Source: Candidatus Obscuribacteraceae bacterium
Lineage (GTDB): Bacteria > Cyanobacteriota > Vampirovibrionia > Obscuribacterales > Obscuribacteraceae
Length of the DNA stretch: 64,000 nucleotides
Assembly (NCBI GenBank): GCA_044228145.1
Contig: JBGAVL010000002.1
Location: 15 to 64,014, forward strand
Direction of reading: 5' to 3'
The translations under genes were made by a program, and so were the position numbers. The notes under the pieces were generated by a model that was not told where the DNA came from, did not search any database, and saw nothing but the letters and a program-made list of their open reading frames with translations. Of the stretch, positions 1-64,000 are shown in pieces (position 1 is the stretch's first letter; each line of letters starts with the position of its first letter).

Positions 1-41
1 GTGACAGATAGGAGTGTCTGAGCTAGGTTAGTAGACCCTCT

Positions 42-635
42 TTGTCCGAAGGTGGAAGTTACGTGCTCAATGACGACGCCCTGGTACAAAAGCTCTACAT
101 CGCCGCACCTTGTGATGTTCCATGGGACGGAATGGAAGGAGATAATCGAACTCGCTTTTGCGCACAATGCAAATTGAACGTCTACAACATAGCTGAGATG
201 TCCACCAAAGAAGCGGCGTCACTGATTCGTACAAACGAAGGCCGCCTGTGTCTGCGGCTGTACCAACGAAAAGACGGAACAATAATCACGGACAACTGCC
301 CGGTCGGATTGCGAAAAATTCGCGACAGAATGAAACGTTGTGCCGCCGCGGTGATCATGTCACTTGTTTGGGTCGGGCTTGTTTCCAGTGCACGGGCGCA
401 AGGCTTGGTCGGCGCACCAGTGGATGTTCGATATGGCGTAAGTGGTGAAGTCGGACAGATTGCAGATCTCGAATCTTCGCAACCCATTTTTCTTACGATT
501 GCAACATGGATATCATGCGTCCTGGTGTTTCTGATGACCTGGCTAAGACGCGAAAGGTTATCACTGCTTGGCTCAATGCTCTTGTGCGTTTGGGCACTAG
601 CTGGAGTTGCGTATGGAATAAGCTACTGGCCATAG
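42..635 (+). CDS. hypothetical Cys-rich protein with C-terminal transmembrane helices
   Basis: 197-codon ORF (TTG 42; alternative GTG 63 preceded by AAGGTGGA). The N-terminal cysteine pattern PCDVPW..RFCAQCKLNVYN..CLRL..DNCP suggests a small Zn-binding module. Hydrophobic helices lie in the C-terminal half. No family recognised. Confidence 0.5.
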   Translation: MSEGGSYVLNDDALVQKLYIAAPCDVPWDGMEGDNRTRFCAQCKLNVYNIAEMSTKEAASLIRTNEGRLCLRLYQRKDGTIITDNCPVGLRKIRDRMKRCAAAVIMSLVWVGLVSSARAQGLVGAPVDVRYGVSGEVGQIADLESSQPIFLTIATWISCVLVFLMTWLRRERLSLLGSMLLCVWALAGVAYGISYWP

Positions 636-717
636 TTGGCCTTCCGCTATAGCTCCGGGAAACTCTCGCATTTCGGCGAGATTAAATCTGGTGCTCACTG
701 CTCGATGAATTGAACTA

Positions 718-746
718 TTGACACAGTTCTGCCGTCTCAAATAATG
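718..746 (+). promoter_or_regulatory. sigma70-like promoter of the coiled-coil repeat gene
   Basis: TTGACA (718-723), 16-nt spacer, AATAAT (740-745), about 20 nt upstream of the GGAGGGG Shine-Dalgarno and ATG 767. Confidence 0.4.
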
Positions 747-766
747 TAGAGACGGAGGGGCACGTT

Positions 767-1309
767 ATGGCTAACGATTCCAAACTCATTGAGGTGCTTA
801 GACACGAGCTGAAGAGCGGCTTTGGCATGCTTGGAGAAAAACTGGACGGGACAAATTCAAGGCTAGATGAAACAAACATCAGGCTTGATAGAACTGTCAG
901 TAGGCTTGATGACACAAACACGAAAGTTGATGAATTAAACACGAAGGTGAATGATTTAGGTACAAAACTGAGTGAAACAAACGCGAAGGTGGATGACTTA
1001 GGTTCAAAACTGAGTGAAACAAACACGAAGGTGGATGACTTAGGTACAAAACTGAGTGAAACAAACACGAAAGTGAATGACTTAGGTACAAAACTGAGTG
1101 AAACAAACACGAAAGTGAATGATTTAGGCACTAAGGTAGATGAATTAGGCACGAGGCTGAATGAGTTTGCATCGGATACATCAGCAAAACTGAATGGCAT
1201 CAGCTCATTTTTGCAACAAAGCGAGAAAGCCAGTGCTTTCCTGGAGACTCGCATAAACAAAATCGAGCGACGCGTTGATAAATTGGAAAAACGAGACAAG
1301 CCTGCATAG
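767..1309 (+). CDS. coiled-coil protein built from heptad/14-residue repeats (LSETNTKV(N/D)DLGTK)
   Basis: 180-codon ORF with a strong SD (GACGGAGGGG). The sequence is a low-complexity heptad-periodic TN-K/R-hydrophobic-D pattern throughout. No TM segment or signal peptide. Confidence 0.7.
   Translation: MANDSKLIEVLRHELKSGFGMLGEKLDGTNSRLDETNIRLDRTVSRLDDTNTKVDELNTKVNDLGTKLSETNAKVDDLGSKLSETNTKVDDLGTKLSETNTKVNDLGTKLSETNTKVNDLGTKVDELGTRLNEFASDTSAKLNGISSFLQQSEKASAFLETRINKIERRVDKLEKRDKPA
941..1126. repeat. 42-nt tandem repeat (4 near-identical units 959-1126 plus a partial unit) inside the coiled-coil CDS
   Basis: Units GGTACAAAACTGAGTGAAACAAACACGAA(G/A)GTG(G/A)ATGA(C/T)TTA at 959, 1001, 1043 and 1085. 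The in-frame period of 14 codons equals two heptads. Confidence 0.9.
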
Positions 1310-1344
1310 CCCACTTTTGCTTACAGATTTTCGCTGACTGATTC

Positions 1345-2097
1345 CTAATCCATAAACCGAAACTTCACCAGCGCAAAAATGGCTGCGAAACCGTCTCGCC
1401 ACGTGATCTTCTTGCCTTCTGCATAATCTCTTCCAAAGTAAGAAATCGGCAGTTCTATAAGCCGCACTTTCTGTTTCAAAATCTTGGCAGTGATCTCAGG
1501 CTCGAAGTCGAAGCGGTTGGAGCGAATCTCCACTCTCTTGAAATACTCTGCTTTGAAGACCTTGTAGCAAGTCTCCATGTCGGTTAGCGTGCAGTCGTAC
1601 AAAACGTTCGTCAAAAAACTGAGAAATTTATTGCCCAACAAATGCGTGATTTTAAACGCCCTTGTTGGTTTTCCTCCAGACAGCCTCGACCCATAAACAA
1701 CATCGGCATGGTCTTCCATGATCGGCTTGAGCAACTCGTTATACTCACGAGGGTCGTACTCGAGGTCGGCGTCCTGAATCAGAATGATGTCGCCGGTTGC
1801 ATTTTGCTGAGCGGTTCTCAGCGCCGCGCCCTTGCCCATGTTTTTGTCGTGAAAATAAATCTTGGCGTTGTATTCTCGCGCGTCAAGGGTTGCCAGAATG
1901 TCACGAGTGCCATCAGTCGAACCATCGTCGACAATTATCAGCTCTTTCTCCAGACCTTGCGTTTCAGCCTTGATAACGTTATCCAACACCTGAACCAGCG
2001 TGCCGAGTTCGTTGTAGACAGGTATTAGAATCGAGAGCTTTTTCACGGCCGAAAAACTTTCCTGGTTGCCAATGCCTGTGGTCGCAAAGTGGAGCAC
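1345..2097 (-). CDS. family 2 glycosyltransferase (polyprenyl-phosphate sugar synthase-like)
   Basis: Motifs [23 protein letters not shown] and QDADLEYDP are typical of GT2/Dpm1-like enzymes. GTG 2046 ([13 protein letters not shown]) is a plausible alternative start. Confidence 0.9.
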
Positions 2098-2238
2098 ACG
2101 GCGCCGTCAAAACCCAGACCAAAACAAGACATCCTAGCATCTTCGGCAGTTATGGACCCACTTGCCAGCAATGATTGAAACAACTACCCTAAGCTCTGAA
2201 AGACCATACAGGCGCCTCCTGATGGAAGAAGGCAGAGA

Positions 2239-3495
2239 TTGACAACCGACGAAAACACTGGCGAGAATCAAGACCAGCTTGTTGCTGCAAAAAAGGCTCA
2301 GGCAACGGCGCGGATTGAAAATATTGTAGCCACGCTCTTTGCCGTACTGGGCATCGTCACATTGGGTGCGCTCACCTACTTGTCGCTGCCTGCGTTCGGC
2401 GGCATTAGTGACTTGCCGGAGTATTACGCGCCGGCAAAATTGATTTTCGACGGCACTGGCGCGCTCGCATATACGATCGCTGGCATCGGAGAAGCGCAGA
2501 ACAAACTCTTTCCCGCCATGGCTGGTCGGGTGGTTCCATTATTCGTTCCACCACAAGGTCTGGCGTTGCTCTCTCCGATAGGGCTGATTCCCCCCGATTT
2601 GATCCGCTATGCATGGAAGACATTGTTGGCGGTCAGTCTGGGAGTGTCGATTTGTCTTTTGAGGAAAACATTCAATCTCGGCTATAAACAGACATGTTAT
2701 TTGATTGCAGCAATAACGCTCTGCGATGCGGCATACAACTCTCTGCGCATCGATCAGCTTGCCCCTGTTCTTTTGTTGTCGTATGTAAGTACGATCCGTT
2801 GTCTCGAAAAAAAACAGGATATTGGCGCCGGATTATGGCTCGCGTTGATCGTTTTAAAACCGCAGCAGTTCTTGCCATTTGTGGCATATCTTGCCGGCGC
2901 CAAACGATTCAAGCCTTTGATCGTATGCCTGGGTATTTTTCTTTTGCTCAGCATCATCGCCTTTGTGCAAATGGGACAAACTGGATTGGCGAACTATGCA
3001 GCGCTGGTCAGCGCACCAAGCAGTCTTCCGTACATGCAACCTGAACTTACGCCCACATTACGAGGGCAGTTGATGCGACTGTTTCCTTCTGCGTCATCCA
3101 GTATTTTTTCAATCACTTCCGCGCTCTATTTGGCAACAATAGCATTGGCAATGTTTGCCGGCTGGAAGTTTCGTAATCGTCAGAATTGGCTGCTATCGGG
3201 CGTTCTAGCCGTGATGCCCCTGGCTCTAGTTATGTCGATGCACTGTCACACTTACGATTTGTTGTTGCTGATTCCGACAATAATTTTGATTTTCAATGAC
3301 TCTCTGGTTCCGTTTGGCCAAGTGTGGAAGCTCGCCGTAATGTTCGGCGCTATAACATTCCTTTTGCCATTTTCAATCGAAATACAACATAACTATCTGC
3401 TCAAAGGTGGGCAGTTCAACCCCTGGTTTTTCTTATTGCTGCCGCTCGCGGTAGCGCTTTTGTTCAAGGTCTTTCGTCATTCAGAGCGGCAATAA
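2239..3495 (+). CDS. polytopic membrane protein, DUF2029/GT87-like GT-C glycosyltransferase (paralog 1)
   Basis: 418 codons with many hydrophobic helices and the loop motif LIVLKPQQFLPF. The architecture is shared with the ORFs at 5992-7293 and 53163-54470. Family assigned from memory of GT87/DUF2029 features. Confidence 0.6.
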   Translation: MTTDENTGENQDQLVAAKKAQATARIENIVATLFAVLGIVTLGALTYLSLPAFGGISDLPEYYAPAKLIFDGTGALAYTIAGIGEAQNKLFPAMAGRVVPLFVPPQGLALLSPIGLIPPDLIRYAWKTLLAVSLGVSICLLRKTFNLGYKQTCYLIAAITLCDAAYNSLRIDQLAPVLLLSYVSTIRCLEKKQDIGAGLWLALIVLKPQQFLPFVAYLAGAKRFKPLIVCLGIFLLLSIIAFVQMGQTGLANYAALVSAPSSLPYMQPELTPTLRGQLMRLFPSASSSIFSITSALYLATIALAMFAGWKFRNRQNWLLSGVLAVMPLALVMSMHCHTYDLLLLIPTIILIFNDSLVPFGQVWKLAVMFGAITFLLPFSIEIQHNYLLKGGQFNPWFFLLLPLAVALLFKVFRHSERQ

Positions 3496-3635
3496 CGGTT
3501 CAGTCACAATTTAATAGCAGCAATACCATAGATTGGTCATGCGCAATCTTGCGCTGCCCTACTTACTAAATCAACTATCGTGCATGCGCCCAGCACGTCA
3601 GTTTTTACTTGACCGAAAACGCCTGGAGTATTCAA

Positions 3636-5957
3636 ATGTGCAAATCATCCCGAGGTGATTCCGATCGCCCTGTCGTTCGTGATGCTTCAACCGACGCCAC
3701 CAGCCAGTCTATGGTTAATATGTCGGATCCACTTGAAGTTCGACGACTTATCGCTTCGCGCAATTCACAAGAGAAACAAGCAAGTCAGTATGCCGGAGAA
3801 CTAAACTTTGACGATCCATATGGTGACTCACAATCACAAAGCTGGCATCCTCGGGATACAAACTCCGAAAAGGCAACCCAGTCAGTGGATCAAGTAAGCA
3901 ACACAGCAAGCTTTCAGCCAAGGGACCCGTCTACAATTTCCGAACTGACTGCAATCTCTGAGGCGAAGCTTCCTGTCCACGCCAATGGTTCGTACCCGAA
4001 TCCCGACCAGTGGGAAGGGCTACATTCAAAGATGGTTCAACGGGCTGAAAAAGCAGCGAAAGACGGTTCCAATCTAGTGTTCTATGGTGACTCCATTACC
4101 GAAGCAATGGGATACAACCCAGAGGCTCTAGGCGCATTCCAAAAGGATTTCGCAAAAGAGAATCCCACTCCTTTAGCCATCGGTGGTGACGGCACTCAGC
4201 AATTGCTCTATCGCATTAACCATGGAGAGTTGCAGGGCGAACCGAAAGTCGCAGTGGTAATGATCGGCACCAACGACCTAGGCAGCCTGTCGACCGAACA
4301 AATAAAAGAAAACACCTCCCAAATAATTGATTCAATCCAAGCACGTAGCCCCAATACCAAGGTTCTTCTCATGGGCGCTTTGCCCAGACCTATCGCCGGC
4401 GATCCCGGCAATGTAAAAGTTGACGCTACAAACAAAGCGATATCACAACTAGCCACGCCGGACGGCGCTGTCCAGTTCGCCGATATCAACGACAATTTCC
4501 TAGATGCAAACGGCAACGAAGTCAGCAGCTTGTATCAACAAGATGGACTTCATCTCTCGAACGCCGGATACCGAATGTGGGCGAATTCGATCAAAGACCA
4601 ACTCGCAAACATGCTCAACTCACCGGACGTACCGCTAAGCTATCCACCGCAGAGTGAGTCTGAACAATACGATCCACCGCAATACAGTGAGCCGCTCTAC
4701 GACGAACCTCAATATGCCGCACCTCAATGTGACCTTCCGCAAAGCTATCCAGTGGAGAGCTATACTCCGCAGAGTTATCCAGATCAACAACAGAGCTATC
4801 CACAACAAAGTTGTGCGCAGCAGAGCTATCCGCAGCAGAGCTACTCACCGCCGAGCAGCGCGTCCCAATACGAGCCGCCGCCTAGCTTCGCGCCGTCGTA
4901 TCCAAACTATGAATACGGCGCTGCAAGTCCCCAAGACAAGGTTTCACCGGTTCCACTGCCGTCTCCGGATTTCCAACCAGCGGGAGAAGGCATCTCGCTT
5001 GACGTAGGTGCAATCCGCGGCGTCAATTTGGACGGAGCGGAATGGCAAAAATGGCGAGCCAACGAAAATGAGTTCTGGCCAACGGCTAAGCACCTGGATT
5101 ACTTCAAGAGCAAGGGCATGAACACTATTCGCCTGCCGATCAGCTGGGAGCAGTTTCAGCCCACCCTCAACGGTCCCTTAGATCAAAACGAAATGAATCA
5201 ATTGCACATTTTCCTGGAAGCTGCCGAAGCACGCGGCATGAAAGTAATTCTCAGCCTGCAGAATTTCAATCGGTACAACCTCAATCACGGTCCGCAAGGG
5301 CAAGGAAGCAATCCAGACGTAGCAGGAACACTGGTCGGAGACCCTGGCGTCCCAGTCTCCGCGTTTCAAGATTTCTGGGCGCGGATGGCTAGAGACGTCA
5401 ATGAAGATCCAGAAGAGAGCGAAGCCATTGGTGGATGGGACCTGATGAATGAGCCCTTTAACACCAAAGGCACATGGGTAAGCACGGCGACAGCAGCTGT
5501 GCAAGCGATTCGAGCAACTGGCGACCAACACGCAGTCGTCATTGAAGGAGATGCTTGGGCAAGAGACTTCAGCGGATTTGAAGCGCTGGCAAAGTCAGAT
5601 CAAAATGTCGTCTTCTCGGCTCACACATACTGGGATAGCGGGTCCGGAGCATATCCGGATAAAAATGCCCCAGCCAATACCAACATAGGAGTAGAAAAGA
5701 TCAAACCCTTTGTTGACTGGCTGAAGCAAAATGATGCTGAGGGCTTCGTCGGAGAATGGGGTGTGCCAACAAACAACCCGGCGTGGAATCCGCATATTAC
5801 CAACTTCATCAAATACCTGAATCAAAACGGCGTGGGCAACCTGGTGTGGGCAGGAGGACCCGGCTGGAAGGATGATTACACATTGAGCGTAGAACCAGTT
5901 AACGGGCAGGACAGACCCATTATGGCTGCCATAGAAGCCGCCAATCGAAGCGCCTGA
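3636..5957 (+). CDS. SGNH/GDSL esterase - P/Q/S/Y-rich linker - GH5 glycoside hydrolase fusion protein
   Basis: SGNH blocks: FYGDSITEAMG, GGDGT, MIGTNDLG, DGLHLSNAGY. The linker carries PQSYP/QQSYPQQS repeats (about 4615-4960). GH5 motifs: NTIRLPISWEQFQP, DLMNEPFN (acid/base), FVGEWGVP (nucleophile). ATG 3636 follows GGAG; the ORF track start is TTG 3609. Confidence 0.8.
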   Translation: MCKSSRGDSDRPVVRDASTDATSQSMVNMSDPLEVRRLIASRNSQEKQASQYAGELNFDDPYGDSQSQSWHPRDTNSEKATQSVDQVSNTASFQPRDPSTISELTAISEAKLPVHANGSYPNPDQWEGLHSKMVQRAEKAAKDGSNLVFYGDSITEAMGYNPEALGAFQKDFAKENPTPLAIGGDGTQQLLYRINHGELQGEPKVAVVMIGTNDLGSLSTEQIKENTSQIIDSIQARSPNTKVLLMGALPRPIAGDPGNVKVDATNKAISQLATPDGAVQFADINDNFLDANGNEVSSLYQQDGLHLSNAGYRMWANSIKDQLANMLNSPDVPLSYPPQSESEQYDPPQYSEPLYDEPQYAAPQCDLPQSYPVESYTPQSYPDQQQSYPQQSCAQQSYPQQSYSPPSSASQYEPPPSFAPSYPNYEYGAASPQDKVSPVPLPSPDFQPAGEGISLDVGAIRGVNLDGAEWQKWRANENEFWPTAKHLDYFKSKGMNTIRLPISWEQFQPTLNGPLDQNEMNQLHIFLEAAEARGMKVILSLQNFNRYNLNHGPQGQGSNPDVAGTLVGDPGVPVSAFQDFWARMARDVNEDPEESEAIGGWDLMNEPFNTKGTWVSTATAAVQAIRATGDQHAVVIEGDAWARDFSGFEALAKSDQNVVFSAHTYWDSGSGAYPDKNAPANTNIGVEKIKPFVDWLKQNDAEGFVGEWGVPTNNPAWNPHITNFIKYLNQNGVGNLVWAGGPGWKDDYTLSVEPVNGQDRPIMAAIEAANRSA

Positions 5958-5991
5958 TGTAGAGGCACAGACTGCGACAATTGATGGAGGC

Positions 5992-7293
5992 CTACTCGCT
6001 CGCTGTTTCGCTAAGCTGCGCCTTTTGTGCTTTCGACAGACGGTTGAAATAAACGAAGGATGAAACGGCAAGAACTATATTTGTGACGAGAATACACGGC
6101 AACTTATAGTCGAAATTGAACGCTGCAAGACTTGATGTAATAAAGCTTACGAGCGGATAGAACAAAAAAGCACAGCACCAAATACGGTATGACCAGTCTT
6201 CTTCCATCATGATTTTCGAAAAACTGACGGATGGCAGAGTCAAGATAGCCGCTACTGCCAATAGCAGACAATCATAATGGTGAACGTGAGGTCCGCACAG
6301 CAAAAGCATTGTCACCGTAAATCCCATACTCCAACCAAACAGCCTTTCGTCTCTTGCCGCCTTGAGCCACACCCAAAAGGAGAGCGCCAATCCGCATACG
6401 AAAGTTACAGCAGTGAAGATAAAAACGACCTGGTTTGTAGTCCAATGCAGTATCTGATACAGGACCAGCGCACGCAAATTAACCTGAAACTCAGGATAAA
6501 CAATATGCGCATATTTATTGTCTGAGCCGAACACGTCCTTCACATAGGCAATATATTCTCCGAAAACGCCGAAGCCATAATGAGAAACAGTGCCAGCTAC
6601 AATGGCAAGAAATGAAAGTGCGGTAAAACCAAGAACTCTCCAGCGGCGTTGCGTCAAGGCAGGAAGAACCAGGAATATGGCGTAATTTGGCTTGATCGCG
6701 GCAATAAGAGCCAGGCATAAACCGGATACAAAGCTTCTCTCCTTGAGCAACCCCCATACATACAGAGCCAGAAAAGCGAGAAGGAAAAAACTGAAAGCGC
6801 CGGTTCTGATCGAAAAAAGCGCAGGTGTATTGGCGATAACAGCAATCAAGATGGCAGCTTGATCTACCTTGTTCAAGCGCGTTTGCGATCTGAGCAAAAC
6901 ATACACTCCCGCCAAACCGATCGGAACCGAGAGATACTTCCACAGAGTGAAGGCACCATCCAGCGATAACATAGCGAGCGGTGTGAGCATCAAGCAGATA
7001 GTGGGCGGGTAGACCATAGGCCAGGCTCGATCGACGTGGAGCGGCGCAATAATCTTATTGGTCCAATCCAGTTGGGCTTGATAGTCGTAAAGGTTTGCCC
7101 CGCTCGCACTCACCTTAGCAGCTTCGTAGAAAGTAAAAAAATCAACCAACCGAATCCCTTCCTTCGTCGACATAATCAGATCCGGATTGGTAGTCGCGAA
7201 TAGAAAGAGAATATTGGCTGCCCAAGCCAGAATCATCGAAAAATAGGCAAACTGAATCTTGGAAGGTGCAAATGGGGTTTTTGAGTTAGACAA
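5992..7293 (-). CDS. polytopic membrane protein, DUF2029/GT87-like GT-C glycosyltransferase (paralog 2)
   Basis: 433 codons; TTG start preceded by AAGGAAG. Multi-TM, with the loop motif LIAAIKPNYAIFLVL analogous to the LKPQ motif of the paralogs. Confidence 0.55.
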   Translation of the reverse strand: MSNSKTPFAPSKIQFAYFSMILAWAANILFLFATTNPDLIMSTKEGIRLVDFFTFYEAAKVSASGANLYDYQAQLDWTNKIIAPLHVDRAWPMVYPPTICLMLTPLAMLSLDGAFTLWKYLSVPIGLAGVYVLLRSQTRLNKVDQAAILIAVIANTPALFSIRTGAFSFFLLAFLALYVWGLLKERSFVSGLCLALIAAIKPNYAIFLVLPALTQRRWRVLGFTALSFLAIVAGTVSHYGFGVFGEYIAYVKDVFGSDNKYAHIVYPEFQVNLRALVLYQILHWTTNQVVFIFTAVTFVCGLALSFWVWLKAARDERLFGWSMGFTVTMLLLCGPHVHHYDCLLLAVAAILTLPSVSFSKIMMEEDWSYRIWCCAFLFYPLVSFITSSLAAFNFDYKLPCILVTNIVLAVSSFVYFNRLSKAQKAQLSETASE

Positions 7294-7329
7294 GTCGGGT
7301 CTTCCTTACTTCGCTGAGAGCTTCTAAAC

Positions 7330-10119
7330 TTAGATCACTCGTATCGTACCGCTGGTTCCATCGACCTCTACCATGGTTCCATCTTCCCAGAGTGTTGTGG
7401 CATTGGCCACGCCGGTGACGCAGGGCAGTCCATATTCTCGCGCTACAAGCGCTCCATGCTGCAGCATGCCACCCACTTCCAAGATCACCGCCGCTGCGTT
7501 CACGAACAAAGGAGTCCAGCCCGGGTCTGTAGCGCGCGCCACAAGAATATCACCGCGATCCAGCGGCTTTTCATCAGGCGAATGAAGGACCTTGATCGGT
7601 CCTTGCGCAATACCCGAACTAACTGCGGTGCCGACCACTTCGCCTTCTTTGGCTGCCACAGGAGGCACGTTGATGATCCTGCCGCGCGAATCAAGGACGA
7701 TGGGTAGGCTTGCCACTGCATTCAATTGATTGATTATGACTTTGTTTTCGGCTGCCAGTCTGCGCAAATCGAGATGCTTGTCTTCGAGCGCTCTGGCAAT
7801 TTGTTCTATCTTCAGATCAAAAATCTGATTGACGCTACAAAGACGCCCGGCGTCAAACAAATCCTTACCGTGTTTCAATGCACGTTGTCTGAGAGTATCG
7901 ATGGCAAAAATCATTAGATATTTGGGCATCTCGCGATAGCCGGCCAGCGTTTCATACACGCGATAAAGCGAGGAAAAATCTCTTAAGGTCAGCCAACCCT
8001 TGCTGTGCAGCTGCTCGCAGAGTTTTTCAAAAGCCTGATGGCGCAAAACCTGACCACGGTCGAAACGTTCTTGCGGGTTGTCTTCAGAGGACGCAGACTT
8101 GCGCAGTGTGACGATTTGAGACAGCAATGTGGCAGGATCATCGCGAAAACGCGGCGCGGCAATATCCAGTTCGGTCGGGCCACGATGCCCATAAAGATCC
8201 ATAAACTCATCCCACGCGGAGAGAAATGGCATGGGCAGCTGCCTGGTTGTCAGCATTTTTTCAATCTCCAATCCATCAATGTCTTCAGGTAAAAGTTGCG
8301 ACATATGATAGAGCGAGAGCCCCATCTCAATTGTCGGATTGTGCGGCACAGCGCGCTCCATATCTTTGAACTCGCCTTCGTATTTGCCTTCCCCTGCGAT
8401 TGCTTTCATGCGCTCCAGAGCAATTCGCGATGTGACGAAAGCTGGCATCACCTGTGTAAACACCGACTGCCTGACGCGATCGAAAAGGGCCTCGGCGAGT
8501 TTGTCGAAGGGTAGATTTTCTTCGGCAAGCTGACGCACATCGCGCCTAAATTCCTTCACTTCCTGGACGACATGCCTGTGAACCTGCTCCGGAAGCAATC
8601 TGGCTTCTAGCACATGAAGCCCAATGACAGGCAATTGCATAATTAGATGCAGGGGAACATGCTTTATGTCTTTGTTGTAAGAGCGATACTCTTGCTCATT
8701 TACAGATGCGATGATTTTGGCTGCGGAAGGGTCCATGTTGTTGAAAAACTTGGCGGCTTTTTCCTGTCCGGCAAATTCGAAGACATTCGAAACATTGCAG
8801 TAAATGCGCCCATCAGTCATACAGGCAAAAGAATCATCCACTGATTTAGTCAAGTCTTTCCCAAAGACTTTGGTTGTAATAAGAGAGGCGGCTCCTCTAA
8901 GGAAAGAAGTCCCCAGCACCGAAATCGGCTTAAACAAGCCCTGCACGCAAATAGTCACATCGAGGTACAATCGCTTCTGCGCACCAGGGGCGGTGAGCAA
9001 TTCTTTGGCTAGCGGAACATAAGCCGTGATCGGGCGTGCTTGCAGGATAAACAATTCACCACCAGCAAATGCCCACTCAATATCCATCGGGCGCCCGTAG
9101 CTTTTCTCGACCTTGACGATCAAGTTCGTCAGCTCGATCACCTGATCGTCAGTCAACGAGAAGTCGCCCTGCTTGCTATCGGCACGTTCTTCGGTTCCAC
9201 CATCAGGCAAAAGCCAGATTGATGTTTCTTTCGTGCCGAGGAGCTTTTGGCTGATCTGAAGTTTTCCCTTATCGACAATAAAAGTATCCGGCGTGGCTAT
9301 GCCGGCCACCACAGTTTCACCCAACCCCCAATTGGAATTGATCACTGCCTCGTCATACGAGTTGCTTACCGGATTGAGTGAAAAGCCGACGCCGGCAACA
9401 TCTGAAGCGATCTGAGTTTGAACCGCGACCGCGATTTTCGGATTGCGGAAATCAAAATCGTGCTGCTTTTTGTACACCGCTACACGCTGGTCCAGGCAGG
9501 ACGCAAAAGCTTTCTTTACTGCTTCTTCGATGCCTTCTTTTGTCACTCCCAAAATGGTTTCATAACCGCCGGCAAAAGAAGAACCTTCAAGGTCCTCTTC
9601 AGGAGAAGACGAGCGCACAGCGAACAAACCGCCCTTGTGATTAAACCTCGACAATGCCGCAATGACGGCGTCCTTTTGCTCTTTGGAAAAGCTCAACTTC
9701 ATCGCCTCGGCTTTGAGCGCATCGCAAGAAGAGCGCAACTTAGAATGCATGTCGGCTTCAAGAAAAGCTTTCCAGGCATCCGTTTTCTTGATGGTTGCAA
9801 ACCAAGTGCTGAAAAAGTCGACCGGAAGCACAAATCCGGGCGGCACAGGCAAGTGCAGCTCGATCATGCGAATCAACGAATGCGCCTTGCCACCGACACT
9901 TGCCAGCGTCACATTTACAGGGGGTATGTCTTTGTGGAAATAGTGAATTGTAGTGTCGGCGCACGCTACGGAGGAGTTAATATCCATAACTACACTTGTA
10001 TCCCTATGACAAGCCGCTGTGAAAGCGTGCCTTTTGCTACTCTTTCCTGATATAGATAACTGGTTATCATACTGCGTTATGACGCACAGGGTCCATTCAT
10101 TGGGAACCTTCCCCGACAT
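7330..10119 (-). CDS. PEP-synthase-like phosphotransferase (ATP-grasp N-domain plus C-terminal swivel phosphohistidine domain; rifampicin-phosphotransferase-type architecture)
   Basis: N-terminal SVGGKAHSLIRM (PPDK_N/ATP-grasp). C-terminal GDILVARATDPGWTPLF..VGGMLQHGALVAREYGLPCV..VDGTSGTI (PEP-utilising mobile domain). About 870-930 aa. ATG 9987 (MDINSS) is an alternative start. Confidence 0.8.
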   Translation of the reverse strand: MSGKVPNEWTLCVITQYDNQLSISGKSSKRHAFTAACHRDTSVVMDINSSVACADTTIHYFHKDIPPVNVTLASVGGKAHSLIRMIELHLPVPPGFVLPVDFFSTWFATIKKTDAWKAFLEADMHSKLRSSCDALKAEAMKLSFSKEQKDAVIAALSRFNHKGGLFAVRSSSPEEDLEGSSFAGGYETILGVTKEGIEEAVKKAFASCLDQRVAVYKKQHDFDFRNPKIAVAVQTQIASDVAGVGFSLNPVSNSYDEAVINSNWGLGETVVAGIATPDTFIVDKGKLQISQKLLGTKETSIWLLPDGGTEERADSKQGDFSLTDDQVIELTNLIVKVEKSYGRPMDIEWAFAGGELFILQARPITAYVPLAKELLTAPGAQKRLYLDVTICVQGLFKPISVLGTSFLRGAASLITTKVFGKDLTKSVDDSFACMTDGRIYCNVSNVFEFAGQEKAAKFFNNMDPSAAKIIASVNEQEYRSYNKDIKHVPLHLIMQLPVIGLHVLEARLLPEQVHRHVVQEVKEFRRDVRQLAEENLPFDKLAEALFDRVRQSVFTQVMPAFVTSRIALERMKAIAGEGKYEGEFKDMERAVPHNPTIEMGLSLYHMSQLLPEDIDGLEIEKMLTTRQLPMPFLSAWDEFMDLYGHRGPTELDIAAPRFRDDPATLLSQIVTLRKSASSEDNPQERFDRGQVLRHQAFEKLCEQLHSKGWLTLRDFSSLYRVYETLAGYREMPKYLMIFAIDTLRQRALKHGKDLFDAGRLCSVNQIFDLKIEQIARALEDKHLDLRRLAAENKVIINQLNAVASLPIVLDSRGRIINVPPVAAKEGEVVGTAVSSGIAQGPIKVLHSPDEKPLDRGDILVARATDPGWTPLFVNAAAVILEVGGMLQHGALVAREYGLPCVTGVANATTLWEDGTMVEVDGTSGTIRVI

Positions 10120-10258
10120 CTACAAGTAGATTTTAGACTGGAAATCGCAAAACGCGAGCAGGGCACGTCTTAGACAATGTTTGGAAAAAACGCAGAACCT
10201 GGCGCGGCAGAGAAATCATGAAATCAGTTGTCAGTGCGTCATGTTATGATGAGGGGAG

Positions 10259-10330
10259 TGGAGCCCGGCGGAGTTGAACCGCTACACGAGAGCTTGGCAG
10301 GCAGCGCTGGTACCGACCATAACGAGCCCC
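10259..10330 (-). ncRNA. tRNA-like / tmRNA-TLD-like element (possibly a degenerate tRNA pseudogene)
   Basis: 72 nt. Acceptor GGGGCUC/GGGCUCC includes G3-U70 and is followed by A73. T-arm is GCGG-UUCAACU-CCGC, with a short D-like arm UGG-UCGGUA-CCA. The anticodon arm pairs poorly (loop CUGCCAA or the 8-nt GCCUGCCA). No CCA is encoded. Confidence 0.3.
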
Positions 10331-10339
10331 ACTTCGAAA

Positions 10340-10366
10340 GCCGCCCCTCAGCGGCTTTTATTTTTT
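10340..10366. terminator. GC-rich hairpin terminator downstream of the RND pump gene
   Basis: GCCGC-CCCTCA-GCGGC is followed on the plus strand by TTTTATTTTTT. On the minus strand, the strand of the flanking genes, only TTT follows. It lies between two minus-strand genes, so direction of use is ambiguous. Confidence 0.5.
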
Positions 10367-10452
10367 GCTGCCATTAGCTCCCAAGTCTTAAGACGAAAAA
10401 CTCGAACAGAGAGTTCAAATTTTCAGCAACTTTTGGCTTGCCAATTTCAAAA

Positions 10453-13400
10453 TTAGATGTTCTCGCTAACTGTTTCGCTTTTGTTCAAACCGGCACCAAA
10501 CAGTTTCAAAAGCGCCGGAATGACGACGAGCGTTAGCGCGGTTGACGTAACCATGCCGCCAAGAATTACAATCGCCAGCGGCTGCTCCAATTCGCGTCCT
10601 GCGCCTCCCAGGACAGCGATCGGCAACACACCCAATGACGCAGCCAGGGCAGTCATCAAAACCGGACTGAGGCGGTCGAGAGCACTGTGCTTCACGACAT
10701 CTTCGAGCGCTCCTCCCTCTTCGGTCAATTGATTGAAGTGAGAAACAAGCATAATTCCATTGCGCGTTGAAATACCGAAGAGCGTCATAAAACCGACCAT
10801 GGATCCGACGCTGAGCACGGCGCCGGAAAAGAGCACGGCCCAGATACCGCCGACCAGCGCCAGGGGCAGATTGGCCATGATAATAATCGCGGCCTTCGGA
10901 GATTTGAAAGCCAGAGTAAGCAGCAAAAACATTCCGACCAGAGCAGCAGCCAGCAAGACGCCCAATTGCTTCGATGCCTCTTCTTGCGCCTCGAACTGAC
11001 CGCCATAAACCACATAATAACCAGTCGGCAATTGCACTTCCGTGGCTATGCGCTTTTTCGCTTCGCTGATCAGGCTGCCCAGATCGCGCCCGGAAACGTT
11101 TGCCTGCACAACCACACGCCTGGAGATATTCTCATGGCTGATCGTATTCGGGCTCTGCCCCTGCTCGACACTGGCCAGTGCGCCCAGCGGCACTTTAACA
11201 TTGGCCGGGGTGTCAACGAGAGTGGATTTAATCACGTTCATGTTATTGCGAGACTCAGGCTTGAGCCAGACATACATGTCGAATGCTTTCTGCCCTTCCA
11301 GTACTTGCGAGACAGTTACACCGCGAAAAGCCGCCTCGATTGAGTCGGATAAGTCCTTAGCTCTGACACCATATCTCGCCGCAGCTTCTCGGTTGACCTT
11401 GATTGAAATTTGCGGCACATCGACTATTTGTTCCACGTGCACATCCACAGCACCGCGAATCTCTTTCATAACCTTTTCAATCTTCAGTGCGTATTCGTGC
11501 AAAACATCGAGATCGGGGCCGAACAGTTTCACAGCAATAGCAGCATTGACACCGGAGAGCGCATGGTCCATACGGTGCTGCAAATAAGAACCGCTGTCGG
11601 TGACCAAACCAGGTACGTGTGAAAATTCATGGCGTATGTGATTGAGTAGTTTTTCCTTATCAGGTGTATCCGGCTTCAAGCGAATGTCGAACTCACTGAA
11701 ATTACTGGCGCCGTAATCTTCTCCACCTTCCGCGCGCCCGGCTCTCTGGCTGGCGGCAAGAATTTCGTGCTTGTTGAAGAAGTGAGATGACAGCTCCGTG
11801 CCCATCTGCGTAGTAGCAGTCAGGCTTGTTCCGGGCATGAAAGTTGTCACCACAATCATGTTATTTTCGTCGAAAGGCGGCAGAAATTCGGTGCCCAGCA
11901 CAAACAAATTACCAAGTGAGAAAACAAAAAGAAGCAGCGCACCGGCAATAATCGAGCGCGGGCGATTGATGGAAAACTGCAGAACAGGCAAATACAAGCG
12001 CTTCAAAAACCTGATCACATACCCGTCACCTTCTTCGCCACCTTTTGTGTTTTTCAGCAAAATTGCGCACATAGCGGGAGTGACGGTCAAAGCAATGCCC
12101 AAAGACGCAATCAAGGAAACAAGATAGGCATACGCAAGCGGTGTAAAAATCTTGCCTTCCAGCCCTTTGAGCGACATAACAGGCAAGAACATCAAAGCGA
12201 CGATCAAAGTGGCATAAACCACCGCGCCGCGAACCTCTGCCGATGCTTCGTACATGACCGTCAGAGCCGACCGAGGCACAGCCAGAGCACGGTTTTCTCT
12301 GAGACGGCGGTAAATGTTTTCCACATCGACAATAGCGTCGTCAACAACTTCGCCTATGGCAATCGCCAGTCCACCCAAAGTCATGGTGTTGATTGTGTAT
12401 CCATGGAGTTTTAACGCGATGATTGCGGACAGCAAAGAAAGCGGAATTGCCGTCAATGAGATAAAGGCAGTCCGCCAATTCTGCAAGAAAGCAAAGAGAA
12501 TAATTATCACAAGGACGCCGCCAAGGACCACCGCCTCAGAGACGTTCTTAACCGCTATTTCAATGAAGTCCGCCTGCCTGAAAGTGGTTATGACTTGAAC
12601 ATCCTTTGGAAAGCTCGCACGCAGATCGGCCAGCGCCTTTTCTAGAGCGCGCGTTGTTTCCAATGTGTTTGCTTGAGGCTGTTTAAACACCGTCAACACA
12701 ACACCGGGATGCCCATCAACAATCGCGTCACCGATCTTGAATTGCGCGCCCAGCTTCACGTCGGCGACATTGCCCAGCAAAATCGGTTGATTGCCGCGCT
12801 GAACGATGACTGTCTCTGCAATCTCGGCAGGGGAATTGACCCGCCCCAGACCGCGAACAAGCTCTTCTTTCTCATTGGTTCTGACGATACCGCCGGCAGT
12901 GTTTAGATTGCTGCCTCTGGCCGCTGCGACAACCTGCGCCAGAGTGACATCGTACTGTTTCAGTTTTTCCGGGTCTACGAGCACCTGATATTGTTTTACA
13001 TCTCCACCGATCACCACTACGTTCGACACACCGGACACGGCCATCATGCGCAAGCGCAGAGTCCAATCGGCAAGTGTGCGCAAATCCATAGCACTCGTTT
13101 CGCCGGTCGAATACAAGCCAATTTTAAGTATGTCACCCGCGGCTGTAGTCATTGGTGCCAGCACGGGTTGGTTGGCATTGTCAGGCAATTGCCCACGCGC
13201 CGCCTGCAACTTTTCGGAGACCAATTGGCGCGCCACAAGCACGTTTGTAGAGTCCTGAAAAATGATGGTAATCACGGACAAGCCAATAGTCGATACCGAA
13301 CGCACCACTTTCACATTCGCAGTGCCATTCAGGTTGGCTTCCAGTGGGCGAGTGACCAGGCTCTCCACTTCCTCGGGCGCGAAGCCGGGTGCCTCGGTTA

Positions 13401-13548
13401 GAACAACCACTCTTATCGGTGCGAAATCAGGAAAGACATCCACAGGCATCGTTTCGGTCGCGTACAATCCGGCCGCCAACCAGACAAATGCCAAAATCGC
13501 AACGATCCAGCGATTGTTGATTGACCATTGGATGAAACGATTGATCAT
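10453..13548 (-). CDS. heavy-metal efflux RND permease, CusA/CzcA family
   Basis: N-terminus MINRFIQWSINNRWIVAILAF. Conserved HME-RND blocks: VDVFPDFAPIRVVVLTEAPG, AIGEVVDDAIVDVENI, FGISTRNGIMLVSH. Size is about 1030 aa. Start set at ATG 13548, 16 nt after the adaptor stop; the ORF-track start 13608 overlaps the adaptor gene. Confidence 0.93.
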   Translation of the reverse strand: MINRFIQWSINNRWIVAILAFVWLAAGLYATETMPVDVFPDFAPIRVVVLTEAPGFAPEEVESLVTRPLEANLNGTANVKVVRSVSTIGLSVITIIFQDSTNVLVARQLVSEKLQAARGQLPDNANQPVLAPMTTAAGDILKIGLYSTGETSAMDLRTLADWTLRLRMMAVSGVSNVVVIGGDVKQYQVLVDPEKLKQYDVTLAQVVAAARGSNLNTAGGIVRTNEKEELVRGLGRVNSPAEIAETVIVQRGNQPILLGNVADVKLGAQFKIGDAIVDGHPGVVLTVFKQPQANTLETTRALEKALADLRASFPKDVQVITTFRQADFIEIAVKNVSEAVVLGGVLVIIILFAFLQNWRTAFISLTAIPLSLLSAIIALKLHGYTINTMTLGGLAIAIGEVVDDAIVDVENIYRRLRENRALAVPRSALTVMYEASAEVRGAVVYATLIVALMFLPVMSLKGLEGKIFTPLAYAYLVSLIASLGIALTVTPAMCAILLKNTKGGEEGDGYVIRFLKRLYLPVLQFSINRPRSIIAGALLLFVFSLGNLFVLGTEFLPPFDENNMIVVTTFMPGTSLTATTQMGTELSSHFFNKHEILAASQRAGRAEGGEDYGASNFSEFDIRLKPDTPDKEKLLNHIRHEFSHVPGLVTDSGSYLQHRMDHALSGVNAAIAVKLFGPDLDVLHEYALKIEKVMKEIRGAVDVHVEQIVDVPQISIKVNREAAARYGVRAKDLSDSIEAAFRGVTVSQVLEGQKAFDMYVWLKPESRNNMNVIKSTLVDTPANVKVPLGALASVEQGQSPNTISHENISRRVVVQANVSGRDLGSLISEAKKRIATEVQLPTGYYVVYGGQFEAQEEASKQLGVLLAAALVGMFLLLTLAFKSPKAAIIIMANLPLALVGGIWAVLFSGAVLSVGSMVGFMTLFGISTRNGIMLVSHFNQLTEEGGALEDVVKHSALDRLSPVLMTALAASLGVLPIAVLGGAGRELEQPLAIVILGGMVTSTALTLVVIPALLKLFGAGLNKSETVSENI

Positions 13549-13564
13549 TGGTTGGGATGCCCGA

Positions 13565-15208
13565 TTACTGCTTTTGATCTTGAGAAGCTTCAGATTCATT
13601 TGAAGCACTGTCCGGCTTTTTCGAACCGGATGGTTGTGAACCAGCTCTTTCTGCGGCTTTCATACGCTTGCCGACATAAACCCAGATAGCCAGGACGATA
13701 AAGGCCGCAGCCACACCCATGGCAAAAAACATGGCAAGCTGCGCTTTTGAATTGACTTTCGGCTGAGCGTCAGCCCCATGTGCTGCGTGGTCCGGCGGGT
13801 CGGCGCCATCGTCGTGCTCTTCTCCAGGCTTTAACACCGCCTCGGCTTTGAGCTGCTGCGCCCCTTTCAGAACAATCTGATCGCTTTGCGTTATCCCGCT
13901 CAAGATCTCGACGTCACCGGCCACGGCAAGACCGGTTTTAACGAGCACCGGTTTGAAAGAATTGTCTACCTTCGTATAAACAAAAGTGTGATCGCCGTCT
14001 TTGACCAGCGCCGAATCAGGAATTATCAGTGTCTGCTTATCTCTAGAGCCAATCACGATTTGCGCCTGGACGAACATTCCCGGTCTGAGAACACCATCAG
14101 GGTTTTCAGTGACGATGCGCACATGCAGCGTCTTTGTGGCATCGTCAACGACTGTGCCGATCGAGGAAATCTTGCCGCGCGCAGTCTGATGCGATGGTGT
14201 TGATATAACTACTTCTTGTCCTTGCTTGACATTAGGAATTTGCTCCTGATAAATGTCCACCATCACCCAGATTGGATTCAAATTGACGATGCTGAACACT
14301 TTTTTGGATGGATCGACTCGCTCACCCAGCGTCATATCGCGCTGAGTGACAGCGCCGTTGACGGGCGAAACAATCGGCAAATCGGCTGTGACATGATTCG
14401 ATTTAAGACTTTTGTCTACTTCCGGTTTGCCGATGCCCATAATTTCGAGCTGGTCTTCTGCTGACTCGATGGTCATCTTCAGTTGATTTTGGAGGAGAGC
14501 GACTTCCTGCTTCAGGCGCTGCTGCAACGTCGTCAATTTCACTTGCGCGGAGTCGTATGCGTTTTTTGCCTCTTGCAGTGACTTACGAGCGCTGATGCCT
14601 TCTTTGAATAGCTCGGACTCTCTGTCGTAGTTTGTCTTAGCCATCTGAACTTGATTGGTTTGCAATGTAATATCGCTGCCAATCTCGGTTTTCACCCGTG
14701 TGATATCGCCCTGGATACGAGTACGATCGCTCAACAATTGAGTCAGAGTAGTTGCCACCTCAATGCTGTGGACAAGCGCCAAAACTTGTCCTTTCTTGAC
14801 CGCATCGCCCTGTTTTGCATAGACTGCTTGCACCACCCCTGATACCGGTGGGTTGACATCAAAAGATTGTGTCTCCGCAGCTTGAACTTCACCGGTAGCT
14901 GACAAAGTATCCTTCAAGAAAGAATATCGAGGCGGACCCACTTCCAGTCCCAATGCCCGCTGCCCCTGCTCGTTGGCGCTGACTGTTTCAGGCGCATCAT
15001 GATCGCCGCCAGCGAAAGCCTCGTTTTCCCCCTCGTGAGCAAAGCAGGATAAGGGCGCAACGAGCCACAACAGATTGACGACGAACAAAAATGCCATCGA
15101 ATAAACGATCCGCTTTCGCTTGCGATTCATTGATTCTGGATGGAGAGTAGAGTGGTTGTGCAAGTGAAACCTTTTGATGCCTTCCGAAACAGTCTTGAGC
15201 TGATGCAC
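13565..15208 (-). CDS. efflux RND periplasmic adaptor (HlyD/CzcB/CusB-like) with an unusual C-terminal His/Asp-rich segment and TM helix
   Basis: Lipoyl/barrel-sandwich and coiled-coil hairpin pattern (VSGVVQAVYAKQGDAVKKGQVL, VSPVNGAVTQRDMTLGERV, FSIVNLNPIWVMVDIY). C-terminal EEHDDGADPPDHAAHGADAQ is followed by LAMFFAMGVAAAFIVLAIWVYV. ATG 15130 (MNRKRKR plus hydrophobic helix) is an alternative start. Confidence 0.85.
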   Translation of the reverse strand: MHQLKTVSEGIKRFHLHNHSTLHPESMNRKRKRIVYSMAFLFVVNLLWLVAPLSCFAHEGENEAFAGGDHDAPETVSANEQGQRALGLEVGPPRYSFLKDTLSATGEVQAAETQSFDVNPPVSGVVQAVYAKQGDAVKKGQVLALVHSIEVATTLTQLLSDRTRIQGDITRVKTEIGSDITLQTNQVQMAKTNYDRESELFKEGISARKSLQEAKNAYDSAQVKLTTLQQRLKQEVALLQNQLKMTIESAEDQLEIMGIGKPEVDKSLKSNHVTADLPIVSPVNGAVTQRDMTLGERVDPSKKVFSIVNLNPIWVMVDIYQEQIPNVKQGQEVVISTPSHQTARGKISSIGTVVDDATKTLHVRIVTENPDGVLRPGMFVQAQIVIGSRDKQTLIIPDSALVKDGDHTFVYTKVDNSFKPVLVKTGLAVAGDVEILSGITQSDQIVLKGAQQLKAEAVLKPGEEHDDGADPPDHAAHGADAQPKVNSKAQLAMFFAMGVAAAFIVLAIWVYVGKRMKAAERAGSQPSGSKKPDSASNESEASQDQKQ

Positions 15209-15404
15209 TTAATCTGGCTTAGGCAGTGACAACCGTTTTCATAGTCCCAGTGTCACTTTTCGTACCTCACCATAATACCTAATTGTCAAAAGAACAACGC
15301 TTATGCGACACTATGCTGTGCTAATCTCGAATGAGAACCAAAATTATCTGATTGATTTCCGAAATTGCCAGTGAGGAGATTGAGCCATCAAAATCGGTGA
15401 ACTA

Positions 15405-15935
15405 TTGGCTACCGCCGAAGTGGTCAGTTCCAACGACCTGAACGAGCAGCTTGGCTATGCTCAAACCCTGGGCATGCCGGTAGGACAGGTGCTTGTAGCT
15501 TCGGGATTCCTCACAAAGGCGGAGATGCTTGCGGCAATTCAAGCTCAGTCACTCCTACTCAGCGGGAAGATAACTCAAGAGGCGGCAATCAAGATCGTCA
15601 AGGACATTGTCGACGAGGGTTCGTCTTTGCAAGCCGCCCTGGACTCGGCCGGCGTCGATCCATCAATCACTCAAAATCAAGACCGCCTGGGCGAACTCCT
15701 GGTCGCCTCCGAATTGCTTTCTGAAGACAACCTTGCCGAAGCACTCATCGCCAGCGCCGAGTTGTCCAGCCCGCTCGGGCATGCACTCGTCAAAATGCAG
15801 ATTATCAGACCGGATTTGGTCGTCGCCGCCCTGACCGTGCAAAAGCAATTGCGCCTGCGCGAAATCTCTTATGAAGAAGGGATCGGCCGCCTCAAATCAG
15901 CAATGAAATTCCGGCAGTTTTATCCGGCTGACTAG
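15405..15935 (+). CDS. protein with two GspE/PilB N-terminal-like (T2SSE_N) repeats
   Basis: Two copies of the LG..L(V/L)ASG(F/L)L(T/S)..(E/D)..(L/A)..A pattern (LGMPVGQVLVASGFLTKAEMLAAIQAQ; LGELLVASELLSEDNLAEALIAS), characteristic of the T2SSE_N/MshEN fold. TTG start. Confidence 0.4.
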   Translation: MATAEVVSSNDLNEQLGYAQTLGMPVGQVLVASGFLTKAEMLAAIQAQSLLLSGKITQEAAIKIVKDIVDEGSSLQAALDSAGVDPSITQNQDRLGELLVASELLSEDNLAEALIASAELSSPLGHALVKMQIIRPDLVVAALTVQKQLRLREISYEEGIGRLKSAMKFRQFYPAD

Positions 15936-15997
15936 GAGGCCGTGGAGCAACGACGTCTCTACAATTAACGAACCACAACGCAATTTAAATTAATCAC

Positions 15998-16417
15998 TCA
16001 CGCAGAGGTCAACTCTCGTGCCAGATCAAAAATACCAGCGTCAAGCTTGAATCGCTTGGACAGCCGAAGCCGTGCTGCTTTAGGCAATCCACGCCGTCCT
16101 TTGAGAAAGTCATTCAGGTTCTGTTTGGATACGCCGGCTATCTCAGCAGCTTCAGCCTGCGTCATGCCGTGCTCATCGAGCAGATACTCAAGTGCCTCAC
16201 ACCCGCTGACTCCTTCAAAGAAATTACCTACCAGACCACTCTCATAAGCTTTAATCAGCTGGACTAGAACCTTTCCATAACCAACTTCTACGGGCGACAA
16301 ATCCCCATCGCGGCTGGTCAATTCAAGAATCATTTCCTTGGCCGCCCTGTGCTCAGTTTTGTTGGTGATTGGAAGGAGCGGGAGGCGCTCCACCAGATTC
16401 ATGCATTTTGCATCCAT
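15998..16417 (-). CDS. XRE-family HTH protein (HigA-like antitoxin/transcription regulator)
   Basis: C-terminal HTH MTQAEAAEIAGVSKQNLNDFLKGRRGLP. Start moved to ATG 16417 because the ORF-track TTG 16477 lies inside the predicted promoter spacer/operator. Confidence 0.7.
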   Translation of the reverse strand: MDAKCMNLVERLPLLPITNKTEHRAAKEMILELTSRDGDLSPVEVGYGKVLVQLIKAYESGLVGNFFEGVSGCEALEYLLDEHGMTQAEAAEIAGVSKQNLNDFLKGRRGLPKAARLRLSKRFKLDAGIFDLARELTSA

Positions 16418-16466
16418 AACTTTTTTCTGTTCGTATTTGTTTTTACTGTTTATCGAGTGTTCAGTT

Positions 16467-16495
16467 TTAGTACTCAAATTTGAGTACTATGTCAA
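16467..16495 (-). promoter_or_regulatory. sigma70-like promoter whose 17-nt spacer lies within a perfect 22-bp palindrome (putative autoregulatory operator)
   Basis: The minus strand reads TTGACA (16495-16490), 17 nt, then TACTAA (16472-16467). The perfect palindrome TAGTACTCAAATTTGAGTACTA occupies 16468-16489. Confidence 0.55.
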
Positions 16496-16535
16496 GCGTG
16501 AGGATGCTGAGTAAGATGCATTTCGCAAAGCATGT

Positions 16536-18212
16536 TCATTTGCTATCCACCTCATGGTTCCGGCGCTGCATAACGATTGATGCCTTGTCCCGATAGAGAA
16601 TTTTCCAACCTTTATCTGTAAGTAAACGTTTGGCTATTTCAGCATTCGGTTGCACGAACAGCCATGAGATTTCATAGCGTTTCATCAAATCTTCCCATCC
16701 CGGTTTCGCACTATGAATGTTCACGAAGTCGTCGACAATTTCAGTTCCGTACATGTCAAAACGCGTATCTATAAAGAGTTTCGGAGGGTCTGGCATTTTC
16801 CAGATCAAGACATCGCCAAACTGCGGTTCGTTGAAGAGCCTACCTGATGATGGTTTGTCGGCGATAAACCTGATTGCATCGAAAGGCGCTTGCATTGCCG
16901 CGCCAGATTGAGGCAAAACAACTGCACCCGGAATGCGCGTGGCGACAAAGAAAACACCCACCGCAGCGAAGACGGCAATTGTGGCAAACCACATGAAGCC
17001 GTGCGGTTGGTAGAGTGAATCAATCTTCCTATCCGCCATCTCCAAGAATGACGCGTCGCTTCGATCAGCGGCAGTTTCGCCTGCAGAATCCCTGCTTGCG
17101 CTTTCGATGCTTGCGGTTGCAGCAGAATTAGCATTTGCTTTCTGCGCCCTCAGCAAAGCCAGCATGTATCCACCTTCGGCAAACATGTGCAAAGCGGCAA
17201 ACGGTATCAGGCGGCGGCAGCAGACACCGGCAATCGTCCAGGAAAGAATGGCAATGGCGGCAAAAACAATTTGACCTCTGGGGGAAAACGCCGCCGTGGA
17301 GTCAGTCCCCTTTATCTTGTTCATGAAAGCGCGAGCCGTGATGAGGACTGAAGAGATGAGCAATATGAAAAACGGATAGTAAGTCCACTCCAGAAAATCT
17401 TTGCCCGATAGAGGACGCAGCTCCAGGATATGTTTGTTGAGCGGCGTGAAAAACAGCGTCGGCAGATACTGCCAGAGCCTCGCTCCATATGGATTGATGA
17501 AGGTCGCGACAAATGAGGAAACAAAGCACAACAATATAGTCTGATTGATCGCACTCAAACGTTTGTCGGCGATAAAATCAGACACAGTGGTTACCACCGC
17601 AAACACGCACAAATAACCCAAACCCAGCACAAAAGCGCTATGCAGATTGCACCAGAGCATCATCACCACACCGAATATGGTGACTGCCTTCCAGTCAATT
17701 TTCTCGATTTTCCTGTTGCGAAGGAAGAAATGGGTGAGCGAAATATAGACGCCAATCAGCAAATAGCTGAATATTTCAGGACGGCAAAGGAAGTGGAAGA
17801 AGGCAGCTATGAGCGTGAGAATCGTGCCAATCACGGCAAAGGTTCCGGGCATACCGATTTTGCGGGCGAACGCCAGAGGGATGGAAACAAAGGCAGCGGT
17901 CAAAACAATAGCCGCAAGCAATAGAAGCCCCATCAAATCGAGAGCTTTGTACGAAAGGAAGAATAAAACTTCCGTCAGCCACTGGTACAGGATGAAGCGT
18001 TTTTCCGGGAAAAGCGCCATCGTGTATGAATATGGATCAGACGAAGGAAGGGCGCCGCTTTCCACGATGCGCTTGCCCAGCATGAGCAGCCAGCATGTAT
18101 CGGGATCGTGGAGGCTAGCCCCGGCAATAAAAACGGCGGCAATAAATACGACAATGAGAAGCAGTAATAAGAGAGCACGGGCAGCCCATGCAGCTCCAAA
18201 GCTCTGTTTCAT
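16536..18212 (-). CDS. large polytopic membrane protein with C-terminal soluble domain (GT-C/ArnT-like candidate)
   Basis: About 558 codons with more than 10 hydrophobic helices and a C-terminal globular region ([28 protein letters not shown]). ATG 18212 overlaps the guaA stop as ATGA. Function not recognised with certainty. Confidence 0.5.
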
Positions 18213-19819
18213 TCCCACTCAATGGTCGCAGGCGGCTTGGACGTAATGTCATAAACCACCCTGTTGATGCCCGGCACTTCGTTGACAATGCGCGATGAAA
18301 TCGTCGCCAAAAGATCGTACGGCAAACGCGCCCAGTCAGCCGTCATGCCGTCTTCGCTCGTAACAGCGCGAATGACTATTTGGTTTTGATAGGTGCGTTG
18401 ATCGCCCATTACGCCGACAGACAGAGTCGGCAACAAGACGCCAAAGATTTGCCACACCTGACGATACATCCCGTGCGCTTTGATTTCTTCGCGAATGATC
18501 CAATCGGCTTCGCGCAGAGTTTTCAATCTCTCCTTAGTGACTTCACCGAGCACTCTAATAGCCAGTCCTGGACCAGGGAATGGGTGGCGTACACGGATGC
18601 CTTCCGGCACATCCAATTCCGCTGCAACTCTTCTGACTTCGTCCTTGAAGAGTTTTGCAAACGGCTCGACAAGCTTGAATTGAAGATCTTTAGGCAAGCC
18701 GCCAACGTTGTGGTGCGACTTGATTTTTACCGCCACGCGCTCGCCTGTTTTCGGGTCGATTTGTGTGCCGGAGGATTCGATGACGTCCGGATATAGCGTT
18801 CCTTGTGCAAGATAATCGAAGTTGCCGAGTTTTTTGGATTCTTCTTCAAAAACTCTGATGAATTCCGCTCCGATTTTTTTGCGTTTTTCTTCGGGATCGA
18901 TGATGCCTTCAAGTTTTCCAATGAATCTGTCACGCGCTTTTATGAAATGAACGTGAATCTTAAACTGGTTTTCAAAGATATCAACCAGCCATTCAGGCTC
19001 GTTCTTGCGCATGAATCCCTGGTCGATGAACATGCACACAAGTTGATCGCCTATTGCTTTATGCAAAAGGAACGCAAGCGTGGAGCTGTCGACGCCACCG
19101 GAAAGGGCGAGCAAAACGCGCTTGTCGCCCACTTTTGCTTTGACTTCTGCGATAGCGTGGTCGATAAATTGCTTCATCGTCCAACTCTGCGTGCAACGGC
19201 AGATGCGCACGACGAAGTTTTCAATCACTTGTTGTCCGCCGCGTGTGTGCACAACTTCCGGGTGGAATTGCACGCCGTAATAGTTTCTCTCCTCATCGGC
19301 AATCGCCGCCACAGGCGTGGCCAGCGTGCGCGCCGTCACGGCAAAGCCGGCCGGCAAAACCGAGACACTGTCGCCGTGACTCATCCAGCTTTCCATCTCC
19401 GGATCGAGCCCGTCGAAGAGATTGCCGTGGTGGGCAATAGTCAACATCGCCCGTCCATATTCTTTTACTTCAGCCGGCTCGACAACGCCACCCAGGTCGC
19501 GTGCCATCAGCTGCATGCCGTAGCAAACGCCTAAAACCGGCACTCCCAGCTTCCAGATTTTTTCGTCCACCTGCGGCGCGTGCGCCTCGTAACAACTGCT
19601 CGGTCCGCCGCTCAGAATTATGCCCTTCGGATTTAATCGCTTGAGTTCTTCAGCCGAGGTGCTGTAAGGCAAGAGCTCCGAATACGTGTTGACCTCTCTA
19701 ACCCGCCTGGCAATCAACTGCGAGTATTGCGATCCGAAATCAAGAATGGCAATGCTGTCTGAAAGTGCGTTGTCGGCAAGGTGGTTGAGAGTACCTTGCG
19801 AAGTCTGAGTTCCGGTCAC
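18209..19819 (-). CDS. guaA: GMP synthase (glutamine-hydrolysing)
   Basis: GATase domain ([12 protein letters not shown]), PP-loop [10 protein letters not shown] and C-terminal dimerisation domain ending [11 protein letters not shown] start preceded by GAGGAG. Confidence 0.97.
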
Positions 19820-20040
19820 TTTGAAGTCTCCTCAAATGAGCTGGCTATATTATCCAGCCTTTTTGTCTTCTAGCCTCCCATGGAGGGCTTTCTTGTTGAT
19901 ATGCAAAGGAACTGCTGAAACGCTCATTCTTCGTGGGCAGTTCGGCACATGAGTCTCCTGTGGAAATTTGGAACCTGCAGCCCTTGACTTTGTCTATATA
20001 TAGAGTTACAACAGAAATAACTCCATATCTGGAGGAAGGG

Positions 20041-20427
20041 ATGACAGCAACAGCGCGAAATAAGAAAACTCAGGGATCGGTTGGCCTTGCCGCATTTTTC
20101 AAAATTGCAGAGAAGTGGGAACTTAGTGTTGCTCAACAAACAGCACTGCTCGGAATTAGCAGTCAATCAACATTTCACAAATACAAAAAGGACCCGGAAG
20201 GTGCAAATGTCGATAAAGACATGATGGAACGCATCAGCTATATCCTGGGCATATTCAAGGACTTGCAAACCTTGCTCAAAGACCCTGTCTCCGCAGACAG
20301 ATGGATAAAAGCGCCAAATAGCGCTGCACCATTCAATGGAAAAACGGCGCTCGACCTCATGTGTCGGGGACGAGTAGTAGACCTCTACATCGTACGACAA
20401 TACCTGGCGGAGCAGAAGGGCGTTTAG
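20041..20427 (+). CDS. ParS/MbcA/Xre-type antitoxin (DUF2384 toxin-binding domain)
   Basis: C-terminal ADRWIKAPNSAAPFNGKTALDLMCRGRVVDLYIVRQYL matches the DUF2384 signature. ATG 20041 is preceded by GGAGGAAGGG. The gene sits directly upstream of a RES-domain gene. Confidence 0.85.
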   Translation: MTATARNKKTQGSVGLAAFFKIAEKWELSVAQQTALLGISSQSTFHKYKKDPEGANVDKDMMERISYILGIFKDLQTLLKDPVSADRWIKAPNSAAPFNGKTALDLMCRGRVVDLYIVRQYLAEQKGV

Positions 20428-20428
20428 C

Positions 20429-21115
20429 GTGGTTATTCCAGAGTCTTCAATAAGGTGGACTCCCTCATTTCGCATCATCGCCGATCGCTATCCGGCGATT
20501 AATTTCTTTGAGCGCATAGCTGCTGATCCAGCCGATTGGGAAATTCTTTTAGAGATAGAAAAGATGACGGACCCGTCGTTAAACGTAGGAGACATCAGCC
20601 TTTTGGAAGAACCAGATCGTATTAGCAAACCAGGAAGCGGTCTGGTTTTACCATCATTTTCTTTTTTGAATCCTCAAGGCTCACGCTTCAGCACCGGTAA
20701 TTTCGGCGCTTACTATGCGGCTTTCGATCTCACAACTGCGATAGCTGAAACAGTCTACCACCGCACCAAATTCATGCTCAGCACAAGTGAACCGCCACAA
20801 GAGCTTGATCAGTTGCTGATTCTGGCAGATGTCTCCGGGATAATGCATGATGTGCGAAATTTGAAATCTTCCATTCCAGATGTGTACAGCACAACCAGCT
20901 ATTCTCAGTCTCAAGCGTTAGCGGAAACACTACGGTCGATTGGAAGTCTGGGAATTGTCTACAAAAGTGTTCGTCGAACAGATGGCGAATGTATCGCGGC
21001 CTGGCGTGCCAGGGTGATTTCAAATGCCTGTGAGGACGCCCACATTACCTACTGTTGGGACGGGAAAAAAATCAGCGGCTATTACTTCAAAGGCAAGTAC
21101 GAACCTCTGACCTAG
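20429..21115 (+). CDS. RES-domain toxin (ParT/MbcT-like NAD+-targeting family)
   Basis: RES landmarks: GSRFSTGNFGAYYAA (R), TAIAETVYH (E), GIVYKSVRR (S). GTG start lies 1 nt after the antitoxin stop. Confidence 0.85.
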   Translation: MVIPESSIRWTPSFRIIADRYPAINFFERIAADPADWEILLEIEKMTDPSLNVGDISLLEEPDRISKPGSGLVLPSFSFLNPQGSRFSTGNFGAYYAAFDLTTAIAETVYHRTKFMLSTSEPPQELDQLLILADVSGIMHDVRNLKSSIPDVYSTTSYSQSQALAETLRSIGSLGIVYKSVRRTDGECIAAWRARVISNACEDAHITYCWDGKKISGYYFKGKYEPLT

Positions 21116-21269
21116 AGCTTGCGCTTCCGCTCGGAATAATCGAAGCGATGCTTACTCAAAGTTATCAGACACTGAAATCGAGCGCTGTGGCCTATCAATC
21201 TGAGTAACCATCAGGGTATAAATGAATTGAATCAACCTGTTTCCGCCCCATGCCCCGCCCGGCAGGCCT

Positions 21270-21770
21270 ATGTTTGCCTACGACCCGTCAGAGCACAACC
21301 CCAATTTCCGCCAGATCGCCGCGGAGATATACTGCGGCGGTCAACCGTCGGATGAGGGTTTTAACTTGCTCAAAGAGAAGGGCATTAAGACCGTCATTAA
21401 TCTGAGAGAAGAGCCCGGGCAGATTGCCCGCGAGCGCGAACTTGTGGAGAGCCTGGGGATGACTTTCCTGAGCGTGCCGATGACCCCTTTTCAGGAGCCC
21501 AGCGAGGCTGCCATAAAGCAGTTCTTGGAACTGGCGCTTAAGCCGGAAAGCCATCCTATCTTCGTTCATTGCCTGCACGGGCAGGATCGGACCGGGGCTA
21601 TGGTTTGCATATATCGCATGGAAGCGCACGGTCACAACTTCGACATGGCATATGAAGAAATGGTCGCTGGCGGTTTTCACAAAGAGTTTTTGAACCTTCG
21701 CCGAGCCGTACTGCGTTTTGCCAGCCGCAAAGGATTGGTCATTTCAAGAAACGAGTCAGCAAACTTGTAA
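21270..21770 (+). CDS. dual-specificity/tyrosine phosphatase-family protein
   Basis: CX5R P-loop VHCLHGQDRTGAMV in a 166-aa protein. Confidence 0.8.
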   Translation: MFAYDPSEHNPNFRQIAAEIYCGGQPSDEGFNLLKEKGIKTVINLREEPGQIARERELVESLGMTFLSVPMTPFQEPSEAAIKQFLELALKPESHPIFVHCLHGQDRTGAMVCIYRMEAHGHNFDMAYEEMVAGGFHKEFLNLRRAVLRFASRKGLVISRNESANL

Positions 21771-21920
21771 GAGTTCCGGCTAATAGAACCAGTTCAATTT
21801 GCAGGGGTCAGCCCTTGCATAGGCACTTCCAAGTGCCTTGCAATCAAACTGAGAACCGGACTAGTCTTGGGCCCGGTCTGCTAACATTCGAGCTGCGCAA
21901 TCCGAAATAGGTATCAACTG

Positions 21921-23063
21921 ATGAGCAAGCTATTCGAGCCGGTCAAGTTAAGAGACATACAAATCCGCAACCGCACAGTCGTTTCGCCGATGTGCATGTA
22001 CTCTGCAAAGGACGGCGCGCTCACCGACTTCCACCTCGTGCACCTGGGGCGGTTTGCGCTGGCCGGCGCCGGGCTGGTTTTTGTCGAAGCGACGGGGGTC
22101 TCTCCTGAAGGCAGAATCACCCACGGAGACTCAGGTCTTTGGTCGGATGTGCAGATTGAGCCGCTCAAGAAAATCGCTGGTTTTCTGAAATCGCACGGCG
22201 CCACCGCCGGCATCCAGCTTGCACATGCGGGCAGAAAAGCCAGCTGTCATCGTCCATGGGAAGGCGACGGACCGATTTTGGAAAAGGACCAGAAGCCCGG
22301 AGAAGGTCCATGGCAAACTTATTCGGCCAGTGCCATTCCTTGGGATGAGGGTTGGCACACGCCAAAAGAGATGGACGAAAAAGACATGGAAAAGGTGCGC
22401 AACGACTTTCTCGCTGCCGCAAAACGTGCACTGAGCGCCGGTTTTGATGTTATTGAAATGCACAACGCACATGGCTATTTGCTGCAATCGTTCCTCTCAC
22501 CCATTGCCAATCAGAGGAAAGATCAATACGGCGGCTCGCTGGAAAACCGCATGCGTTTTCCACTTTCGGTCGCCAAAGCACTGCGCGAATTCTGGCCTCA
22601 GTACAAACCGATGTTTGTGCGCATCTCGTCTGTAGACGGCATTGAAGGCGGCTTTACGATTGAAGAAGCGGTTGGCTATGCAAAAGAATTGAAGAAGCTC
22701 GGTGTGGACGTCATCGACTGCTCATCAGGAGGGCAACCCGGAAAAATGACGCTGCGCGCGGCACTCGGATATCAAGTCCCATTTGCGCGGCAAATAAAAC
22801 ATGATGCCGACATTCAGACGATGGCTGTGGGCATGATCGTAGACGCGCATCAGGCCAACGAAATTGTCGCAGACGGCAGTGCTGATTTTGTCGCCCTCGC
22901 CCGCGAAGCGTTGAACGATCCACACTGGTTCTTTCATGCCGAGCAAGAACTTGGACAGGCACCGGAAGACAATCCGTATGCCGAATGGTCCATTCAATAC
23001 GGTCATTGGCTCTCGAAAAGAAAACATACTCTCGACCGGCTCAATGCTGCGGCGGTTAAGTAA
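21921..23063 (+). CDS. NADH:flavin oxidoreductase, Old Yellow Enzyme family (YqjM/NamA type)
   Basis: LFEPVKLRDIQIRNRTVVSPMCMY, HLVHLGRFALAGAGLVFVEATGVSPEGRI, IQLAHAGRK and EMHNAHGYLLQSFLSP. Confidence 0.92.
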   Translation: MSKLFEPVKLRDIQIRNRTVVSPMCMYSAKDGALTDFHLVHLGRFALAGAGLVFVEATGVSPEGRITHGDSGLWSDVQIEPLKKIAGFLKSHGATAGIQLAHAGRKASCHRPWEGDGPILEKDQKPGEGPWQTYSASAIPWDEGWHTPKEMDEKDMEKVRNDFLAAAKRALSAGFDVIEMHNAHGYLLQSFLSPIANQRKDQYGGSLENRMRFPLSVAKALREFWPQYKPMFVRISSVDGIEGGFTIEEAVGYAKELKKLGVDVIDCSSGGQPGKMTLRAALGYQVPFARQIKHDADIQTMAVGMIVDAHQANEIVADGSADFVALAREALNDPHWFFHAEQELGQAPEDNPYAEWSIQYGHWLSKRKHTLDRLNAAAVK

Positions 23064-23068
23064 ACATC

Positions 23069-23644
23069 TTAGCCATTGGCGGGAAGCAGCTTCTCCAAAA
23101 GGTCGAGAACGTCTAGCATTCCTGCGGTTTTCCTCATATACTCAAAATCAAGCCCGCCTTCATTTGCTTTGAATATTCCGGTCACATCCCGCCATTGCTG
23201 ATCTGATGCTTCGTTTCCTTGTCTATACCATTCTAATTTTGCGAGAATTATGTCTTCAACGCTGGCAAAATACGTGCTTCTCTCTGGCGCAAGTGCCACA
23301 ACATGCAACGTTTTCCGGCGAAATTCCAACTCATCAAATTCACGATCCTTCGGAATGAAGACATTCACCTTAAACAGCGATTCATCGTGGATTAAATTGA
23401 AGCTTGAGCGCCGCGCTACAGCATTCTCGATCATCTCTTTCGAGACGTTAAATTGAGACCTTAGCATCTCGCAAAGACGGTCGGCGTGCTCGAATCTAAC
23501 ATCCGCGAGTAGATCCGCGTCACGCGTTGAACGGGGTTCGCCGTAGATTGAACTCGCTAGAGAGCCCCCAATTAAATACCTTATCCCAAGCTCTTCGAAT
23601 GCTGAAATGACGAGTAGAGTTATCTCAATCGGTTCTTCATTCAC
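23069..23644 (-). CDS. nucleotidyltransferase-fold (Pol-beta superfamily) protein
   Basis: GGSLASSIYGEPRSTRDADLLADV fits the G-S...D-x-D NTase signature. GTG 23644 overlaps the stop of the upstream small ORF (GTGAATGA); the ORF-track start is 23698. Confidence 0.6.
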   Translation of the reverse strand: MNEEPIEITLLVISAFEELGIRYLIGGSLASSIYGEPRSTRDADLLADVRFEHADRLCEMLRSQFNVSKEMIENAVARRSSFNLIHDESLFKVNVFIPKDREFDELEFRRKTLHVVALAPERSTYFASVEDIILAKLEWYRQGNEASDQQWRDVTGIFKANEGGLDFEYMRKTAGMLDVLDLLEKLLPANG

Positions 23645-23963
23645 CGCGGTGAAACTCCTTGAGTTTCTCAAAGATCTGGTCGGCAACTTCGGCGCCATAC
23701 AGCATCTCGGCCAGCCTGTGCTTCAGCAATTGCTCACTATCATCTGGATAGCGCTCACGCAATCCGCTCATTGCCAGAGTGCGCACCGTTGCATTCATCT
23801 GACTCACCATTTTCAACCTCTCTGCTGGCGTTTTCTTCTTCAGCAGCTCAAAAAAACGCTGCTCAGCATCGTCGGTTGTGTCGGCAGATAGGCGGTAGTC
23901 TTTGTAGGTGCTCATTTGGAATGAAATACAGTCAAGTGCGCAGCGCAGTGAGTAGCTTCCCAA
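23637..23963 (-). CDS. small hypothetical protein, translationally coupled partner of the NTase
   Basis: 92-108 codons (alternative ATG 23915), helical, no family recognised. Its stop overlaps the NTase start. Confidence 0.45.
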   Translation of the reverse strand: MGSYSLRCALDCISFQMSTYKDYRLSADTTDDAEQRFFELLKKKTPAERLKMVSQMNATVRTLAMSGLRERYPDDSEQLLKHRLAEMLYGAEVADQIFEKLKEFHRGE

Positions 23964-24016
23964 ACCAAAACAATACTACACGACCCGGGCAAATGCAGAA
24001 ATGCTAGTTTAGAACC

Positions 24017-24697
24017 ATGGACAAACCATCAACACTCAAGGCCTTTTTGACCTTTCCCATTGGGCTCGCCGCGATGGGAGCGCCGATCTTTCTTGCAGCA
24101 TGGTCTTTTGATTACTGGCAAGCTTGGGTCTTCCTGGCAGTTTTCTCCACAGCGTCTATGGCGCATGGATTGATTTTGCTGAAGTACGCGCCCGACGTGC
24201 TTGTGCGCCGAATGAAGGCCGGGCCGACGGCGGAAACGCGACCGGTTCAAAAACTAATCATGAGTTGTATAACAGCAGCCTTTGTTCTTTTCCTTGTTGT
24301 GTGCGGTCTGGACCATCGATTTGGGTGGTCGACTGTTCCGCTGCCTGCAGTTATCTTTGGTGATTTATTGATCGCCGTCAGCTTCTTTGTCTTCACGAAG
24401 GTCTGCCTGGAAAACCACTTCGCATCAGCAACAATCGAGCTCCACGAAGGACAAAATGTGGTGTCCACAGGTATGTACGGCGTGGTGCGCCACCCGATGT
24501 ATGCAGGAGCACTGCTTCTCCTTCTGGGCATCCCGCTCTCCCTTGGCTCGGTTTGGGCGGGTCTGCTGATCTTATTCGCCACCGGCATTCTCATATGGCG
24601 AATCACAGACGAAGAGAAGTTTCTCCTCTCGCACTTGAACGGTTACGCGGAATACTGCGATAAAGTCAGATATCGGCTGATTCCAGGGCTGTATTAG
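24017..24697 (+). CDS. isoprenylcysteine carboxyl methyltransferase (ICMT/PEMT-like) family membrane methyltransferase
   Basis: Multi-TM, with the C-terminal signature VSTGMYGVVRHPMYAGALLLLLGIPLSLGS. Confidence 0.85.
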   Translation: MDKPSTLKAFLTFPIGLAAMGAPIFLAAWSFDYWQAWVFLAVFSTASMAHGLILLKYAPDVLVRRMKAGPTAETRPVQKLIMSCITAAFVLFLVVCGLDHRFGWSTVPLPAVIFGDLLIAVSFFVFTKVCLENHFASATIELHEGQNVVSTGMYGVVRHPMYAGALLLLLGIPLSLGSVWAGLLILFATGILIWRITDEEKFLLSHLNGYAEYCDKVRYRLIPGLY

Positions 24698-25377
24698 AGC
24701 GCTAATACTGCTTTACGGATGCGATTGTGGTAGTCCTTGACGATTTCTGGTGTCTTTGGCAAAGGGTGAATGTGCCAATCGCCCGTTCCCACTGGATTCC
24801 ATTTGCTGCTTTGTTTGAGATATTCAGCCTCGTAGTCTCTCGCTTCCTTGTCTAGACGGGCGCGATGTTCGGGCGACATTTCCGCGCGCACCTGCTCAGT
24901 GATCCTCTTCTTTAGATCTTTGACTCGCCGCTCCGCCTCTTCATGCATAGGCAACTTCGGCACTTCCGGCCAGGGCGCCGGGTTTTTGAAAACCAAAGTA
25001 GTTGCACGTCTTATCCACTCCTCGTTGTACTTGTCGCGAGCCTTTTCTTCAGCGTCGTAAGCTTCTCTTTCCTTCGGACTAAAGCGAGACACGACATGTT
25101 GATTGAGTTTGTCTTCGACGGTCTTTTCGTCGCCAAATATTGCAAAACCAGGAAAACCCACCGTCTCTCGGAATCTTCCGTTCGCAGGCTGATCGAAGCC
25201 CGTCAAATCCAGGACACCACATCTGAGCCCTACCACATCGTCTTTGCCCTTCTCCAAACGGCCTGCGACAATTCTTTCGTGGTCTCTGTAGAGTGGTCCG
25301 GAATCAAATATTGCTTGAGTGGCTTCGTCTTCGTGACGAGAAAACCCTTGCTCCAATGCGGCTGCTGAATTAACCAT
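24694..25377 (-). CDS. hypothetical protein, tandem paralog A (unrecognised family)
   Basis: ATG 25377 preceded by AAGGAG. Shares a C-terminal domain of about 150 aa with the next gene (SPKE.(E/D)AY.AEEK, LPMH.E, ITEQ(V/I)R(A/S)EMSP..RARLD, NP(V/M)GTG). Confidence 0.6.
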   Translation of the reverse strand: MVNSAAALEQGFSRHEDEATQAIFDSGPLYRDHERIVAGRLEKGKDDVVGLRCGVLDLTGFDQPANGRFRETVGFPGFAIFGDEKTVEDKLNQHVVSRFSPKEREAYDAEEKARDKYNEEWIRRATTLVFKNPAPWPEVPKLPMHEEAERRVKDLKKRITEQVRAEMSPEHRARLDKEARDYEAEYLKQSSKWNPVGTGDWHIHPLPKTPEIVKDYHNRIRKAVLAL

Positions 25378-25550
25378 TATCAAGCTCCTTTCGTACCTAA
25401 CGTTGCTCGTAGGGACAAGCCGAGTCAGTCACGTTAGAGCGTGTGATGTGATGTATGAGTTGAGGAGAAAAGTCGAACTTTCAGGTCTATCCGGTGCCCA
25501 AACTTTTTGGACACCGGAAACTGAAATTTCATTTTAGTGGCGCGATGAAA

Positions 25551-26294
25551 TCAGCGCGTCACTTTGTCGACCGCTTCTTTGACGCGCTCGTAATAGTCTT
25601 GCACAAGCGCCGGTGGCTTCGGACGGGGTTTGAAGCCTTCGCCCGTTCCCATCGGATTGTGTATACGCGTCGACTCGTCATAATCCTCTGCGTATTTCTT
25701 CATTTGACTATCTAAACGAGCGCGGTCTTGCGGCGACATTTCAGAGCGAATTTGCTCCGTGATCTTCTTTTCCATTTCCTTGACGCGTTCTTTCACTTCG
25801 TTATGCATCGGAAGATTTGGGGGCTCCGGAGGCGGTCCGGGATTGAATGTTGCCTGAGTCGCCCAGGAAATCCACTTGCGATTGTATTCGTCGAGTTGTT
25901 TCTCTTCCGCTTTGTACGCGTCCTTTTCTTTCGGAGACAAGTTTTTCATGACGTGCTCATTGAGCTTGTCTTCACAAGTTTCTTTGCTGCCGAAAAAGCT
26001 TTTGACGTCGTGCCAGAAGCCTGCAAAACCTTCGGAATGATCAATGGCTTCCTGGTCAAAACCTGTAAAATCCGGCGTAAGAAATCCAAGTTTCCTCAAA
26101 TCATTGACGTCGGCTATACCCCCGCGGCTACCAGGGACACACTTGCTAATATCGCTGCCGAGGTCCCTTCCGCCTCCTCCACACTTAGCGTCGAAATTTA
26201 AGTCTTCAAAAGCCTGCCATACACTAGTAATTGGTTTAACACTATCTTCCACTCCCTGGTAAAAGCCCTGTTCAATAGCATTCTGTTGGCCCAT
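25551..26294 (-). CDS. hypothetical protein, tandem paralog B (unrecognised family)
   Basis: ATG 26294 preceded by AAAGGAG. Paralogous to 24694-25377. The N-terminus MGQQNAIEQGF aligns with MVNSAAALEQGF. Confidence 0.6.
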   Translation of the reverse strand: MGQQNAIEQGFYQGVEDSVKPITSVWQAFEDLNFDAKCGGGGRDLGSDISKCVPGSRGGIADVNDLRKLGFLTPDFTGFDQEAIDHSEGFAGFWHDVKSFFGSKETCEDKLNEHVMKNLSPKEKDAYKAEEKQLDEYNRKWISWATQATFNPGPPPEPPNLPMHNEVKERVKEMEKKITEQIRSEMSPQDRARLDSQMKKYAEDYDESTRIHNPMGTGEGFKPRPKPPALVQDYYERVKEAVDKVTR

Positions 26295-26451
26295 GTGAGC
26301 TCCTTTTAGCACTCGTCGCGCGGCTCAAAGCAGATGGAGCCTGATGCGCCTGGCGCTTGGTTGAAATAAGTGTGCATAGGGATATGCGTGCTAATGGTTC
26401 TATCCAGCTTCAGGGATTTCTGGACAAAGAGTCCGAAGATTTAAGCAGCCG

Positions 26452-26838
26452 TTATAGCGTGGGCGAGATTCTTTTCGGGCTCCATTTATCAATCATCGCC
26501 ATCAGTTCTTTGATCTGGTACGGCTTGCTCAGGTAGTCGTCCATTCCGGAGCTCAGACACCTGTCGCGGTCCTCTTTCTCCGCCCAGCCTGTGACTGCAA
26601 TGATGGGCTGGTGGCGCCCGGATTCCATCTGCCATTCTCGGCAGAGCCTCGTGCATTCAAAGCCGGTCACCCCGTTCAAGGTCAGGTCCATTATGATTAC
26701 GTCGAAATCTGAAGACTTGAGCAGTGACAAGGCAGAGAAGCAATCTCCCGCCGTCACAATCTCAATTCCCATACGTCTTGCAATGGCGCCGAACATGACT
26801 GCCGCTGCGAGGTCATCATCGATGGCTAGTACTCTCAT
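26452..26838 (-). CDS. single-domain response regulator (CheY-like receiver)
   Basis: MRVLAIDDD, DVIIMDLTLNGVTG, IIAVTG and DDYLSKP. 128 aa with no output domain. Confidence 0.9.
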   Translation of the reverse strand: MRVLAIDDDLAAAVMFGAIARRMGIEIVTAGDCFSALSLLKSSDFDVIIMDLTLNGVTGFECTRLCREWQMESGRHQPIIAVTGWAEKEDRDRCLSSGMDDYLSKPYQIKELMAMIDKWSPKRISPTL

Positions 26839-26982
26839 ACTGCTTAAAGCCGTACAATTCCAAGCCCACCTGATTTAGTACTATTTTGCCGCAAACTTCT
26901 CCGAAAGTCACGTTACTTCTGACTGCAAACACCCAATTGGATACCAAACTTCACTGCGACGGGCGGGTTAAGGACTTTGAGC

Positions 26983-27351
26983 CTAGGCCCGACGCGAGCC
27001 TTCCGTAAATCGATGCAGCAAATGAATGACCTTCGCGGAAGCGATGCCATCGCGCTGTTCCTTCGCCAGCAAGTGCTCCACGTCTGTAAGTATTATTCTC
27101 GGGCGGCTATCAATTGCCGTAAGTTGCAACTCACAGCTCATGCCGAGTGTTGCTGGATAATCCTCGATCGGCATCAAATTTGCAAAAGTCGCCTGAAATG
27201 GTGGTTCTAGCCCCTGTTTTTCATCGCTCCAGAGTTCTTTATATCGCAAAAAATTCTTTTCTGATACCTGTGCCCAGGCACCTATGCCCCAATACCTTTT
27301 ATCTTCCAAAACGGTCATATGAACAACGCCTCGGATAAGATACCTCTCCAT
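26983..27351 (-). CDS. DUF2199-like protein, possibly N-terminally truncated
   Basis: YLIRGVVHMTVLEDKRYWGIGAWAQVSEKNFLRYKELW resembles the DUF2199 core as I recall it. The longer ORF (to 27561) overlaps the 3' end of the upstream gene by about 170 nt, so the first non-overlapping ATG (27351) was taken. Confidence 0.4.
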   Translation of the reverse strand: MERYLIRGVVHMTVLEDKRYWGIGAWAQVSEKNFLRYKELWSDEKQGLEPPFQATFANLMPIEDYPATLGMSCELQLTAIDSRPRIILTDVEHLLAKEQRDGIASAKVIHLLHRFTEGSRRA

Positions 27352-27388
27352 GTCAATTACACAAATGTCCGAAGTATAGGCGCAGCGT

Positions 27389-28555
27389 TCAATAGAGATT
27401 TTTTGATTCCAAAATCGACTGCAACACGCCCATTTCGATTTCCTTGCAGAATGCAAATTGGCCGGAATACCCAACACCGCCTCTGGTCGTGGACATAACA
27501 CAGTGAGAGAGCGTCGGACCAACCGAATCGAAATCAAGCACTTGCACAGTCGCCGCAGCAAACTTCAGCTCATCACCTGGCTGTTTTGATATTGAAGACA
27601 AATCATACTCATTGGTTTGAATATACCCCTTAGCGGCACTAGCCTTCACCGATGAGCATGGTGCAATGACTTTATGTTTTTCATTGAGCAAACAAATGGT
27701 ATCGTCGGCGGTTACAATATCATCGGTCACTTCTGCGGTCAAACTCATTTTCTTCCCGGAATAAACCGCGCGAATTCGTGCCGAAAGATCGGTTGCACCT
27801 TTCCACGCCGGCTTTCCGGAGGTTACGTCATCTCGCCCAGCCAGCCTTATACTGTGCGCAGCGGGAATATTCAAAGCCTTTGCCGGTTCCACCGTGAGAA
27901 TGTAGAAACGTTGGGTCACGGGCTTTTTGGGCTTGGGACGTTCGTCTTCGTCATCACCTCCAAAGACCTCATTGCTGCAAGTTGCCAATCCAACCGTCGG
28001 ATCTACTTGAATGTGAGCGCCTCTTGCCTCACTGGAAACATAGGCTGTGTAATCAAGATCGATCGTTTTCAAACGATTGCCTTGCAATCGATATCGATAA
28101 TTGAATTGAGATCGATCGTTTGACCCAAACATCGTGCACAGTGCCAGCACGCCCTTCGAAACTTCCAGGCTTTGAAAGGCTTCACCGACGCCTGCTCCAC
28201 CGGAATTTGCCTCCGGAATGATATGCCAATCTGCCAGCACTCGGTGCAATTTGCCGTCCGCACCGCGCGTAGCGATGACGAGGCATCGCGGCGAATCAGG
28301 ATTCGTTTCGTCATCAACGCCCGGCTCGTCCACCAGAGCTAAAACAATTGCTGCGTCCTTCTTCTTGTCGCCGTTCAAATCTCCTTCGGCTGAAGACATA
28401 ACACTCCAGCCATCCGGCGCAAAGTCATCATTATTGGAGCCGACCAGCGCAATGCGCGGATGTTTTACATTACTGGCATTTATCGAATCAGCAAACGAGC
28501 CGAGAAAAACAGCTGCAAACGCGACAACAATGCCAATCGACAAACCGCACTTCAT
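27389..28555 (-). CDS. secreted hypothetical protein
   Basis: Signal peptide MKCGLSIGIVVAFAAVFLGSFADS. An FG-GAP-like stretch (GDLNGDKKKDAAIVLA) is present. The ATG overlaps the stop of the upstream ABM gene (ATGA). Confidence 0.6.
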   Translation of the reverse strand: MKCGLSIGIVVAFAAVFLGSFADSINASNVKHPRIALVGSNNDDFAPDGWSVMSSAEGDLNGDKKKDAAIVLALVDEPGVDDETNPDSPRCLVIATRGADGKLHRVLADWHIIPEANSGGAGVGEAFQSLEVSKGVLALCTMFGSNDRSQFNYRYRLQGNRLKTIDLDYTAYVSSEARGAHIQVDPTVGLATCSNEVFGGDDEDERPKPKKPVTQRFYILTVEPAKALNIPAAHSIRLAGRDDVTSGKPAWKGATDLSARIRAVYSGKKMSLTAEVTDDIVTADDTICLLNEKHKVIAPCSSVKASAAKGYIQTNEYDLSSISKQPGDELKFAAATVQVLDFDSVGPTLSHCVMSTTRGGVGYSGQFAFCKEIEMGVLQSILESKNLY

Positions 28556-28875
28556 TCCTGATCCAGCGTGCGAAACTTCCCGATCAGCAATTCACCATCT
28601 GTAAGTGCTTCGCAGCGTTTATCAATTGACTCGTAAGCCACCTTGTTGTCTTTGCGAAAACGCTCGTAGTCAAATTCAGAAGACCAATAGTCGAGAGTAA
28701 CATAGCGAGACATTTGTCCCACGTCTTTGATCACTTTGGTGCCCTGATATTTGTCGCTTGTTTTAAACAGCTCAGCCCAAATTCCATGATCGCCGTACTG
28801 CTCTTCAAAGTTTTCTTCTTGTCCCGGTTTTACTTGAAATTCCCAGACAACCACATAACTCGGCATATTCACCAT
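28552..28875 (-). CDS. antibiotic-biosynthesis-monooxygenase (ABM)/dimeric alpha-beta-barrel family protein
   Basis: 107 aa. YVVVWEFQVKPGQEENFEEQY..YVTLDYWSSEFDYERF is typical of ABM domains. Confidence 0.6.
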   Translation of the reverse strand: MVNMPSYVVVWEFQVKPGQEENFEEQYGDHGIWAELFKTSDKYQGTKVIKDVGQMSRYVTLDYWSSEFDYERFRKDNKVAYESIDKRCEALTDGELLIGKFRTLDQE

Positions 28876-28936
28876 ATCTCCAGACCCGGTCGTAGTGCGG
28901 TGATTGCATTATTACAAGCACCGCTTGGTAGTACAA

Positions 28937-29968
28937 CTAATACTCGATGACAGCGCGGAATCTTGCCTTTCCGCTCATCATGCACTCATAAGCTTTCTCA
29001 ACATCCTTGAAGGGAAAACGTTCAAGCATCGGACGAATACCAGTGAGTGCGCAGAATTGCATGCACTCCTCTGAATCTTTTGCAGAACCGCTCGGCCAGC
29101 CCATAATCGATTTGCGCCCACCGATCAGTTGCGCTGGCGACACATCAAACGACTCTATCCCAGCGCCGACGACCAAAAGTTTTCCACCAAGGCACAAACC
29201 TTCGACTGTAGGCGACATGGCTTTTGTACTTGTCACAGTTGCAAGAACGACTTTTGCGCCCCCCAGCCTTTTAAGCTCTGCGGCTACATCCTGGCTCTCA
29301 GAATCAATGTATTGATGAGCGCCAAGCTCAAGCGACATCCTTTTCTTGTCCTGCCCTCGTGCGATTGCGATTGTGTGAAAACCCATTTTGTTTGCAAATT
29401 GCACACCGAGATGTCCGAGCCCGCCAACTCCCAGCACCGCGACAACATCTCCGGGCTGCGCACCGGCATGGCGCAGCGCATTGAAAGTCGTCACTCCCGC
29501 ACACATCAAGGGTGCCGCTTCAGACGACGTGAGCTTTTCAGGGACCATAGCGCAAACAAGTTCTGAAAACGTGGCGTACTCCGCATAACCACCCGACATC
29601 GAAATACCAGGAGTCAAGAGCTTTTCGCAGGCAATGAAATCGCCGCTGCGGCAATTGTTGCAGACCTGGCAGTGCCAGCCGTGCCAGCCCACACCAACTC
29701 TGTCTCCCTTCTTCAGGCGTTTTGCATCGGGTCCAACTTCCTCGACGATGCCGACAATTTCGTGACCCGGAATGACGGGATAAACCAATCCAGGAAAGTG
29801 TCCATGATGCGGAAAGCTGTCGCTGTGGCAAATGCCGCAAGCCTGCACCTTTAGCATGACCTCATTACCGGTCGGGCTCTTGCGCTCGATTGCTCCAATT
29901 TTGAAGCCTTTATTCGGCTCAGTAACTTGAGCAGCCTGCATGAGGCTCTTTGATGTGTCCACTGTCAC
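28937..29968 (-). CDS. zinc-dependent alcohol dehydrogenase (MDR family)
   Basis: CGICHSD, GHEIVGIVEEVG, structural-Zn Cys cluster CQVCNNCRSGDFIAC and the NAD fold VLGVGGLGHLGVQFA. ATG 29941 (MQAAQV) is an alternative start. Confidence 0.93.
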   Translation of the reverse strand: MTVDTSKSLMQAAQVTEPNKGFKIGAIERKSPTGNEVMLKVQACGICHSDSFPHHGHFPGLVYPVIPGHEIVGIVEEVGPDAKRLKKGDRVGVGWHGWHCQVCNNCRSGDFIACEKLLTPGISMSGGYAEYATFSELVCAMVPEKLTSSEAAPLMCAGVTTFNALRHAGAQPGDVVAVLGVGGLGHLGVQFANKMGFHTIAIARGQDKKRMSLELGAHQYIDSESQDVAAELKRLGGAKVVLATVTSTKAMSPTVEGLCLGGKLLVVGAGIESFDVSPAQLIGGRKSIMGWPSGSAKDSEECMQFCALTGIRPMLERFPFKDVEKAYECMMSGKARFRAVIEY

Positions 29969-30189
29969 GATGCATCTCTCCTCTTCATGCCGACGCCAAC
30001 CGCCAGAATCGTCAATTATACGAGCCCTGGCATCACCAAGCCGAGTTTCTAATCTATCTCCTCAGTTGACAAGCAATCGATGCCGCACACCGCTAGCATT
30101 ACGCTAATGATTCGGCATCCGTAACAAATGTAAGATAATGAAGTGTGATGAGCTGTTTAGCCAGCCAAAGCGAACAAAGGAGCACGAGC

Positions 30190-30834
30190 ATGCCGGCTCG
30201 CCCAAGTGAATTGTATGTCTCCGTTGAGGAATATCTTGCCAGCGAAGAGCGCAGCACGATTCGTCACGAGTATGTAGACGGCCGTCTGTTCGCAATGGCA
30301 GACTCGACCTTGAAGCACAATATTTTGTCTGGGAACCTCTTTTCACTTCTTCACGCGAGAGCAAAAGGTGGGCCATGCAGAGTCTTTGTTCATGCGATAA
30401 AAGTGCGCGTCGAAGCTACCAACAGCTTCTATTACCCTGACATTATGGTTGCATGCTCACCATTCGATGAGGATGCCGTTTTCACTGATCAACCTGTACT
30501 TCTGGTGGAGATCCTGTCGCCATCAACATCTGCAATAGATCGACGAGAAAAACTAATTGCATACAAGCAGATACCGTCACTGAAGGAATATCTGATCGTG
30601 CATCAGCGCAAGCGGTGCGTTGAGATCTATAGTCGGGACGAAACAGGTATTTGGAGCATTTGTGAGCTCGCGACCGGCAAAGTTTTCGAAATCTGCTCTG
30701 TCCCAGGCGTTCCGATTCGAGTTTCTATGGATGACTTATATGCGGATGCTGATGGTGAAGGCGCTACCACGCCAGAAGTGACAGAGGACGAGACTGATTA
30801 CAGCTGGATGGACGAGTCTGAATCGGAAGAGTGA
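30190..30834 (+). CDS. Uma2-family (DUF820) endonuclease with acidic C-terminal tail
   Basis: VSVEEYLASEE..HEYVDGRLFAM, YPDIMVAC and LLVEILSPSTSAIDRREKLIAYKQIPSLKEYLIVHQ. ATG 30190 preceded by AAGGAG. Confidence 0.85.
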   Translation: MPARPSELYVSVEEYLASEERSTIRHEYVDGRLFAMADSTLKHNILSGNLFSLLHARAKGGPCRVFVHAIKVRVEATNSFYYPDIMVACSPFDEDAVFTDQPVLLVEILSPSTSAIDRREKLIAYKQIPSLKEYLIVHQRKRCVEIYSRDETGIWSICELATGKVFEICSVPGVPIRVSMDDLYADADGEGATTPEVTEDETDYSWMDESESEE

Positions 30835-31832
30835 GCAAACGCATTTATTCGAAGAAATCCGAGAAGCTGGCAGACCATGCCTACGATGCATTCCGAGCCG
30901 GAAGATGGCTTGAGCTTCACGAAATCCGTCTGCTAGAGGAGAAGCTTCGCCAAGATCATAGCGACGTACTAACACGGTGCACGTTGCTGGGCTATTACAG
31001 CGAAGAAGCTCACGAACAACCATCAGAGGCCTGGTGTACGCACGCAGAGTGGGTTATTAAGAATTGCCCAGACGAGAAACTTGTTTGGGTGCTTTTGGGG
31101 GTGCCGGACAACGTTACAGACGAGCAATACGAGCATTTGAAAGAATGCTTTTTAGAGAAGGTAAAGCGCAATCCAAAAAACGCAAATGTCGCTGGAAATG
31201 CTGCAAGATTTTGTGGGCGAAGAGATTCGAAACTGGCTGAGAAGCTCTATAAGAAAGCAAAGAAACTTGCACCGAACGATGAGCGTTGGAGTCTAAGACT
31301 ATGCCAAATGTGCGTAAGAAACGCACGCATGCAAAAAGAAACAAAAGTGACAGCAGTCGCTTTCAAGCAAGGACTCAAGTTTGTAAGAAAATTTGAGAAT
31401 TTTGCTCACCGTATCGAAATCTACGATCTGTTGCGCATGCTCTTCGATCTGGCGATAGACCTGGATGAACTGGATATGGCCAAAAAGTTGTTCAAGAAAA
31501 TTAAACGCACTGATCTCAGCAAAGAATGGCCGGAAGAAACTCATTACAAAGCCTGTAGACTGGCAATAAAGGAAGGTCGAATTAAGCGTGCTAAAAGTCA
31601 GCTGTTGAAATTTGGGAAGGCGGGACCATGTCCTGACAGGTTCGATTTAGCCCAGCAAATACTTGAAGCTGGCGAGGTAGAAACTGTAAGGGATTACCTG
31701 GGCATTGTTCTCGACAAGATTCCAGAATCCCAAAGAGACAGAGCAAAGTACGTGAGTAAGTGGATTAAACAATTGAACGATGGACAGACCGTTGAACTAG
31801 TTTTTCCGAAAAGACAAATACAACATAACTAG
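30831..31832 (+). CDS. hypothetical helical-repeat (TPR-like) protein
   Basis: 333 codons. GTG start overlaps the Uma2 stop (GTGA). All-helical, Lys/Glu-rich repeats. No family recognised. Confidence 0.5.
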   Translation: MSKRIYSKKSEKLADHAYDAFRAGRWLELHEIRLLEEKLRQDHSDVLTRCTLLGYYSEEAHEQPSEAWCTHAEWVIKNCPDEKLVWVLLGVPDNVTDEQYEHLKECFLEKVKRNPKNANVAGNAARFCGRRDSKLAEKLYKKAKKLAPNDERWSLRLCQMCVRNARMQKETKVTAVAFKQGLKFVRKFENFAHRIEIYDLLRMLFDLAIDLDELDMAKKLFKKIKRTDLSKEWPEETHYKACRLAIKEGRIKRAKSQLLKFGKAGPCPDRFDLAQQILEAGEVETVRDYLGIVLDKIPESQRDRAKYVSKWIKQLNDGQTVELVFPKRQIQHN

Positions 31833-31879
31833 AACCTCGCCAGCCTGCTTTTCAGTCTTTCATGTGCCGCTTTTGCCGC

Positions 31880-31911
31880 GGTCACGTTTCGGTCATCTTA
31901 GCCCGTATGAT
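31880..31911 (+). promoter_or_regulatory. GGTCA-N6-GGTCA direct repeat plus -10 box (TATGAT); putative OmpR/PhoB-type activator site
   Basis: GGTCACGTTTCGGTCAT at 31880-31896 and TATGAT at 31906-31911, with ATG at 31965. A near-identical element lies at 34959-34991. Confidence 0.45.
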
Positions 31912-31964
31912 GCAATCGTCCCCCCCCGATTCATACACGAACCCTCGCCACGCAGGACGATACT

Positions 31965-32315
31965 ATGCATAACCTTGAAACTCAGCAAGCCAAAGATTTC
32001 GCACCCACTGCTTACAATTTTGCGGAATCAGAAAACCCCCTGTACACACAAGCAAAAGCACTCTTAGACAACCGTTCGATGCAGTCTCAAATCGACTCTG
32101 CAAACCTAGTCGAGAAAGGAATCCTGAACAACTTCTCGATCGGCAACGAGGGAAAACCGGTGCAGTTGGCTGAAGCTTACACCAAAGAGAACGCACCTGT
32201 GCCAATAAAAATACTCCCGCCCGGGCCTCGTCCAAAGGAACAAGTTAGACAACCAATGGATGGTGCACCAATAGGACCAGGCTCCAAACAAGCCGTACCG
32301 AGACGCTATGAATAG
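31965..32315 (+). CDS. small hypothetical protein
   Basis: 116-codon ORF downstream of the direct-repeat promoter. Pro-rich C-terminus. No family recognised. Confidence 0.4.
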   Translation: MHNLETQQAKDFAPTAYNFAESENPLYTQAKALLDNRSMQSQIDSANLVEKGILNNFSIGNEGKPVQLAEAYTKENAPVPIKILPPGPRPKEQVRQPMDGAPIGPGSKQAVPRRYE

Positions 32316-32460
32316 CATGCCTTAAAGCGTGAGCTTATCTCTGAAATTGCGATTGGCATTTCGATAAAGGTGCCTACATCGATCCATCACTGTCCATTGA
32401 AAAAGTTGAATCGCACATAGTCTTGGTTCGCTCTACCAGCGCGTGAACTGCAAGGGAGGG

Positions 32461-33141
32461 CTATGTACGAAAACGATAGCCGACGCGGCGGATTGTTTCA
32501 ATCATCGATTGAGACTCATCGTCAGCGTCGTCTATCTTTTTTCGAATTCTTTTGATGGCTGTCCGCAAACCGTCCAAAGTGGCGTCCGCATCTGAATTCC
32601 AGGCACGAGTCAAAAGGGCTTCAGGGCTGAAAACTTCATCAGGGTATCGCATGAAAAGTTCCAGTAGCGCAAAATCCTGAGGCAAGAGATGCAACTCGCC
32701 ACCGTTTTTGGTGACGCGATGTTTCTGCGGATCAAGCTCCAATCCATTTTTCGCTCGCAAAGTATTGGATGGGGCAGCAGCGGGTCTTCGCAATAAAGCG
32801 CGCACCCTGACCGCTAGTTCCCTCATATCAAAAGGTTTTGTGAGATAGTCATCTGCACCAGAGTCAAATCCCACCACCTTTTCATCAATCAACGCCCTGG
32901 CGGTGAGCATGACGATTGGTGTCTTGCCTCCGTTCCCTCGAAAAGCTCGGCAAACTTCGACGCCATCCATACCTGGCAAATTCCAATCAAGTACGATGGC
33001 GTCGTACTGGTTGACCTTCAAAAGGCTAATCGCGTCCGACCCGTTGTCGACAGCATCGACATGGAAGCGCTCATTCTGAAACCAATCGACTATCATTGAC
33101 GACAAAGTCTCGTCGTCTTCCACAATTAAGATTTTCGCCAT
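32461..33141 (-). CDS. OmpR/PhoB-family response regulator (receiver plus winged-helix)
   Basis: MAKILIVEDDETL, AIVLDWNLPGMDG, ADDYLTKPF, C-terminal LTKNGGELHLLPQDFALLELF..VGYRF. Start set at ATG 33141. Confidence 0.93.
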   Translation of the reverse strand: MAKILIVEDDETLSSMIVDWFQNERFHVDAVDNGSDAISLLKVNQYDAIVLDWNLPGMDGVEVCRAFRGNGGKTPIVMLTARALIDEKVVGFDSGADDYLTKPFDMRELAVRVRALLRRPAAAPSNTLRAKNGLELDPQKHRVTKNGGELHLLPQDFALLELFMRYPDEVFSPEALLTRAWNSDADATLDGLRTAIKRIRKKIDDADDESQSMIETIRRVGYRFRT

Positions 33142-33207
33142 TACTCGATGTACCGGACAAGCATTAAGACTATGCCCTGGGAACAATGTACTAAACCACC
33201 ACTATAG

Positions 33208-33903
33208 ATGCCTATGGGATTCAAGATTTCGCTCACTGCAAAAGTTGTGATTCTGTGCATCGTGCCGCTTCTGTTTCAACTCGGCTTACTTATCAGTCTC
33301 GAAAACTTTCTGACTCAATCAGAAGCTGACGTCGATCGGGCGATAAAAGCGCGCGCAATTTCCGACACCATCAATCAACTGGCGCACGACATTCTAGAAA
33401 TTCAGTCGATGTTCGGAAGTGAGATACGGCTGATAACGACAACTCCTTCGGAGAACGAGTTCCTTGCCGAGCTTCAGCGTTTGCGCGCAGACTATCGCAA
33501 GTTAAGGACACTGGTAGGCAATGATCGAGCGAGATTGGAAGTCATTCAAAAATCAGAGGAAAATGCAGAGCGCGCATTTACTCTGTTTCTCAAAGTGCAA
33601 AAATCAATAAACGCAGGAGGCGAGCAAAGCAGGAAGGAGCGCGAACCTCTCTGGTTAGCGTTGCACGACTGCGCAACAAACATAATGTCGAGTGAACTGG
33701 TTGAGATTGGAAAGAATGAGAAAGCTCAGCTCGACAAGATTCCAGAAGTACAGGAAGAGTATCGAGCGAAGATACGACAGCTGGTTTATGCAGGCACTGG
33801 AGTCATCCTCTTGCTTGCTTCGATTCTGACGGTTTTTCTGACGCGTTCAACACAGACGAGCTGGCATCTCTGGATGCCTCATTTCACAATATGGCTCAAC
33901 TGA
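33208..33903 (+). CDS. sensor histidine kinase, N-terminal sensor fragment (TM1 - periplasmic helical domain - TM2), reading frame breaks after TM2
   Basis: TM1 is VVILCIVPLLFQLGLLISL and TM2 is GTGVILLLASILTVFL. A 20-codon nonsense-like tail follows (RSTQTSWHLWMPHFTIWLN). See the frameshift finding. Confidence 0.7.
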   Translation: MPMGFKISLTAKVVILCIVPLLFQLGLLISLENFLTQSEADVDRAIKARAISDTINQLAHDILEIQSMFGSEIRLITTTPSENEFLAELQRLRADYRKLRTLVGNDRARLEVIQKSEENAERAFTLFLKVQKSINAGGEQSRKEREPLWLALHDCATNIMSSELVEIGKNEKAQLDKIPEVQEEYRAKIRQLVYAGTGVILLLASILTVFLTRSTQTSWHLWMPHFTIWLN

Positions 33904-34937
33904 TGAGAGAGTCAATCAAAAATGAACAGGCAGTTTTGGAAAACGCCAGAGATTGCATTTGCTCCATTGATGAAGTCGGCTCGATTACACGCGCGAATCC
34001 TGCCTGTTCGACGATGTTCAACCTCGACCATGAAGAGCTTTTGGGCAGAAGATTTATCGATTTGGTTGATGATGCAGACAGTGAGAAAGCTCATTCTTTC
34101 ATGCTGAGACAAAAGTCTGGAGAGTTAAGCGATAACCTCGAAGTAAGAATGAATCGTCGAAATGGTCCCGCACTCGATACCTTATGGTCGGCGCAATGGT
34201 CGCAAGAGCAAAAGGCCTGGTTTTGCGTAATTCGAGATCAAAGCGAGCGCATTCAAGCAGAGCGGATGAAACAAGACGTTATGGCGATGGTGACACACGA
34301 TCTGCGTGTTCCCCTGTCCATAATCCAGAATTTCTTGAAGTTTATCGAAGAGGGATATTATGGAAGCGTGAACGAAAGAGGACAAAAATTTCTTCTCGGT
34401 ACGCAAAGAAATTGCAGCAAGATGCTTGATTTGACGAACGATCTACTTGACGCAGAGAAGATCAAGTCCGGAATGATGAAAATTGAGAAAGAAGAAATTG
34501 ATCTTGCGGAAGTCGTAAAGCAAAGCGTGGAACTTTTGCAGGCTGCGGCCGAAGACCTTAACGTCAAATTGGTCTGTAAAGCGCAGCCAGTCATCTTGCA
34601 GGCTGATCCAAAACTGATCGCTAGAACCGTTACTAATCTGGTTTCAAATGCCATCGCATATTCGCCGCGCGATGGCGTCGTAGAAGTAAGATCGGACAAG
34701 CAAGGTGAAACAGCTTGCGTTTCAGTCACAGACTCAGGGCCGGGCATTCCCAAAGATCAGCTCGAGAAAATCTTCGAGCGCTTCCACCAGGTTTCAGACA
34801 AAGCGGCAAAACGAACTGGTGGCTCCGGGCTTGGCTTGTCAATCTGCAAGCTGATAGTCGAGCTGCACGAAGGCAAAATCTGGGTGGAAAGCGAAGAAGG
34901 AAAAGGAAGTACTTTTTCGTTTTCGCTGCCAGCGTGA
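33891..34937 (+). CDS. sensor histidine kinase, C-terminal PAS - HisKA - HATPase_c part
   Basis: PAS-like ENARDCICSIDEVGSITRANPACSTMFN, H-box MVTHDLRVPLS, N/G boxes NLVSNAIAYSP, DSGPGIP and GGSGLGLSICK. The same frame stays open upstream to 33720 and there encodes the HAMP AS2-like DELASLDASFHNMAQ. Confidence 0.85.
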   Translation: MAQLMRESIKNEQAVLENARDCICSIDEVGSITRANPACSTMFNLDHEELLGRRFIDLVDDADSEKAHSFMLRQKSGELSDNLEVRMNRRNGPALDTLWSAQWSQEQKAWFCVIRDQSERIQAERMKQDVMAMVTHDLRVPLSIIQNFLKFIEEGYYGSVNERGQKFLLGTQRNCSKMLDLTNDLLDAEKIKSGMMKIEKEEIDLAEVVKQSVELLQAAAEDLNVKLVCKAQPVILQADPKLIARTVTNLVSNAIAYSPRDGVVEVRSDKQGETACVSVTDSGPGIPKDQLEKIFERFHQVSDKAAKRTGGSGLGLSICKLIVELHEGKIWVESEEGKGSTFSFSLPA

Positions 34938-34958
34938 AACAGTAGACATCCACAACTC

Positions 34959-34991
34959 GGTCACGTTACGGTCATGCATAGCCAATACTAT
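34959..34991 (+). promoter_or_regulatory. GGTCA-N6-GGTCA direct repeat plus -10 box (TACTAT); second copy of the putative activator site
   Basis: GGTCACGTTACGGTCAT at 34959-34975 and TACTAT at 34986-34991, with ATG at 35040. The geometry matches the copy at 31880. Confidence 0.45.
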
Positions 34992-35039
34992 CGGCGCGTG
35001 AATAAATGGCGATGACTCAAATTGCAGGAGAAAGTTAAC

Positions 35040-35552
35040 ATGCCTCCAGAGAAATTTTCTGACCAGACAAAATCAACTAGCGATGACCCTTATCATGGTA
35101 TACACCCGCAAATTGTAGAAGACTTTCTTCTCGAAGGCGGGAAGTGTACTCCCTCCGCAAAGGAGCCCGCTGGAGACTGCCTTCTCCGTTTAACGGATCC
35201 CGAAAAATATTATCCTCGCGACACACCAAAATCCGATCGCAACAGCATTCAAGAAAAAGCCCTGGAAGAAGTTCTCACGCGAATCCTTTCTAATGGTTCC
35301 TGGCAGTTCAAGCCGACTAAAGACAATGAGCAGTTTGTAAGTATCACTCCAATGTGCGAATTCGTTTCTCCTCATAGTGAATTCGCTAAAAATAGTCGAC
35401 TGCAAGAGCCAAATGCAATGGAAGAAGCCATGCTCCGGAATATGCCCCAGGGGTTAAGACATGATGAGCACATATTGCTAAAATTCGGTCCGTATAGACT
35501 CCCCCCCGCCCAGAAGCCGTACGACTTTAAGTATTACAGGCAGGACCTCTAG
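35040..35552 (+). CDS. hypothetical protein
   Basis: 170 codons from ATG 35040 (GGAG 9 nt upstream; ORF-track TTG 35022). No family recognised. Confidence 0.5.
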   Translation: MPPEKFSDQTKSTSDDPYHGIHPQIVEDFLLEGGKCTPSAKEPAGDCLLRLTDPEKYYPRDTPKSDRNSIQEKALEEVLTRILSNGSWQFKPTKDNEQFVSITPMCEFVSPHSEFAKNSRLQEPNAMEEAMLRNMPQGLRHDEHILLKFGPYRLPPAQKPYDFKYYRQDL

Positions 35553-35604
35553 TTCGCCTTGTGCATGCTGGTTTTATACAGCTCAAAATTTTTTGCAAAG
35601 GGAC

Positions 35605-35640
35605 GCCATTCGCCGGACTTCTTCCCACCGGCGAATTGGC
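35605..35640. terminator. hairpin between convergent genes (likely bidirectional terminator)
   Basis: GCCATTCGCCGG - 11-nt loop - CCGGCGAATTGGC forms a 12-bp stem with one bulge, followed by ATTCATGGCATTTTT on the plus strand. Confidence 0.4.
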
Positions 35641-35705
35641 ATTCATGGCATTTTTCGCGGTTTTCTTGAGATCGCGTTCCTATGCGCGAGAAACGATATT
35701 GAGCA

Positions 35706-37286
35706 TCACTTCGACTTCATGACGAAATGCATTTTCTTCTCCAGCTTCTCTGCTTCCGCATCGCGCTTGAGGATTCTCAACAGACCGGCATACTGCTCAA
35801 GCAGTGGCAACATTTCTTTCGACATTGCTCCAACAGAGATCTCACGAATCTCAATGGCTTTCAAATAGTTTTTCTCAGCCTCGTCGTACCGCCCCTGGGC
35901 CTTGAGGCAGCCACCCAGGCGATTGAGTGAGTGCGGCAAACGCTCGTCAGTACGGCCTAATTGCTCGGCAAGCTCCACCGCCTGCATAAAATGCCTTTCT
36001 GCCTCATAGAAATTCCCGTTGACCATTGATTGCTGGCCGGTTACGTTATGCAGATTCCAAAGATCAACAAGCTTGTTATTCGCAGGGTCTGGCTCAGCTT
36101 GCCCCTGCGGTGCAAGCCCACCGGGCGTGTTTGAAGAGCCCGGAGCCATCGAAGACTTGCGCAATGTCTGGCTCAGACCGGACGCTTGCGTCTGCTCGAC
36201 GCGAAACTTCTCGTGAATACCAGATGCTCTGAATGGGTCTTGAGACTCAGGACGGATTGATTGATGCATCCCAGAGACTGTTTGCCCAGGCGCAATTCCA
36301 GTGCTCTGTTCTGCCGTAGGCTTGCCGCTGCGTTTCCATCTATTAGCGGCATCCACATTCGCTGCCGGACGTTGAATTCCTTGAACCCGCGCGCCTACAT
36401 TGGCAATTTGTTCTAAGTGCATTCCCAGCTCTGCAGCCGATTGAAAGCGATCGTCAGGACGTTTCAAAATGCACTTATGAATCAAACTTGCGATCAAAAG
36501 TTCTTGCTCCGAGCGACAAAGTCCGGCAAGTGGCGCAGGTGAATCATTGAGGTGCATATGAATTGTCTGCATTGCATTGCCGCCGCGAAATGGCGGATAT
36601 CCTGCAAAACACTCATGCATTACACAACCAAGTGAGTAGATGTCCGAACGCGCGTCCACGTGGCTGCCCTTGCACTGCTCCGGGCTCATATAGAGCGGAC
36701 TGCCTACCGCTTCGCCGGTAGCGGTCAATTGCTGCATAGTCACGCCTGTGTCCGCAAGAACCTTTGCAATGCCGAAATCGAGCAGCTTCACATAGCGGTC
36801 GCCCTCGATGAATTGCAGCATTATGTTGCTGCTCTTTATGTCACGGTGAATGACGTTTTTCTTGTGAATGTAATTGAGCGCCTTAAGCGCCTGACCAAAC
36901 ACGAAAACAAAGTCGGAGCTGCTGCACTTGCCGGATCTCTTGACCAGTTCTGAAAGACTAAACCCTTCTACGTATTCCATCACGAAAAATGGTTCTCCGT
37001 CGATGGTATATCCGAAGTCAAACACTGCGACAAGATTAGGATGCGAGAGCTGTCCACCCGCCTTTGCTTCTGTCTCGAAGCGCGAAAGGCTGGTCCTGTC
37101 CTTTATGAGTTCCATATTTAAGACTTTTATTGCAACGGGCTTATTCAGTTGCACATGGGTGGCCTTCAGCACTGTACCCATGCCGCCGCTGCCCAATTCT
37201 CCAATTATCGAATAGCGCTCTGGAGGAACTCTGGGGAAGCGCGGTTGCCCATTGTTACCGCTGCCAGGTGGTACTTGGTTATACAT
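35706..37286 (-). CDS. Hanks-type Ser/Thr protein kinase with C-terminal TPR repeats
   Basis: GELGSGGMGTV, VAIKVL, HRDIKSSNIML, DFGIAK and SPLYMSPEQ. A Pro/Gly/Ser-rich linker precedes TPR-like NGNFYEAERHFMQAVELAEQLG and GRYDEAEKNYLKAIEIRE. Confidence 0.9.
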   Translation of the reverse strand: MYNQVPPGSGNNGQPRFPRVPPERYSIIGELGSGGMGTVLKATHVQLNKPVAIKVLNMELIKDRTSLSRFETEAKAGGQLSHPNLVAVFDFGYTIDGEPFFVMEYVEGFSLSELVKRSGKCSSSDFVFVFGQALKALNYIHKKNVIHRDIKSSNIMLQFIEGDRYVKLLDFGIAKVLADTGVTMQQLTATGEAVGSPLYMSPEQCKGSHVDARSDIYSLGCVMHECFAGYPPFRGGNAMQTIHMHLNDSPAPLAGLCRSEQELLIASLIHKCILKRPDDRFQSAAELGMHLEQIANVGARVQGIQRPAANVDAANRWKRSGKPTAEQSTGIAPGQTVSGMHQSIRPESQDPFRASGIHEKFRVEQTQASGLSQTLRKSSMAPGSSNTPGGLAPQGQAEPDPANNKLVDLWNLHNVTGQQSMVNGNFYEAERHFMQAVELAEQLGRTDERLPHSLNRLGGCLKAQGRYDEAEKNYLKAIEIREISVGAMSKEMLPLLEQYAGLLRILKRDAEAEKLEKKMHFVMKSK

Positions 37287-37568
37287 GAAAGGTAGACAAC
37301 TAATGAGAGACCCTCGTTATTCTCATGCCCTTGCCAGGCGCCATCTAAACCAGCAATGGTGCAGCCAACCGGTGCTTTCCTCTGCCTTATTTACGTGTAT
37401 TCTGCAATTAATTTGTGGCAAATCCGCCACAATGGTCTCGGATCAAACTCGAATCTTCCGATGGAATTTCTGACGCCATTAGTTTCTCGCTCGATCTCAG
37501 TTTTTGTTTTTCTTTGGACAGACTGCTCGATCAAGACGCATAGATAATAGCCCTTCAAGAACGAAAAA

Positions 37569-38123
37569 CTACTTGAGGGGAAGGGAAAGAATACTTCTAA
37601 GTGCCATTTCAAGTGTATAAAGCATTGTTGCCCACCCATGAGATGTAATCAACGGCAGCGCAAAAAGCACAATAATCATGAACCTTGAAAGCCGCTTGTC
37701 CACTTGAGCGTAAAGTACAGCGCCAATCAAATTCCATATCAAAGCACACAAAATGTATGTGCGCACCTGAGCGTATTTCAACCAGAACCACGACATATCA
37801 GGAGCCGTCAAAAATGGAATACTAAAAATTGCAAGAGAAACCAGAACAAACGGCAAGGCTCTTAATATCGTTCTTTTCAGCACAGTCATCGGTGGCTTTT
37901 GATGAAGTGGCGCAACTGGAGTTATGGCTGCAACCTGCGTGGATAGTGCCGCTTCTGGAAAGTCATCCGGCGCGGAGGAAACAGGATCGGGCACATCTGC
38001 CACTGACGTTTGCGCTGTCGATTGCGATTCAGACGTGACAGGAATTGCCTCGCCTTCTACAAGCTCGGCACTAACCTCAACAATTTCTGTCGCCTTCTTT
38101 TGCTTCGTCTTTTTTTCCTGCAT
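37569..38123 (-). CDS. hypothetical membrane protein, tandem paralog (IWNLIGA motif family)
   Basis: 184 codons. Acidic/Pro-rich N-terminus, then 4 TM helices. Shares ..(L/I)(I/F)IWNLIGA(V/P)L(Y/F)AQ.D(K/R)R.SR.. with 38143-38916. Confidence 0.55.
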   Translation of the reverse strand: MQEKKTKQKKATEIVEVSAELVEGEAIPVTSESQSTAQTSVADVPDPVSSAPDDFPEAALSTQVAAITPVAPLHQKPPMTVLKRTILRALPFVLVSLAIFSIPFLTAPDMSWFWLKYAQVRTYILCALIWNLIGAVLYAQVDKRLSRFMIIVLFALPLITSHGWATMLYTLEMALRSILSLPLK

Positions 38124-38142
38124 TTTGGCCTTTTAGATCAAA

Positions 38143-38916
38143 TTAGAAAAAAGGATTAGTGCTCACCCACCAGGTCGTGGCTATTATCACTGGGACAGCA
38201 AATACAAGGGCGATGATCAGCCTGGACCTTCGATCTCGTGCTTGCGCAAAAAGCGGTGCTCCGATCAAGTTCCAGATGAACAATCCTAGAAACAACGTCC
38301 TTGCATCAGCGTTGTCCAGTGCAGCTTGGTATTGCACTGGCATCACGAAAAACGGAATGGCTGCAATCGAAAACGTTACAGCACTGAATTTGATTGCGTT
38401 TAGAAGCTGAAGAAGCTCAACCGCATTCGATAACTGGGGAACTTTGATTTCTTGCCGAAGGTCAAGATATCTTACGAATTTGACGAGAACTTTAGCTCCA
38501 AACCACCACGCTGCGCCGATGAAAACCGGGACAACCGCAACACGCACCAGAGGCGGCAGGAACCAATAGAAGAAACTAGACAAAACACAGGCGATGCCCA
38601 CGCAGATGGTAATAGAAAAGCGCTCTGTAAAACGCTTCTGCTGCTCGGGCGGAAGTTGCTGAAAAGTCCCAGCCTGACGCTCCAGGAAATAGAACAGGCG
38701 TTCGTCAAAACCAATTTTCGAGACATTTTTGGGCAGTTCAGTCGGTGGCTCCACGAACCTCTTCGCGAAGTTTTGCTCTTGCTTTTCACTCAGATTAGTG
38801 GAGTTCTTCTGTTTCATCAGGGAAACAAATCCGGAGCTGCTCTGTCGGCACAATAAATCCAATATACCCCAAAAGAAAAACAGGCCCGGAAAGACCGAGC
38901 CCGTTTGAAATTTCAA
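38143..38916 (-). CDS. hypothetical membrane protein, tandem paralog (IWNLIGA motif family)
   Basis: 257 codons (alternative ATG 38817, MKQKNST, parallel to MQEKKTK of the paralog). The TM topology is duplicated and the C-terminal half is paralogous to 37569-38123. Confidence 0.55.
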   Translation of the reverse strand: MKFQTGSVFPGLFFFWGILDLLCRQSSSGFVSLMKQKNSTNLSEKQEQNFAKRFVEPPTELPKNVSKIGFDERLFYFLERQAGTFQQLPPEQQKRFTERFSITICVGIACVLSSFFYWFLPPLVRVAVVPVFIGAAWWFGAKVLVKFVRYLDLRQEIKVPQLSNAVELLQLLNAIKFSAVTFSIAAIPFFVMPVQYQAALDNADARTLFLGLFIWNLIGAPLFAQARDRRSRLIIALVFAVPVIIATTWWVSTNPFF

Positions 38917-38935
38917 AGACTATCCGAATTGAAAA

Positions 38936-39373
38936 CTATGCTTTTACAGCTGATTCCAATTTGGCGTCCATGGTGATTTTGGCGTTGAACAATTTCGAGA
39001 TTGGGCAACCGGTTTTGGCTGCTTCAGTGGCTGTCTTGAATTGCTCTTCGGTTGCGCTCGGGATTTGAGCAACAACTTCCAAGTGAATTTCAGTCACTGT
39101 GAAGCCGGTTTCCAGCTTTTCCAGAGTTACTGTTGCTTCGGTGCTGATTTTGTCAGCGGTCAAGCCGAGTTCACCGAGCTGATTGGACAATGCCATCGAG
39201 AAGCAACCAGAGTGTGCAGCAGCAATCAACTCTTCCGGGTTGGTTCCTTTGCCTTCTTCAAATCTTGTGCCGAAGCTGTATTGGGTTTTGTCCAAAACGC
39301 CACTTTGAGTGGTGATGGTTCCTTTTCCGTCCTTAAGACCTTTTTGCCATTCGGCTGATGCTTTGCGTTTCAT
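38936..39373 (-). CDS. osmC: OsmC-family peroxiredoxin
   Basis: MKRKASAEWQKGLKDGKGTI.., NPEELIAAAHSGCFSMAL and AAKTGCPISKL (two conserved Cys). ATG 39373 preceded by AAGGAG. Confidence 0.92.
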   Translation of the reverse strand: MKRKASAEWQKGLKDGKGTITTQSGVLDKTQYSFGTRFEEGKGTNPEELIAAAHSGCFSMALSNQLGELGLTADKISTEATVTLEKLETGFTVTEIHLEVVAQIPSATEEQFKTATEAAKTGCPISKLFNAKITMDAKLESAVKA

Positions 39374-39559
39374 GGTTTCTCCTTTTGAGAATGCGCCTGC
39401 GCTCAATCTACCAACCGTTTCGTCGCAAACGAGATAACTTCCACTTTTCTTGCCATTTGTGCAAACGAATGTTTACCATTGACCGGCAGATTGACTGGCC
39501 GCAATCCCACGCGTGAACTCAAGAGGTAACCTGTTGTAAGCCTTTCATGAAGCTTGTCG

Positions 39560-39949
39560 CTAGCCGCCTTCCGTCAGAGGCTGACCGAACTGCAAGAGAT
39601 AGCCATTCAGGTCGTAGATGCCGAATTCGCGCATCCCGTAGTCCATGTCATCGATGGGATAGCAGATGTTGATGTCATCGTTCTTGCTGATTTTCTTCCA
39701 CATCGAGTCGACTTTGTCCGTGCGGAAGTAAATGGAGCCGGTGAATTCAGGCTCTTCGAAGTCCCAGCCTTCATATGGCAGGGCAAACATGATTGAAATG
39801 CCGTCGCGTGTAACTTGTGCCCAGTGCCCATCGGGTTCCAGCGCGTCGCATTTGAAACCAAGTGTTTCCACATAATACTCGACAGCATCAGTCAGATCCG
39901 GCACCCAGAGCATGGGTACGCATCCTGTAAGTTTTGCTCCGCGCGGCAT
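39560..39949 (-). CDS. VOC (glyoxalase/bleomycin-resistance) family protein
   Basis: VPMLWVPDLTDAVEYYVETLGF... and MDYGMREFGIYDLNGYLLQFGQP are typical of bleomycin-resistance-like VOC proteins. Confidence 0.8.
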   Translation of the reverse strand: MPRGAKLTGCVPMLWVPDLTDAVEYYVETLGFKCDALEPDGHWAQVTRDGISIMFALPYEGWDFEEPEFTGSIYFRTDKVDSMWKKISKNDDINICYPIDDMDYGMREFGIYDLNGYLLQFGQPLTEGG

Positions 39950-40017
39950 TCGCTAGTCTCAGACCTCCGGCTTCCTGAAATCAGCTAAAGCATACAACGC
40001 CTTGTTGATCTAATGGC

Positions 40018-40671
40018 TCACTTAACATTTAGTTTTGGAGGCGCAGACGCACCAGGTACTTCGAACGAACTGAGGAATGCATTCGACTGCGGCGACTTCA
40101 CCCAATCCTCTTTTCCTTCGACAGCAACAATGAACATGCGCTTTCCCGCCAAATAGCAATTGATGCGAAACCGCCCGCCTTGCCGAGGACCACTGTCAAT
40201 TCGACCTTTCACTTCGCGAAATTGATATCCGAATTTCAGATAGTCCAGATAAACCTGCATTTTCCCTTGAATTTTCTCGACGTAGGCTTTCGACTGCTCG
40301 TTGACGACTGCAGACGCCTTTTTTTGGTCGTACGGCGGATTTCCCATGTCTTGAATATCAGCGAAGGCAACTGCCCATACGCCTTGCTTATCCTCGTTTA
40401 AAACCGAGGAATACTTCGCGCCTTTCAACTCGAATTGCTCCTTCTTTTCAGGAGTGCCGCGCATAAGCACTGAGTAAAAGGCTTTTAGGTCTACGTAACG
40501 CGTCAGTCCAGGAAATGTGACGGCGCTTGGATTTTCCGCAGCCGCCACGGCAGGACCCTTAGCGGTGGCGGCGGGACCCTTGGCATTGGCAGCGGGACCA
40601 GCGGACAGCCCCGACTGCGGCAAGAAGAGTGAAACAAAGGCAAATATGCCTGCGATACGAATTTTGGACAT
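40018..40671 (-). CDS. secreted hypothetical protein with GPA(A/V)xAK triplet repeat after the signal peptide
   Basis: Signal peptide MSKIRIAGIFAFVSLFLPQSGLSA, then GPAANAK-GPAATAK-GPAVAAA (21-nt repeats about 40545-40610). ATG preceded by GGAGAAAG. Confidence 0.6.
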   Translation of the reverse strand: MSKIRIAGIFAFVSLFLPQSGLSAGPAANAKGPAATAKGPAVAAAENPSAVTFPGLTRYVDLKAFYSVLMRGTPEKKEQFELKGAKYSSVLNEDKQGVWAVAFADIQDMGNPPYDQKKASAVVNEQSKAYVEKIQGKMQVYLDYLKFGYQFREVKGRIDSGPRQGGRFRINCYLAGKRMFIVAVEGKEDWVKSPQSNAFLSSFEVPGASAPPKLNVK

Positions 40672-40725
40672 ATACTTTCTCCATCAGAGGCATCATATAC
40701 AATTCAAAGCCTCTGTCGCTTGCTC

Positions 40726-42138
40726 CTAGCAGGTCTCTTCAATTTCCAAGAAATCGCATAGGGTGCGGCCCATAAGTTCTAAAATGGAAACTAACTTGAA
40801 ATAATCGGCGTGTGTCGTCACGCCAAAACGCCCGCTGGAGAAAGGCACATCAATGATGCCTTCGAAAACGCTGCCGGCAGCATAACCCAGAAAATCATTT
40901 GGATCGTAGAAATTGATCCAGTTGAGTGCCGATTCCGGCTTAGGAATCGGGCGCTCATCGGCAGAGAATCCCGGGAACATATCGAGATCGGCAAAGAGCG
41001 GAAACTGGGCGCCGACAGTCAAGACCAGATCTATTTCAAGTGTTGGCGCGAAGTAAGAAAGAATATCGCAAATGATGTTGCTGCCCATACTGTGAGCGAC
41101 CACGATCAGATCAGGATCCTCGGAAGTGCGCATGTTTGCTGCATCTTCGATTGCTTGAATGCAAATGGAAGGAACCGAACCAGGCTCGAACCTTTCGCCT
41201 CGACTGCCGAAATAGAAGAACGAATCACCAATGAAAGCTGACATTTGCGCGTGAAAAATCTTGCGCGCCGGATTGCTAATCGCCAGTGCCGCCATATTAG
41301 TGGTCAACTTGCGTGCCGAAGCGACAGTCGCTTTAGCACCGCCACGGGCTATTTTTCGTGCTTTGTTTATACGCTGACGCGAAAGCTCCAGGCGAGCGCG
41401 AATGCGTTCTTTGGAAGTCTGGCGCATTGCTCTCAAACTTTCGATGCGTCCTTTAATACGTTCTCGGGAGTGCTCGACGCCGTCTCTCAAGCGTTCTCTG
41501 GACAGTTCCAATCCATCTTTGATACGCTCCTTCGACAGAGCCAGGCGGTTTTTTATCCACTCCTTCGTATTGACGGACGCCCGCAGATTGAACTCCGCAG
41601 GCGACATTTCCGTTTCTTTCTGCAATCTATCCAGCAATTCTTCATCGCTACTAATTTCATCGAGCCAGGCGAGCTGCTGTTTTCGCCCAGTAAATTTCTG
41701 CCGCCACTTTGTAGATAGATATGCGAATTTGCTCAGAGACTTAATGCCCTTGCCGCCGTCATTGAGGTTTTTCATATCATCGTGGGCGACGGAAACCATA
41801 AGGTCGATCATCTCTTCCATAGAGCCCGATTTGGCCAGCGCGAGAAGCGGGTTGGCAGAAAGCCCGAGAATCTTTTTGGTAGCCTCCGGAAGCAACGCCC
41901 GGATGCGTCTGCGACGCTCCTGTAAGCCCTTCAGACCCAATCTTGGCAGGTAGGGATTGTCAGTCGACCCCGTAGGCGCCAACTCGCCCCAATAAGGGCT
42001 AAAAATGGCGTTGTCGGGTACGTCACGACCCAAAATCTTATAGAAAACATCTACAAACAGCCTGTTGCGCAGCTCCATGTCCTGCGCGTACTCTTCGCCC
42101 TCGCGGACGTTGACGCCATGAATAAAGACAAGCGGCAT
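40726..42138 (-). CDS. alpha/beta-hydrolase-like protein with a large helical insertion carrying 11-residue S(K/R)ER(I/L) repeats
   Basis: N-terminal PLVFIHGVN (oxyanion-strand pattern) and nucleophile elbow VVAHSMGSN, separated by about 240 aa of helical sequence that includes the repeats (nt about 41353-41553). Confidence 0.65.
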   Translation of the reverse strand: MPLVFIHGVNVREGEEYAQDMELRNRLFVDVFYKILGRDVPDNAIFSPYWGELAPTGSTDNPYLPRLGLKGLQERRRRIRALLPEATKKILGLSANPLLALAKSGSMEEMIDLMVSVAHDDMKNLNDGGKGIKSLSKFAYLSTKWRQKFTGRKQQLAWLDEISSDEELLDRLQKETEMSPAEFNLRASVNTKEWIKNRLALSKERIKDGLELSRERLRDGVEHSRERIKGRIESLRAMRQTSKERIRARLELSRQRINKARKIARGGAKATVASARKLTTNMAALAISNPARKIFHAQMSAFIGDSFFYFGSRGERFEPGSVPSICIQAIEDAANMRTSEDPDLIVVAHSMGSNIICDILSYFAPTLEIDLVLTVGAQFPLFADLDMFPGFSADERPIPKPESALNWINFYDPNDFLGYAAGSVFEGIIDVPFSSGRFGVTTHADYFKLVSILELMGRTLCDFLEIEETC

Positions 42139-42314
42139 TTTGGGACCTCAGAACGGCTTTGGTGACCTTAGAGCGGCACATTAAAACTCTTCCCCGCCAG
42201 CTTGGGGAGTAAAACAACTTTTGTCGCCGGTCCAAAGTGCGAAACAGTTGCGATTCTGTTTGATCACCCAAGAATGAAGAGCGGCTTTACGTTTGAATGA
42301 GCGCAGGAGACCCA

Positions 42315-42368
42315 AGTTCGCAAAGGTTCGAAAAATTCGAAAAGTTCGAAAAACTTCAAAAGTTCGCA
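42315..42368. repeat. six phased TTCG(A/C)AAA(A) units (TTCGAA palindromes / A-tracts, period about 9-10 bp) in a divergent promoter region
   Basis: AGTTCGCAA AGGTTCGAAAA ATTCGAAA AGTTCGAAAA ACTTCAAA AGTTCGCAT, with TTCG starts at 42317, 42327, 42336, 42345, 42355 and 42363. The array ends about 45 nt before ATG 42414. Confidence 0.8.
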
Positions 42369-42413
42369 TAGCCAAATATTCAGTGGAACCCACAGGGTTC
42401 GAGGTTGCTCACA

Positions 42414-43565
42414 ATGTTCAGAAAAGTAATGGTTTTATCAGCATCAGCAGGCGCCGGACACGTCACTGCAGCAAACGCTCTTGAGGGAGCTCTCAAAGAA
42501 AGCGGGATCGCACAAGACGTCATCAACATCGATGTGCTCACCAAAGTCAGCCCTTTCATGCGCAATGTGTATTCGAAGCAATACATCCGCTTAGTCAATC
42601 GCGCGCCGCATCTGCTTGGCGCCATCTATGACGCCACCGATCATGCCGGAAAATTCGACGGACGGCGCATCACATTCGACGTCGCCAACGCGCTGCCAAT
42701 GCTTCGTTTGCTTACAAATGAAAAACCAGATCTGGTGGTGAGCACGCACTTTCTGGCGTCAGAACTGGCGGCATTTGCAACGCGGCGTCGCCGCCTGAAT
42801 GCATACCTGGCAACAGTCATTACAGATTTCGACGCGCATGCCTTCTGGCTGTCGGACCCGGTGCATCACTATTTCACCGCTATGGAAGACACATCCAGGC
42901 AACTCGAGCACCTTGGAGTCAATCCACGAGACATCAGTATTACAGGCATACCGATTTCAGTAAAATTTGCCGATGCGCCAAGCAAGGCGCAGGCGAGAAA
43001 ACAGCTGGGGCTGCGTGACGACTTGCCGGTAGTTTTGATCTCAGCCGGTGGTTTTGGAGTTGGCCCGGTGGTTGAAACAGTGGAATCGGCGATGTTGTGC
43101 CGTTCGCGGTTTCAAACGGTTGTGCTGTGCGGAAAAAACGAAAAGTTGAGAGCGCAACTCACGCGCATGCAATCGAGCAATCCATCATATTTTCGCGATT
43201 TCCATCCGGTCGGACACACTGATTCTATGCAAGTCTACATGGCCGCGGCAGACTTGATGATCGGCAAGTCGGGCGGGTTGACGTCGTCCGAATGTTTAGC
43301 CTCCGGATTGCCGATGCTCATAGTAAGCCCGATTCCAGGACAGGAAGAAAGAAACGCCAATCATCTTTTAGAACATGGCGCCGCTGTTTCCGGCAGCATT
43401 CGTACGCTAACTTACAAGTTGGATAAAGTATTGAGCGCTCCCAATCAGCTGAAAGAAATGACGGAAGCCGCAGCCGCGATGGGACATGCCGATTCAGCAC
43501 GCACCATTGTGCGCAGGCTTCAAGAGCTGGCTACTGCTGCGCCAAGGCAATCGCTTTACCAATAG
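42414..43565 (+). CDS. UgtP/MGDG-synthase-family glycosyltransferase (GT28; diacylglycerol glycosyltransferase-like)
   Basis: VMVLSASAGAGHVTAANAL, KPDLVVSTHF, TVITDFDAHAFW, ISITGIPI and C-terminal GKSGGLTSSECLASGLPMLIVSPIPGQEERNA. Start set at ATG 42414. Confidence 0.85.
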   Translation: MFRKVMVLSASAGAGHVTAANALEGALKESGIAQDVINIDVLTKVSPFMRNVYSKQYIRLVNRAPHLLGAIYDATDHAGKFDGRRITFDVANALPMLRLLTNEKPDLVVSTHFLASELAAFATRRRRLNAYLATVITDFDAHAFWLSDPVHHYFTAMEDTSRQLEHLGVNPRDISITGIPISVKFADAPSKAQARKQLGLRDDLPVVLISAGGFGVGPVVETVESAMLCRSRFQTVVLCGKNEKLRAQLTRMQSSNPSYFRDFHPVGHTDSMQVYMAAADLMIGKSGGLTSSECLASGLPMLIVSPIPGQEERNANHLLEHGAAVSGSIRTLTYKLDKVLSAPNQLKEMTEAAAAMGHADSARTIVRRLQELATAAPRQSLYQ

Positions 43566-43608
43566 CGTTGGGCTACTGCTGCGCCTCGGCAATCGCTTTA
43601 TCAATAGC
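43529..43608. repeat. 38-nt direct repeat (35/38 identical, period 42 nt) spanning the 3' ends of two convergent genes
   Basis: Copy 1 is at 43529-43566 and copy 2 at 43571-43608: GGCTACTGCTGCGCC(AA/TC)GGCAATCGCTTTA(C/T)CAATAGC. Confidence 0.9.
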
Positions 43609-44313
43609 TTCAGACACGGGCAACTGACTGGCACCTTTGGCAGTCAATTTGTCATAGGCTTCTGAGGCTCTGGTCGCAGGGTTCACAATCTTTTCCTGAT
43701 AGCAGGCGTAAAGCTCCCCTCCGGCTGCGTCGATTGCTAGTTTTTCAGCGGTCTTTTCGTCTTTTGCTTCGCCTGTAAATTCGCGTCCAAGTACGTGCAA
43801 AGCGCATTTGCGCGCCAGATGGGCGGCGTCGCGATAATAATGTTTGCAGATACGCACATGCCCGTCCTCGTGCTCGACAAGTTGATCGGGAGGGTTTTTC
43901 GGCAGCCACATATCGAATGGCACAGCGACTTCTATTGTCACGTGTTTGACTTTGACTGTGCTGGAATACCAGTTGGCGTCCTTAATTCCTTTGGTTTTTG
44001 TCACGGCTACGATGGGGGTGAAACGGAACTGCCAGCAAGTATTTGGGTTCATCGCACAGTGATGTCCGCCATCCGGCTTAGGATTGTTCTTCCCGTCCAG
44101 TATGTGTTTTTGTGCGAACAGCTTTTCTTTGCGAACGGTGATTGCAGAAGTGTCTACGCATGCACTGAGGAGAATGGGCAGCACCAGGCAACAGACCACA
44201 CAAACGAGAGTGATGCAGAACGATCTTGGCTGTTTATATTGCCGGTTGTTGTGCAACGGTGTTTCCTTTCTCCTCCTTCTGCCCCGATTATTGTAACTGC
44301 TTCCGGTAGCCAC
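43573..44313 (-). CDS. putative lipoprotein with HExxH motif (DUF922-like Zn-peptidase candidate)
   Basis: Basic N-terminus, hydrophobic helix and lipobox LLSAC. HEDGH lies in LVEHEDGHVRICKHYY. The family call is tentative. Confidence 0.5.
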   Translation of the reverse strand: MATGSSYNNRGRRRRKETPLHNNRQYKQPRSFCITLVCVVCCLVLPILLSACVDTSAITVRKEKLFAQKHILDGKNNPKPDGGHHCAMNPNTCWQFRFTPIVAVTKTKGIKDANWYSSTVKVKHVTIEVAVPFDMWLPKNPPDQLVEHEDGHVRICKHYYRDAAHLARKCALHVLGREFTGEAKDEKTAEKLAIDAAGGELYACYQEKIVNPATRASEAYDKLTAKGASQLPVSEAIDKAIAEAQQ

Positions 44314-44473
44314 ACTTGGCTTTTACTACTGAATTTAGTATCCGCGTCCACAAGAGGAAAATGGCGGAGCTTGCCCTGGAAAAAAAGAGGTCAGCGAAGC
44401 GATGGATTTGCGTCCGTGCTTCGCCGACCTGCCTGCCGGTAAGTCCCAGTGACGGTCGACGTCGGCGATGTTG

Positions 44474-44716
44474 TTACAAACCCGAGGGTGGGCCCGGATT
44501 CTCGTCGTCGTGTCCGCCGTTTTTCTCGAAGTCTTTGAAGACGAAGACCATGGTGGTCGTAAGCGTGATCGCACAAACGATCGCACAGACGACTCTGACG
44601 TCGTGGCTGTTGGTCACCATTCCGCCCATGATCAAGCTAACGAGAAAGATGATGGCTGATGCGATGCCAGCCGCCTTATCCTGTGGTCTGACCGGATACT
44701 TCTTCTGATTACGCAT
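44474..44716 (-). CDS. small two-TM membrane protein (hypothetical)
   Basis: 80 codons from ATG 44716 (MRNQKKYPV..) with two hydrophobic helices. It competes with an antisense ORF (44316-44708) that looks non-coding. Confidence 0.35.
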   Translation of the reverse strand: MRNQKKYPVRPQDKAAGIASAIIFLVSLIMGGMVTNSHDVRVVCAIVCAITLTTTMVFVFKDFEKNGGHDDENPGPPSGL

Positions 44717-44857
44717 GATGGTTTCTTGCTTTTCACTGAAGTTTCTTTTTCGCAAGAACGAGGTGATGCAGAATTGCCTCACCCCACACATCGAACCGCG
44801 CATGCCGCTTTGAGCAGCATCACTGATTCGATGTTATCCGCATAAAGATTTGGCGAA

Positions 44858-45253
44858 TCAGCGCTTCTTCTGGCGCTCCGCCTGATGCTCATCGCAGAGC
44901 ACACTGATCCAGCCATTGTTGCGCGTCTTGCCGGCGGCACCACAGGCTTCGCACGTCACCGCGCTCTCCTGCTCTGCCCGCTCGATCGCAGCGTGAATGG
45001 CATCGTGAGCTACGCCCATGTAGAACCGCAGCGTGCCGAATTTCTCCTTCACCTGCTTGACTCTGAACTTCTTGCGCTCTTTCTCGGGCATGGCGACGAT
45101 GATCGCCTCCACTTCCTGAGAGAGCTTGCGAATCAGAGGTTCCCAACCGTCACCGCACTCGAAGCCCCAGCAAAAGGGCGACTTGTTGTTGTGACGGTCA
45201 GCGTAAAGATTGGGAAAGTCCCGGACGAGGGCATCGTCGAGTTCCTGTCTCAT
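44858..45253 (-). CDS. hypothetical protein with C-terminal CxxC...C motif
   Basis: 131 codons, ATG preceded by AGGAGA. Contains FCWGFECGDGWEPL and CEACGAAGKTRNNGWISVLCDEH. No family recognised. Confidence 0.55.
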   Translation of the reverse strand: MRQELDDALVRDFPNLYADRHNNKSPFCWGFECGDGWEPLIRKLSQEVEAIIVAMPEKERKKFRVKQVKEKFGTLRFYMGVAHDAIHAAIERAEQESAVTCEACGAAGKTRNNGWISVLCDEHQAERQKKR

Positions 45254-45918
45254 ATCTGTCTCCTGACGGGAAAAGCTTGATTTCCCGATTCGTGTTTCAA
45301 GGCGGCGCTACCGCAGTCAAAAGCGCCGATTCACACCTTCGTCGTTGTCCAGACACCGGCGAGCCGCCAAAGTCAGAGTCCGGCCAAAAGCCCAACAGAG
45401 AAATTCTCCGCAGGCAGTTAGCAAAAGCTCATGAGTTGGTTTTATAGAAGGCTTTAATCGGGTATCGGAGAATAAACAGAGGTGAGCTTTATAGCTACGA
45501 TATTGAGTTTGTTTTTCGGAGAAAACTTTTGTGTACGGCAAGGGTGTTCACATCAGGTCACACAGGTGAAACACCCACAGATTGAGGTTTTCCATAACGC
45601 TACTCTATGGCGCCTTGCTTATCAAACGCTCATCAAGCCTGATTTCATGCACTTTTAGCCCAAATTTTTGCTCGCTCAGCTTTGCCAGCGCACCGATTTA
45701 CGAAAAGCCGTCACCGATTGTTTAAGCAAGGCTCATATCTAATACCGCCCTTGGTGCAGGTCCGCAAGCTACGGCCAATCGAAAAAAAACACCGAAATTT
45801 TCATGTGGAATCAGATAGACCTGTTTTTCTACCCCAGCAGGTAGGGCGAAATTCGTGTAAATTTCTCCCCACCTGGAATTGAAGATTTCCAGAGGTTTGC
45901 GTTAGCTCACATAACAAC

Positions 45919-45943
45919 GAGAGCAGCGCTGTGCACTGCTCTC
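45919..45943 (-). terminator. hairpin downstream of the holin-family gene
   Basis: GAGAGCAG - 9-nt loop - CTGCTCTC forms a perfect 8-bp stem. On the minus strand it is followed by GTTGTTATGT. Confidence 0.35.
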
Positions 45944-46021
45944 AATTGTCCAGGAGTCATCCAGAGACACTTTTCTAGCTCACAATGGGCTCACCACTTT
46001 TCATTTGCTCTCGATTTGCCC

Positions 46022-46411
46022 CTATGCACTTCTATTCGTCCAGGCCTCATCTCTGGTCAAGAAGCTGATGGCCAGCATCACAAGACCAGCCAGAGCGGCA
46101 GGAACGAATCCTGAAACCGTCAGATATTGGGGAACGAAATCGGCAGTAATCATCATGGCCAATGCCGGCAACAGCCAGAAGCCCAGAATCCAGGCAGGGA
46201 TGAGCCAGAGCAATGCGAGCCCTAGAGAGCTGACGGTGAGAACTGCAGAAAGAGCAATCACGGTGATCTCAACCAGCCAGAGAACCAGACCGAAGACGAG
46301 TGACAGCACAAGAGCGATTGCAAAATTACCATGGAAACTTATGCCATGGATTTGCGGCAGAATAAAGGCGAATGCCGCAGCCATTAAGCCAAGCCTGATC
46401 AAAATCCTCAT
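46022..46411 (-). CDS. phage-holin-4_2 / DUF360 family membrane protein
   Basis: 129 aa with 4 TM helices. The pattern AFILPQIHGISFHGNFAIALVLSLVFGLV..WLLPALAMMITADFVPQYLTVSGF is typical of DUF360. ATG preceded by GGGAGGAAA. Confidence 0.7.
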   Translation of the reverse strand: MRILIRLGLMAAAFAFILPQIHGISFHGNFAIALVLSLVFGLVLWLVEITVIALSAVLTVSSLGLALLWLIPAWILGFWLLPALAMMITADFVPQYLTVSGFVPAALAGLVMLAISFLTRDEAWTNRSA

Positions 46412-46813
46412 TAAGTTTCCTCCCTATCCTTTGCCTGCCTTGCAAGCACACCAGTGAGACGTCGCAGACAGCCGGTAGTTCCCGGCAGGCGGCCAGGAGA
46501 GATTTAGAAACCTCTAAAACGTTCATAGTCAGCCGTTTTCCAGAGTTCTACTTTCCAATATAGTATATATAACAAAAAAGCAAGCAACGCTGGAAACGAT
46601 GAGAAATAGGCAGTTTGCTACCTAAGCTCCCACGCAGTTTCCGCGCTGCTCACTTTGAGTGCTCTGAGGCGAGCTGGCTGAGCCAGTATCGAATACCAGA
46701 TTCACGCTTTCATCATGACGTGCACGATCCGGCAGCGACCGCGAGACAGAGCGGCAGATTTCTCCACCGCTCCATCCCGCAATTCCGCTCACGGGGTCTG
46801 CTTGCGCAGCCAC

Positions 46814-48208
46814 TTACGGAATCTGCCTGCGCATCCAGTCTTCGGCAGCGCGCAACTGATTGTCGTTGCGTGAGCCGATGAGCAGATTGCCCGGGGCAGT
46901 CACTACCGTGTCCGGCACAACGCCGTTGCGCACAGAAATACCCGCATCCCCCAGCCAGCGACCGTTAGGAGTGCGTCCCATGATGTTGGTGACGCGCAGG
47001 CGGTGACCGTTGCCGACAGGAATCAGCGTCTGGCCGATGCCCTTGCCGTAGGTCTGGGTACCGATTACGTGCACACGCCCGTTGTCCTGCAGAGCTGCGG
47101 TAAACAGCTCGGAGGCACTGGCGGTGTCGAAGTTGACCAGGATGACGACCGGCTTGTCTCCAACCAGGTTGGGGCGGCGAGTCCAGGGCACCGAAACGCC
47201 ATTGACCGTAACCCAGAGGCGGTTGGGGGATGCCTCGGCAGTCCAGTGCAACACACCGGCCGGACTGTGGAAGTCCATGCGCGTGATCACACCCGCGTCC
47301 ATGAACATCGCCGCCGATTCGACAGCCGTGTGGATAAATCCACCACCGTTGTCGCGCAGGTCGATGATGTAGCCTTTGCAGTCTTGCATCTGCTCGAGCG
47401 CTGCCTGCAGCTGATCCGCCTGGTCGAGCTGGAAAAAGCTCTCCACGCGGATATAGGCGATGTCACCAGGCAGACGCTGCGTGGAGACGACCGGTCTCTG
47501 CACGGCCATGCGCTGCACTTTGACCTGGACATCCACGCCGTTCTGCCTGACGACAAGCGTCATCTCCTCACCGGCTTCGCCGGAGAGAAGCTTGAGCAGT
47601 TCGGCAAGAGCCAAGCCTGAAGTGGAGGTGCCGTTGACACTGACGAGAACATCGCCCGGGTTGATGCCAGCCGCTTGAGCCGAGCTGCCTCGCACCACCT
47701 TATCGATGGTAGGAAATGCGTTGGCTCCGTCGGTTTCCGGCAATTGAAGCCCGTTTGAATTGACGACGGCCGAGCCGGATCTGTCGAAAGCCGGCTTGAA
47801 GACCAGCCCGATCAGCTCCTGCTTGCCCTCGGCTTCGTTGATCAGCGTTTGCACTTCCTGCTTTCCATGCAGGATCGTGTAGGGGTCTTCGAGCGACGCC
47901 ACCATTTCACGAGCAAAGCGGAGCGCGTCCTCTTCGGTCTTGATCTGGTCGTCGTACTTGTGCTCCCATTGCGCCCAGTCCTGCAATTTGGACTGGTCGT
48001 AGTAATTCACCCTCACTGTCTCCCAGGTCCTGTGGTACAGCTCACGAGGAGTGACGACAGGATCGATGGCGTAGTAGTTGAAGGCATTGAGCGCCACAGT
48101 GAGAACCACTGCCAGCGCCAGAAGTCCACTAATCGCTGACCACTTGAAAGTCCGCGAGAGGAGGCGGCGCCACCGGGGAGGCGGCGCCTGTGGAGAGGCG
48201 TTAGTCAT
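46814..48208 (-). CDS. S41-family C-terminal processing peptidase (PDZ-containing)
   Basis: N-terminal TM anchor, PDZ (GINPGDVLVSVNG) and S41 blocks IIDLRDNGGGF, LVNFDTASASELFTAALQD and GTQTYGKG. ATG preceded by GAGGTAA. Confidence 0.92.
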   Translation of the reverse strand: MTNASPQAPPPRWRRLLSRTFKWSAISGLLALAVVLTVALNAFNYYAIDPVVTPRELYHRTWETVRVNYYDQSKLQDWAQWEHKYDDQIKTEEDALRFAREMVASLEDPYTILHGKQEVQTLINEAEGKQELIGLVFKPAFDRSGSAVVNSNGLQLPETDGANAFPTIDKVVRGSSAQAAGINPGDVLVSVNGTSTSGLALAELLKLLSGEAGEEMTLVVRQNGVDVQVKVQRMAVQRPVVSTQRLPGDIAYIRVESFFQLDQADQLQAALEQMQDCKGYIIDLRDNGGGFIHTAVESAAMFMDAGVITRMDFHSPAGVLHWTAEASPNRLWVTVNGVSVPWTRRPNLVGDKPVVILVNFDTASASELFTAALQDNGRVHVIGTQTYGKGIGQTLIPVGNGHRLRVTNIMGRTPNGRWLGDAGISVRNGVVPDTVVTAPGNLLIGSRNDNQLRAAEDWMRRQIP

Positions 48209-48365
48209 AGGTATTACCTCATAGGTAAGAGGCTCGTCCTGACTGAAACTTGGACGCGCCTAAATACTTGGAAGAACTGATAGGTGGAAAACGGTCGAAC
48301 ATTCCGGACGCAAACGCGAATGAGATGCGCGAAAGGGGCGGACGAACGTTTTCACGGGAAAGTTA

Positions 48366-48427
48366 TTGCGCCGGTTGAAACTGGCTTGCGCCATTCACAA
48401 ACTGACTTGCGCCAGTTTGAAACCGAC
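48366..48427. repeat. three tandem units of about 21 nt, TTGCGCC-N6-AAAC(T/C)G(G/A)C
   Basis: TTGCGCCGGTTGAAACTGGC / TTGCGCCATTCACAAACTGAC / TTGCGCCAGTTTGAAACCGAC, inside a 783-nt region that appears non-coding. Confidence 0.8.
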
Positions 48428-48991
48428 TTCACGACATCGCCCACACGCATGAGACGCATGCCGAACAGGCAACCGAACAGCCCCAAAAGACCGTCAGTAT
48501 GCAAGTGTCACTCAACCAACCTCGTCAAAGGCATGAAAGAAACCAGAAGTGCCGGAGGGCATGGTTTTTCAGGAGCTTATGAAGCTGGCCTCGAAATGGA
48601 AAAAGCGGAGAGTGGACTCTAATAAGTTATGAAACGCAGACAGCAATATTCAAGTATAAAGCAGTATTTCTGACTCAAGAACCAGAACAATTACATATTT
48701 AGCTCAGCTCAGGCGAGCACTTGAAAACCACAAAATATCGCGATCTTCGGCACACTTCAATGCTGATTGGCGAAGGTAGCATCCCTTGGCAACAATCGGT
48801 TTGGCTCATTAGGCGCACGCAATAGCAAATCGCCCATCCGCGCTAGTTTTCGTTGCAAATTTGTGGCGACCGGCTTCAAAAGCAGCAATCACAAAAAAAT
48901 TCCAATGAGAATTCTGCTCTAGTGTTGGTTTTCATAATTTACTATCTCCAGGAAAATGAGATCCTATGCCGGAACTTTCACCCGGTCCGAA

Positions 48992-50266
48992 ATGAGCAAC
49001 CTGCGCGTCACTGCATTTCAGCACGAGAAAACAGGCACGACCTCACGTGTCTCAGCGAACATCGACGGCACAGAGCTGTGGTTTGAGTGCGATGACGTTG
49101 AACTGGAACCTTCCGCCGAAGCTCTCGCCACTCTCTGGCTGATTCCGGCGTTGCTCGGCAAGCGCAATCTCGAGATCGAACAACCGGTCTGTGCTACCTG
49201 GTACGAAAACGCGCACAAGGTGATGGATTTCCTGAATTTCAGCTGGGCTGCATCTCCTGTCGAAATACTTGCCGGGACAAAAGAGAACGCAGGCATGCCG
49301 CGTACGGCCACCGGGCTTTTCTTTACCGCCGGTGTTGATTCTTTTTATACTTTTTTCTCGATTCCTAGACCTGATTTCTTGATCTATCTCGAGACTTTCG
49401 ATGTTCCTGCAGAGGCAGAAACGCGATCGAGAATCGCCAGAGAGCGTTTGCAAAAGATTGCCACGGCTGTGGGTTCGCACCCGATCACGGTACGAACAAA
49501 CGCAAAAAAACACCCCACCTTTGCCGCTCAAAGCTTTACCGACACACACGCCTCGCTACTGGCCGCAGTTGGCCACCTGCTTGCACCACACATAGTATCA
49601 ACAACAATCGCCCCTTCCTGGTTTAAGGGTCATCACATGGTATTTGGAAGCAATTGGCAACTGGATCCCCTCTGGTCATCGGCTCGCCTGCAAATTATTC
49701 ATGGCGAAAATTCCTTGCATCGCATCGATCGAGTAAAGGCAATTGCCGCCCAAACACTGGCGCAAGACAACCTGCATGTTTGCTTTGAAAGCTACAACTG
49801 CTCGCGCTGCGAGAAGTGCGTGCGGACAATGCTCGAGTTGCATCAAGCCGGCAAACTGGCCGAATTCAAAGTTTTCGATCAAAGTATTCCAATCTGGCAA
49901 GCAATAGACAATTTGCCGCGGGTTATACAGCCAATTCTTTTCGAACCGGCATTGCACAATAATCCAACACCCGAGCTGGAGAAAGCCTTAAGGCATCTTT
50001 TCAGACGCACCTCGCTAGCGACAAGAGCGATTGAAGACCAATTGAAGCAGCGCCGACACGTAGATGAGCAGTTCCCAAAGATCCAAGAAGGGCTGAATAA
50101 TGCGCTGCACCACTATACTCTTTTGCAGGAAGAGCACAAGCGCTTGTCTGATGACTACGCTTTGATAGTAGGAAATCTACCAATACAGAAAAGCATCAGG
50201 CTGGTGCGCAAGGTAGTGAAAAAACTGCGCGGAGCAAATGCAAATCGGGGTGCGCGCCATGAATGA
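48992..50266 (+). CDS. QueC-like PP-loop-fold protein, paralog 1 (degenerate PP-loop TAGVDS)
   Basis: 424 codons from ATG 48992, which aligns with the paralog N-terminus (ORF-track start 48956). Contains LFFTAGVDSFYTF (49316-49342) and the Cys cluster CFESYNCSRCEKCVRT (about 49781-49828). The C-terminus is a coiled coil. Confidence 0.6.
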   Translation: MSNLRVTAFQHEKTGTTSRVSANIDGTELWFECDDVELEPSAEALATLWLIPALLGKRNLEIEQPVCATWYENAHKVMDFLNFSWAASPVEILAGTKENAGMPRTATGLFFTAGVDSFYTFFSIPRPDFLIYLETFDVPAEAETRSRIARERLQKIATAVGSHPITVRTNAKKHPTFAAQSFTDTHASLLAAVGHLLAPHIVSTTIAPSWFKGHHMVFGSNWQLDPLWSSARLQIIHGENSLHRIDRVKAIAAQTLAQDNLHVCFESYNCSRCEKCVRTMLELHQAGKLAEFKVFDQSIPIWQAIDNLPRVIQPILFEPALHNNPTPELEKALRHLFRRTSLATRAIEDQLKQRRHVDEQFPKIQEGLNNALHHYTLLQEEHKRLSDDYALIVGNLPIQKSIRLVRKVVKKLRGANANRGARHE

Positions 50267-51551
50267 TGCTGTAATAGGTGAGTTCAAACGCACAAAAAAT
50301 GGCTCTGCTCTGCGACTTGTTTCACAGTTTGACGGCGAGCCCGTCTGGTTTGAATCGGAAGATATAGAGCTGGAGCCCAGTATCGAGGCTCTGGGCACGA
50401 TATGGCTCATTCCCTGCATTTTGAGCAATCGCAATATCAAATTCGAACAGCCTGTCTGCAAGGTCTGGTACGAAAATGCGCATGCCATCATAGATTTTCT
50501 CAAAGACAACTGGGGAACCGCCAAAATCGACATTTGCGCTGAAACATACGAAACCAAAACAGTCTCGCAAGAGGCAGCGGCAATTTGTTTTTCCGGTGGT
50601 GTCGATTCGTTCTATACTCTCCTTAAAAACGGCACGCCAAAGTATCTTGTCAGCGCCGAGCCTTTCGACCAACCGTCCACTTCTATCGAGACCTTCAAGG
50701 TAGTGCGCAAGAGGTTGGAAACGGTAGCTCAGGCAGTCGGCTCCAGCGTGATTACGGTGAGAAGCAATGTCATTGAGCATCCAAGCTTCAAAATACACCA
50801 CCTTCTGGACACTCATTCTCCCGTTCTAGCAAGCCTGGGCCATTTACTGTCACCATACATAGGGTCGATTTCCATTTCACCGTCTTACAACCAGACTGAA
50901 ATCGCGACGCACGCTTGCCGCAACCAACTCGACACCCTCTCATCGTCAAAGCGCTTGGAGGTAGTGCACCATGCAGACACCTGGCGCCGAGACAGAGTGG
51001 CAGCCATCGCGGATTGGCAGTTGGCCCGTGAGAATTTGTTTGTCTGTTTCAACAAGCAGGGTCTCAACCGCAACTGCTCACGGTGCGAAAAGTGCATACG
51101 CACGATGCTGGACCTGCACATATTGGGCAAGCTAGAGTCTTTCAAAGTTTTCGATCAAAGCGTGCCCTTGTGGGAGGCAATGGAATCCGTCAAGTTGGTC
51201 ACCTTCTTTGAGACATACGAGCAAGCGTTGAAAGAACCAATTGATTCACAACTAAAACTTGCAATAAGACGCATGATTCGCCGAGAATTTGAGCGCATAA
51301 CTCGACTGGAGAATGCCGAACGCTTCAGGCGGCATGTCGATGAAGAGTTCTCCACAGTGCAAGAAGGTCTGGCAAACGCCCTTCATCACTACTCTTTACT
51401 GCAAGAGAATTACGACAATCTTCTCAATGACTATAAAGAAGTCGTTGAGAACCGCCCTCTAAAACGTGGTGTCAGAGCCGTTCGTCACGTTATGCGAATG
51501 CTGCGTGCCGGTCGAAAGATTCACCCTGGACAAAACACAAGAAATCCTTAG
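50259..51551 (+). CDS. QueC-like PP-loop-fold protein, paralog 2 (intact SGGVDS)
   Basis: 430 codons. ATG 50259 overlaps the paralog-1 stop (ATGAATGA). Contains ICFSGGVDSFYTLL (50583-50609) and the Cys cluster CFNKQGLNRNCSRCEKCIRT. The C-terminal coiled coil is conserved with paralog 1. Confidence 0.6.
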   Translation: MNDAVIGEFKRTKNGSALRLVSQFDGEPVWFESEDIELEPSIEALGTIWLIPCILSNRNIKFEQPVCKVWYENAHAIIDFLKDNWGTAKIDICAETYETKTVSQEAAAICFSGGVDSFYTLLKNGTPKYLVSAEPFDQPSTSIETFKVVRKRLETVAQAVGSSVITVRSNVIEHPSFKIHHLLDTHSPVLASLGHLLSPYIGSISISPSYNQTEIATHACRNQLDTLSSSKRLEVVHHADTWRRDRVAAIADWQLARENLFVCFNKQGLNRNCSRCEKCIRTMLDLHILGKLESFKVFDQSVPLWEAMESVKLVTFFETYEQALKEPIDSQLKLAIRRMIRREFERITRLENAERFRRHVDEEFSTVQEGLANALHHYSLLQENYDNLLNDYKEVVENRPLKRGVRAVRHVMRMLRAGRKIHPGQNTRNP

Positions 51552-51689
51552 CGCAATATGCTCTACGTGTGCTGTTTAATTTTTGTGCACGGCTTGGTCA
51601 CAACTTGGCTACCGATTGCACACGTTTGCCGGGAGATAGTGGGGACGCAATTGCCCCCAGTTTTTACTCCTTGCTGCGAGATCATTACT

Positions 51690-52922
51690 ATGACTGCAAA
51701 CTTTGAAGCAACAGATGCTTGCGCTGCAAAAAATGCCAACAACACAGATAACGCAGCGGCACTATGCGCCCGCGACGCCTGGTCTCCCGGCGCCGGGCAT
51801 ACCGCAGGCAATCTGCCACGGCTGGACATGCAAATGAATTCAAGACTGGCTCTGATTCAAAGCAACGATGACTTGCTGAATGCCTATCTCAATTCAGTAA
51901 AAGACTCAGGATTGAACATCTCAGCAGACTCGCGCTCAAGCAGCAAAATACAAGAGCTGTTTGCCGCCCTGCCTTCTGATCGAACCAGAGAGCACGCAAT
52001 AGTAAACGAGCGGGCTCAAGGCGGTGACTCTCGCCTGGAAAAAGTCGACGTGCAGAGCGTGAACGAGGGTAGCGTCTCTGTCAGGGAATACCGTGGGCTG
52101 GACCGCTCTTACACTAAAGACCGTTTGGCTTCAGCTAAAGACAAAATCGAGACACCGGATGCCACAGTCATCATTCCCAAGGCTTTCGACCCAAACAAAC
52201 CAGTACGTGTGATGATCTTCAATCATGGATTGGGAGCATCCGGTAAGGATTGGGCGACCAGTCAGGAACTGGCCAGGCAAATGGCGGCAGCCGATCCCAA
52301 TACAATCATGGTCATACCGGAATGGCAGAGCAAACCAGGCGACGGGCCGGGCAAACCGCGCAACGGGCACAACCCGGAAAATTCAATTGTTTACGGACAA
52401 AACTTCTTCCGCGATCAACTGCAGCAGATAATGCACAGCACGCCGGAATTGCGCGGTAAAACAGTCGACGACATCGCCAGTATCGGCATCATTTCGCACT
52501 CCGGTGGCTTCAAAGCTTCAAAAGCACAATTGGAAAATAACGGCTTCGGCGACAAAGTAACCAGCGTGACGGTGCTTGATTCCATGTATGCGCCTGACAG
52601 TTACAATTCATGGCTAAAAGCAAACGCGCAAGATTTAGCCTCCGGCAGAAAGCATTTCACAGTTGTCGAAACGGGTGGCAGGCCGGACAATGGTGGACCG
52701 ACATGGAAAGAACAGCTAGAAGCTAATACAAGAAAATCGCTGGGGCAGTATCAGGTTCCGGATACCTCATATGACAAGTACGGTAGAAATGCCAACGATC
52801 CATCGGCTTTCGAGCGTGGAGGGGTTGTCTTCCTGCGCAATGGAGACCACAAAAATTTGCCCCGGAATTTTGTCGCAAGAGTCCTGGAAGGTGAAAAGCG
52901 CCTCGCAGTGGCGCGCCGCTAA
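51690..52922 (+). CDS. alpha/beta-hydrolase-like protein (esterase-type), hypothetical
   Basis: 411 codons from ATG 51690 (ORF-track start 51558). Contains PVRVMIFNHGLGASG and the nucleophile-elbow-like IGIISHSGGF. The N-terminal region of about 170 aa is unrecognised. Confidence 0.5.
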   Translation: MTANFEATDACAAKNANNTDNAAALCARDAWSPGAGHTAGNLPRLDMQMNSRLALIQSNDDLLNAYLNSVKDSGLNISADSRSSSKIQELFAALPSDRTREHAIVNERAQGGDSRLEKVDVQSVNEGSVSVREYRGLDRSYTKDRLASAKDKIETPDATVIIPKAFDPNKPVRVMIFNHGLGASGKDWATSQELARQMAAADPNTIMVIPEWQSKPGDGPGKPRNGHNPENSIVYGQNFFRDQLQQIMHSTPELRGKTVDDIASIGIISHSGGFKASKAQLENNGFGDKVTSVTVLDSMYAPDSYNSWLKANAQDLASGRKHFTVVETGGRPDNGGPTWKEQLEANTRKSLGQYQVPDTSYDKYGRNANDPSAFERGGVVFLRNGDHKNLPRNFVARVLEGEKRLAVARR

Positions 52923-52940
52923 GAGCGATCTCAAGGGCTT

Positions 52941-53056
52941 AATTGCGGACTGAAACAGACAATTGCGGCTAAAAGCTTATCTTCGGCTAAAAGCATATCT
53001 GCGATTTAAAGCATATCTGAGGTTTAAAACGCGCATTAGCGGTTAAAACGCGCTTT
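52941..53056. repeat. degenerate tandem array, six units of about 18-21 nt (..GCGG(C/T)TAAAAGC(A/T)TATC.. drifting to ..GGTTAAAACGCGC..)
   Basis: Units start at 52941, 52961, 52982, 53000, 53018 and 53037. The array is intergenic, between the hydrolase gene and the third DUF2029-like gene. Confidence 0.75.
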
Positions 53057-53162
53057 GCGTGCTTCCCCAGCCGCTTGGTCTCCTGCTATCGTGTTTCTGT
53101 TGCGCTTGCGGTTTCAAACAGATCTCGGACGCACAGATCAGATAAACAATCGTGCGGCGGAA

Positions 53163-54470
53163 ATGAAGAAAAATCTCTCTTTAATTGCCTTTGGTTGGGG
53201 ATTTCTCCTCATCTTGCTTTTTATCTTCACCGATCTGACCCAGCAAAAATTCAGCCAGCAAGCCGACTATTTGATGACATATCACACGGCCGGCACGCTG
53301 GTCAGAGAGGGCAGAGCTTCGATGCTCTACCCGCCGGCCGGCGCCACATCCTTCATGGACACGGAATTCGATAAAGCGGCGCATCGCATTCTTCCGGAAT
53401 TGCCGCAGACTTCTCTGGCAGAATACATGTACATGCCGCTTGTGGCCGGTCTTTTCGTGCCATTCAGTTTTTTGCCGCCCGGCTATTCTCTTCTGGCATG
53501 GCAAGTTCTAAGCCTTACGTCTCTAGCCTATTGCGCCTTTTTGATTTCGTCGCACGCGTCGCATACTGATGAGCCAAGTACCCTGGACATAGCGGCCGGA
53601 TGGATTTCGCTGACCTTCCTGCCTGTAGCAATGTCGATCTGGATCGGACAGCTCAGCATAGTATTCGGGCTCCTGCCGCTTGTCGGCGGGCTTTATCTTG
53701 TGCTCAAGCGAAAAGATTTCCAGGCCGGTTTGATATGGTCGCTGGCGGTTTTGAAACCGCAATTCTTCATTGCGGCGCTCATGATGGTGGTTGCACTGGC
53801 CACGGCCAAACGTTTCAAACCGGCTATCGGCATCGTTTGCGGAATCATCGTCATTATCGGTATCAACCTTGTACTGTTCTCACCCGCTCTTTTCAATGAA
53901 TGGCTGACGACGCTGAAGCTTGCTGATGCTGTTTACTCCGACGTCAAGTATGGAGTCGCTCAACACCTCGCCACCAGCCTGCCCAGATCAATTATTCTTT
54001 TGCTGCCGGTATCACAGCATGCCGTGTTCAAACCGTTTATCTATGCCCTCTCAGCCCTCCTGGGCGGCATCGGGCTTTATTTCGCCAGCCGGCTGGTGCG
54101 CTCGTCTCTTTCGGATTCGTTCAAAATATCTCTGGCTGCGATCATCTGTGTGTTTGCAACGCCCATGATTGTTCCGCACGTCTTTTTCTACGATTACACC
54201 ATCTTCGTCGCTGCCGGCTTTCTTGCCTGCGCCTTTGCCTGGCCGGAGTACCTTGATTGGCGTATCCGTTCGCTCACATATGCGACATGGCTCGCCGCCA
54301 ACATTTATGGCGTCATCATGATGGCAAACAAAAATTTTGCTATAGCTATCGTTTTTGTTCTCATAATGCTCGAACTCTATCGCCGCGCCTTGACGACCGG
54401 CAATGCCGCCTTGAAGTACGGAAGCACGCAATCTGAAACAGATAAAGCCGATAAGGCTGCCAGCGATTGA
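53163..54470 (+). CDS. polytopic membrane protein, DUF2029/GT87-like GT-C glycosyltransferase (paralog 3)
   Basis: 435 codons from ATG 53163 (MKKNLSLIAFGWGF; ORF-track start 53055 runs through the repeat array). Multi-TM, with the motif LAVLKPQFFIAAL. Confidence 0.6.
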   Translation: MKKNLSLIAFGWGFLLILLFIFTDLTQQKFSQQADYLMTYHTAGTLVREGRASMLYPPAGATSFMDTEFDKAAHRILPELPQTSLAEYMYMPLVAGLFVPFSFLPPGYSLLAWQVLSLTSLAYCAFLISSHASHTDEPSTLDIAAGWISLTFLPVAMSIWIGQLSIVFGLLPLVGGLYLVLKRKDFQAGLIWSLAVLKPQFFIAALMMVVALATAKRFKPAIGIVCGIIVIIGINLVLFSPALFNEWLTTLKLADAVYSDVKYGVAQHLATSLPRSIILLLPVSQHAVFKPFIYALSALLGGIGLYFASRLVRSSLSDSFKISLAAIICVFATPMIVPHVFFYDYTIFVAAGFLACAFAWPEYLDWRIRSLTYATWLAANIYGVIMMANKNFAIAIVFVLIMLELYRRALTTGNAALKYGSTQSETDKADKAASD

Positions 54471-54727
54471 TTTCGAAAAAAATTTCCAACTCCCTCGCAC
54501 GAGGGGTATGCGCCGATACAGGAAAGCGTAAATTGAAATCAGCCAGAGGTCATTGACCGCCCCCCGGCAAGCATTCGCCGCAAGATAGGGCGCGAGACTC
54601 ACCCCTCGCGCTCGTATCTAGCGAACGCACCTTCTGGTGTCCCCTATAACGGGTTGGGATTGAAGATAAAGGAATATCGGAGATTGGCATCCCGGATGCC
54701 ACGCGAGGTCGCTGATATTCCAAAGAC

Positions 54728-54780
54728 AACGCGAGTCACGAAGAGAGATGCCCACCTCGCTTCGTGACCGCGTTATTTTT
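54728..54780 (+). terminator. strong intrinsic terminator/attenuator hairpin
   Basis: AACGCGAGTCACGAAG (54728-54743) pairs with CTTCGTGACCGCGTT (54760-54774) in a 15-bp stem with one bulge, plus 3 further inner bp. ATTTTT follows, and then immediately GGAGG. Confidence 0.6.
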
Positions 54781-54795
54781 GGAGGTATTGTGCGC

Positions 54796-54930
54796 GTGAG
54801 TTTTGGTGGTAGGTTTCGCTGGTGGATTCTGCCGACCTATCTTGTCAGCTTACAGCGTTTGCGTATTTTGTTGTTGAATCAGACTATCATTGATGAGTAT
54901 CCTCAGCAGTCTATACACAACAGCTCGTGA
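54796..54930 (+). CDS. possible 44-codon upstream ORF (hydrophobic peptide) coupled to the CHASE3 kinase gene
   Basis: GGAGG (54781-54785) lies 10 nt before GTG 54796. The peptide is VSFGGRFRWWILPTYLVSLQRLRILLLNQ... Stop TGA 54928-54930 overlaps the kinase GTG 54927 (GTGA). It may be non-coding. Confidence 0.3.
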   Translation: MSFGGRFRWWILPTYLVSLQRLRILLLNQTIIDEYPQQSIHNSS

Positions 54931-56723
54931 CAGATTCGACAGATTTGACCGACACTAAAAAGCCACTGCTCTCGCCTGATGGCAAAGGGCGCAAGAAGGC
55001 CAGAGTAGATGGCTTTCAGTCGGCGTACACGTCGTTTTTTTCACCGGAGGCGATACTTTCCGCCGGTCTGGTAACTGCCCTGTTGTTGGTCGCTCTAGCG
55101 TCTGTTTCTGCATATCACAATTCATTTCAAGCAATCGAAAGTGAGCGCTCGGCAGAACGCTCGCTTGAGCTTTTAGCAACTTTGGAATCACTCTTTCTTG
55201 TCGTCAGAGATGCCCAGACGCAGGCGGTCGACTATTTGAAACGACCCAATCAAGACGCCCTTGATCGGTATCACCGCGCCACCAAACAATTGGCGCCGCA
55301 TATGAGAAACGCCAAGAAACTTACCGATAATGACACTCGCCGCACCCGGCACACCATGTATTTGGAATGGCTGATTTCCACCTTTGAGCGCCATTACGAC
55401 ATAGCCCTTGCCAACCGAGGCAAGGGAGAACTGGACGAAGATTCCGCAAAAGCAGCAGCCCGCAAGGGCTTCGATATGACGCAGCAAATTCGCAACCGCG
55501 TTGTATACATCGAACTCGAGCAACAAAAGCTTGTCAAAAGCCGAGCCCTTAAATCGGAAAGTGACGCACGCTCAGCAGCAAACGTGTTTGTGGCTCTGGC
55601 TGTCTTTCTTGCCGTGCTGTTTTTGCTGCTCGTCTTCATCATCCGCCGCCATATTCGACTGGTTCAAGCTTCGGCAGAGTCGGCCAGGCGCATCAGTCGC
55701 GAGATTGCCGAGAATGCACCGGTGGGTATCATTCTTCTCGATCAGCAATTGCAAATCGTCAATGCCAATCCGATGATTGCCGACTTTCTGCATTCTAAAG
55801 GTTCTGAACTTCTCGGAAAGAGCATCAGCACACTTCTTCCAGAACTTGGTGATGTTGGATTGAAACATACAGACGAGTCGAGCGCGCCTAAAAAGCGCAC
55901 CGCTCTTAGTATCAAACGACCGACCACCAAAGAAGAACACTTGTTCGACACCACCAGCTGGGCTGTTACGGAAGGCAGTGAACTAAAGGGTTTTATTCTC
56001 TTGCTCCGCGATGTCACTGACGAAGTTCGCCTGTCAAGGCAGAAAGAACTTTTGCTGGAAACAATCGCGCACGATTTGAAAACACCGCTCATCGCGTGTA
56101 ATTACACTGTGGAAGCGCTTTTGTTTGAAGCGGAGAAAACACAAAACAAAGACGAAGAGATGCTGGAAGAGATCAGAGAGAGCATCGAAGACGTACTGAC
56201 GATGGTCAAACAGCTTCTCGAATTCTCTCGCTACGATGATGGCGTCGAGGTATTGAGCTTTGAATACGTAGATCTTGCACCCGCCATCAAAGAAAGCATC
56301 GACGTCGTGCGTCCACTGGCGCAGCACCATGATGTACAACTGGTCGACACGCTAAATGGCGCGAAAATCGCAGTCAGGGCTGACCGCACAGCCATTGTCC
56401 ACCTGGTTTCCAACCTTTGCACAAATGCAGTCAAAATCTCTCCTGCCAATACCAAGGTGGTTGTAAGCGCCACTGTCGACAGCAATTTCGTCAGTGTCAG
56501 CGTTACCGATCAAGGACCCGGGCTCACAGATGAAGATCGCGAAAAAATCTTCCGCCGCTTCGCCAAAGGCGACCGGACCCGAGCCAGCTACGGCAGCAGC
56601 GGCCTGGGACTCTACCTGTGCAATGAAATCGTGCGTCTTTTGGGCGGCGAGATTGTCTTAGAAACCGAAGTCGGCAAAGGCAGCTCTTTCATCATCAAGC
56701 TGCCAATACAGGGAGACAACTAG
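54927..56723 (+). CDS. sensor histidine kinase (TM - CHASE3-like - TM - PAS - HisKA - HATPase_c)
   Basis: The periplasmic region has the CHASE3-like pattern (LESLFLVVRDAQTQAVDYLKRPNQDALDRYHRA). H-box ETIAHDLKTPL. HATPase boxes NLCTNAVKISP, DQGPGLT and GSSGLGLYLCNEIV. Confidence 0.9.
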   Translation: MTDSTDLTDTKKPLLSPDGKGRKKARVDGFQSAYTSFFSPEAILSAGLVTALLLVALASVSAYHNSFQAIESERSAERSLELLATLESLFLVVRDAQTQAVDYLKRPNQDALDRYHRATKQLAPHMRNAKKLTDNDTRRTRHTMYLEWLISTFERHYDIALANRGKGELDEDSAKAAARKGFDMTQQIRNRVVYIELEQQKLVKSRALKSESDARSAANVFVALAVFLAVLFLLLVFIIRRHIRLVQASAESARRISREIAENAPVGIILLDQQLQIVNANPMIADFLHSKGSELLGKSISTLLPELGDVGLKHTDESSAPKKRTALSIKRPTTKEEHLFDTTSWAVTEGSELKGFILLLRDVTDEVRLSRQKELLLETIAHDLKTPLIACNYTVEALLFEAEKTQNKDEEMLEEIRESIEDVLTMVKQLLEFSRYDDGVEVLSFEYVDLAPAIKESIDVVRPLAQHHDVQLVDTLNGAKIAVRADRTAIVHLVSNLCTNAVKISPANTKVVVSATVDSNFVSVSVTDQGPGLTDEDREKIFRRFAKGDRTRASYGSSGLGLYLCNEIVRLLGGEIVLETEVGKGSSFIIKLPIQGDN

Positions 56724-56750
56724 GCTAGCTGCTGGGACTGCTTTGAAAAA

Positions 56751-57356
56751 ATGACTTACATACATTCACTTCAAAAAATACTATTGGTTACGACTCTACT
56801 CGGTGTGTGTTCGGCACGAGCTGCTTCTCCTGCTGCATCACTAGACCAAATTGCGGAAAAGGCTTCCGCCAATGAATATAGAAAACTTCTGAATACTTCT
56901 CTAAAGATGGAAGACTGCTGGTTTGAGCGCGTCACACCGTTCTTTCCAGATGCTTGGCCGCTTGCAGTGAACGGCAAACTAGTCAGTTATAGTTATTTGC
57001 ATCAAACAGGTGGAATCACAGACGGAGAGAGGCTAAAGGGTCCGTGGTGCAAAATAACCATAAACCCCCTTGATCCAGCGGCAACTCTCCGCATCGTTAG
57101 ACTTAAGTATGCAAATGTGAATACAGACGTGCAAGGTGTCCATCCATCGTCCGCAAGTGAGTTGAGGATTCACAAGACACAGGGAAGTGTCTACCAGATT
57201 CTCACTTCTATGTTCAAAGGCGAGAAGGCTACGAAGGCTGATTTGTCTGCGGTCAAACAATTCTATCGCTCTTGGCGAAGCAATAACGGCGTAATCGCGA
57301 AAAACATCAGTACCGAGCAAAAGTCATTTTTCAACTGGCTCGACTCGAAAGAATGA
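56751..57356 (+). CDS. secreted hypothetical protein
   Basis: Signal peptide ILLVTTLLGVCSARAASPAAS. 201 codons. No family recognised. Confidence 0.55.
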   Translation: MTYIHSLQKILLVTTLLGVCSARAASPAASLDQIAEKASANEYRKLLNTSLKMEDCWFERVTPFFPDAWPLAVNGKLVSYSYLHQTGGITDGERLKGPWCKITINPLDPAATLRIVRLKYANVNTDVQGVHPSSASELRIHKTQGSVYQILTSMFKGEKATKADLSAVKQFYRSWRSNNGVIAKNISTEQKSFFNWLDSKE

Positions 57357-57409
57357 ATCCGACTGCCTTTACATGGCTTGACGAAGAGGCGAATCTGCGA
57401 TTTCTTGTT

Positions 57410-58081
57410 CTAAATAATCCCGGCTCTGAGCGCTTTGATTGCGGCTTGCGTGCGATCGCTGACTGCCAACTTTCCTAGAATGCTCTTGATGTGTGTTTTA
57501 ACTGTCTCAATGCCGATGCCCATGCGAGCGGCAATATCGGAGTTGGACAGACCATCGACGAGCAATTCCAAGACTTCCACTTCCCTTTTTGAAAGCGGCT
57601 CATAGACGATTTGCTGCTCTGCAGGCAGCTTTTGGGATATCAAAGTAGAAGCGGTGGTCGGCAAAACTTTCAGGACTTTGGCGGCGATGACTGCATCAAG
57701 CCAGAGATCTCCGCCTTTTACGGTCTGCACAATCTGCGGAAACTTTCTGAAATCGCTATCCTTCAGACAATAGCCGTTTGCGCCAGCCGCCAGTGATGCA
57801 AAAATATCTCGCTCGTTATTGTGCGAAGTAAGCATGATGATTTTCGCCGACGGCTCTTTCTCGCGCATCATGCGACAGGCCTCGATGCCGTCCATGACCG
57901 GCAAACCAACGTCAAGCAGCACGACGTCCGGCTTCAACTTAACGCACATTTCGACGCCTTCACGTCCATCGGAAGCTTCACCGACAATCTCAATGGAGCG
58001 GTCGCTCTCCAGCAAGCGCCTGAGTGATTTCCGCATGTGCGGATGATCTTCTACCAGCAAAACTCTGACTTTTTCGTCCAT
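57410..58081 (-). CDS. NarL/FixJ (LuxR-type HTH) response regulator
   Basis: VRVLLVEDHPHMR, DVVLLDVGLPVMDG, IIMLTSH and C-terminal LSKREVEVLELLVDGLSNSDIAARMGIGIETVKTHIKSILGKL. Confidence 0.93.
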   Translation of the reverse strand: MDEKVRVLLVEDHPHMRKSLRRLLESDRSIEIVGEASDGREGVEMCVKLKPDVVLLDVGLPVMDGIEACRMMREKEPSAKIIMLTSHNNERDIFASLAAGANGYCLKDSDFRKFPQIVQTVKGGDLWLDAVIAAKVLKVLPTTASTLISQKLPAEQQIVYEPLSKREVEVLELLVDGLSNSDIAARMGIGIETVKTHIKSILGKLAVSDRTQAAIKALRAGII

Positions 58082-58209
58082 CGAAATTCAAACTCAAAAC
58101 GGCGCTTCACGCTCTGGATACACTAGCATACTGGGGCATTCCTGGCCTGTTACACAAACAGAGCAGTCGAAACCTCTGCCCTGTTTGCTCGTTCAAACAC
58201 ATCGCCTAT

Positions 58210-60186
58210 CTATGGACCCGCGCTCGCGCCGATTTCCATCAACTTGTAGCGCGGTCCGGCCAGCACTGCAAGTGGCAGCGGTGCCGCCAAAACAGGAATT
58301 TGTTTTCTAAATCTGACATCGACATCCGTGCCGTTGGTCGTGTAGGTCGGACGGGCTGCGCCACCTGCCGGTCCATTGGTGTAATTCGTGACTGGCGGCG
58401 ATGGAACCATGCCCTGACCGAAGTCATTATCCGGTCCGACTACCCAATTGGGCGTGGTGGGAGGATAAATCAAGGTAATCAATCCGTACGGACCGAGGAC
58501 TGCCACACCTGACGGTATGACGCCAAGCAGCCCACCGCTCCAGGGATTGCCTTGTATGCCAATGATGCCCAAGATGCTTGCACCGGTTGGGGTCCAGGTG
58601 ACCGTTCCGCCGTAAGTTCCACCGGTGCCGCTCATTCCTGCGGCAAGCGCGGCTGCATAAACCGGGTTATCCAGAGGCTCTCCACCATGTTTGCCGCCAT
58701 TGACGCGACCGCGAATATTGACTTGATCGCGGACGATAATGTCGTATTTAACGGGCTCGCTGCTGATTAGGGCCGCTTTTGAAACTGCCACGAATTGGTT
58801 TTCGCTGGCTGTCATGATCGGGATTGGCTGAATGGATACTTGCCCGGTGCGCACGGTCCCGTCAGCATTGAATCCAAACAAATTAGCATGCCCTTTTGTA
58901 CCGGCGACCATTGTCGGGAAGGGCGCCGCGATTGCTGCTTTGACTGAGTTGATGTCTACCTTGGTGCCACCGCGCCGCAACCAATCGTAGAAAGTACTGC
59001 TCCAGATGATCGTTATAGGCGTGGTAGTGGACGCGCCACCGCCACCAGTGGCAGACCAGGTACTGGGCGTCAGCGTACCGCCACCACCGGGATAATCACC
59101 GCCAAGCGGAGTCAAGATCTGCGTATCTTTAGAAGGAGACAAAAACTGTGGCTCAGTCCAGAGGTTACCGAGACTGGCTACCTCTGGTGGTCTTCCATCC
59201 GGAAAACTGATCGAGAGAATGCCGGGAGCGGGCTTTGGATCGTAAACGTTGAAAGGTTGGGCACAGGCGGCTGCATGTTGAACACCTTTATGAACATTAG
59301 AACCGTCTGTTGTGGAAATCATTTGATCGCCTTCCGCTCTCACGATAGAGGGAATGACGTATGGGAGCGAAGCGATTGTCTTTGAGAATCTGTTGTTGTC
59401 GACTATGGTCGCGCCTTCCGCAATGCCGGCAAATACAAAATTTTTGTCGCCGAATGGAACATTCGTATAAGACTTATAGAAATTTCCGATCTTTTGAGTG
59501 CTGCTGACGCTGCTCAACGTGTCCGGTTTGGGAATCGGGATATTTGTGCTGCTGCCGCCGACTATGCAGCCAAGCGAGAGTTTGAGCGAGCCTTCCACGA
59601 ATTTGGAATTGCCGGTTTGCCTGATCACATTGGCTTTATAAGCTTGAACTGCGGAATCATACGGATCGACAACGGCGCCGTCTTTGTCTCTTGGTACTGT
59701 CGAGCCACCACTGGCACCGGTGACGGACACTTCCAAAACATTCACCAGCCGGTCTTTCGCCAGCATGACGTTGTCATAGTCTCTTTCGATAAATTCTTTC
59801 ATGACCGGATCATTTAGCTGATCGGCAACAATCAGATCGAGCCGAATTGTCCCCAATAGCGTATTGATACCGTGCACCGGCATGAAGTATCTGTCGCCGG
59901 CACTGGTATTGGTGCCGACCGGTGCAGCGTCGGATAAGGAAACGAAGCCGAAATTGGGATCTTCAACGACTATACGACTCAAGTCTTTAGCAGCAGCCAG
60001 AGCGGCGCTTTCAATTGCCGTACGCTGTTCGCTATGCGATCCAAGAATGCGAATATATCCCAACATAAACAGGATAACGGCAACCACCAACCCGGCCAAA
60101 ATGGCAACCACAAGGACAATCATGTTGCCCTTCTGGCGACTGGAAATTTTTGACGGGCGCTGGCTCTGTCTTGTCTGGCGTTTCAT
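58210..60186 (-). CDS. TadG/TadE-like N-terminal domain protein (Flp-pilus-associated pseudopilin-like), large Gly/Thr/Pro-rich extracellular region
   Basis: The N-terminus QKGNMIVLVVAILAGLVVAVILFMLGYIRILGSHSEQRTAIESAALAAAKDL is typical of the Tad_N (TadG-like) module. ATG 60186 preceded by AAGGG. Confidence 0.6.
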   Translation of the reverse strand: MKRQTRQSQRPSKISSRQKGNMIVLVVAILAGLVVAVILFMLGYIRILGSHSEQRTAIESAALAAAKDLSRIVVEDPNFGFVSLSDAAPVGTNTSAGDRYFMPVHGINTLLGTIRLDLIVADQLNDPVMKEFIERDYDNVMLAKDRLVNVLEVSVTGASGGSTVPRDKDGAVVDPYDSAVQAYKANVIRQTGNSKFVEGSLKLSLGCIVGGSSTNIPIPKPDTLSSVSSTQKIGNFYKSYTNVPFGDKNFVFAGIAEGATIVDNNRFSKTIASLPYVIPSIVRAEGDQMISTTDGSNVHKGVQHAAACAQPFNVYDPKPAPGILSISFPDGRPPEVASLGNLWTEPQFLSPSKDTQILTPLGGDYPGGGGTLTPSTWSATGGGGASTTTPITIIWSSTFYDWLRRGGTKVDINSVKAAIAAPFPTMVAGTKGHANLFGFNADGTVRTGQVSIQPIPIMTASENQFVAVSKAALISSEPVKYDIIVRDQVNIRGRVNGGKHGGEPLDNPVYAAALAAGMSGTGGTYGGTVTWTPTGASILGIIGIQGNPWSGGLLGVIPSGVAVLGPYGLITLIYPPTTPNWVVGPDNDFGQGMVPSPPVTNYTNGPAGGAARPTYTTNGTDVDVRFRKQIPVLAAPLPLAVLAGPRYKLMEIGASAGP

Positions 60187-60562
60187 ACTCAACCCTTTAT
60201 GTTCAAGCGGACAGGAAGTGAGACCCCTCCGGCTATCACTATTAATAGGGCAATTCCCACCTGAAAAATTCCCTCAGATGAGGGAATGGAAAAAATTCCC
60301 TGAGAAACGGTTTTTACTGAGTCCCGGGCGACCATCACCCCCAATCGTAATCCAGATCAGCGCTTTCAGATTGCATATGAGGAAAAAGGTACTTTATTGA
60401 CATTTCTACCCTATAGCTTTCTATAGCCGCTTCCATAATCACAATCGATAAGACTCTACGTAGAATAGGCGAGAGACGCTATCTGCGATAGGTTGGACAT
60501 TAGGAGCCTCCAGAGCGTGAAAGCGCGAGTGCGAGAGCTTATAAAATAGGAGAATGTTCAGA

Positions 60563-60784
60563 ATGCCTTACTACAGTGCCGTCATATCCACGTTCGTCAG
60601 AGATTTTCTGCCGATGGTGGTTTTAGTATCACTTGTCTTTATCCAACCCGCCTCAGCCTACGTCGACCCGTCCACGGGCAGCTATATGCTCCAGCTGGGT
60701 ATGGGTTTCCTCTTTGGCGCCCTGTTTTCAATCAAAGCCTTCTTCAAGCGCATTTCGTCCAAACGAAATGAGAGGAAAGACTAG
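60563..60784 (+). CDS. small membrane peptide (signal-like helix - YVDPSTGS motif - TM helix - basic tail)
   Basis: 73 codons from ATG 60563 (AGGAGA 10 nt upstream). It ends 2 nt before the methyltransferase gene. Confidence 0.45.
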   Translation: MPYYSAVISTFVRDFLPMVVLVSLVFIQPASAYVDPSTGSYMLQLGMGFLFGALFSIKAFFKRISSKRNERKD

Positions 60785-60786
60785 AA

Positions 60787-62172
60787 ATGACTACTCCTCA
60801 GCCTCTTTCATCCTCATTTCGCGATCCCAATGGATTCGTTTTCGAGGAGGGGGGACACTTATACCGCAAAGTGCGTGTCTCCTACAGCGAAAATTACAAA
60901 CAACTGATTCATTCAGGACTCTACGTGACACTGGTAGGCAAAGGCCTTTTAGTTGCTCACGAAGACTCGGATATTGAAGTCAATCGCACCGGCAGCACCT
61001 TTAAGATCTTGAAGCCCGCTCGCGTTCCATTCATTTCATATCCTTACGAATGGAGTTTCAGTCAACTCAAATCGGCCGCGCTTGCCACACTGCAAATCCA
61101 GAAGTACTCCATCGAAAGCGGCATGACGCTAAAAGATGCCAGCGCATATAACATTCAATTTTTTGGCATCACGCCCTCATTGATCGATACTTTGTCGTTT
61201 GAAATTTATGAACCTGGCACCCCCTGGTCAGCATATCGGCAGTTCTGCCAGCATTTCCTGGCCCCTCTGGCGCTCATGGCTTACGTCGATTTACGCTTGA
61301 GCGCTTTGATCCAAAATCACATTGATGGCATTCCTCTAGATCTGGCCTGCAAATTGCTTCCCAAAAGAGCGATGTTGAACGCCAACTTGCTGATGCATCT
61401 CTACCTGCATTCGAGTATGCAAAACAAATTCGAGGGCACGGCCGCAAATGACAAGAAAAGGCTGTTTCCCAAACAAGCGCTACTCGGTCTGATTGACTCA
61501 CTTGAAGCAGCCATACTCAGCATTCATTTACCCAAGTGCCAATCAAACTGGTCCGAATACTATGACTGCAACAGCTATAGTGCCGAGACTACCGAGAAGA
61601 AATTAGTGACAGTGCGCGACATGCTGATGAAAACCAAACCGAAAACAGTTTTTGACTTCGGCGCCAACTGCGGGCGCTACAGCAGAGTGGCCGCCGATCT
61701 AGGAGCGATGACTGTTTCACTGGACATGGACCCGCTTTGCGTGCAAAAGAATTTTCTCGACGCAGCGTCCCATCACGACAATCGCATTCTCCCCTTGGTC
61801 ATCGATCTGACAGCTCCGACGCCCAGCATAGGCTGGTCGAATAACGAGCGCTCCAGCTTGATCGAACGCGGCCCATGCGACACTGGACTTGCACTGGCGC
61901 TGGTGCATCACCTGGCCATCGCGAACAACGTACCATTTGCGCGCATCGCTGAATTTTTCTCTCTGCTTTGCAAGCATTTGATCATCGAATTCGTCCCCAA
62001 ATCCGATGTGCAGGTAAAGAGGCTTCTAGCCAGCCGCAAGGACATTTTCGAAGCGTATACGCAAGATCATTTCGAAGAAGCATTCCACAAATTCTTCGAA
62101 ATCATGGAAGCAAAACCACTGGAATATTCAGGTCGCATCGTTTATCTGATGAAGTTGCGCGAGACGCAGTAG
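60787..62172 (+). CDS. class I SAM-dependent methyltransferase-like protein
   Basis: N-terminal FRDPNGFVFEEGGHLYRKV..SGLY..L...GLLV.HE. SAM motif I-like VFDFGANCGRYSRVAADLGAMTVSLDMDP. ATG preceded by GAGAGGAAAG. Confidence 0.7.
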   Translation: MTTPQPLSSSFRDPNGFVFEEGGHLYRKVRVSYSENYKQLIHSGLYVTLVGKGLLVAHEDSDIEVNRTGSTFKILKPARVPFISYPYEWSFSQLKSAALATLQIQKYSIESGMTLKDASAYNIQFFGITPSLIDTLSFEIYEPGTPWSAYRQFCQHFLAPLALMAYVDLRLSALIQNHIDGIPLDLACKLLPKRAMLNANLLMHLYLHSSMQNKFEGTAANDKKRLFPKQALLGLIDSLEAAILSIHLPKCQSNWSEYYDCNSYSAETTEKKLVTVRDMLMKTKPKTVFDFGANCGRYSRVAADLGAMTVSLDMDPLCVQKNFLDAASHHDNRILPLVIDLTAPTPSIGWSNNERSSLIERGPCDTGLALALVHHLAIANNVPFARIAEFFSLLCKHLIIEFVPKSDVQVKRLLASRKDIFEAYTQDHFEEAFHKFFEIMEAKPLEYSGRIVYLMKLRETQ

Positions 62173-62350
62173 TGAGGCGTTTCATGCGCCCAAAATCGTA
62201 GTGGCGCTGTGCATCATGTGTTGCTTGAAAATTGTAATTTTGCCTGATGCATGGACACAAATGCACAGTCACTGGCACTCCGAAAAACAAAATTTTTCGG
62301 AGTGCATGCGCAGGATTCAATACAAAGGGCCCCGGGGTTTTGGCAGTTGC

Positions 62351-63949
62351 CTACTGACTCAAAATCTTCGACACAGACTTAAATCGATAAAGCTCGTCAG
62401 GCGGAATGGCAATGAATGACTCGTCTTTCAGCGGCGGCAAATCGGCGCCGAACAATTCTCGTAACAAAAGACGAAAACTGTTGACGGGCGTAATTGTCTG
62501 CGTCAGCTGAAGCTGCATTCGCTCCGGCACTCGATAGGTGTTCAAAATTCGCATGCGCTCCAGAGTAAACTCTCTTTGCTGGTGCCAATCTGTACAAGCA
62601 GAGCCATGATCGCTTTGCAGTATGACGATAGACTTTCCGCCTGCGCTTGAGCACAGCACGTCTATGAGTTCTTTCAGTTTCTTTTCTGTAAATTTCAATT
62701 GATCGACATATGTTTTTCTTATATACGGTGCAGACAAAAGCTGCCTGGTGAGAGGCAAATGATTGCCCTCACTATCGAAAATCATTGGCGGATGTGTAAG
62801 CAGACAGTGAATGAGAACGAATTTCGGTCCTGGCAAACCGGCTATTTCAGAAGCTCTTCTAATCGGCGCCAGGCGAACATTGGCGTATTCGTTCTCGACA
62901 AGATGCAGATAAGGCTCAAAAGCACCGACCAGGGTGAGATGCAAGAGCGCCATATTGAAGCCCGTCCCCCATCCCGAGCGCATGTTCAAATCCGCCTGCG
63001 GAACGTGGTCGGTCGGAGAAAAGCCTGAGCCAACATTGACGATGCGATAACCGGCTTGCTTGAAGAGCTTCATGACACTGTTTTCCTGCAGCAGCCTCAA
63101 AGGCACACTAGCATCGACACTGGCAGCGCCCAGCCTGTCGGCAAGCGGTGTCATATATTGCATATTCAGGGACGATGTGACACTGAGTATAGTGCGGTCG
63201 TGATTGCTAAAACTGCCCAGAGCGACGTAAAATCCTTTCTCTTTCAAGTAGCCTACGAAAGCCGAATTATCATAACCAAGCATGTCCTTGAGCGTTAACG
63301 GACTCGCAAACCCATCAATGACGACGTAGTAAACATCAGGCTTTTCGGTTTTCCCATCGATTGTCAATTTCTGACTTGATGCGAATTCGCTGGCAAGCAA
63401 TTCCCTGAGAATGCTCTTTTCCTTACTTTCAAAACCGGCTATGTTAGAAACATTTACCGTGCAAAGCAAAAGCACAATCGCCACTGCCGGCAACACCATG
63501 GGCTCGAATTTGATCGAAAGCAACTTCTTGCCGAAAGCGGCTTTGCCATAATGCGCAAAGCAAAGAATGATTGCAAGAATCAGGATATAGACAGCTAACA
63601 CCGCCTGAGTGGAAAGTGAAATCGAAGCAAGTTTTGCCGCTATAGTGAGCATATCTGCCAGAGGCAGATAGAAAAAGTTTGCCATCGATAAAATCGACAC
63701 CATGAAAGCAGCTCGGGCCGCGTCTTTATAGAGACGCCACAAAAGGGACCAGAGAGACAAATTCACAACAACTACAAGCGCGGCCGGCTCCAGCAATTGG
63801 TCGAGAGGATAGTCACCCAATGTAATTGTGTAGATGAGAAGCAGCGGCCACAACCCGAAGAGCACTGACTGCAAAGCAGCAGCTACGGTCAGTTTTGCGG
63901 AATGTGATTGGGCTCCATTCATCACCGGTATTATTGCAGATACAGCCAA
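62351..63949 (-). CDS. membrane-anchored sulfatase/LTA-synthase (alkaline-phosphatase superfamily) protein
   Basis: 5-6 N-terminal TM helices, then PDVYYVVIDGFAS, SNHDRTILSVTSSLN, VLIHCLLTHPP and IVILQSDHGS. Alternative ATG at 63922. Confidence 0.7.
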   Translation of the reverse strand: MAVSAIIPVMNGAQSHSAKLTVAAALQSVLFGLWPLLLIYTITLGDYPLDQLLEPAALVVVVNLSLWSLLWRLYKDAARAAFMVSILSMANFFYLPLADMLTIAAKLASISLSTQAVLAVYILILAIILCFAHYGKAAFGKKLLSIKFEPMVLPAVAIVLLLCTVNVSNIAGFESKEKSILRELLASEFASSQKLTIDGKTEKPDVYYVVIDGFASPLTLKDMLGYDNSAFVGYLKEKGFYVALGSFSNHDRTILSVTSSLNMQYMTPLADRLGAASVDASVPLRLLQENSVMKLFKQAGYRIVNVGSGFSPTDHVPQADLNMRSGWGTGFNMALLHLTLVGAFEPYLHLVENEYANVRLAPIRRASEIAGLPGPKFVLIHCLLTHPPMIFDSEGNHLPLTRQLLSAPYIRKTYVDQLKFTEKKLKELIDVLCSSAGGKSIVILQSDHGSACTDWHQQREFTLERMRILNTYRVPERMQLQLTQTITPVNSFRLLLRELFGADLPPLKDESFIAIPPDELYRFKSVSKILSQ

Positions 63950-64000
63950 GCAGCTAGCGCGTAAATCGCTCCACGGCGGTCTTGATTTCGCGATTTTCCG

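What the first reader, a model, noticed from the sequence alone, without database searches (positions are those of the whole stretch)
48992..52922. Coupled pair of enlarged QueC-like PP-loop paralogs plus an alpha/beta-hydrolase: candidate uncharacterised three-gene system
Seen in the sequence:
- Two same-strand ORFs (424 and 430 codons after start refinement) are paralogous end to end. Shared blocks are WFE(C/S)(D/E)D(V/I)ELEPS, AGVDSFYT, NCSRCEKC(V/I)RTML(E/D)LH, FKVFDQS(I/V)P(I/L)W and RRHVDE(Q/E)F..QEGL.NALHHY.LLQE.
- They overlap by ATGAATGA (stop 50264-50266, ATG 50259). This implies translational coupling and probably a stoichiometric complex.
- The core combines a PP-loop (SGGVDS in gene 2) with a downstream Cys cluster C-x5/9-C-x2-C-x2-C-x-R.
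- The proteins are about twice the size of QueC. They carry an extra N-terminal domain of about 110 aa and a conserved C-terminal coiled coil of about 100 aa.
- An alpha/beta-hydrolase-like gene follows 138 nt downstream.
- The cassette is bracketed by long repeat-bearing non-coding DNA, 783 nt upstream and 240 nt downstream.

Established knowledge: a PP-loop followed by such a Cys cluster characterises QueC/ExsB-type adenine-nucleotide alpha-hydrolases (SGGxDS plus a C-terminal Zn site with CxxCxxC). QueC-like enzymes have been recruited into anti-phage systems, namely QatC of Qat and the QueC-like Cap9 of type IV CBASS. None of their usual partners (TatD, ATPase, TGT-like, CD-NTase) is present here.

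Inference: this is a new context for a QueC-like chemistry, such as nucleobase or carboxylate activation and possibly conjugation.
Basis: partly seen in the sequence, partly recalled or inferred. Interest (0 to 1): 0.8.

Follow-up and report, generated by a model that had tools for sequence, protein, structure and literature searches.

The report
QueC-fold enzyme pair with glycosyltransferase
Two overlapping sister genes encode ATP-using enzymes of a very large, unnamed family that looks like the queuosine enzyme QueC but sits in sugar-polymer gene clusters. Their conserved partner is the downstream membrane glycosyltransferase, not the hydrolase next to them.

Summary
Genes 48992-50266 and 50259-51551 are end-to-end paralogs (44% identity, E 2e-133) that overlap by ATGAATGA. 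Both carry a PP-loop and a C-terminal CxnCxxCxxC cluster. Gene 3 (51690-52922) is an alpha/beta-hydrolase.

- **Fold:** it is QueC-like (Foldseek best matches are Cap9 and phage QueC), but all three QueC substrate motifs are absent.
- **Annotation:** no Pfam, NCBIfam, PADLOC or PDB model claims these proteins.
- **Family size:** about 9,700 clusters at 50% identity, across many phyla.
- **Context:** neighbours and domain fusions are glycan genes (GT2, GT4, pyruvyl transferase, Wzt, AsnB-like). No defence partners were found.

In Melainabacteria relatives the conserved operon is one to three paralogs followed by a translationally coupled GT87 glycosyltransferase (window 53163-54470). The hydrolase is absent from those operons. 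It also occurs upstream of GT87 in genomes that have no paralogs. It is therefore an independent insert, not an obligate third component.

Natural two-copy fusions and complementary motif decay support a dimer. The most likely role is ATP-dependent adenylation and amidation-type tailoring of an envelope glycan precursor. That chemistry is inferred, not shown.

This is an uncharacterised family of a known enzyme kind, of moderate interest.

The parts
48209..48991 (.). Divergent intergenic region (783 nt) between the S41 peptidase gene (46814-48208, minus strand) and gene 1. It contains a 21-nt tandem repeat at 48366-48429.
   Evidence: It is 92% identical to the same region of relative L011, which has one repeat unit fewer. 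No Rfam match was found.
48992..50266 (+). Gene 1 (424 aa), a QueC-fold PP-loop paralog of the 'g1 clade'. The PP-loop variant TAGVDS lies at nt 49325-49342. The Cys cluster CFESYNCSRCEKC lies at nt 49781-49819. It keeps the family motif GSNWQLDPLWSS. The C-terminal helical extension starts at about nt 49979.
50259..50266 (+). ATGAATGA overlap between the start of gene 2 and the stop of gene 1 (translational coupling).
   Evidence: The same 8-nt overlap occurs between the paralogs in L001, L010 and L095.
50259..51551 (+). Gene 2 (430 aa), a QueC-fold PP-loop paralog of the 'g2 clade'. The canonical PP-loop SGGVDS lies at nt 50592-50609. The Cys cluster C263-x9-C-x2-C-x2-C lies at nt 51045-51095. 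The second family motif is degenerate (ACRNQLDTLSSS). The C-terminal helical extension starts at about nt 51246.
51552..51689 (+). 138-nt non-coding leader of gene 3. It is conserved upstream of gene-3 homologs in genomes that lack the paralogs.
51690..52922 (+). Gene 3 (410 aa). The N-terminal ~110 aa are low-confidence and helical. The rest is an esterase-D / feruloyl-esterase-like alpha/beta-hydrolase domain with conserved NHG, H-S271-x-G, D297 and H387. It is a lineage-specific insert and not an obligate partner of the pair.
52923..53162 (.). 240-nt spacer with an 18-nt tandem repeat (52964-53028, plus related units to about 53056) upstream of GT87.
53163..54470 (+). GT87-family (GT-C type) membrane glycosyltransferase. 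It is the conserved operon partner of the paralogs in Melainabacteria.
   Evidence: Pfam PF09594, E 2.8e-17. It lies directly after the paralogs, with 4-nt overlaps, in L012, L093 and L095. It is separated by 13 nt in L001 and lies directly after the paralog(s) in L009 and L010.

Best explanation
Genes 1 and 2 are a translationally coupled pair of paralogous PP-loop ATP pyrophosphatases. They belong to a very large, unnamed family. The family has a QueC-type fold and a QueC-type C-terminal tetracysteine site (probably Zn), but lacks QueC's substrate-binding motifs.

Shown:
- Across bacteria the family is embedded in glycan-biosynthesis loci and is repeatedly fused to glycosyltransferases and polysaccharide pyruvyl transferases.
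- In Melainabacteria an old duplication gave a g1 and a g2 clade. These are always encoded in that order and are followed by a GT87 membrane glycosyltransferase.

Inferred:
- The two proteins form a dimer. Here it would be a heterodimer whose subunits have begun to divide labour.
- The dimer uses ATP to adenylate a carboxyl or carbonyl group of a sugar, nucleotide-sugar or lipid-linked glycan intermediate in the cytoplasm.
- The activated group is then resolved with ammonia or an amine, giving an amide-type decoration.
- The tailored unit is then installed in an envelope glycoconjugate by the GT87 enzyme.

The alpha/beta-hydrolase (gene 3) arrived separately, with its own leader. At most it is another optional accessory of the GT87 locus.
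For: Paralogy and coupling.

Fold:
- The AF2 model has pLDDT 86.5.
- The best meaningful PDB matches are Cap9 (9nto_B, prob 0.99, TMt 0.61), LarE and YcfA.
- The top four BFVD matches are all phage QueC, E 7e-5 to 7.5e-3.
- Pfam QueC matches 18 of 29 family members, at either the PP-loop or the Zn-site end.

Family size: 9,659 clusters at 50% identity with E<=1e-3, and at least 573 loci among GTDB species genomes.

Glycan context:
- Neighbour clusters are GT2, AsnB-like, Wzt, GT4, pyruvyl transferase and methyltransferase.
- 23% of immediate neighbours are of these types, against about 8% at positions 2-5 and 0-5% further out. 27 of 70 loci have one directly adjacent.
- Fusions exist to PS_pyruv_trans, GT2 and GT4.

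GT87 operon: S41(-) | paralog(s) | GT87 in L001, L009, L010, L012, L093 and L095. Overlapping stop/start codons were read in L012, L093 and L095.

Dimer:
- Natural single-chain two-copy proteins exist.
- Motif decay is complementary. The g1 clade keeps GSxWxLDPLWSS but has T[AGC]G[VT]DS. The g2 clade keeps SGGVDS but has lost the second motif.
- The related NASAT enzyme crystallises as a dimer (PMC10607449).

Hydrolase independence.
Against: - No substrate, product or activity is known for any member. The adenylation/amidation chemistry rests only on what PP-loop enzymes generally do.
- About half of the family loci examined show no recognisable glycan gene within 8 kb, and my ORF calling there was crude.
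- GT2 and GT4 genes are common, so adjacency alone is weak. The fusions carry most of the weight.
- L012 has a single g1-type copy with GT87, and 64 of 77 loci are single-copy. L001 has three copies and L088 has four. A heterodimer is therefore not obligatory, and the copies could have separate specificities.
- Zn versus Fe-S at the Cys cluster cannot be decided from sequence.
- The GT87 association is limited to one lineage.
Confidence: 0.6

Rival explanations
1. This is a self-contained three-gene system (two QueC-like enzymes plus the hydrolase). It performs QueC/Cap9/QatC-like nucleobase activation and conjugation, possibly in anti-phage defence.
For: The fold is closest to Cap9 and QueC. 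A QueC-type Cys cluster is present. The slot between the S41 peptidase gene and GT87 varies in gene content between relatives, as defence hotspots do.
Against: - No PADLOC hit above noise.
- No CD-NTase, TGT-like, ATPase or TatD partner in the window or among 128 immediate neighbours of family members.
- The QueC substrate motifs YxQxHxxE, VPxRN and YPDC are absent in 29 of 29 members (motifs from PMC13329287).
- The hydrolase never co-occurs with the family elsewhere, and it occurs without the paralogs.
- The family's fusions are to glycan enzymes.
Confidence: 0.05
2. The Cys cluster binds an Fe-S cluster, and the enzymes are ATP-dependent sulfur transferases (like LarE, TtuA or YcfA). They would make a thio-substituted sugar or other thiolated metabolite rather than an amide.
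For: Foldseek matches LarE (prob 0.93-0.96) and the 6-thioguanine enzyme YcfA. Three members give weak NCBIfam LarE hits. Non-sacrificial LarE uses Cys-ligated 4Fe-4S (PMC13329287).
Against: - The four-Cys pattern CxnCxxCxxC, placed C-terminal to the PP-loop domain, is the QueC Zn pattern and not the three-Cys LarE pattern.
- The Pfam QueC model matches exactly this region.
- No sulfur-carrier or cysteine-desulfurase neighbours emerged.
Confidence: 0.1
3. The two paralogs are independent enzymes with different substrate specificities. They would be a tandem array of tailoring enzymes, each a homodimer, rather than subunits of one complex.
For: Arrays of three (L001) and four (L088) copies exist. 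L012 works with a single copy. Most family loci are single-copy. All family-invariant residues are retained in both paralogs.
Against: - The g1-then-g2 order is conserved, and an 8-nt overlap recurs in several lineages.
- Motif decay between the clades is complementary.
- Single-chain two-copy fusions recur, some with a degenerate second copy.
Confidence: 0.2

Closest known systems
QueC (7-cyano-7-deazaguanine synthase, PF06508 / TIGR00364)
   Same: - A PP-loop SGGxDS motif.
- A Rossmann-like adenine-nucleotide alpha-hydrolase core.
- A tetracysteine CxnCxxCxxC site C-terminal to the core.
- It is the nearest structural neighbour among viral predicted structures.
- The Pfam QueC model matches both ends of the domain in family members.
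   Different: - About 1.85 times larger, with an extra N-terminal domain of about 110 aa and, in this clade, a helical extension of about 100 aa.
- The QueC substrate motifs YxQxHxxE, VPxRN and YPDC are absent.
- The window proteins get no PF06508 hit even at E<=1.
- Profile-profile alignment covers only the PP-loop, at 50% probability.
- The context is glycan genes, not queD/queE/folE.
Cap9 (type IV CBASS) and QatC (QatABCD), the QueC-family proteins of anti-phage systems
   Same: The best solved-structure match is Cap9 in the Cap9-CdnD complex (9nto_B, prob 0.99, TMt 0.61). These are QueC folds repurposed away from tRNA modification.
   Different: - No CD-NTase/Cap10 or QatA/B/D partners, and no PADLOC match.
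- According to PMC13329287, Cap9 retains the ancestral QueC catalytic core. This family does not.
N-acetyl sugar amidotransferases (NASAT: WbpG, WbuX, PseA, LfnA; TIGR03573; PDB 8WEX)
   Same: - PP-loop enzymes with a Zn tetracysteine site, encoded in polysaccharide/LPS loci.
- The P-loop variant SGGxDSxY noted for the WbpG cluster also fits SGGVDSFY here.
- Dimeric in the crystal.
- This is the closest analogue for the proposed role: ATP-dependent amidation-type tailoring of a sugar.
   Different: - The NASAT tetracysteine motif CxxCxn[GN]xCxxC lies N-terminal to the PP-loop and is absent here.
- No TIGR03573 hit and no 8WEX hit in the sequence or fold searches.
- It is a separate family.
AsnB-like amidotransferases of glycan loci
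   Same: They are PP-loop adenylating amidotransferases used in glycan tailoring. Weak TIGR01536 and Pfam Asn_synthase hits occur for a few members.
   Different: This family has no glutamine-amidotransferase domain. An AsnB-like protein is a separate, frequently adjacent gene: it was found in 12 loci and is directly adjacent in 11 of them.

Membership tests
PP-loop ATP pyrophosphatase / adenine-nucleotide alpha-hydrolase superfamily | SGGxDS pyrophosphate-binding loop after the first beta-strand | tested here: met
   Gene 2 has SGGVDS at aa 112-117. Gene 1 has TAGVDS. 25 of 29 family members have SGGxDS, and 28 of 29 have [ST]xGxDS.
PP-loop ATP pyrophosphatase / adenine-nucleotide alpha-hydrolase superfamily | Rossmann-like alpha/beta/alpha nucleotide-binding fold | tested here: met
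   The AF2 model (pLDDT 86.5) matches Cap9, LarE, YcfA, a USP domain and phage QueC. PDB E-values are weak (>1e-3) because the model has several domains.
PP-loop ATP pyrophosphatase / adenine-nucleotide alpha-hydrolase superfamily | ATP to AMP + PPi with an adenylated substrate intermediate | not testable with these tools
   This needs biochemistry.
Canonical QueC (PF06508) | C(x)8CxxCxxC zinc-binding motif near the C-terminus of the catalytic domain | tested here: inconclusive
   A tetracysteine CxnCxxCxxC is present in 29 of 29 members, but the first spacer is 9 aa (gene 2) or 5 aa (gene 1), not 8. Pfam QueC profile positions 149-201 match this region in P0006 and P0013, at 26.6-27.4 bits against a cut-off of 22. 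The identity of the metal is untested.
Canonical QueC (PF06508) | Substrate motifs YxQxHxxE, VPxRN and YPDC (PMC13329287) | tested here: not met
   None of the three is present in gene 1, gene 2 or any of the 29 aligned family members.
Canonical QueC (PF06508) | Match to the family model above its curated cut-off | tested here: not met
   The window proteins have no PF06508 or TIGR00364 hit even at E<=1. hhalign against a QueC profile gives 50% probability over the PP-loop only.
Canonical QueC (PF06508) | Genomic or pathway link to preQ0 genes (folE, queD, queE) | not tested
   Only a 64-kb window is available. None was seen among the neighbours scanned, and no preQ1 riboswitch was found in 46000-55000.
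Cap9 / QatC defence QueC-family proteins | Operon with a CD-NTase + TGT-like Cap10, or with QatA ATPase, QatB and QatD (TatD nuclease) | tested here: not met
   The window neighbours are an S41 peptidase, an alpha/beta-hydrolase, GT87 and a two-component system. No such families are among the 25 commonest Pfam families of the 128 immediate neighbours of family members, nor among the neighbour clusters. There is no meaningful PADLOC hit.
NASAT (WbpG/WbuX/PseA, TIGR03573) | Tetracysteine motif CxxCxn[GN]xCxxC N-terminal to the PP-loop, and a match to the family model | tested here: not met
   The motif is absent in 29 of 29 members. No TIGR03573 hit was found.
NASAT (WbpG/WbuX/PseA, TIGR03573) | Encoded in polysaccharide biosynthesis loci | tested here: met
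   This holds for the family as a whole: glycan-type neighbours and fusions. In the window the link is the GT87 gene.
Alpha/beta-hydrolase (gene 3) | Alpha/beta-hydrolase fold with a nucleophile elbow and a Ser-Asp-His triad in canonical order | tested here: met
   Foldseek finds 123 PDB matches with E<=0.001. The best are S-formylglutathione hydrolase / esterase D and feruloyl esterases, at prob 1.00. N178-H179-G180, H270, D297 and H387 are invariant, and S271 is nearly invariant. No Pfam model passes its threshold.
GT87 glycosyltransferase (downstream gene) | Match to PF09594 above its cut-off | tested here: met
   63.7 bits against a cut-off of 25, E 2.8e-17.

The most novel reading that the evidence does not exclude
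This is the Melainabacteria form of a huge, unrecognised class of dimeric QueC-fold ATP-pyrophosphatases. The class would install a so-far undescribed ATP-dependent decoration on envelope or exopolysaccharide sugars. One example would be amidation or amide-ligation of a uronic or pyruvyl-ketal carboxylate.

In this lineage the enzyme would have evolved into an asymmetric heterodimer. One subunit would keep the ATP loop and the other would keep the substrate motif. The heterodimer would feed a GT-C (GT87) transferase.
Probability: 0.3. Interest if true: 0.7.

Novelty: new variant of a known kind. Interest (0 to 1): 0.55.

Why it matters
About 9,700 clusters at 50% identity, from many phyla, share this architecture. 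No curated model or paper covers them, including the 2026 survey of the QueC superfamily.

The links to pyruvyl transferases, GT2/GT4 enzymes, Wzt exporters and, here, a GT-C transferase point to a missing glycan-tailoring reaction. Assigning it would improve annotation of polysaccharide loci in Planctomycetota, Gemmatimonadota, Verrucomicrobiota, Actinomycetota and Melainabacteria.

It would also add a fourth functional branch to the QueC fold, after tRNA/DNA deazapurines, protein deazaguanylation and Qat defence. The paralog pair offers a natural case of subfunctionalisation in a PP-loop dimer.

Tried and rejected
- **Direct sequence annotation.** Pfam, NCBIfam, PADLOC and PDB phmmer/hmmsearch gave nothing above threshold for any of the three genes.
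- **Profile-profile comparison with QueC.** Comparison with E. coli QueC alone, and with a 16-sequence enterobacterial QueC alignment, aligned only the PP-loop at 47-50% probability. The QueC alignment was not diverse enough to be a fair test.
- **A preQ1 or other riboswitch upstream.** There is no Rfam match in 46000-55000 apart from a chance miRNA hit.
- **A secreted gene 3.** I considered a start at 51558 with a signal peptide, because two database gene calls (P0122, P0123) extend through a similar peptide. I rejected this. Substitutions are not biased to third positions, and the ATG at 51690 is the conserved start.
- **The flanking repeats as mobile-element ends.** They are short local tandem duplications. 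The upstream region is ordinary conserved intergenic DNA.
- **Promoter and terminator scans.** These gave no more sites than shuffled sequence.
- **Organism and annotation lookup.** An exact-sequence cluster look-up returned nothing useful.
- **A structured RNA in the gene-3 leader.** The RNAalifold signal is weak and rests on too few sequences.

Full report
**Observation**

Gene 1 (48992-50266, 424 aa) and gene 2 (50259-51551, 430 aa) align end to end at 44% identity, E 2e-133. They overlap by ATGAATGA.

Gene 2 has a canonical PP-loop, SGGVDS, at residues 112-117. Gene 1 has TAGVDS. Both have a downstream C-xn-C-x2-C-x2-C cluster.

Gene 3 starts at 51690. A longer ORF from 51558 looks like a signal peptide, and two database gene calls run through it. 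However, substitutions against a homologous locus fall 17/11/11 on codon positions 1/2/3. The ATG at 51690 aligns as the start in three lineages. The 138 nt are therefore a conserved non-coding leader.

The flanks are 783 and 240 nt long. They contain short tandem repeats of 21 nt x3.1 and 18 nt x3.6.

**What the paralogs are**

No curated model recognises them. Pfam, NCBIfam, PADLOC and PDB sequence searches return only noise. A profile built from the family still finds no solved structure by sequence.

An AF2 model of gene 2, built on a 29-sequence alignment, is confident (mean pLDDT 86.5). It has three regions:
- an N-terminal beta/alpha domain of about 100 residues;
- a Rossmann-like core;
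- three C-terminal helices.

Foldseek against the PDB gives weak E-values but clear, consistent neighbours:
- Cap9 in the Cap9-CdnD complex (prob 0.99, TMt 0.61);
- LarE;
- the 6-thioguanine enzyme YcfA;
- a USP domain.

Against predicted viral structures, the top four matches are all phage QueC, with E 7e-5 to 7.5e-3.

At the sequence level, the Pfam QueC model matches 18 of 29 family members weakly. In some it matches the PP-loop end (profile 4-61). In the closest relatives it matches the zinc-site end (profile 149-201, 26.6-27.4 bits against a cut-off of 22).

Calling the proteins 'QueC-like' is therefore fair for the fold and the metal-site pattern. It is not fair for family membership:
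- The three substrate motifs that define canonical QueC (YxQxHxxE, VPxRN, YPDC; PMC13329287) are absent from all 29 aligned members.
- Profile-profile alignment with a QueC alignment covers only the PP-loop.

The family has its own invariant signature:
- FSGGVDSFYT;
- HGFD;
- RTN;
- THG..LA..GH;
- PWGSH..LDPLWSS;
- R..K;
- VC...NCxRCEKCxRT.

**How big and where**

An exhaustive profile search finds 9,659 clusters at 50% identity with E<=1e-3, of which 5,082 have E<=1e-30. The phyla include Gemmatimonadota, Planctomycetota, Verrucomicrobiota, Acidobacteriota, Actinomycetota, Chloroflexota and Melainabacteria.

The closest relatives of the window's genes are all from Melainabacteria/Obscuribacterales MAGs. 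The window very probably comes from that group.

**Context of the family**

I called ORFs in 88 loci and clustered the neighbours. Pfam identified the recurrent neighbour clusters:
- GT2 glycosyltransferases (13 loci);
- an AsnB-like amidotransferase of about 608 aa (12 loci, directly adjacent in 11);
- Wzt-type ABC ATPases;
- GT4 glycosyltransferases;
- polysaccharide pyruvyl transferases;
- methyltransferases;
- Wzx-like flippases.

Genes of these types make up 23% of immediate neighbours, about 8% at positions 2-5, and 0-5% beyond that. Of 70 non-redundant loci, 27 have such a gene directly adjacent and 36 have one somewhere in the 8-kb flanks. My gene calling was crude, so these figures are conservative but rough.

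Domain fusions are stronger evidence. The family domain is fused in single polypeptides to PS_pyruv_trans (P0056, P0057, P0148, P0152), to GT2 (P0149, P0242) and to GT4 (P0186). One member (P0255) is instead fused to a SET domain. A three-gene cassette recurs in Planctomycetota: GT2 | family::pyruvyl-transferase fusion | AsnB-like.

No nuclease, CD-NTase, TGT-like or Qat-type partner appears among the recurrent neighbour clusters or the 25 commonest Pfam families of the immediate neighbours.

**The unit in this lineage**

Related Melainabacteria genomes share the backbone S41 peptidase (minus strand) ... GT87 glycosyltransferase, CHASE3-PAS histidine kinase, LuxR-type response regulator. What varies is the content of the slot upstream of GT87.

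| Locus | Content upstream of GT87 |
|---|---|
| L001 | three paralogs, with 8-nt overlaps |
| L010, L093, L095 | two paralogs |
| L012 | one g1-type paralog |
| L089, L090, L091 | a gene-3 homolog and no paralog |
| Window | two paralogs and gene 3 |

In L012, L093 and L095 GT87 follows with a 4-nt overlap; in L001 a 13-nt gap separates it from the last paralog.

A tblastn search with gene 3 finds nothing in any of the 88 family loci. Its 24 detectable homologs are confined to this lineage. It also carries its own conserved leader.

The conserved functional unit is therefore paralog(s) + GT87. The hydrolase is an independent insertion between them. It may well be another accessory of the GT87 locus, but it is not a component of a 'three-gene system'.

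Gene 3 itself is an esterase-D/feruloyl-esterase-like alpha/beta-hydrolase. It has 123 PDB matches with E<=0.001. It also has a conserved oxyanion NHG, a nucleophile elbow H-S-x-G, and conserved Asp and His.

**Do the paralogs work together?**

A neighbour-joining tree shows one duplication inside Melainabacteria. It gave a g1 and a g2 clade, which are always encoded in that order. The two clades have decayed in complementary ways:
- The g1 clade keeps the family motifs DTHA..LAA.GH and GS(N/H)WxLDPLWSS, but its PP-loop is T[A/G/C]G[V/T]DS.
- The g2 clade keeps SGGVDS everywhere, but the second motif is scrambled. In the window it reads ACRNQLDTLSSS.

The exhaustive search also found many natural proteins with two family domains in one chain (P0145, P0146, P0150, P0151 and others). 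In one class, the C-terminal copy has a PP-loop with the last Ser replaced (SGGVDA, GGGxDG). That copy has also lost the family motifs while keeping the Cys cluster.

Together with the conserved stop/start overlap, this supports a dimer with a tendency to asymmetry.

Some evidence goes the other way:
- Most loci are single-copy.
- L012 manages with one copy.
- Arrays of three and four copies exist.

**Mechanism**

Shown:
- a PP-loop fold;
- a conserved ATP-loop;
- a QueC-type tetracysteine site;
- glycan context and fusions;
- operon coupling to GT87.

Inferred from what PP-loop enzymes do (QueC, NAD synthetase, Asn synthetase, NASAT, Dph6):
- The enzyme adenylates a carboxyl or carbonyl oxygen of its substrate.
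- The activated group is displaced by ammonia or an amine.

In this context the substrate is most likely a sugar, nucleotide-sugar or lipid-linked glycan intermediate. Candidates include a uronic carboxylate, a pyruvyl-ketal carboxylate, or an acetamido group.

The proteins lack signal peptides and are presumably cytoplasmic. The GT-C-type GT87 enzyme would then use the product on the outer face of the membrane.

I put about 0.6 on the overall picture and roughly 0.3 on the amide chemistry specifically. A sulfur-transfer alternative (Fe-S at the Cys cluster, as in LarE or TtuA) cannot be excluded from sequence.

**Comparison with what is known**

The 2026 survey of the QueC superfamily (PMC13329287) describes these groups:
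- canonical QueC;
- QatC;
- Cap9;
- LarE;
- a PfkB-linked cluster;
- WbpG-type N-sugar amidotransferases;
- GMP synthase.

The present family fits none of them. Its closest functional analogue is the NASAT/WbpG group, which are PP-loop enzymes with Zn tetracysteine sites in LPS loci. In NASAT the Cys motif is different and lies N-terminal to the PP-loop. No NASAT model or structure matches here.

A full-text search for 'QueC-like' found nothing on this family, and a search for DUF6395, the only other Pfam model that weakly touches it, found no papers.

**Verdict**

The 'QueC-like' part of the interpretation survives at fold level. The 'three-gene system' and the defence analogy do not.

What is present is a lineage-specific, duplicated and translationally coupled version of a very large uncharacterised glycan-associated PP-loop family, in an operon with a GT87 glycosyltransferase. 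It is a new variant of a known kind of enzyme. It is of moderate interest, mainly because of the family's size and complete lack of annotation.

Noticed in passing
window 51552-51689; L089 4540-4670; L090 5880-6000: A ~110-nt non-coding leader directly upstream of the gene-3 start is conserved in three lineages, including genomes without the paralogs. Two public gene calls wrongly translate through it. The consensus structure is weak (-6.8 kcal/mol) and rests on only four sequences.
   Followed up: partly
window 52964-53056: An 18-nt tandem repeat (x3.6, consensus TGCGGCTAAAAGCATATC) and two further related units lie just upstream of the GT87 start. It could be a regulator-binding array, for example for the nearby LuxR-type response regulator. 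It is absent from relatives in which GT87 directly follows the paralogs.
   Followed up: no
window 48366-48429: A 21-nt tandem repeat (x3.1) lies in the divergent S41/gene-1 intergenic region. The 92%-identical relative L011 has exactly one unit fewer, so this is a recent duplication.
   Followed up: partly
window 49325-49342 and 50592-50609; alignment of the Melainabacteria clade: Motif decay between the paralog clades is complementary. The g1 clade has a relaxed PP-loop (T[AGC]G[VT]DS) but an intact GSxWxLDPLWSS motif. The g2 clade has an intact SGGVDS but a degenerate second motif.
   Followed up: yes
proteins P0145-P0167, P0240 (metagenomic): Natural single-chain proteins carry two copies of the family domain. 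In one class the C-terminal copy has SGGVDA or GGGxDG and has lost the family motifs, while retaining the Cys cluster.
   Followed up: yes
L008, L032, L039, L052, L057, L059, L064, L065: A cassette recurs in Planctomycetota: GT2 | family domain fused to a polysaccharide pyruvyl transferase (~650 aa) | AsnB-like amidotransferase (~608 aa). It is a good entry point for working out the chemistry.
   Followed up: partly
protein P0255 (532 aa): One family member is fused to a SET (lysine methyltransferase) domain. This does not fit the otherwise glycan-only set of fusions.
   Followed up: no
L007 (Rhodococcus opacus, GCA_019192725.1) 5160-10440: Two family copies on opposite strands are flanked by two unrelated alpha/beta-hydrolases (Abhydrolase_1 and DLH). 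This second hydrolase association is not homologous to gene 3.
   Followed up: no
window 46814-48208 (-), 54927-56723 (+), 57410-58081 (-): The S41 C-terminal processing peptidase, the CHASE3-PAS histidine kinase and the LuxR-type response regulator are syntenic with GT87 in all relatives examined. This holds whatever fills the variable slot.
   Followed up: partly
window 30145-30834 (+) and 35706-37286 (-): A Uma2-family putative restriction-endonuclease-like gene and a Ser/Thr protein kinase with TPR repeats lie upstream in the window. Neither is related to the finding.
   Followed up: no
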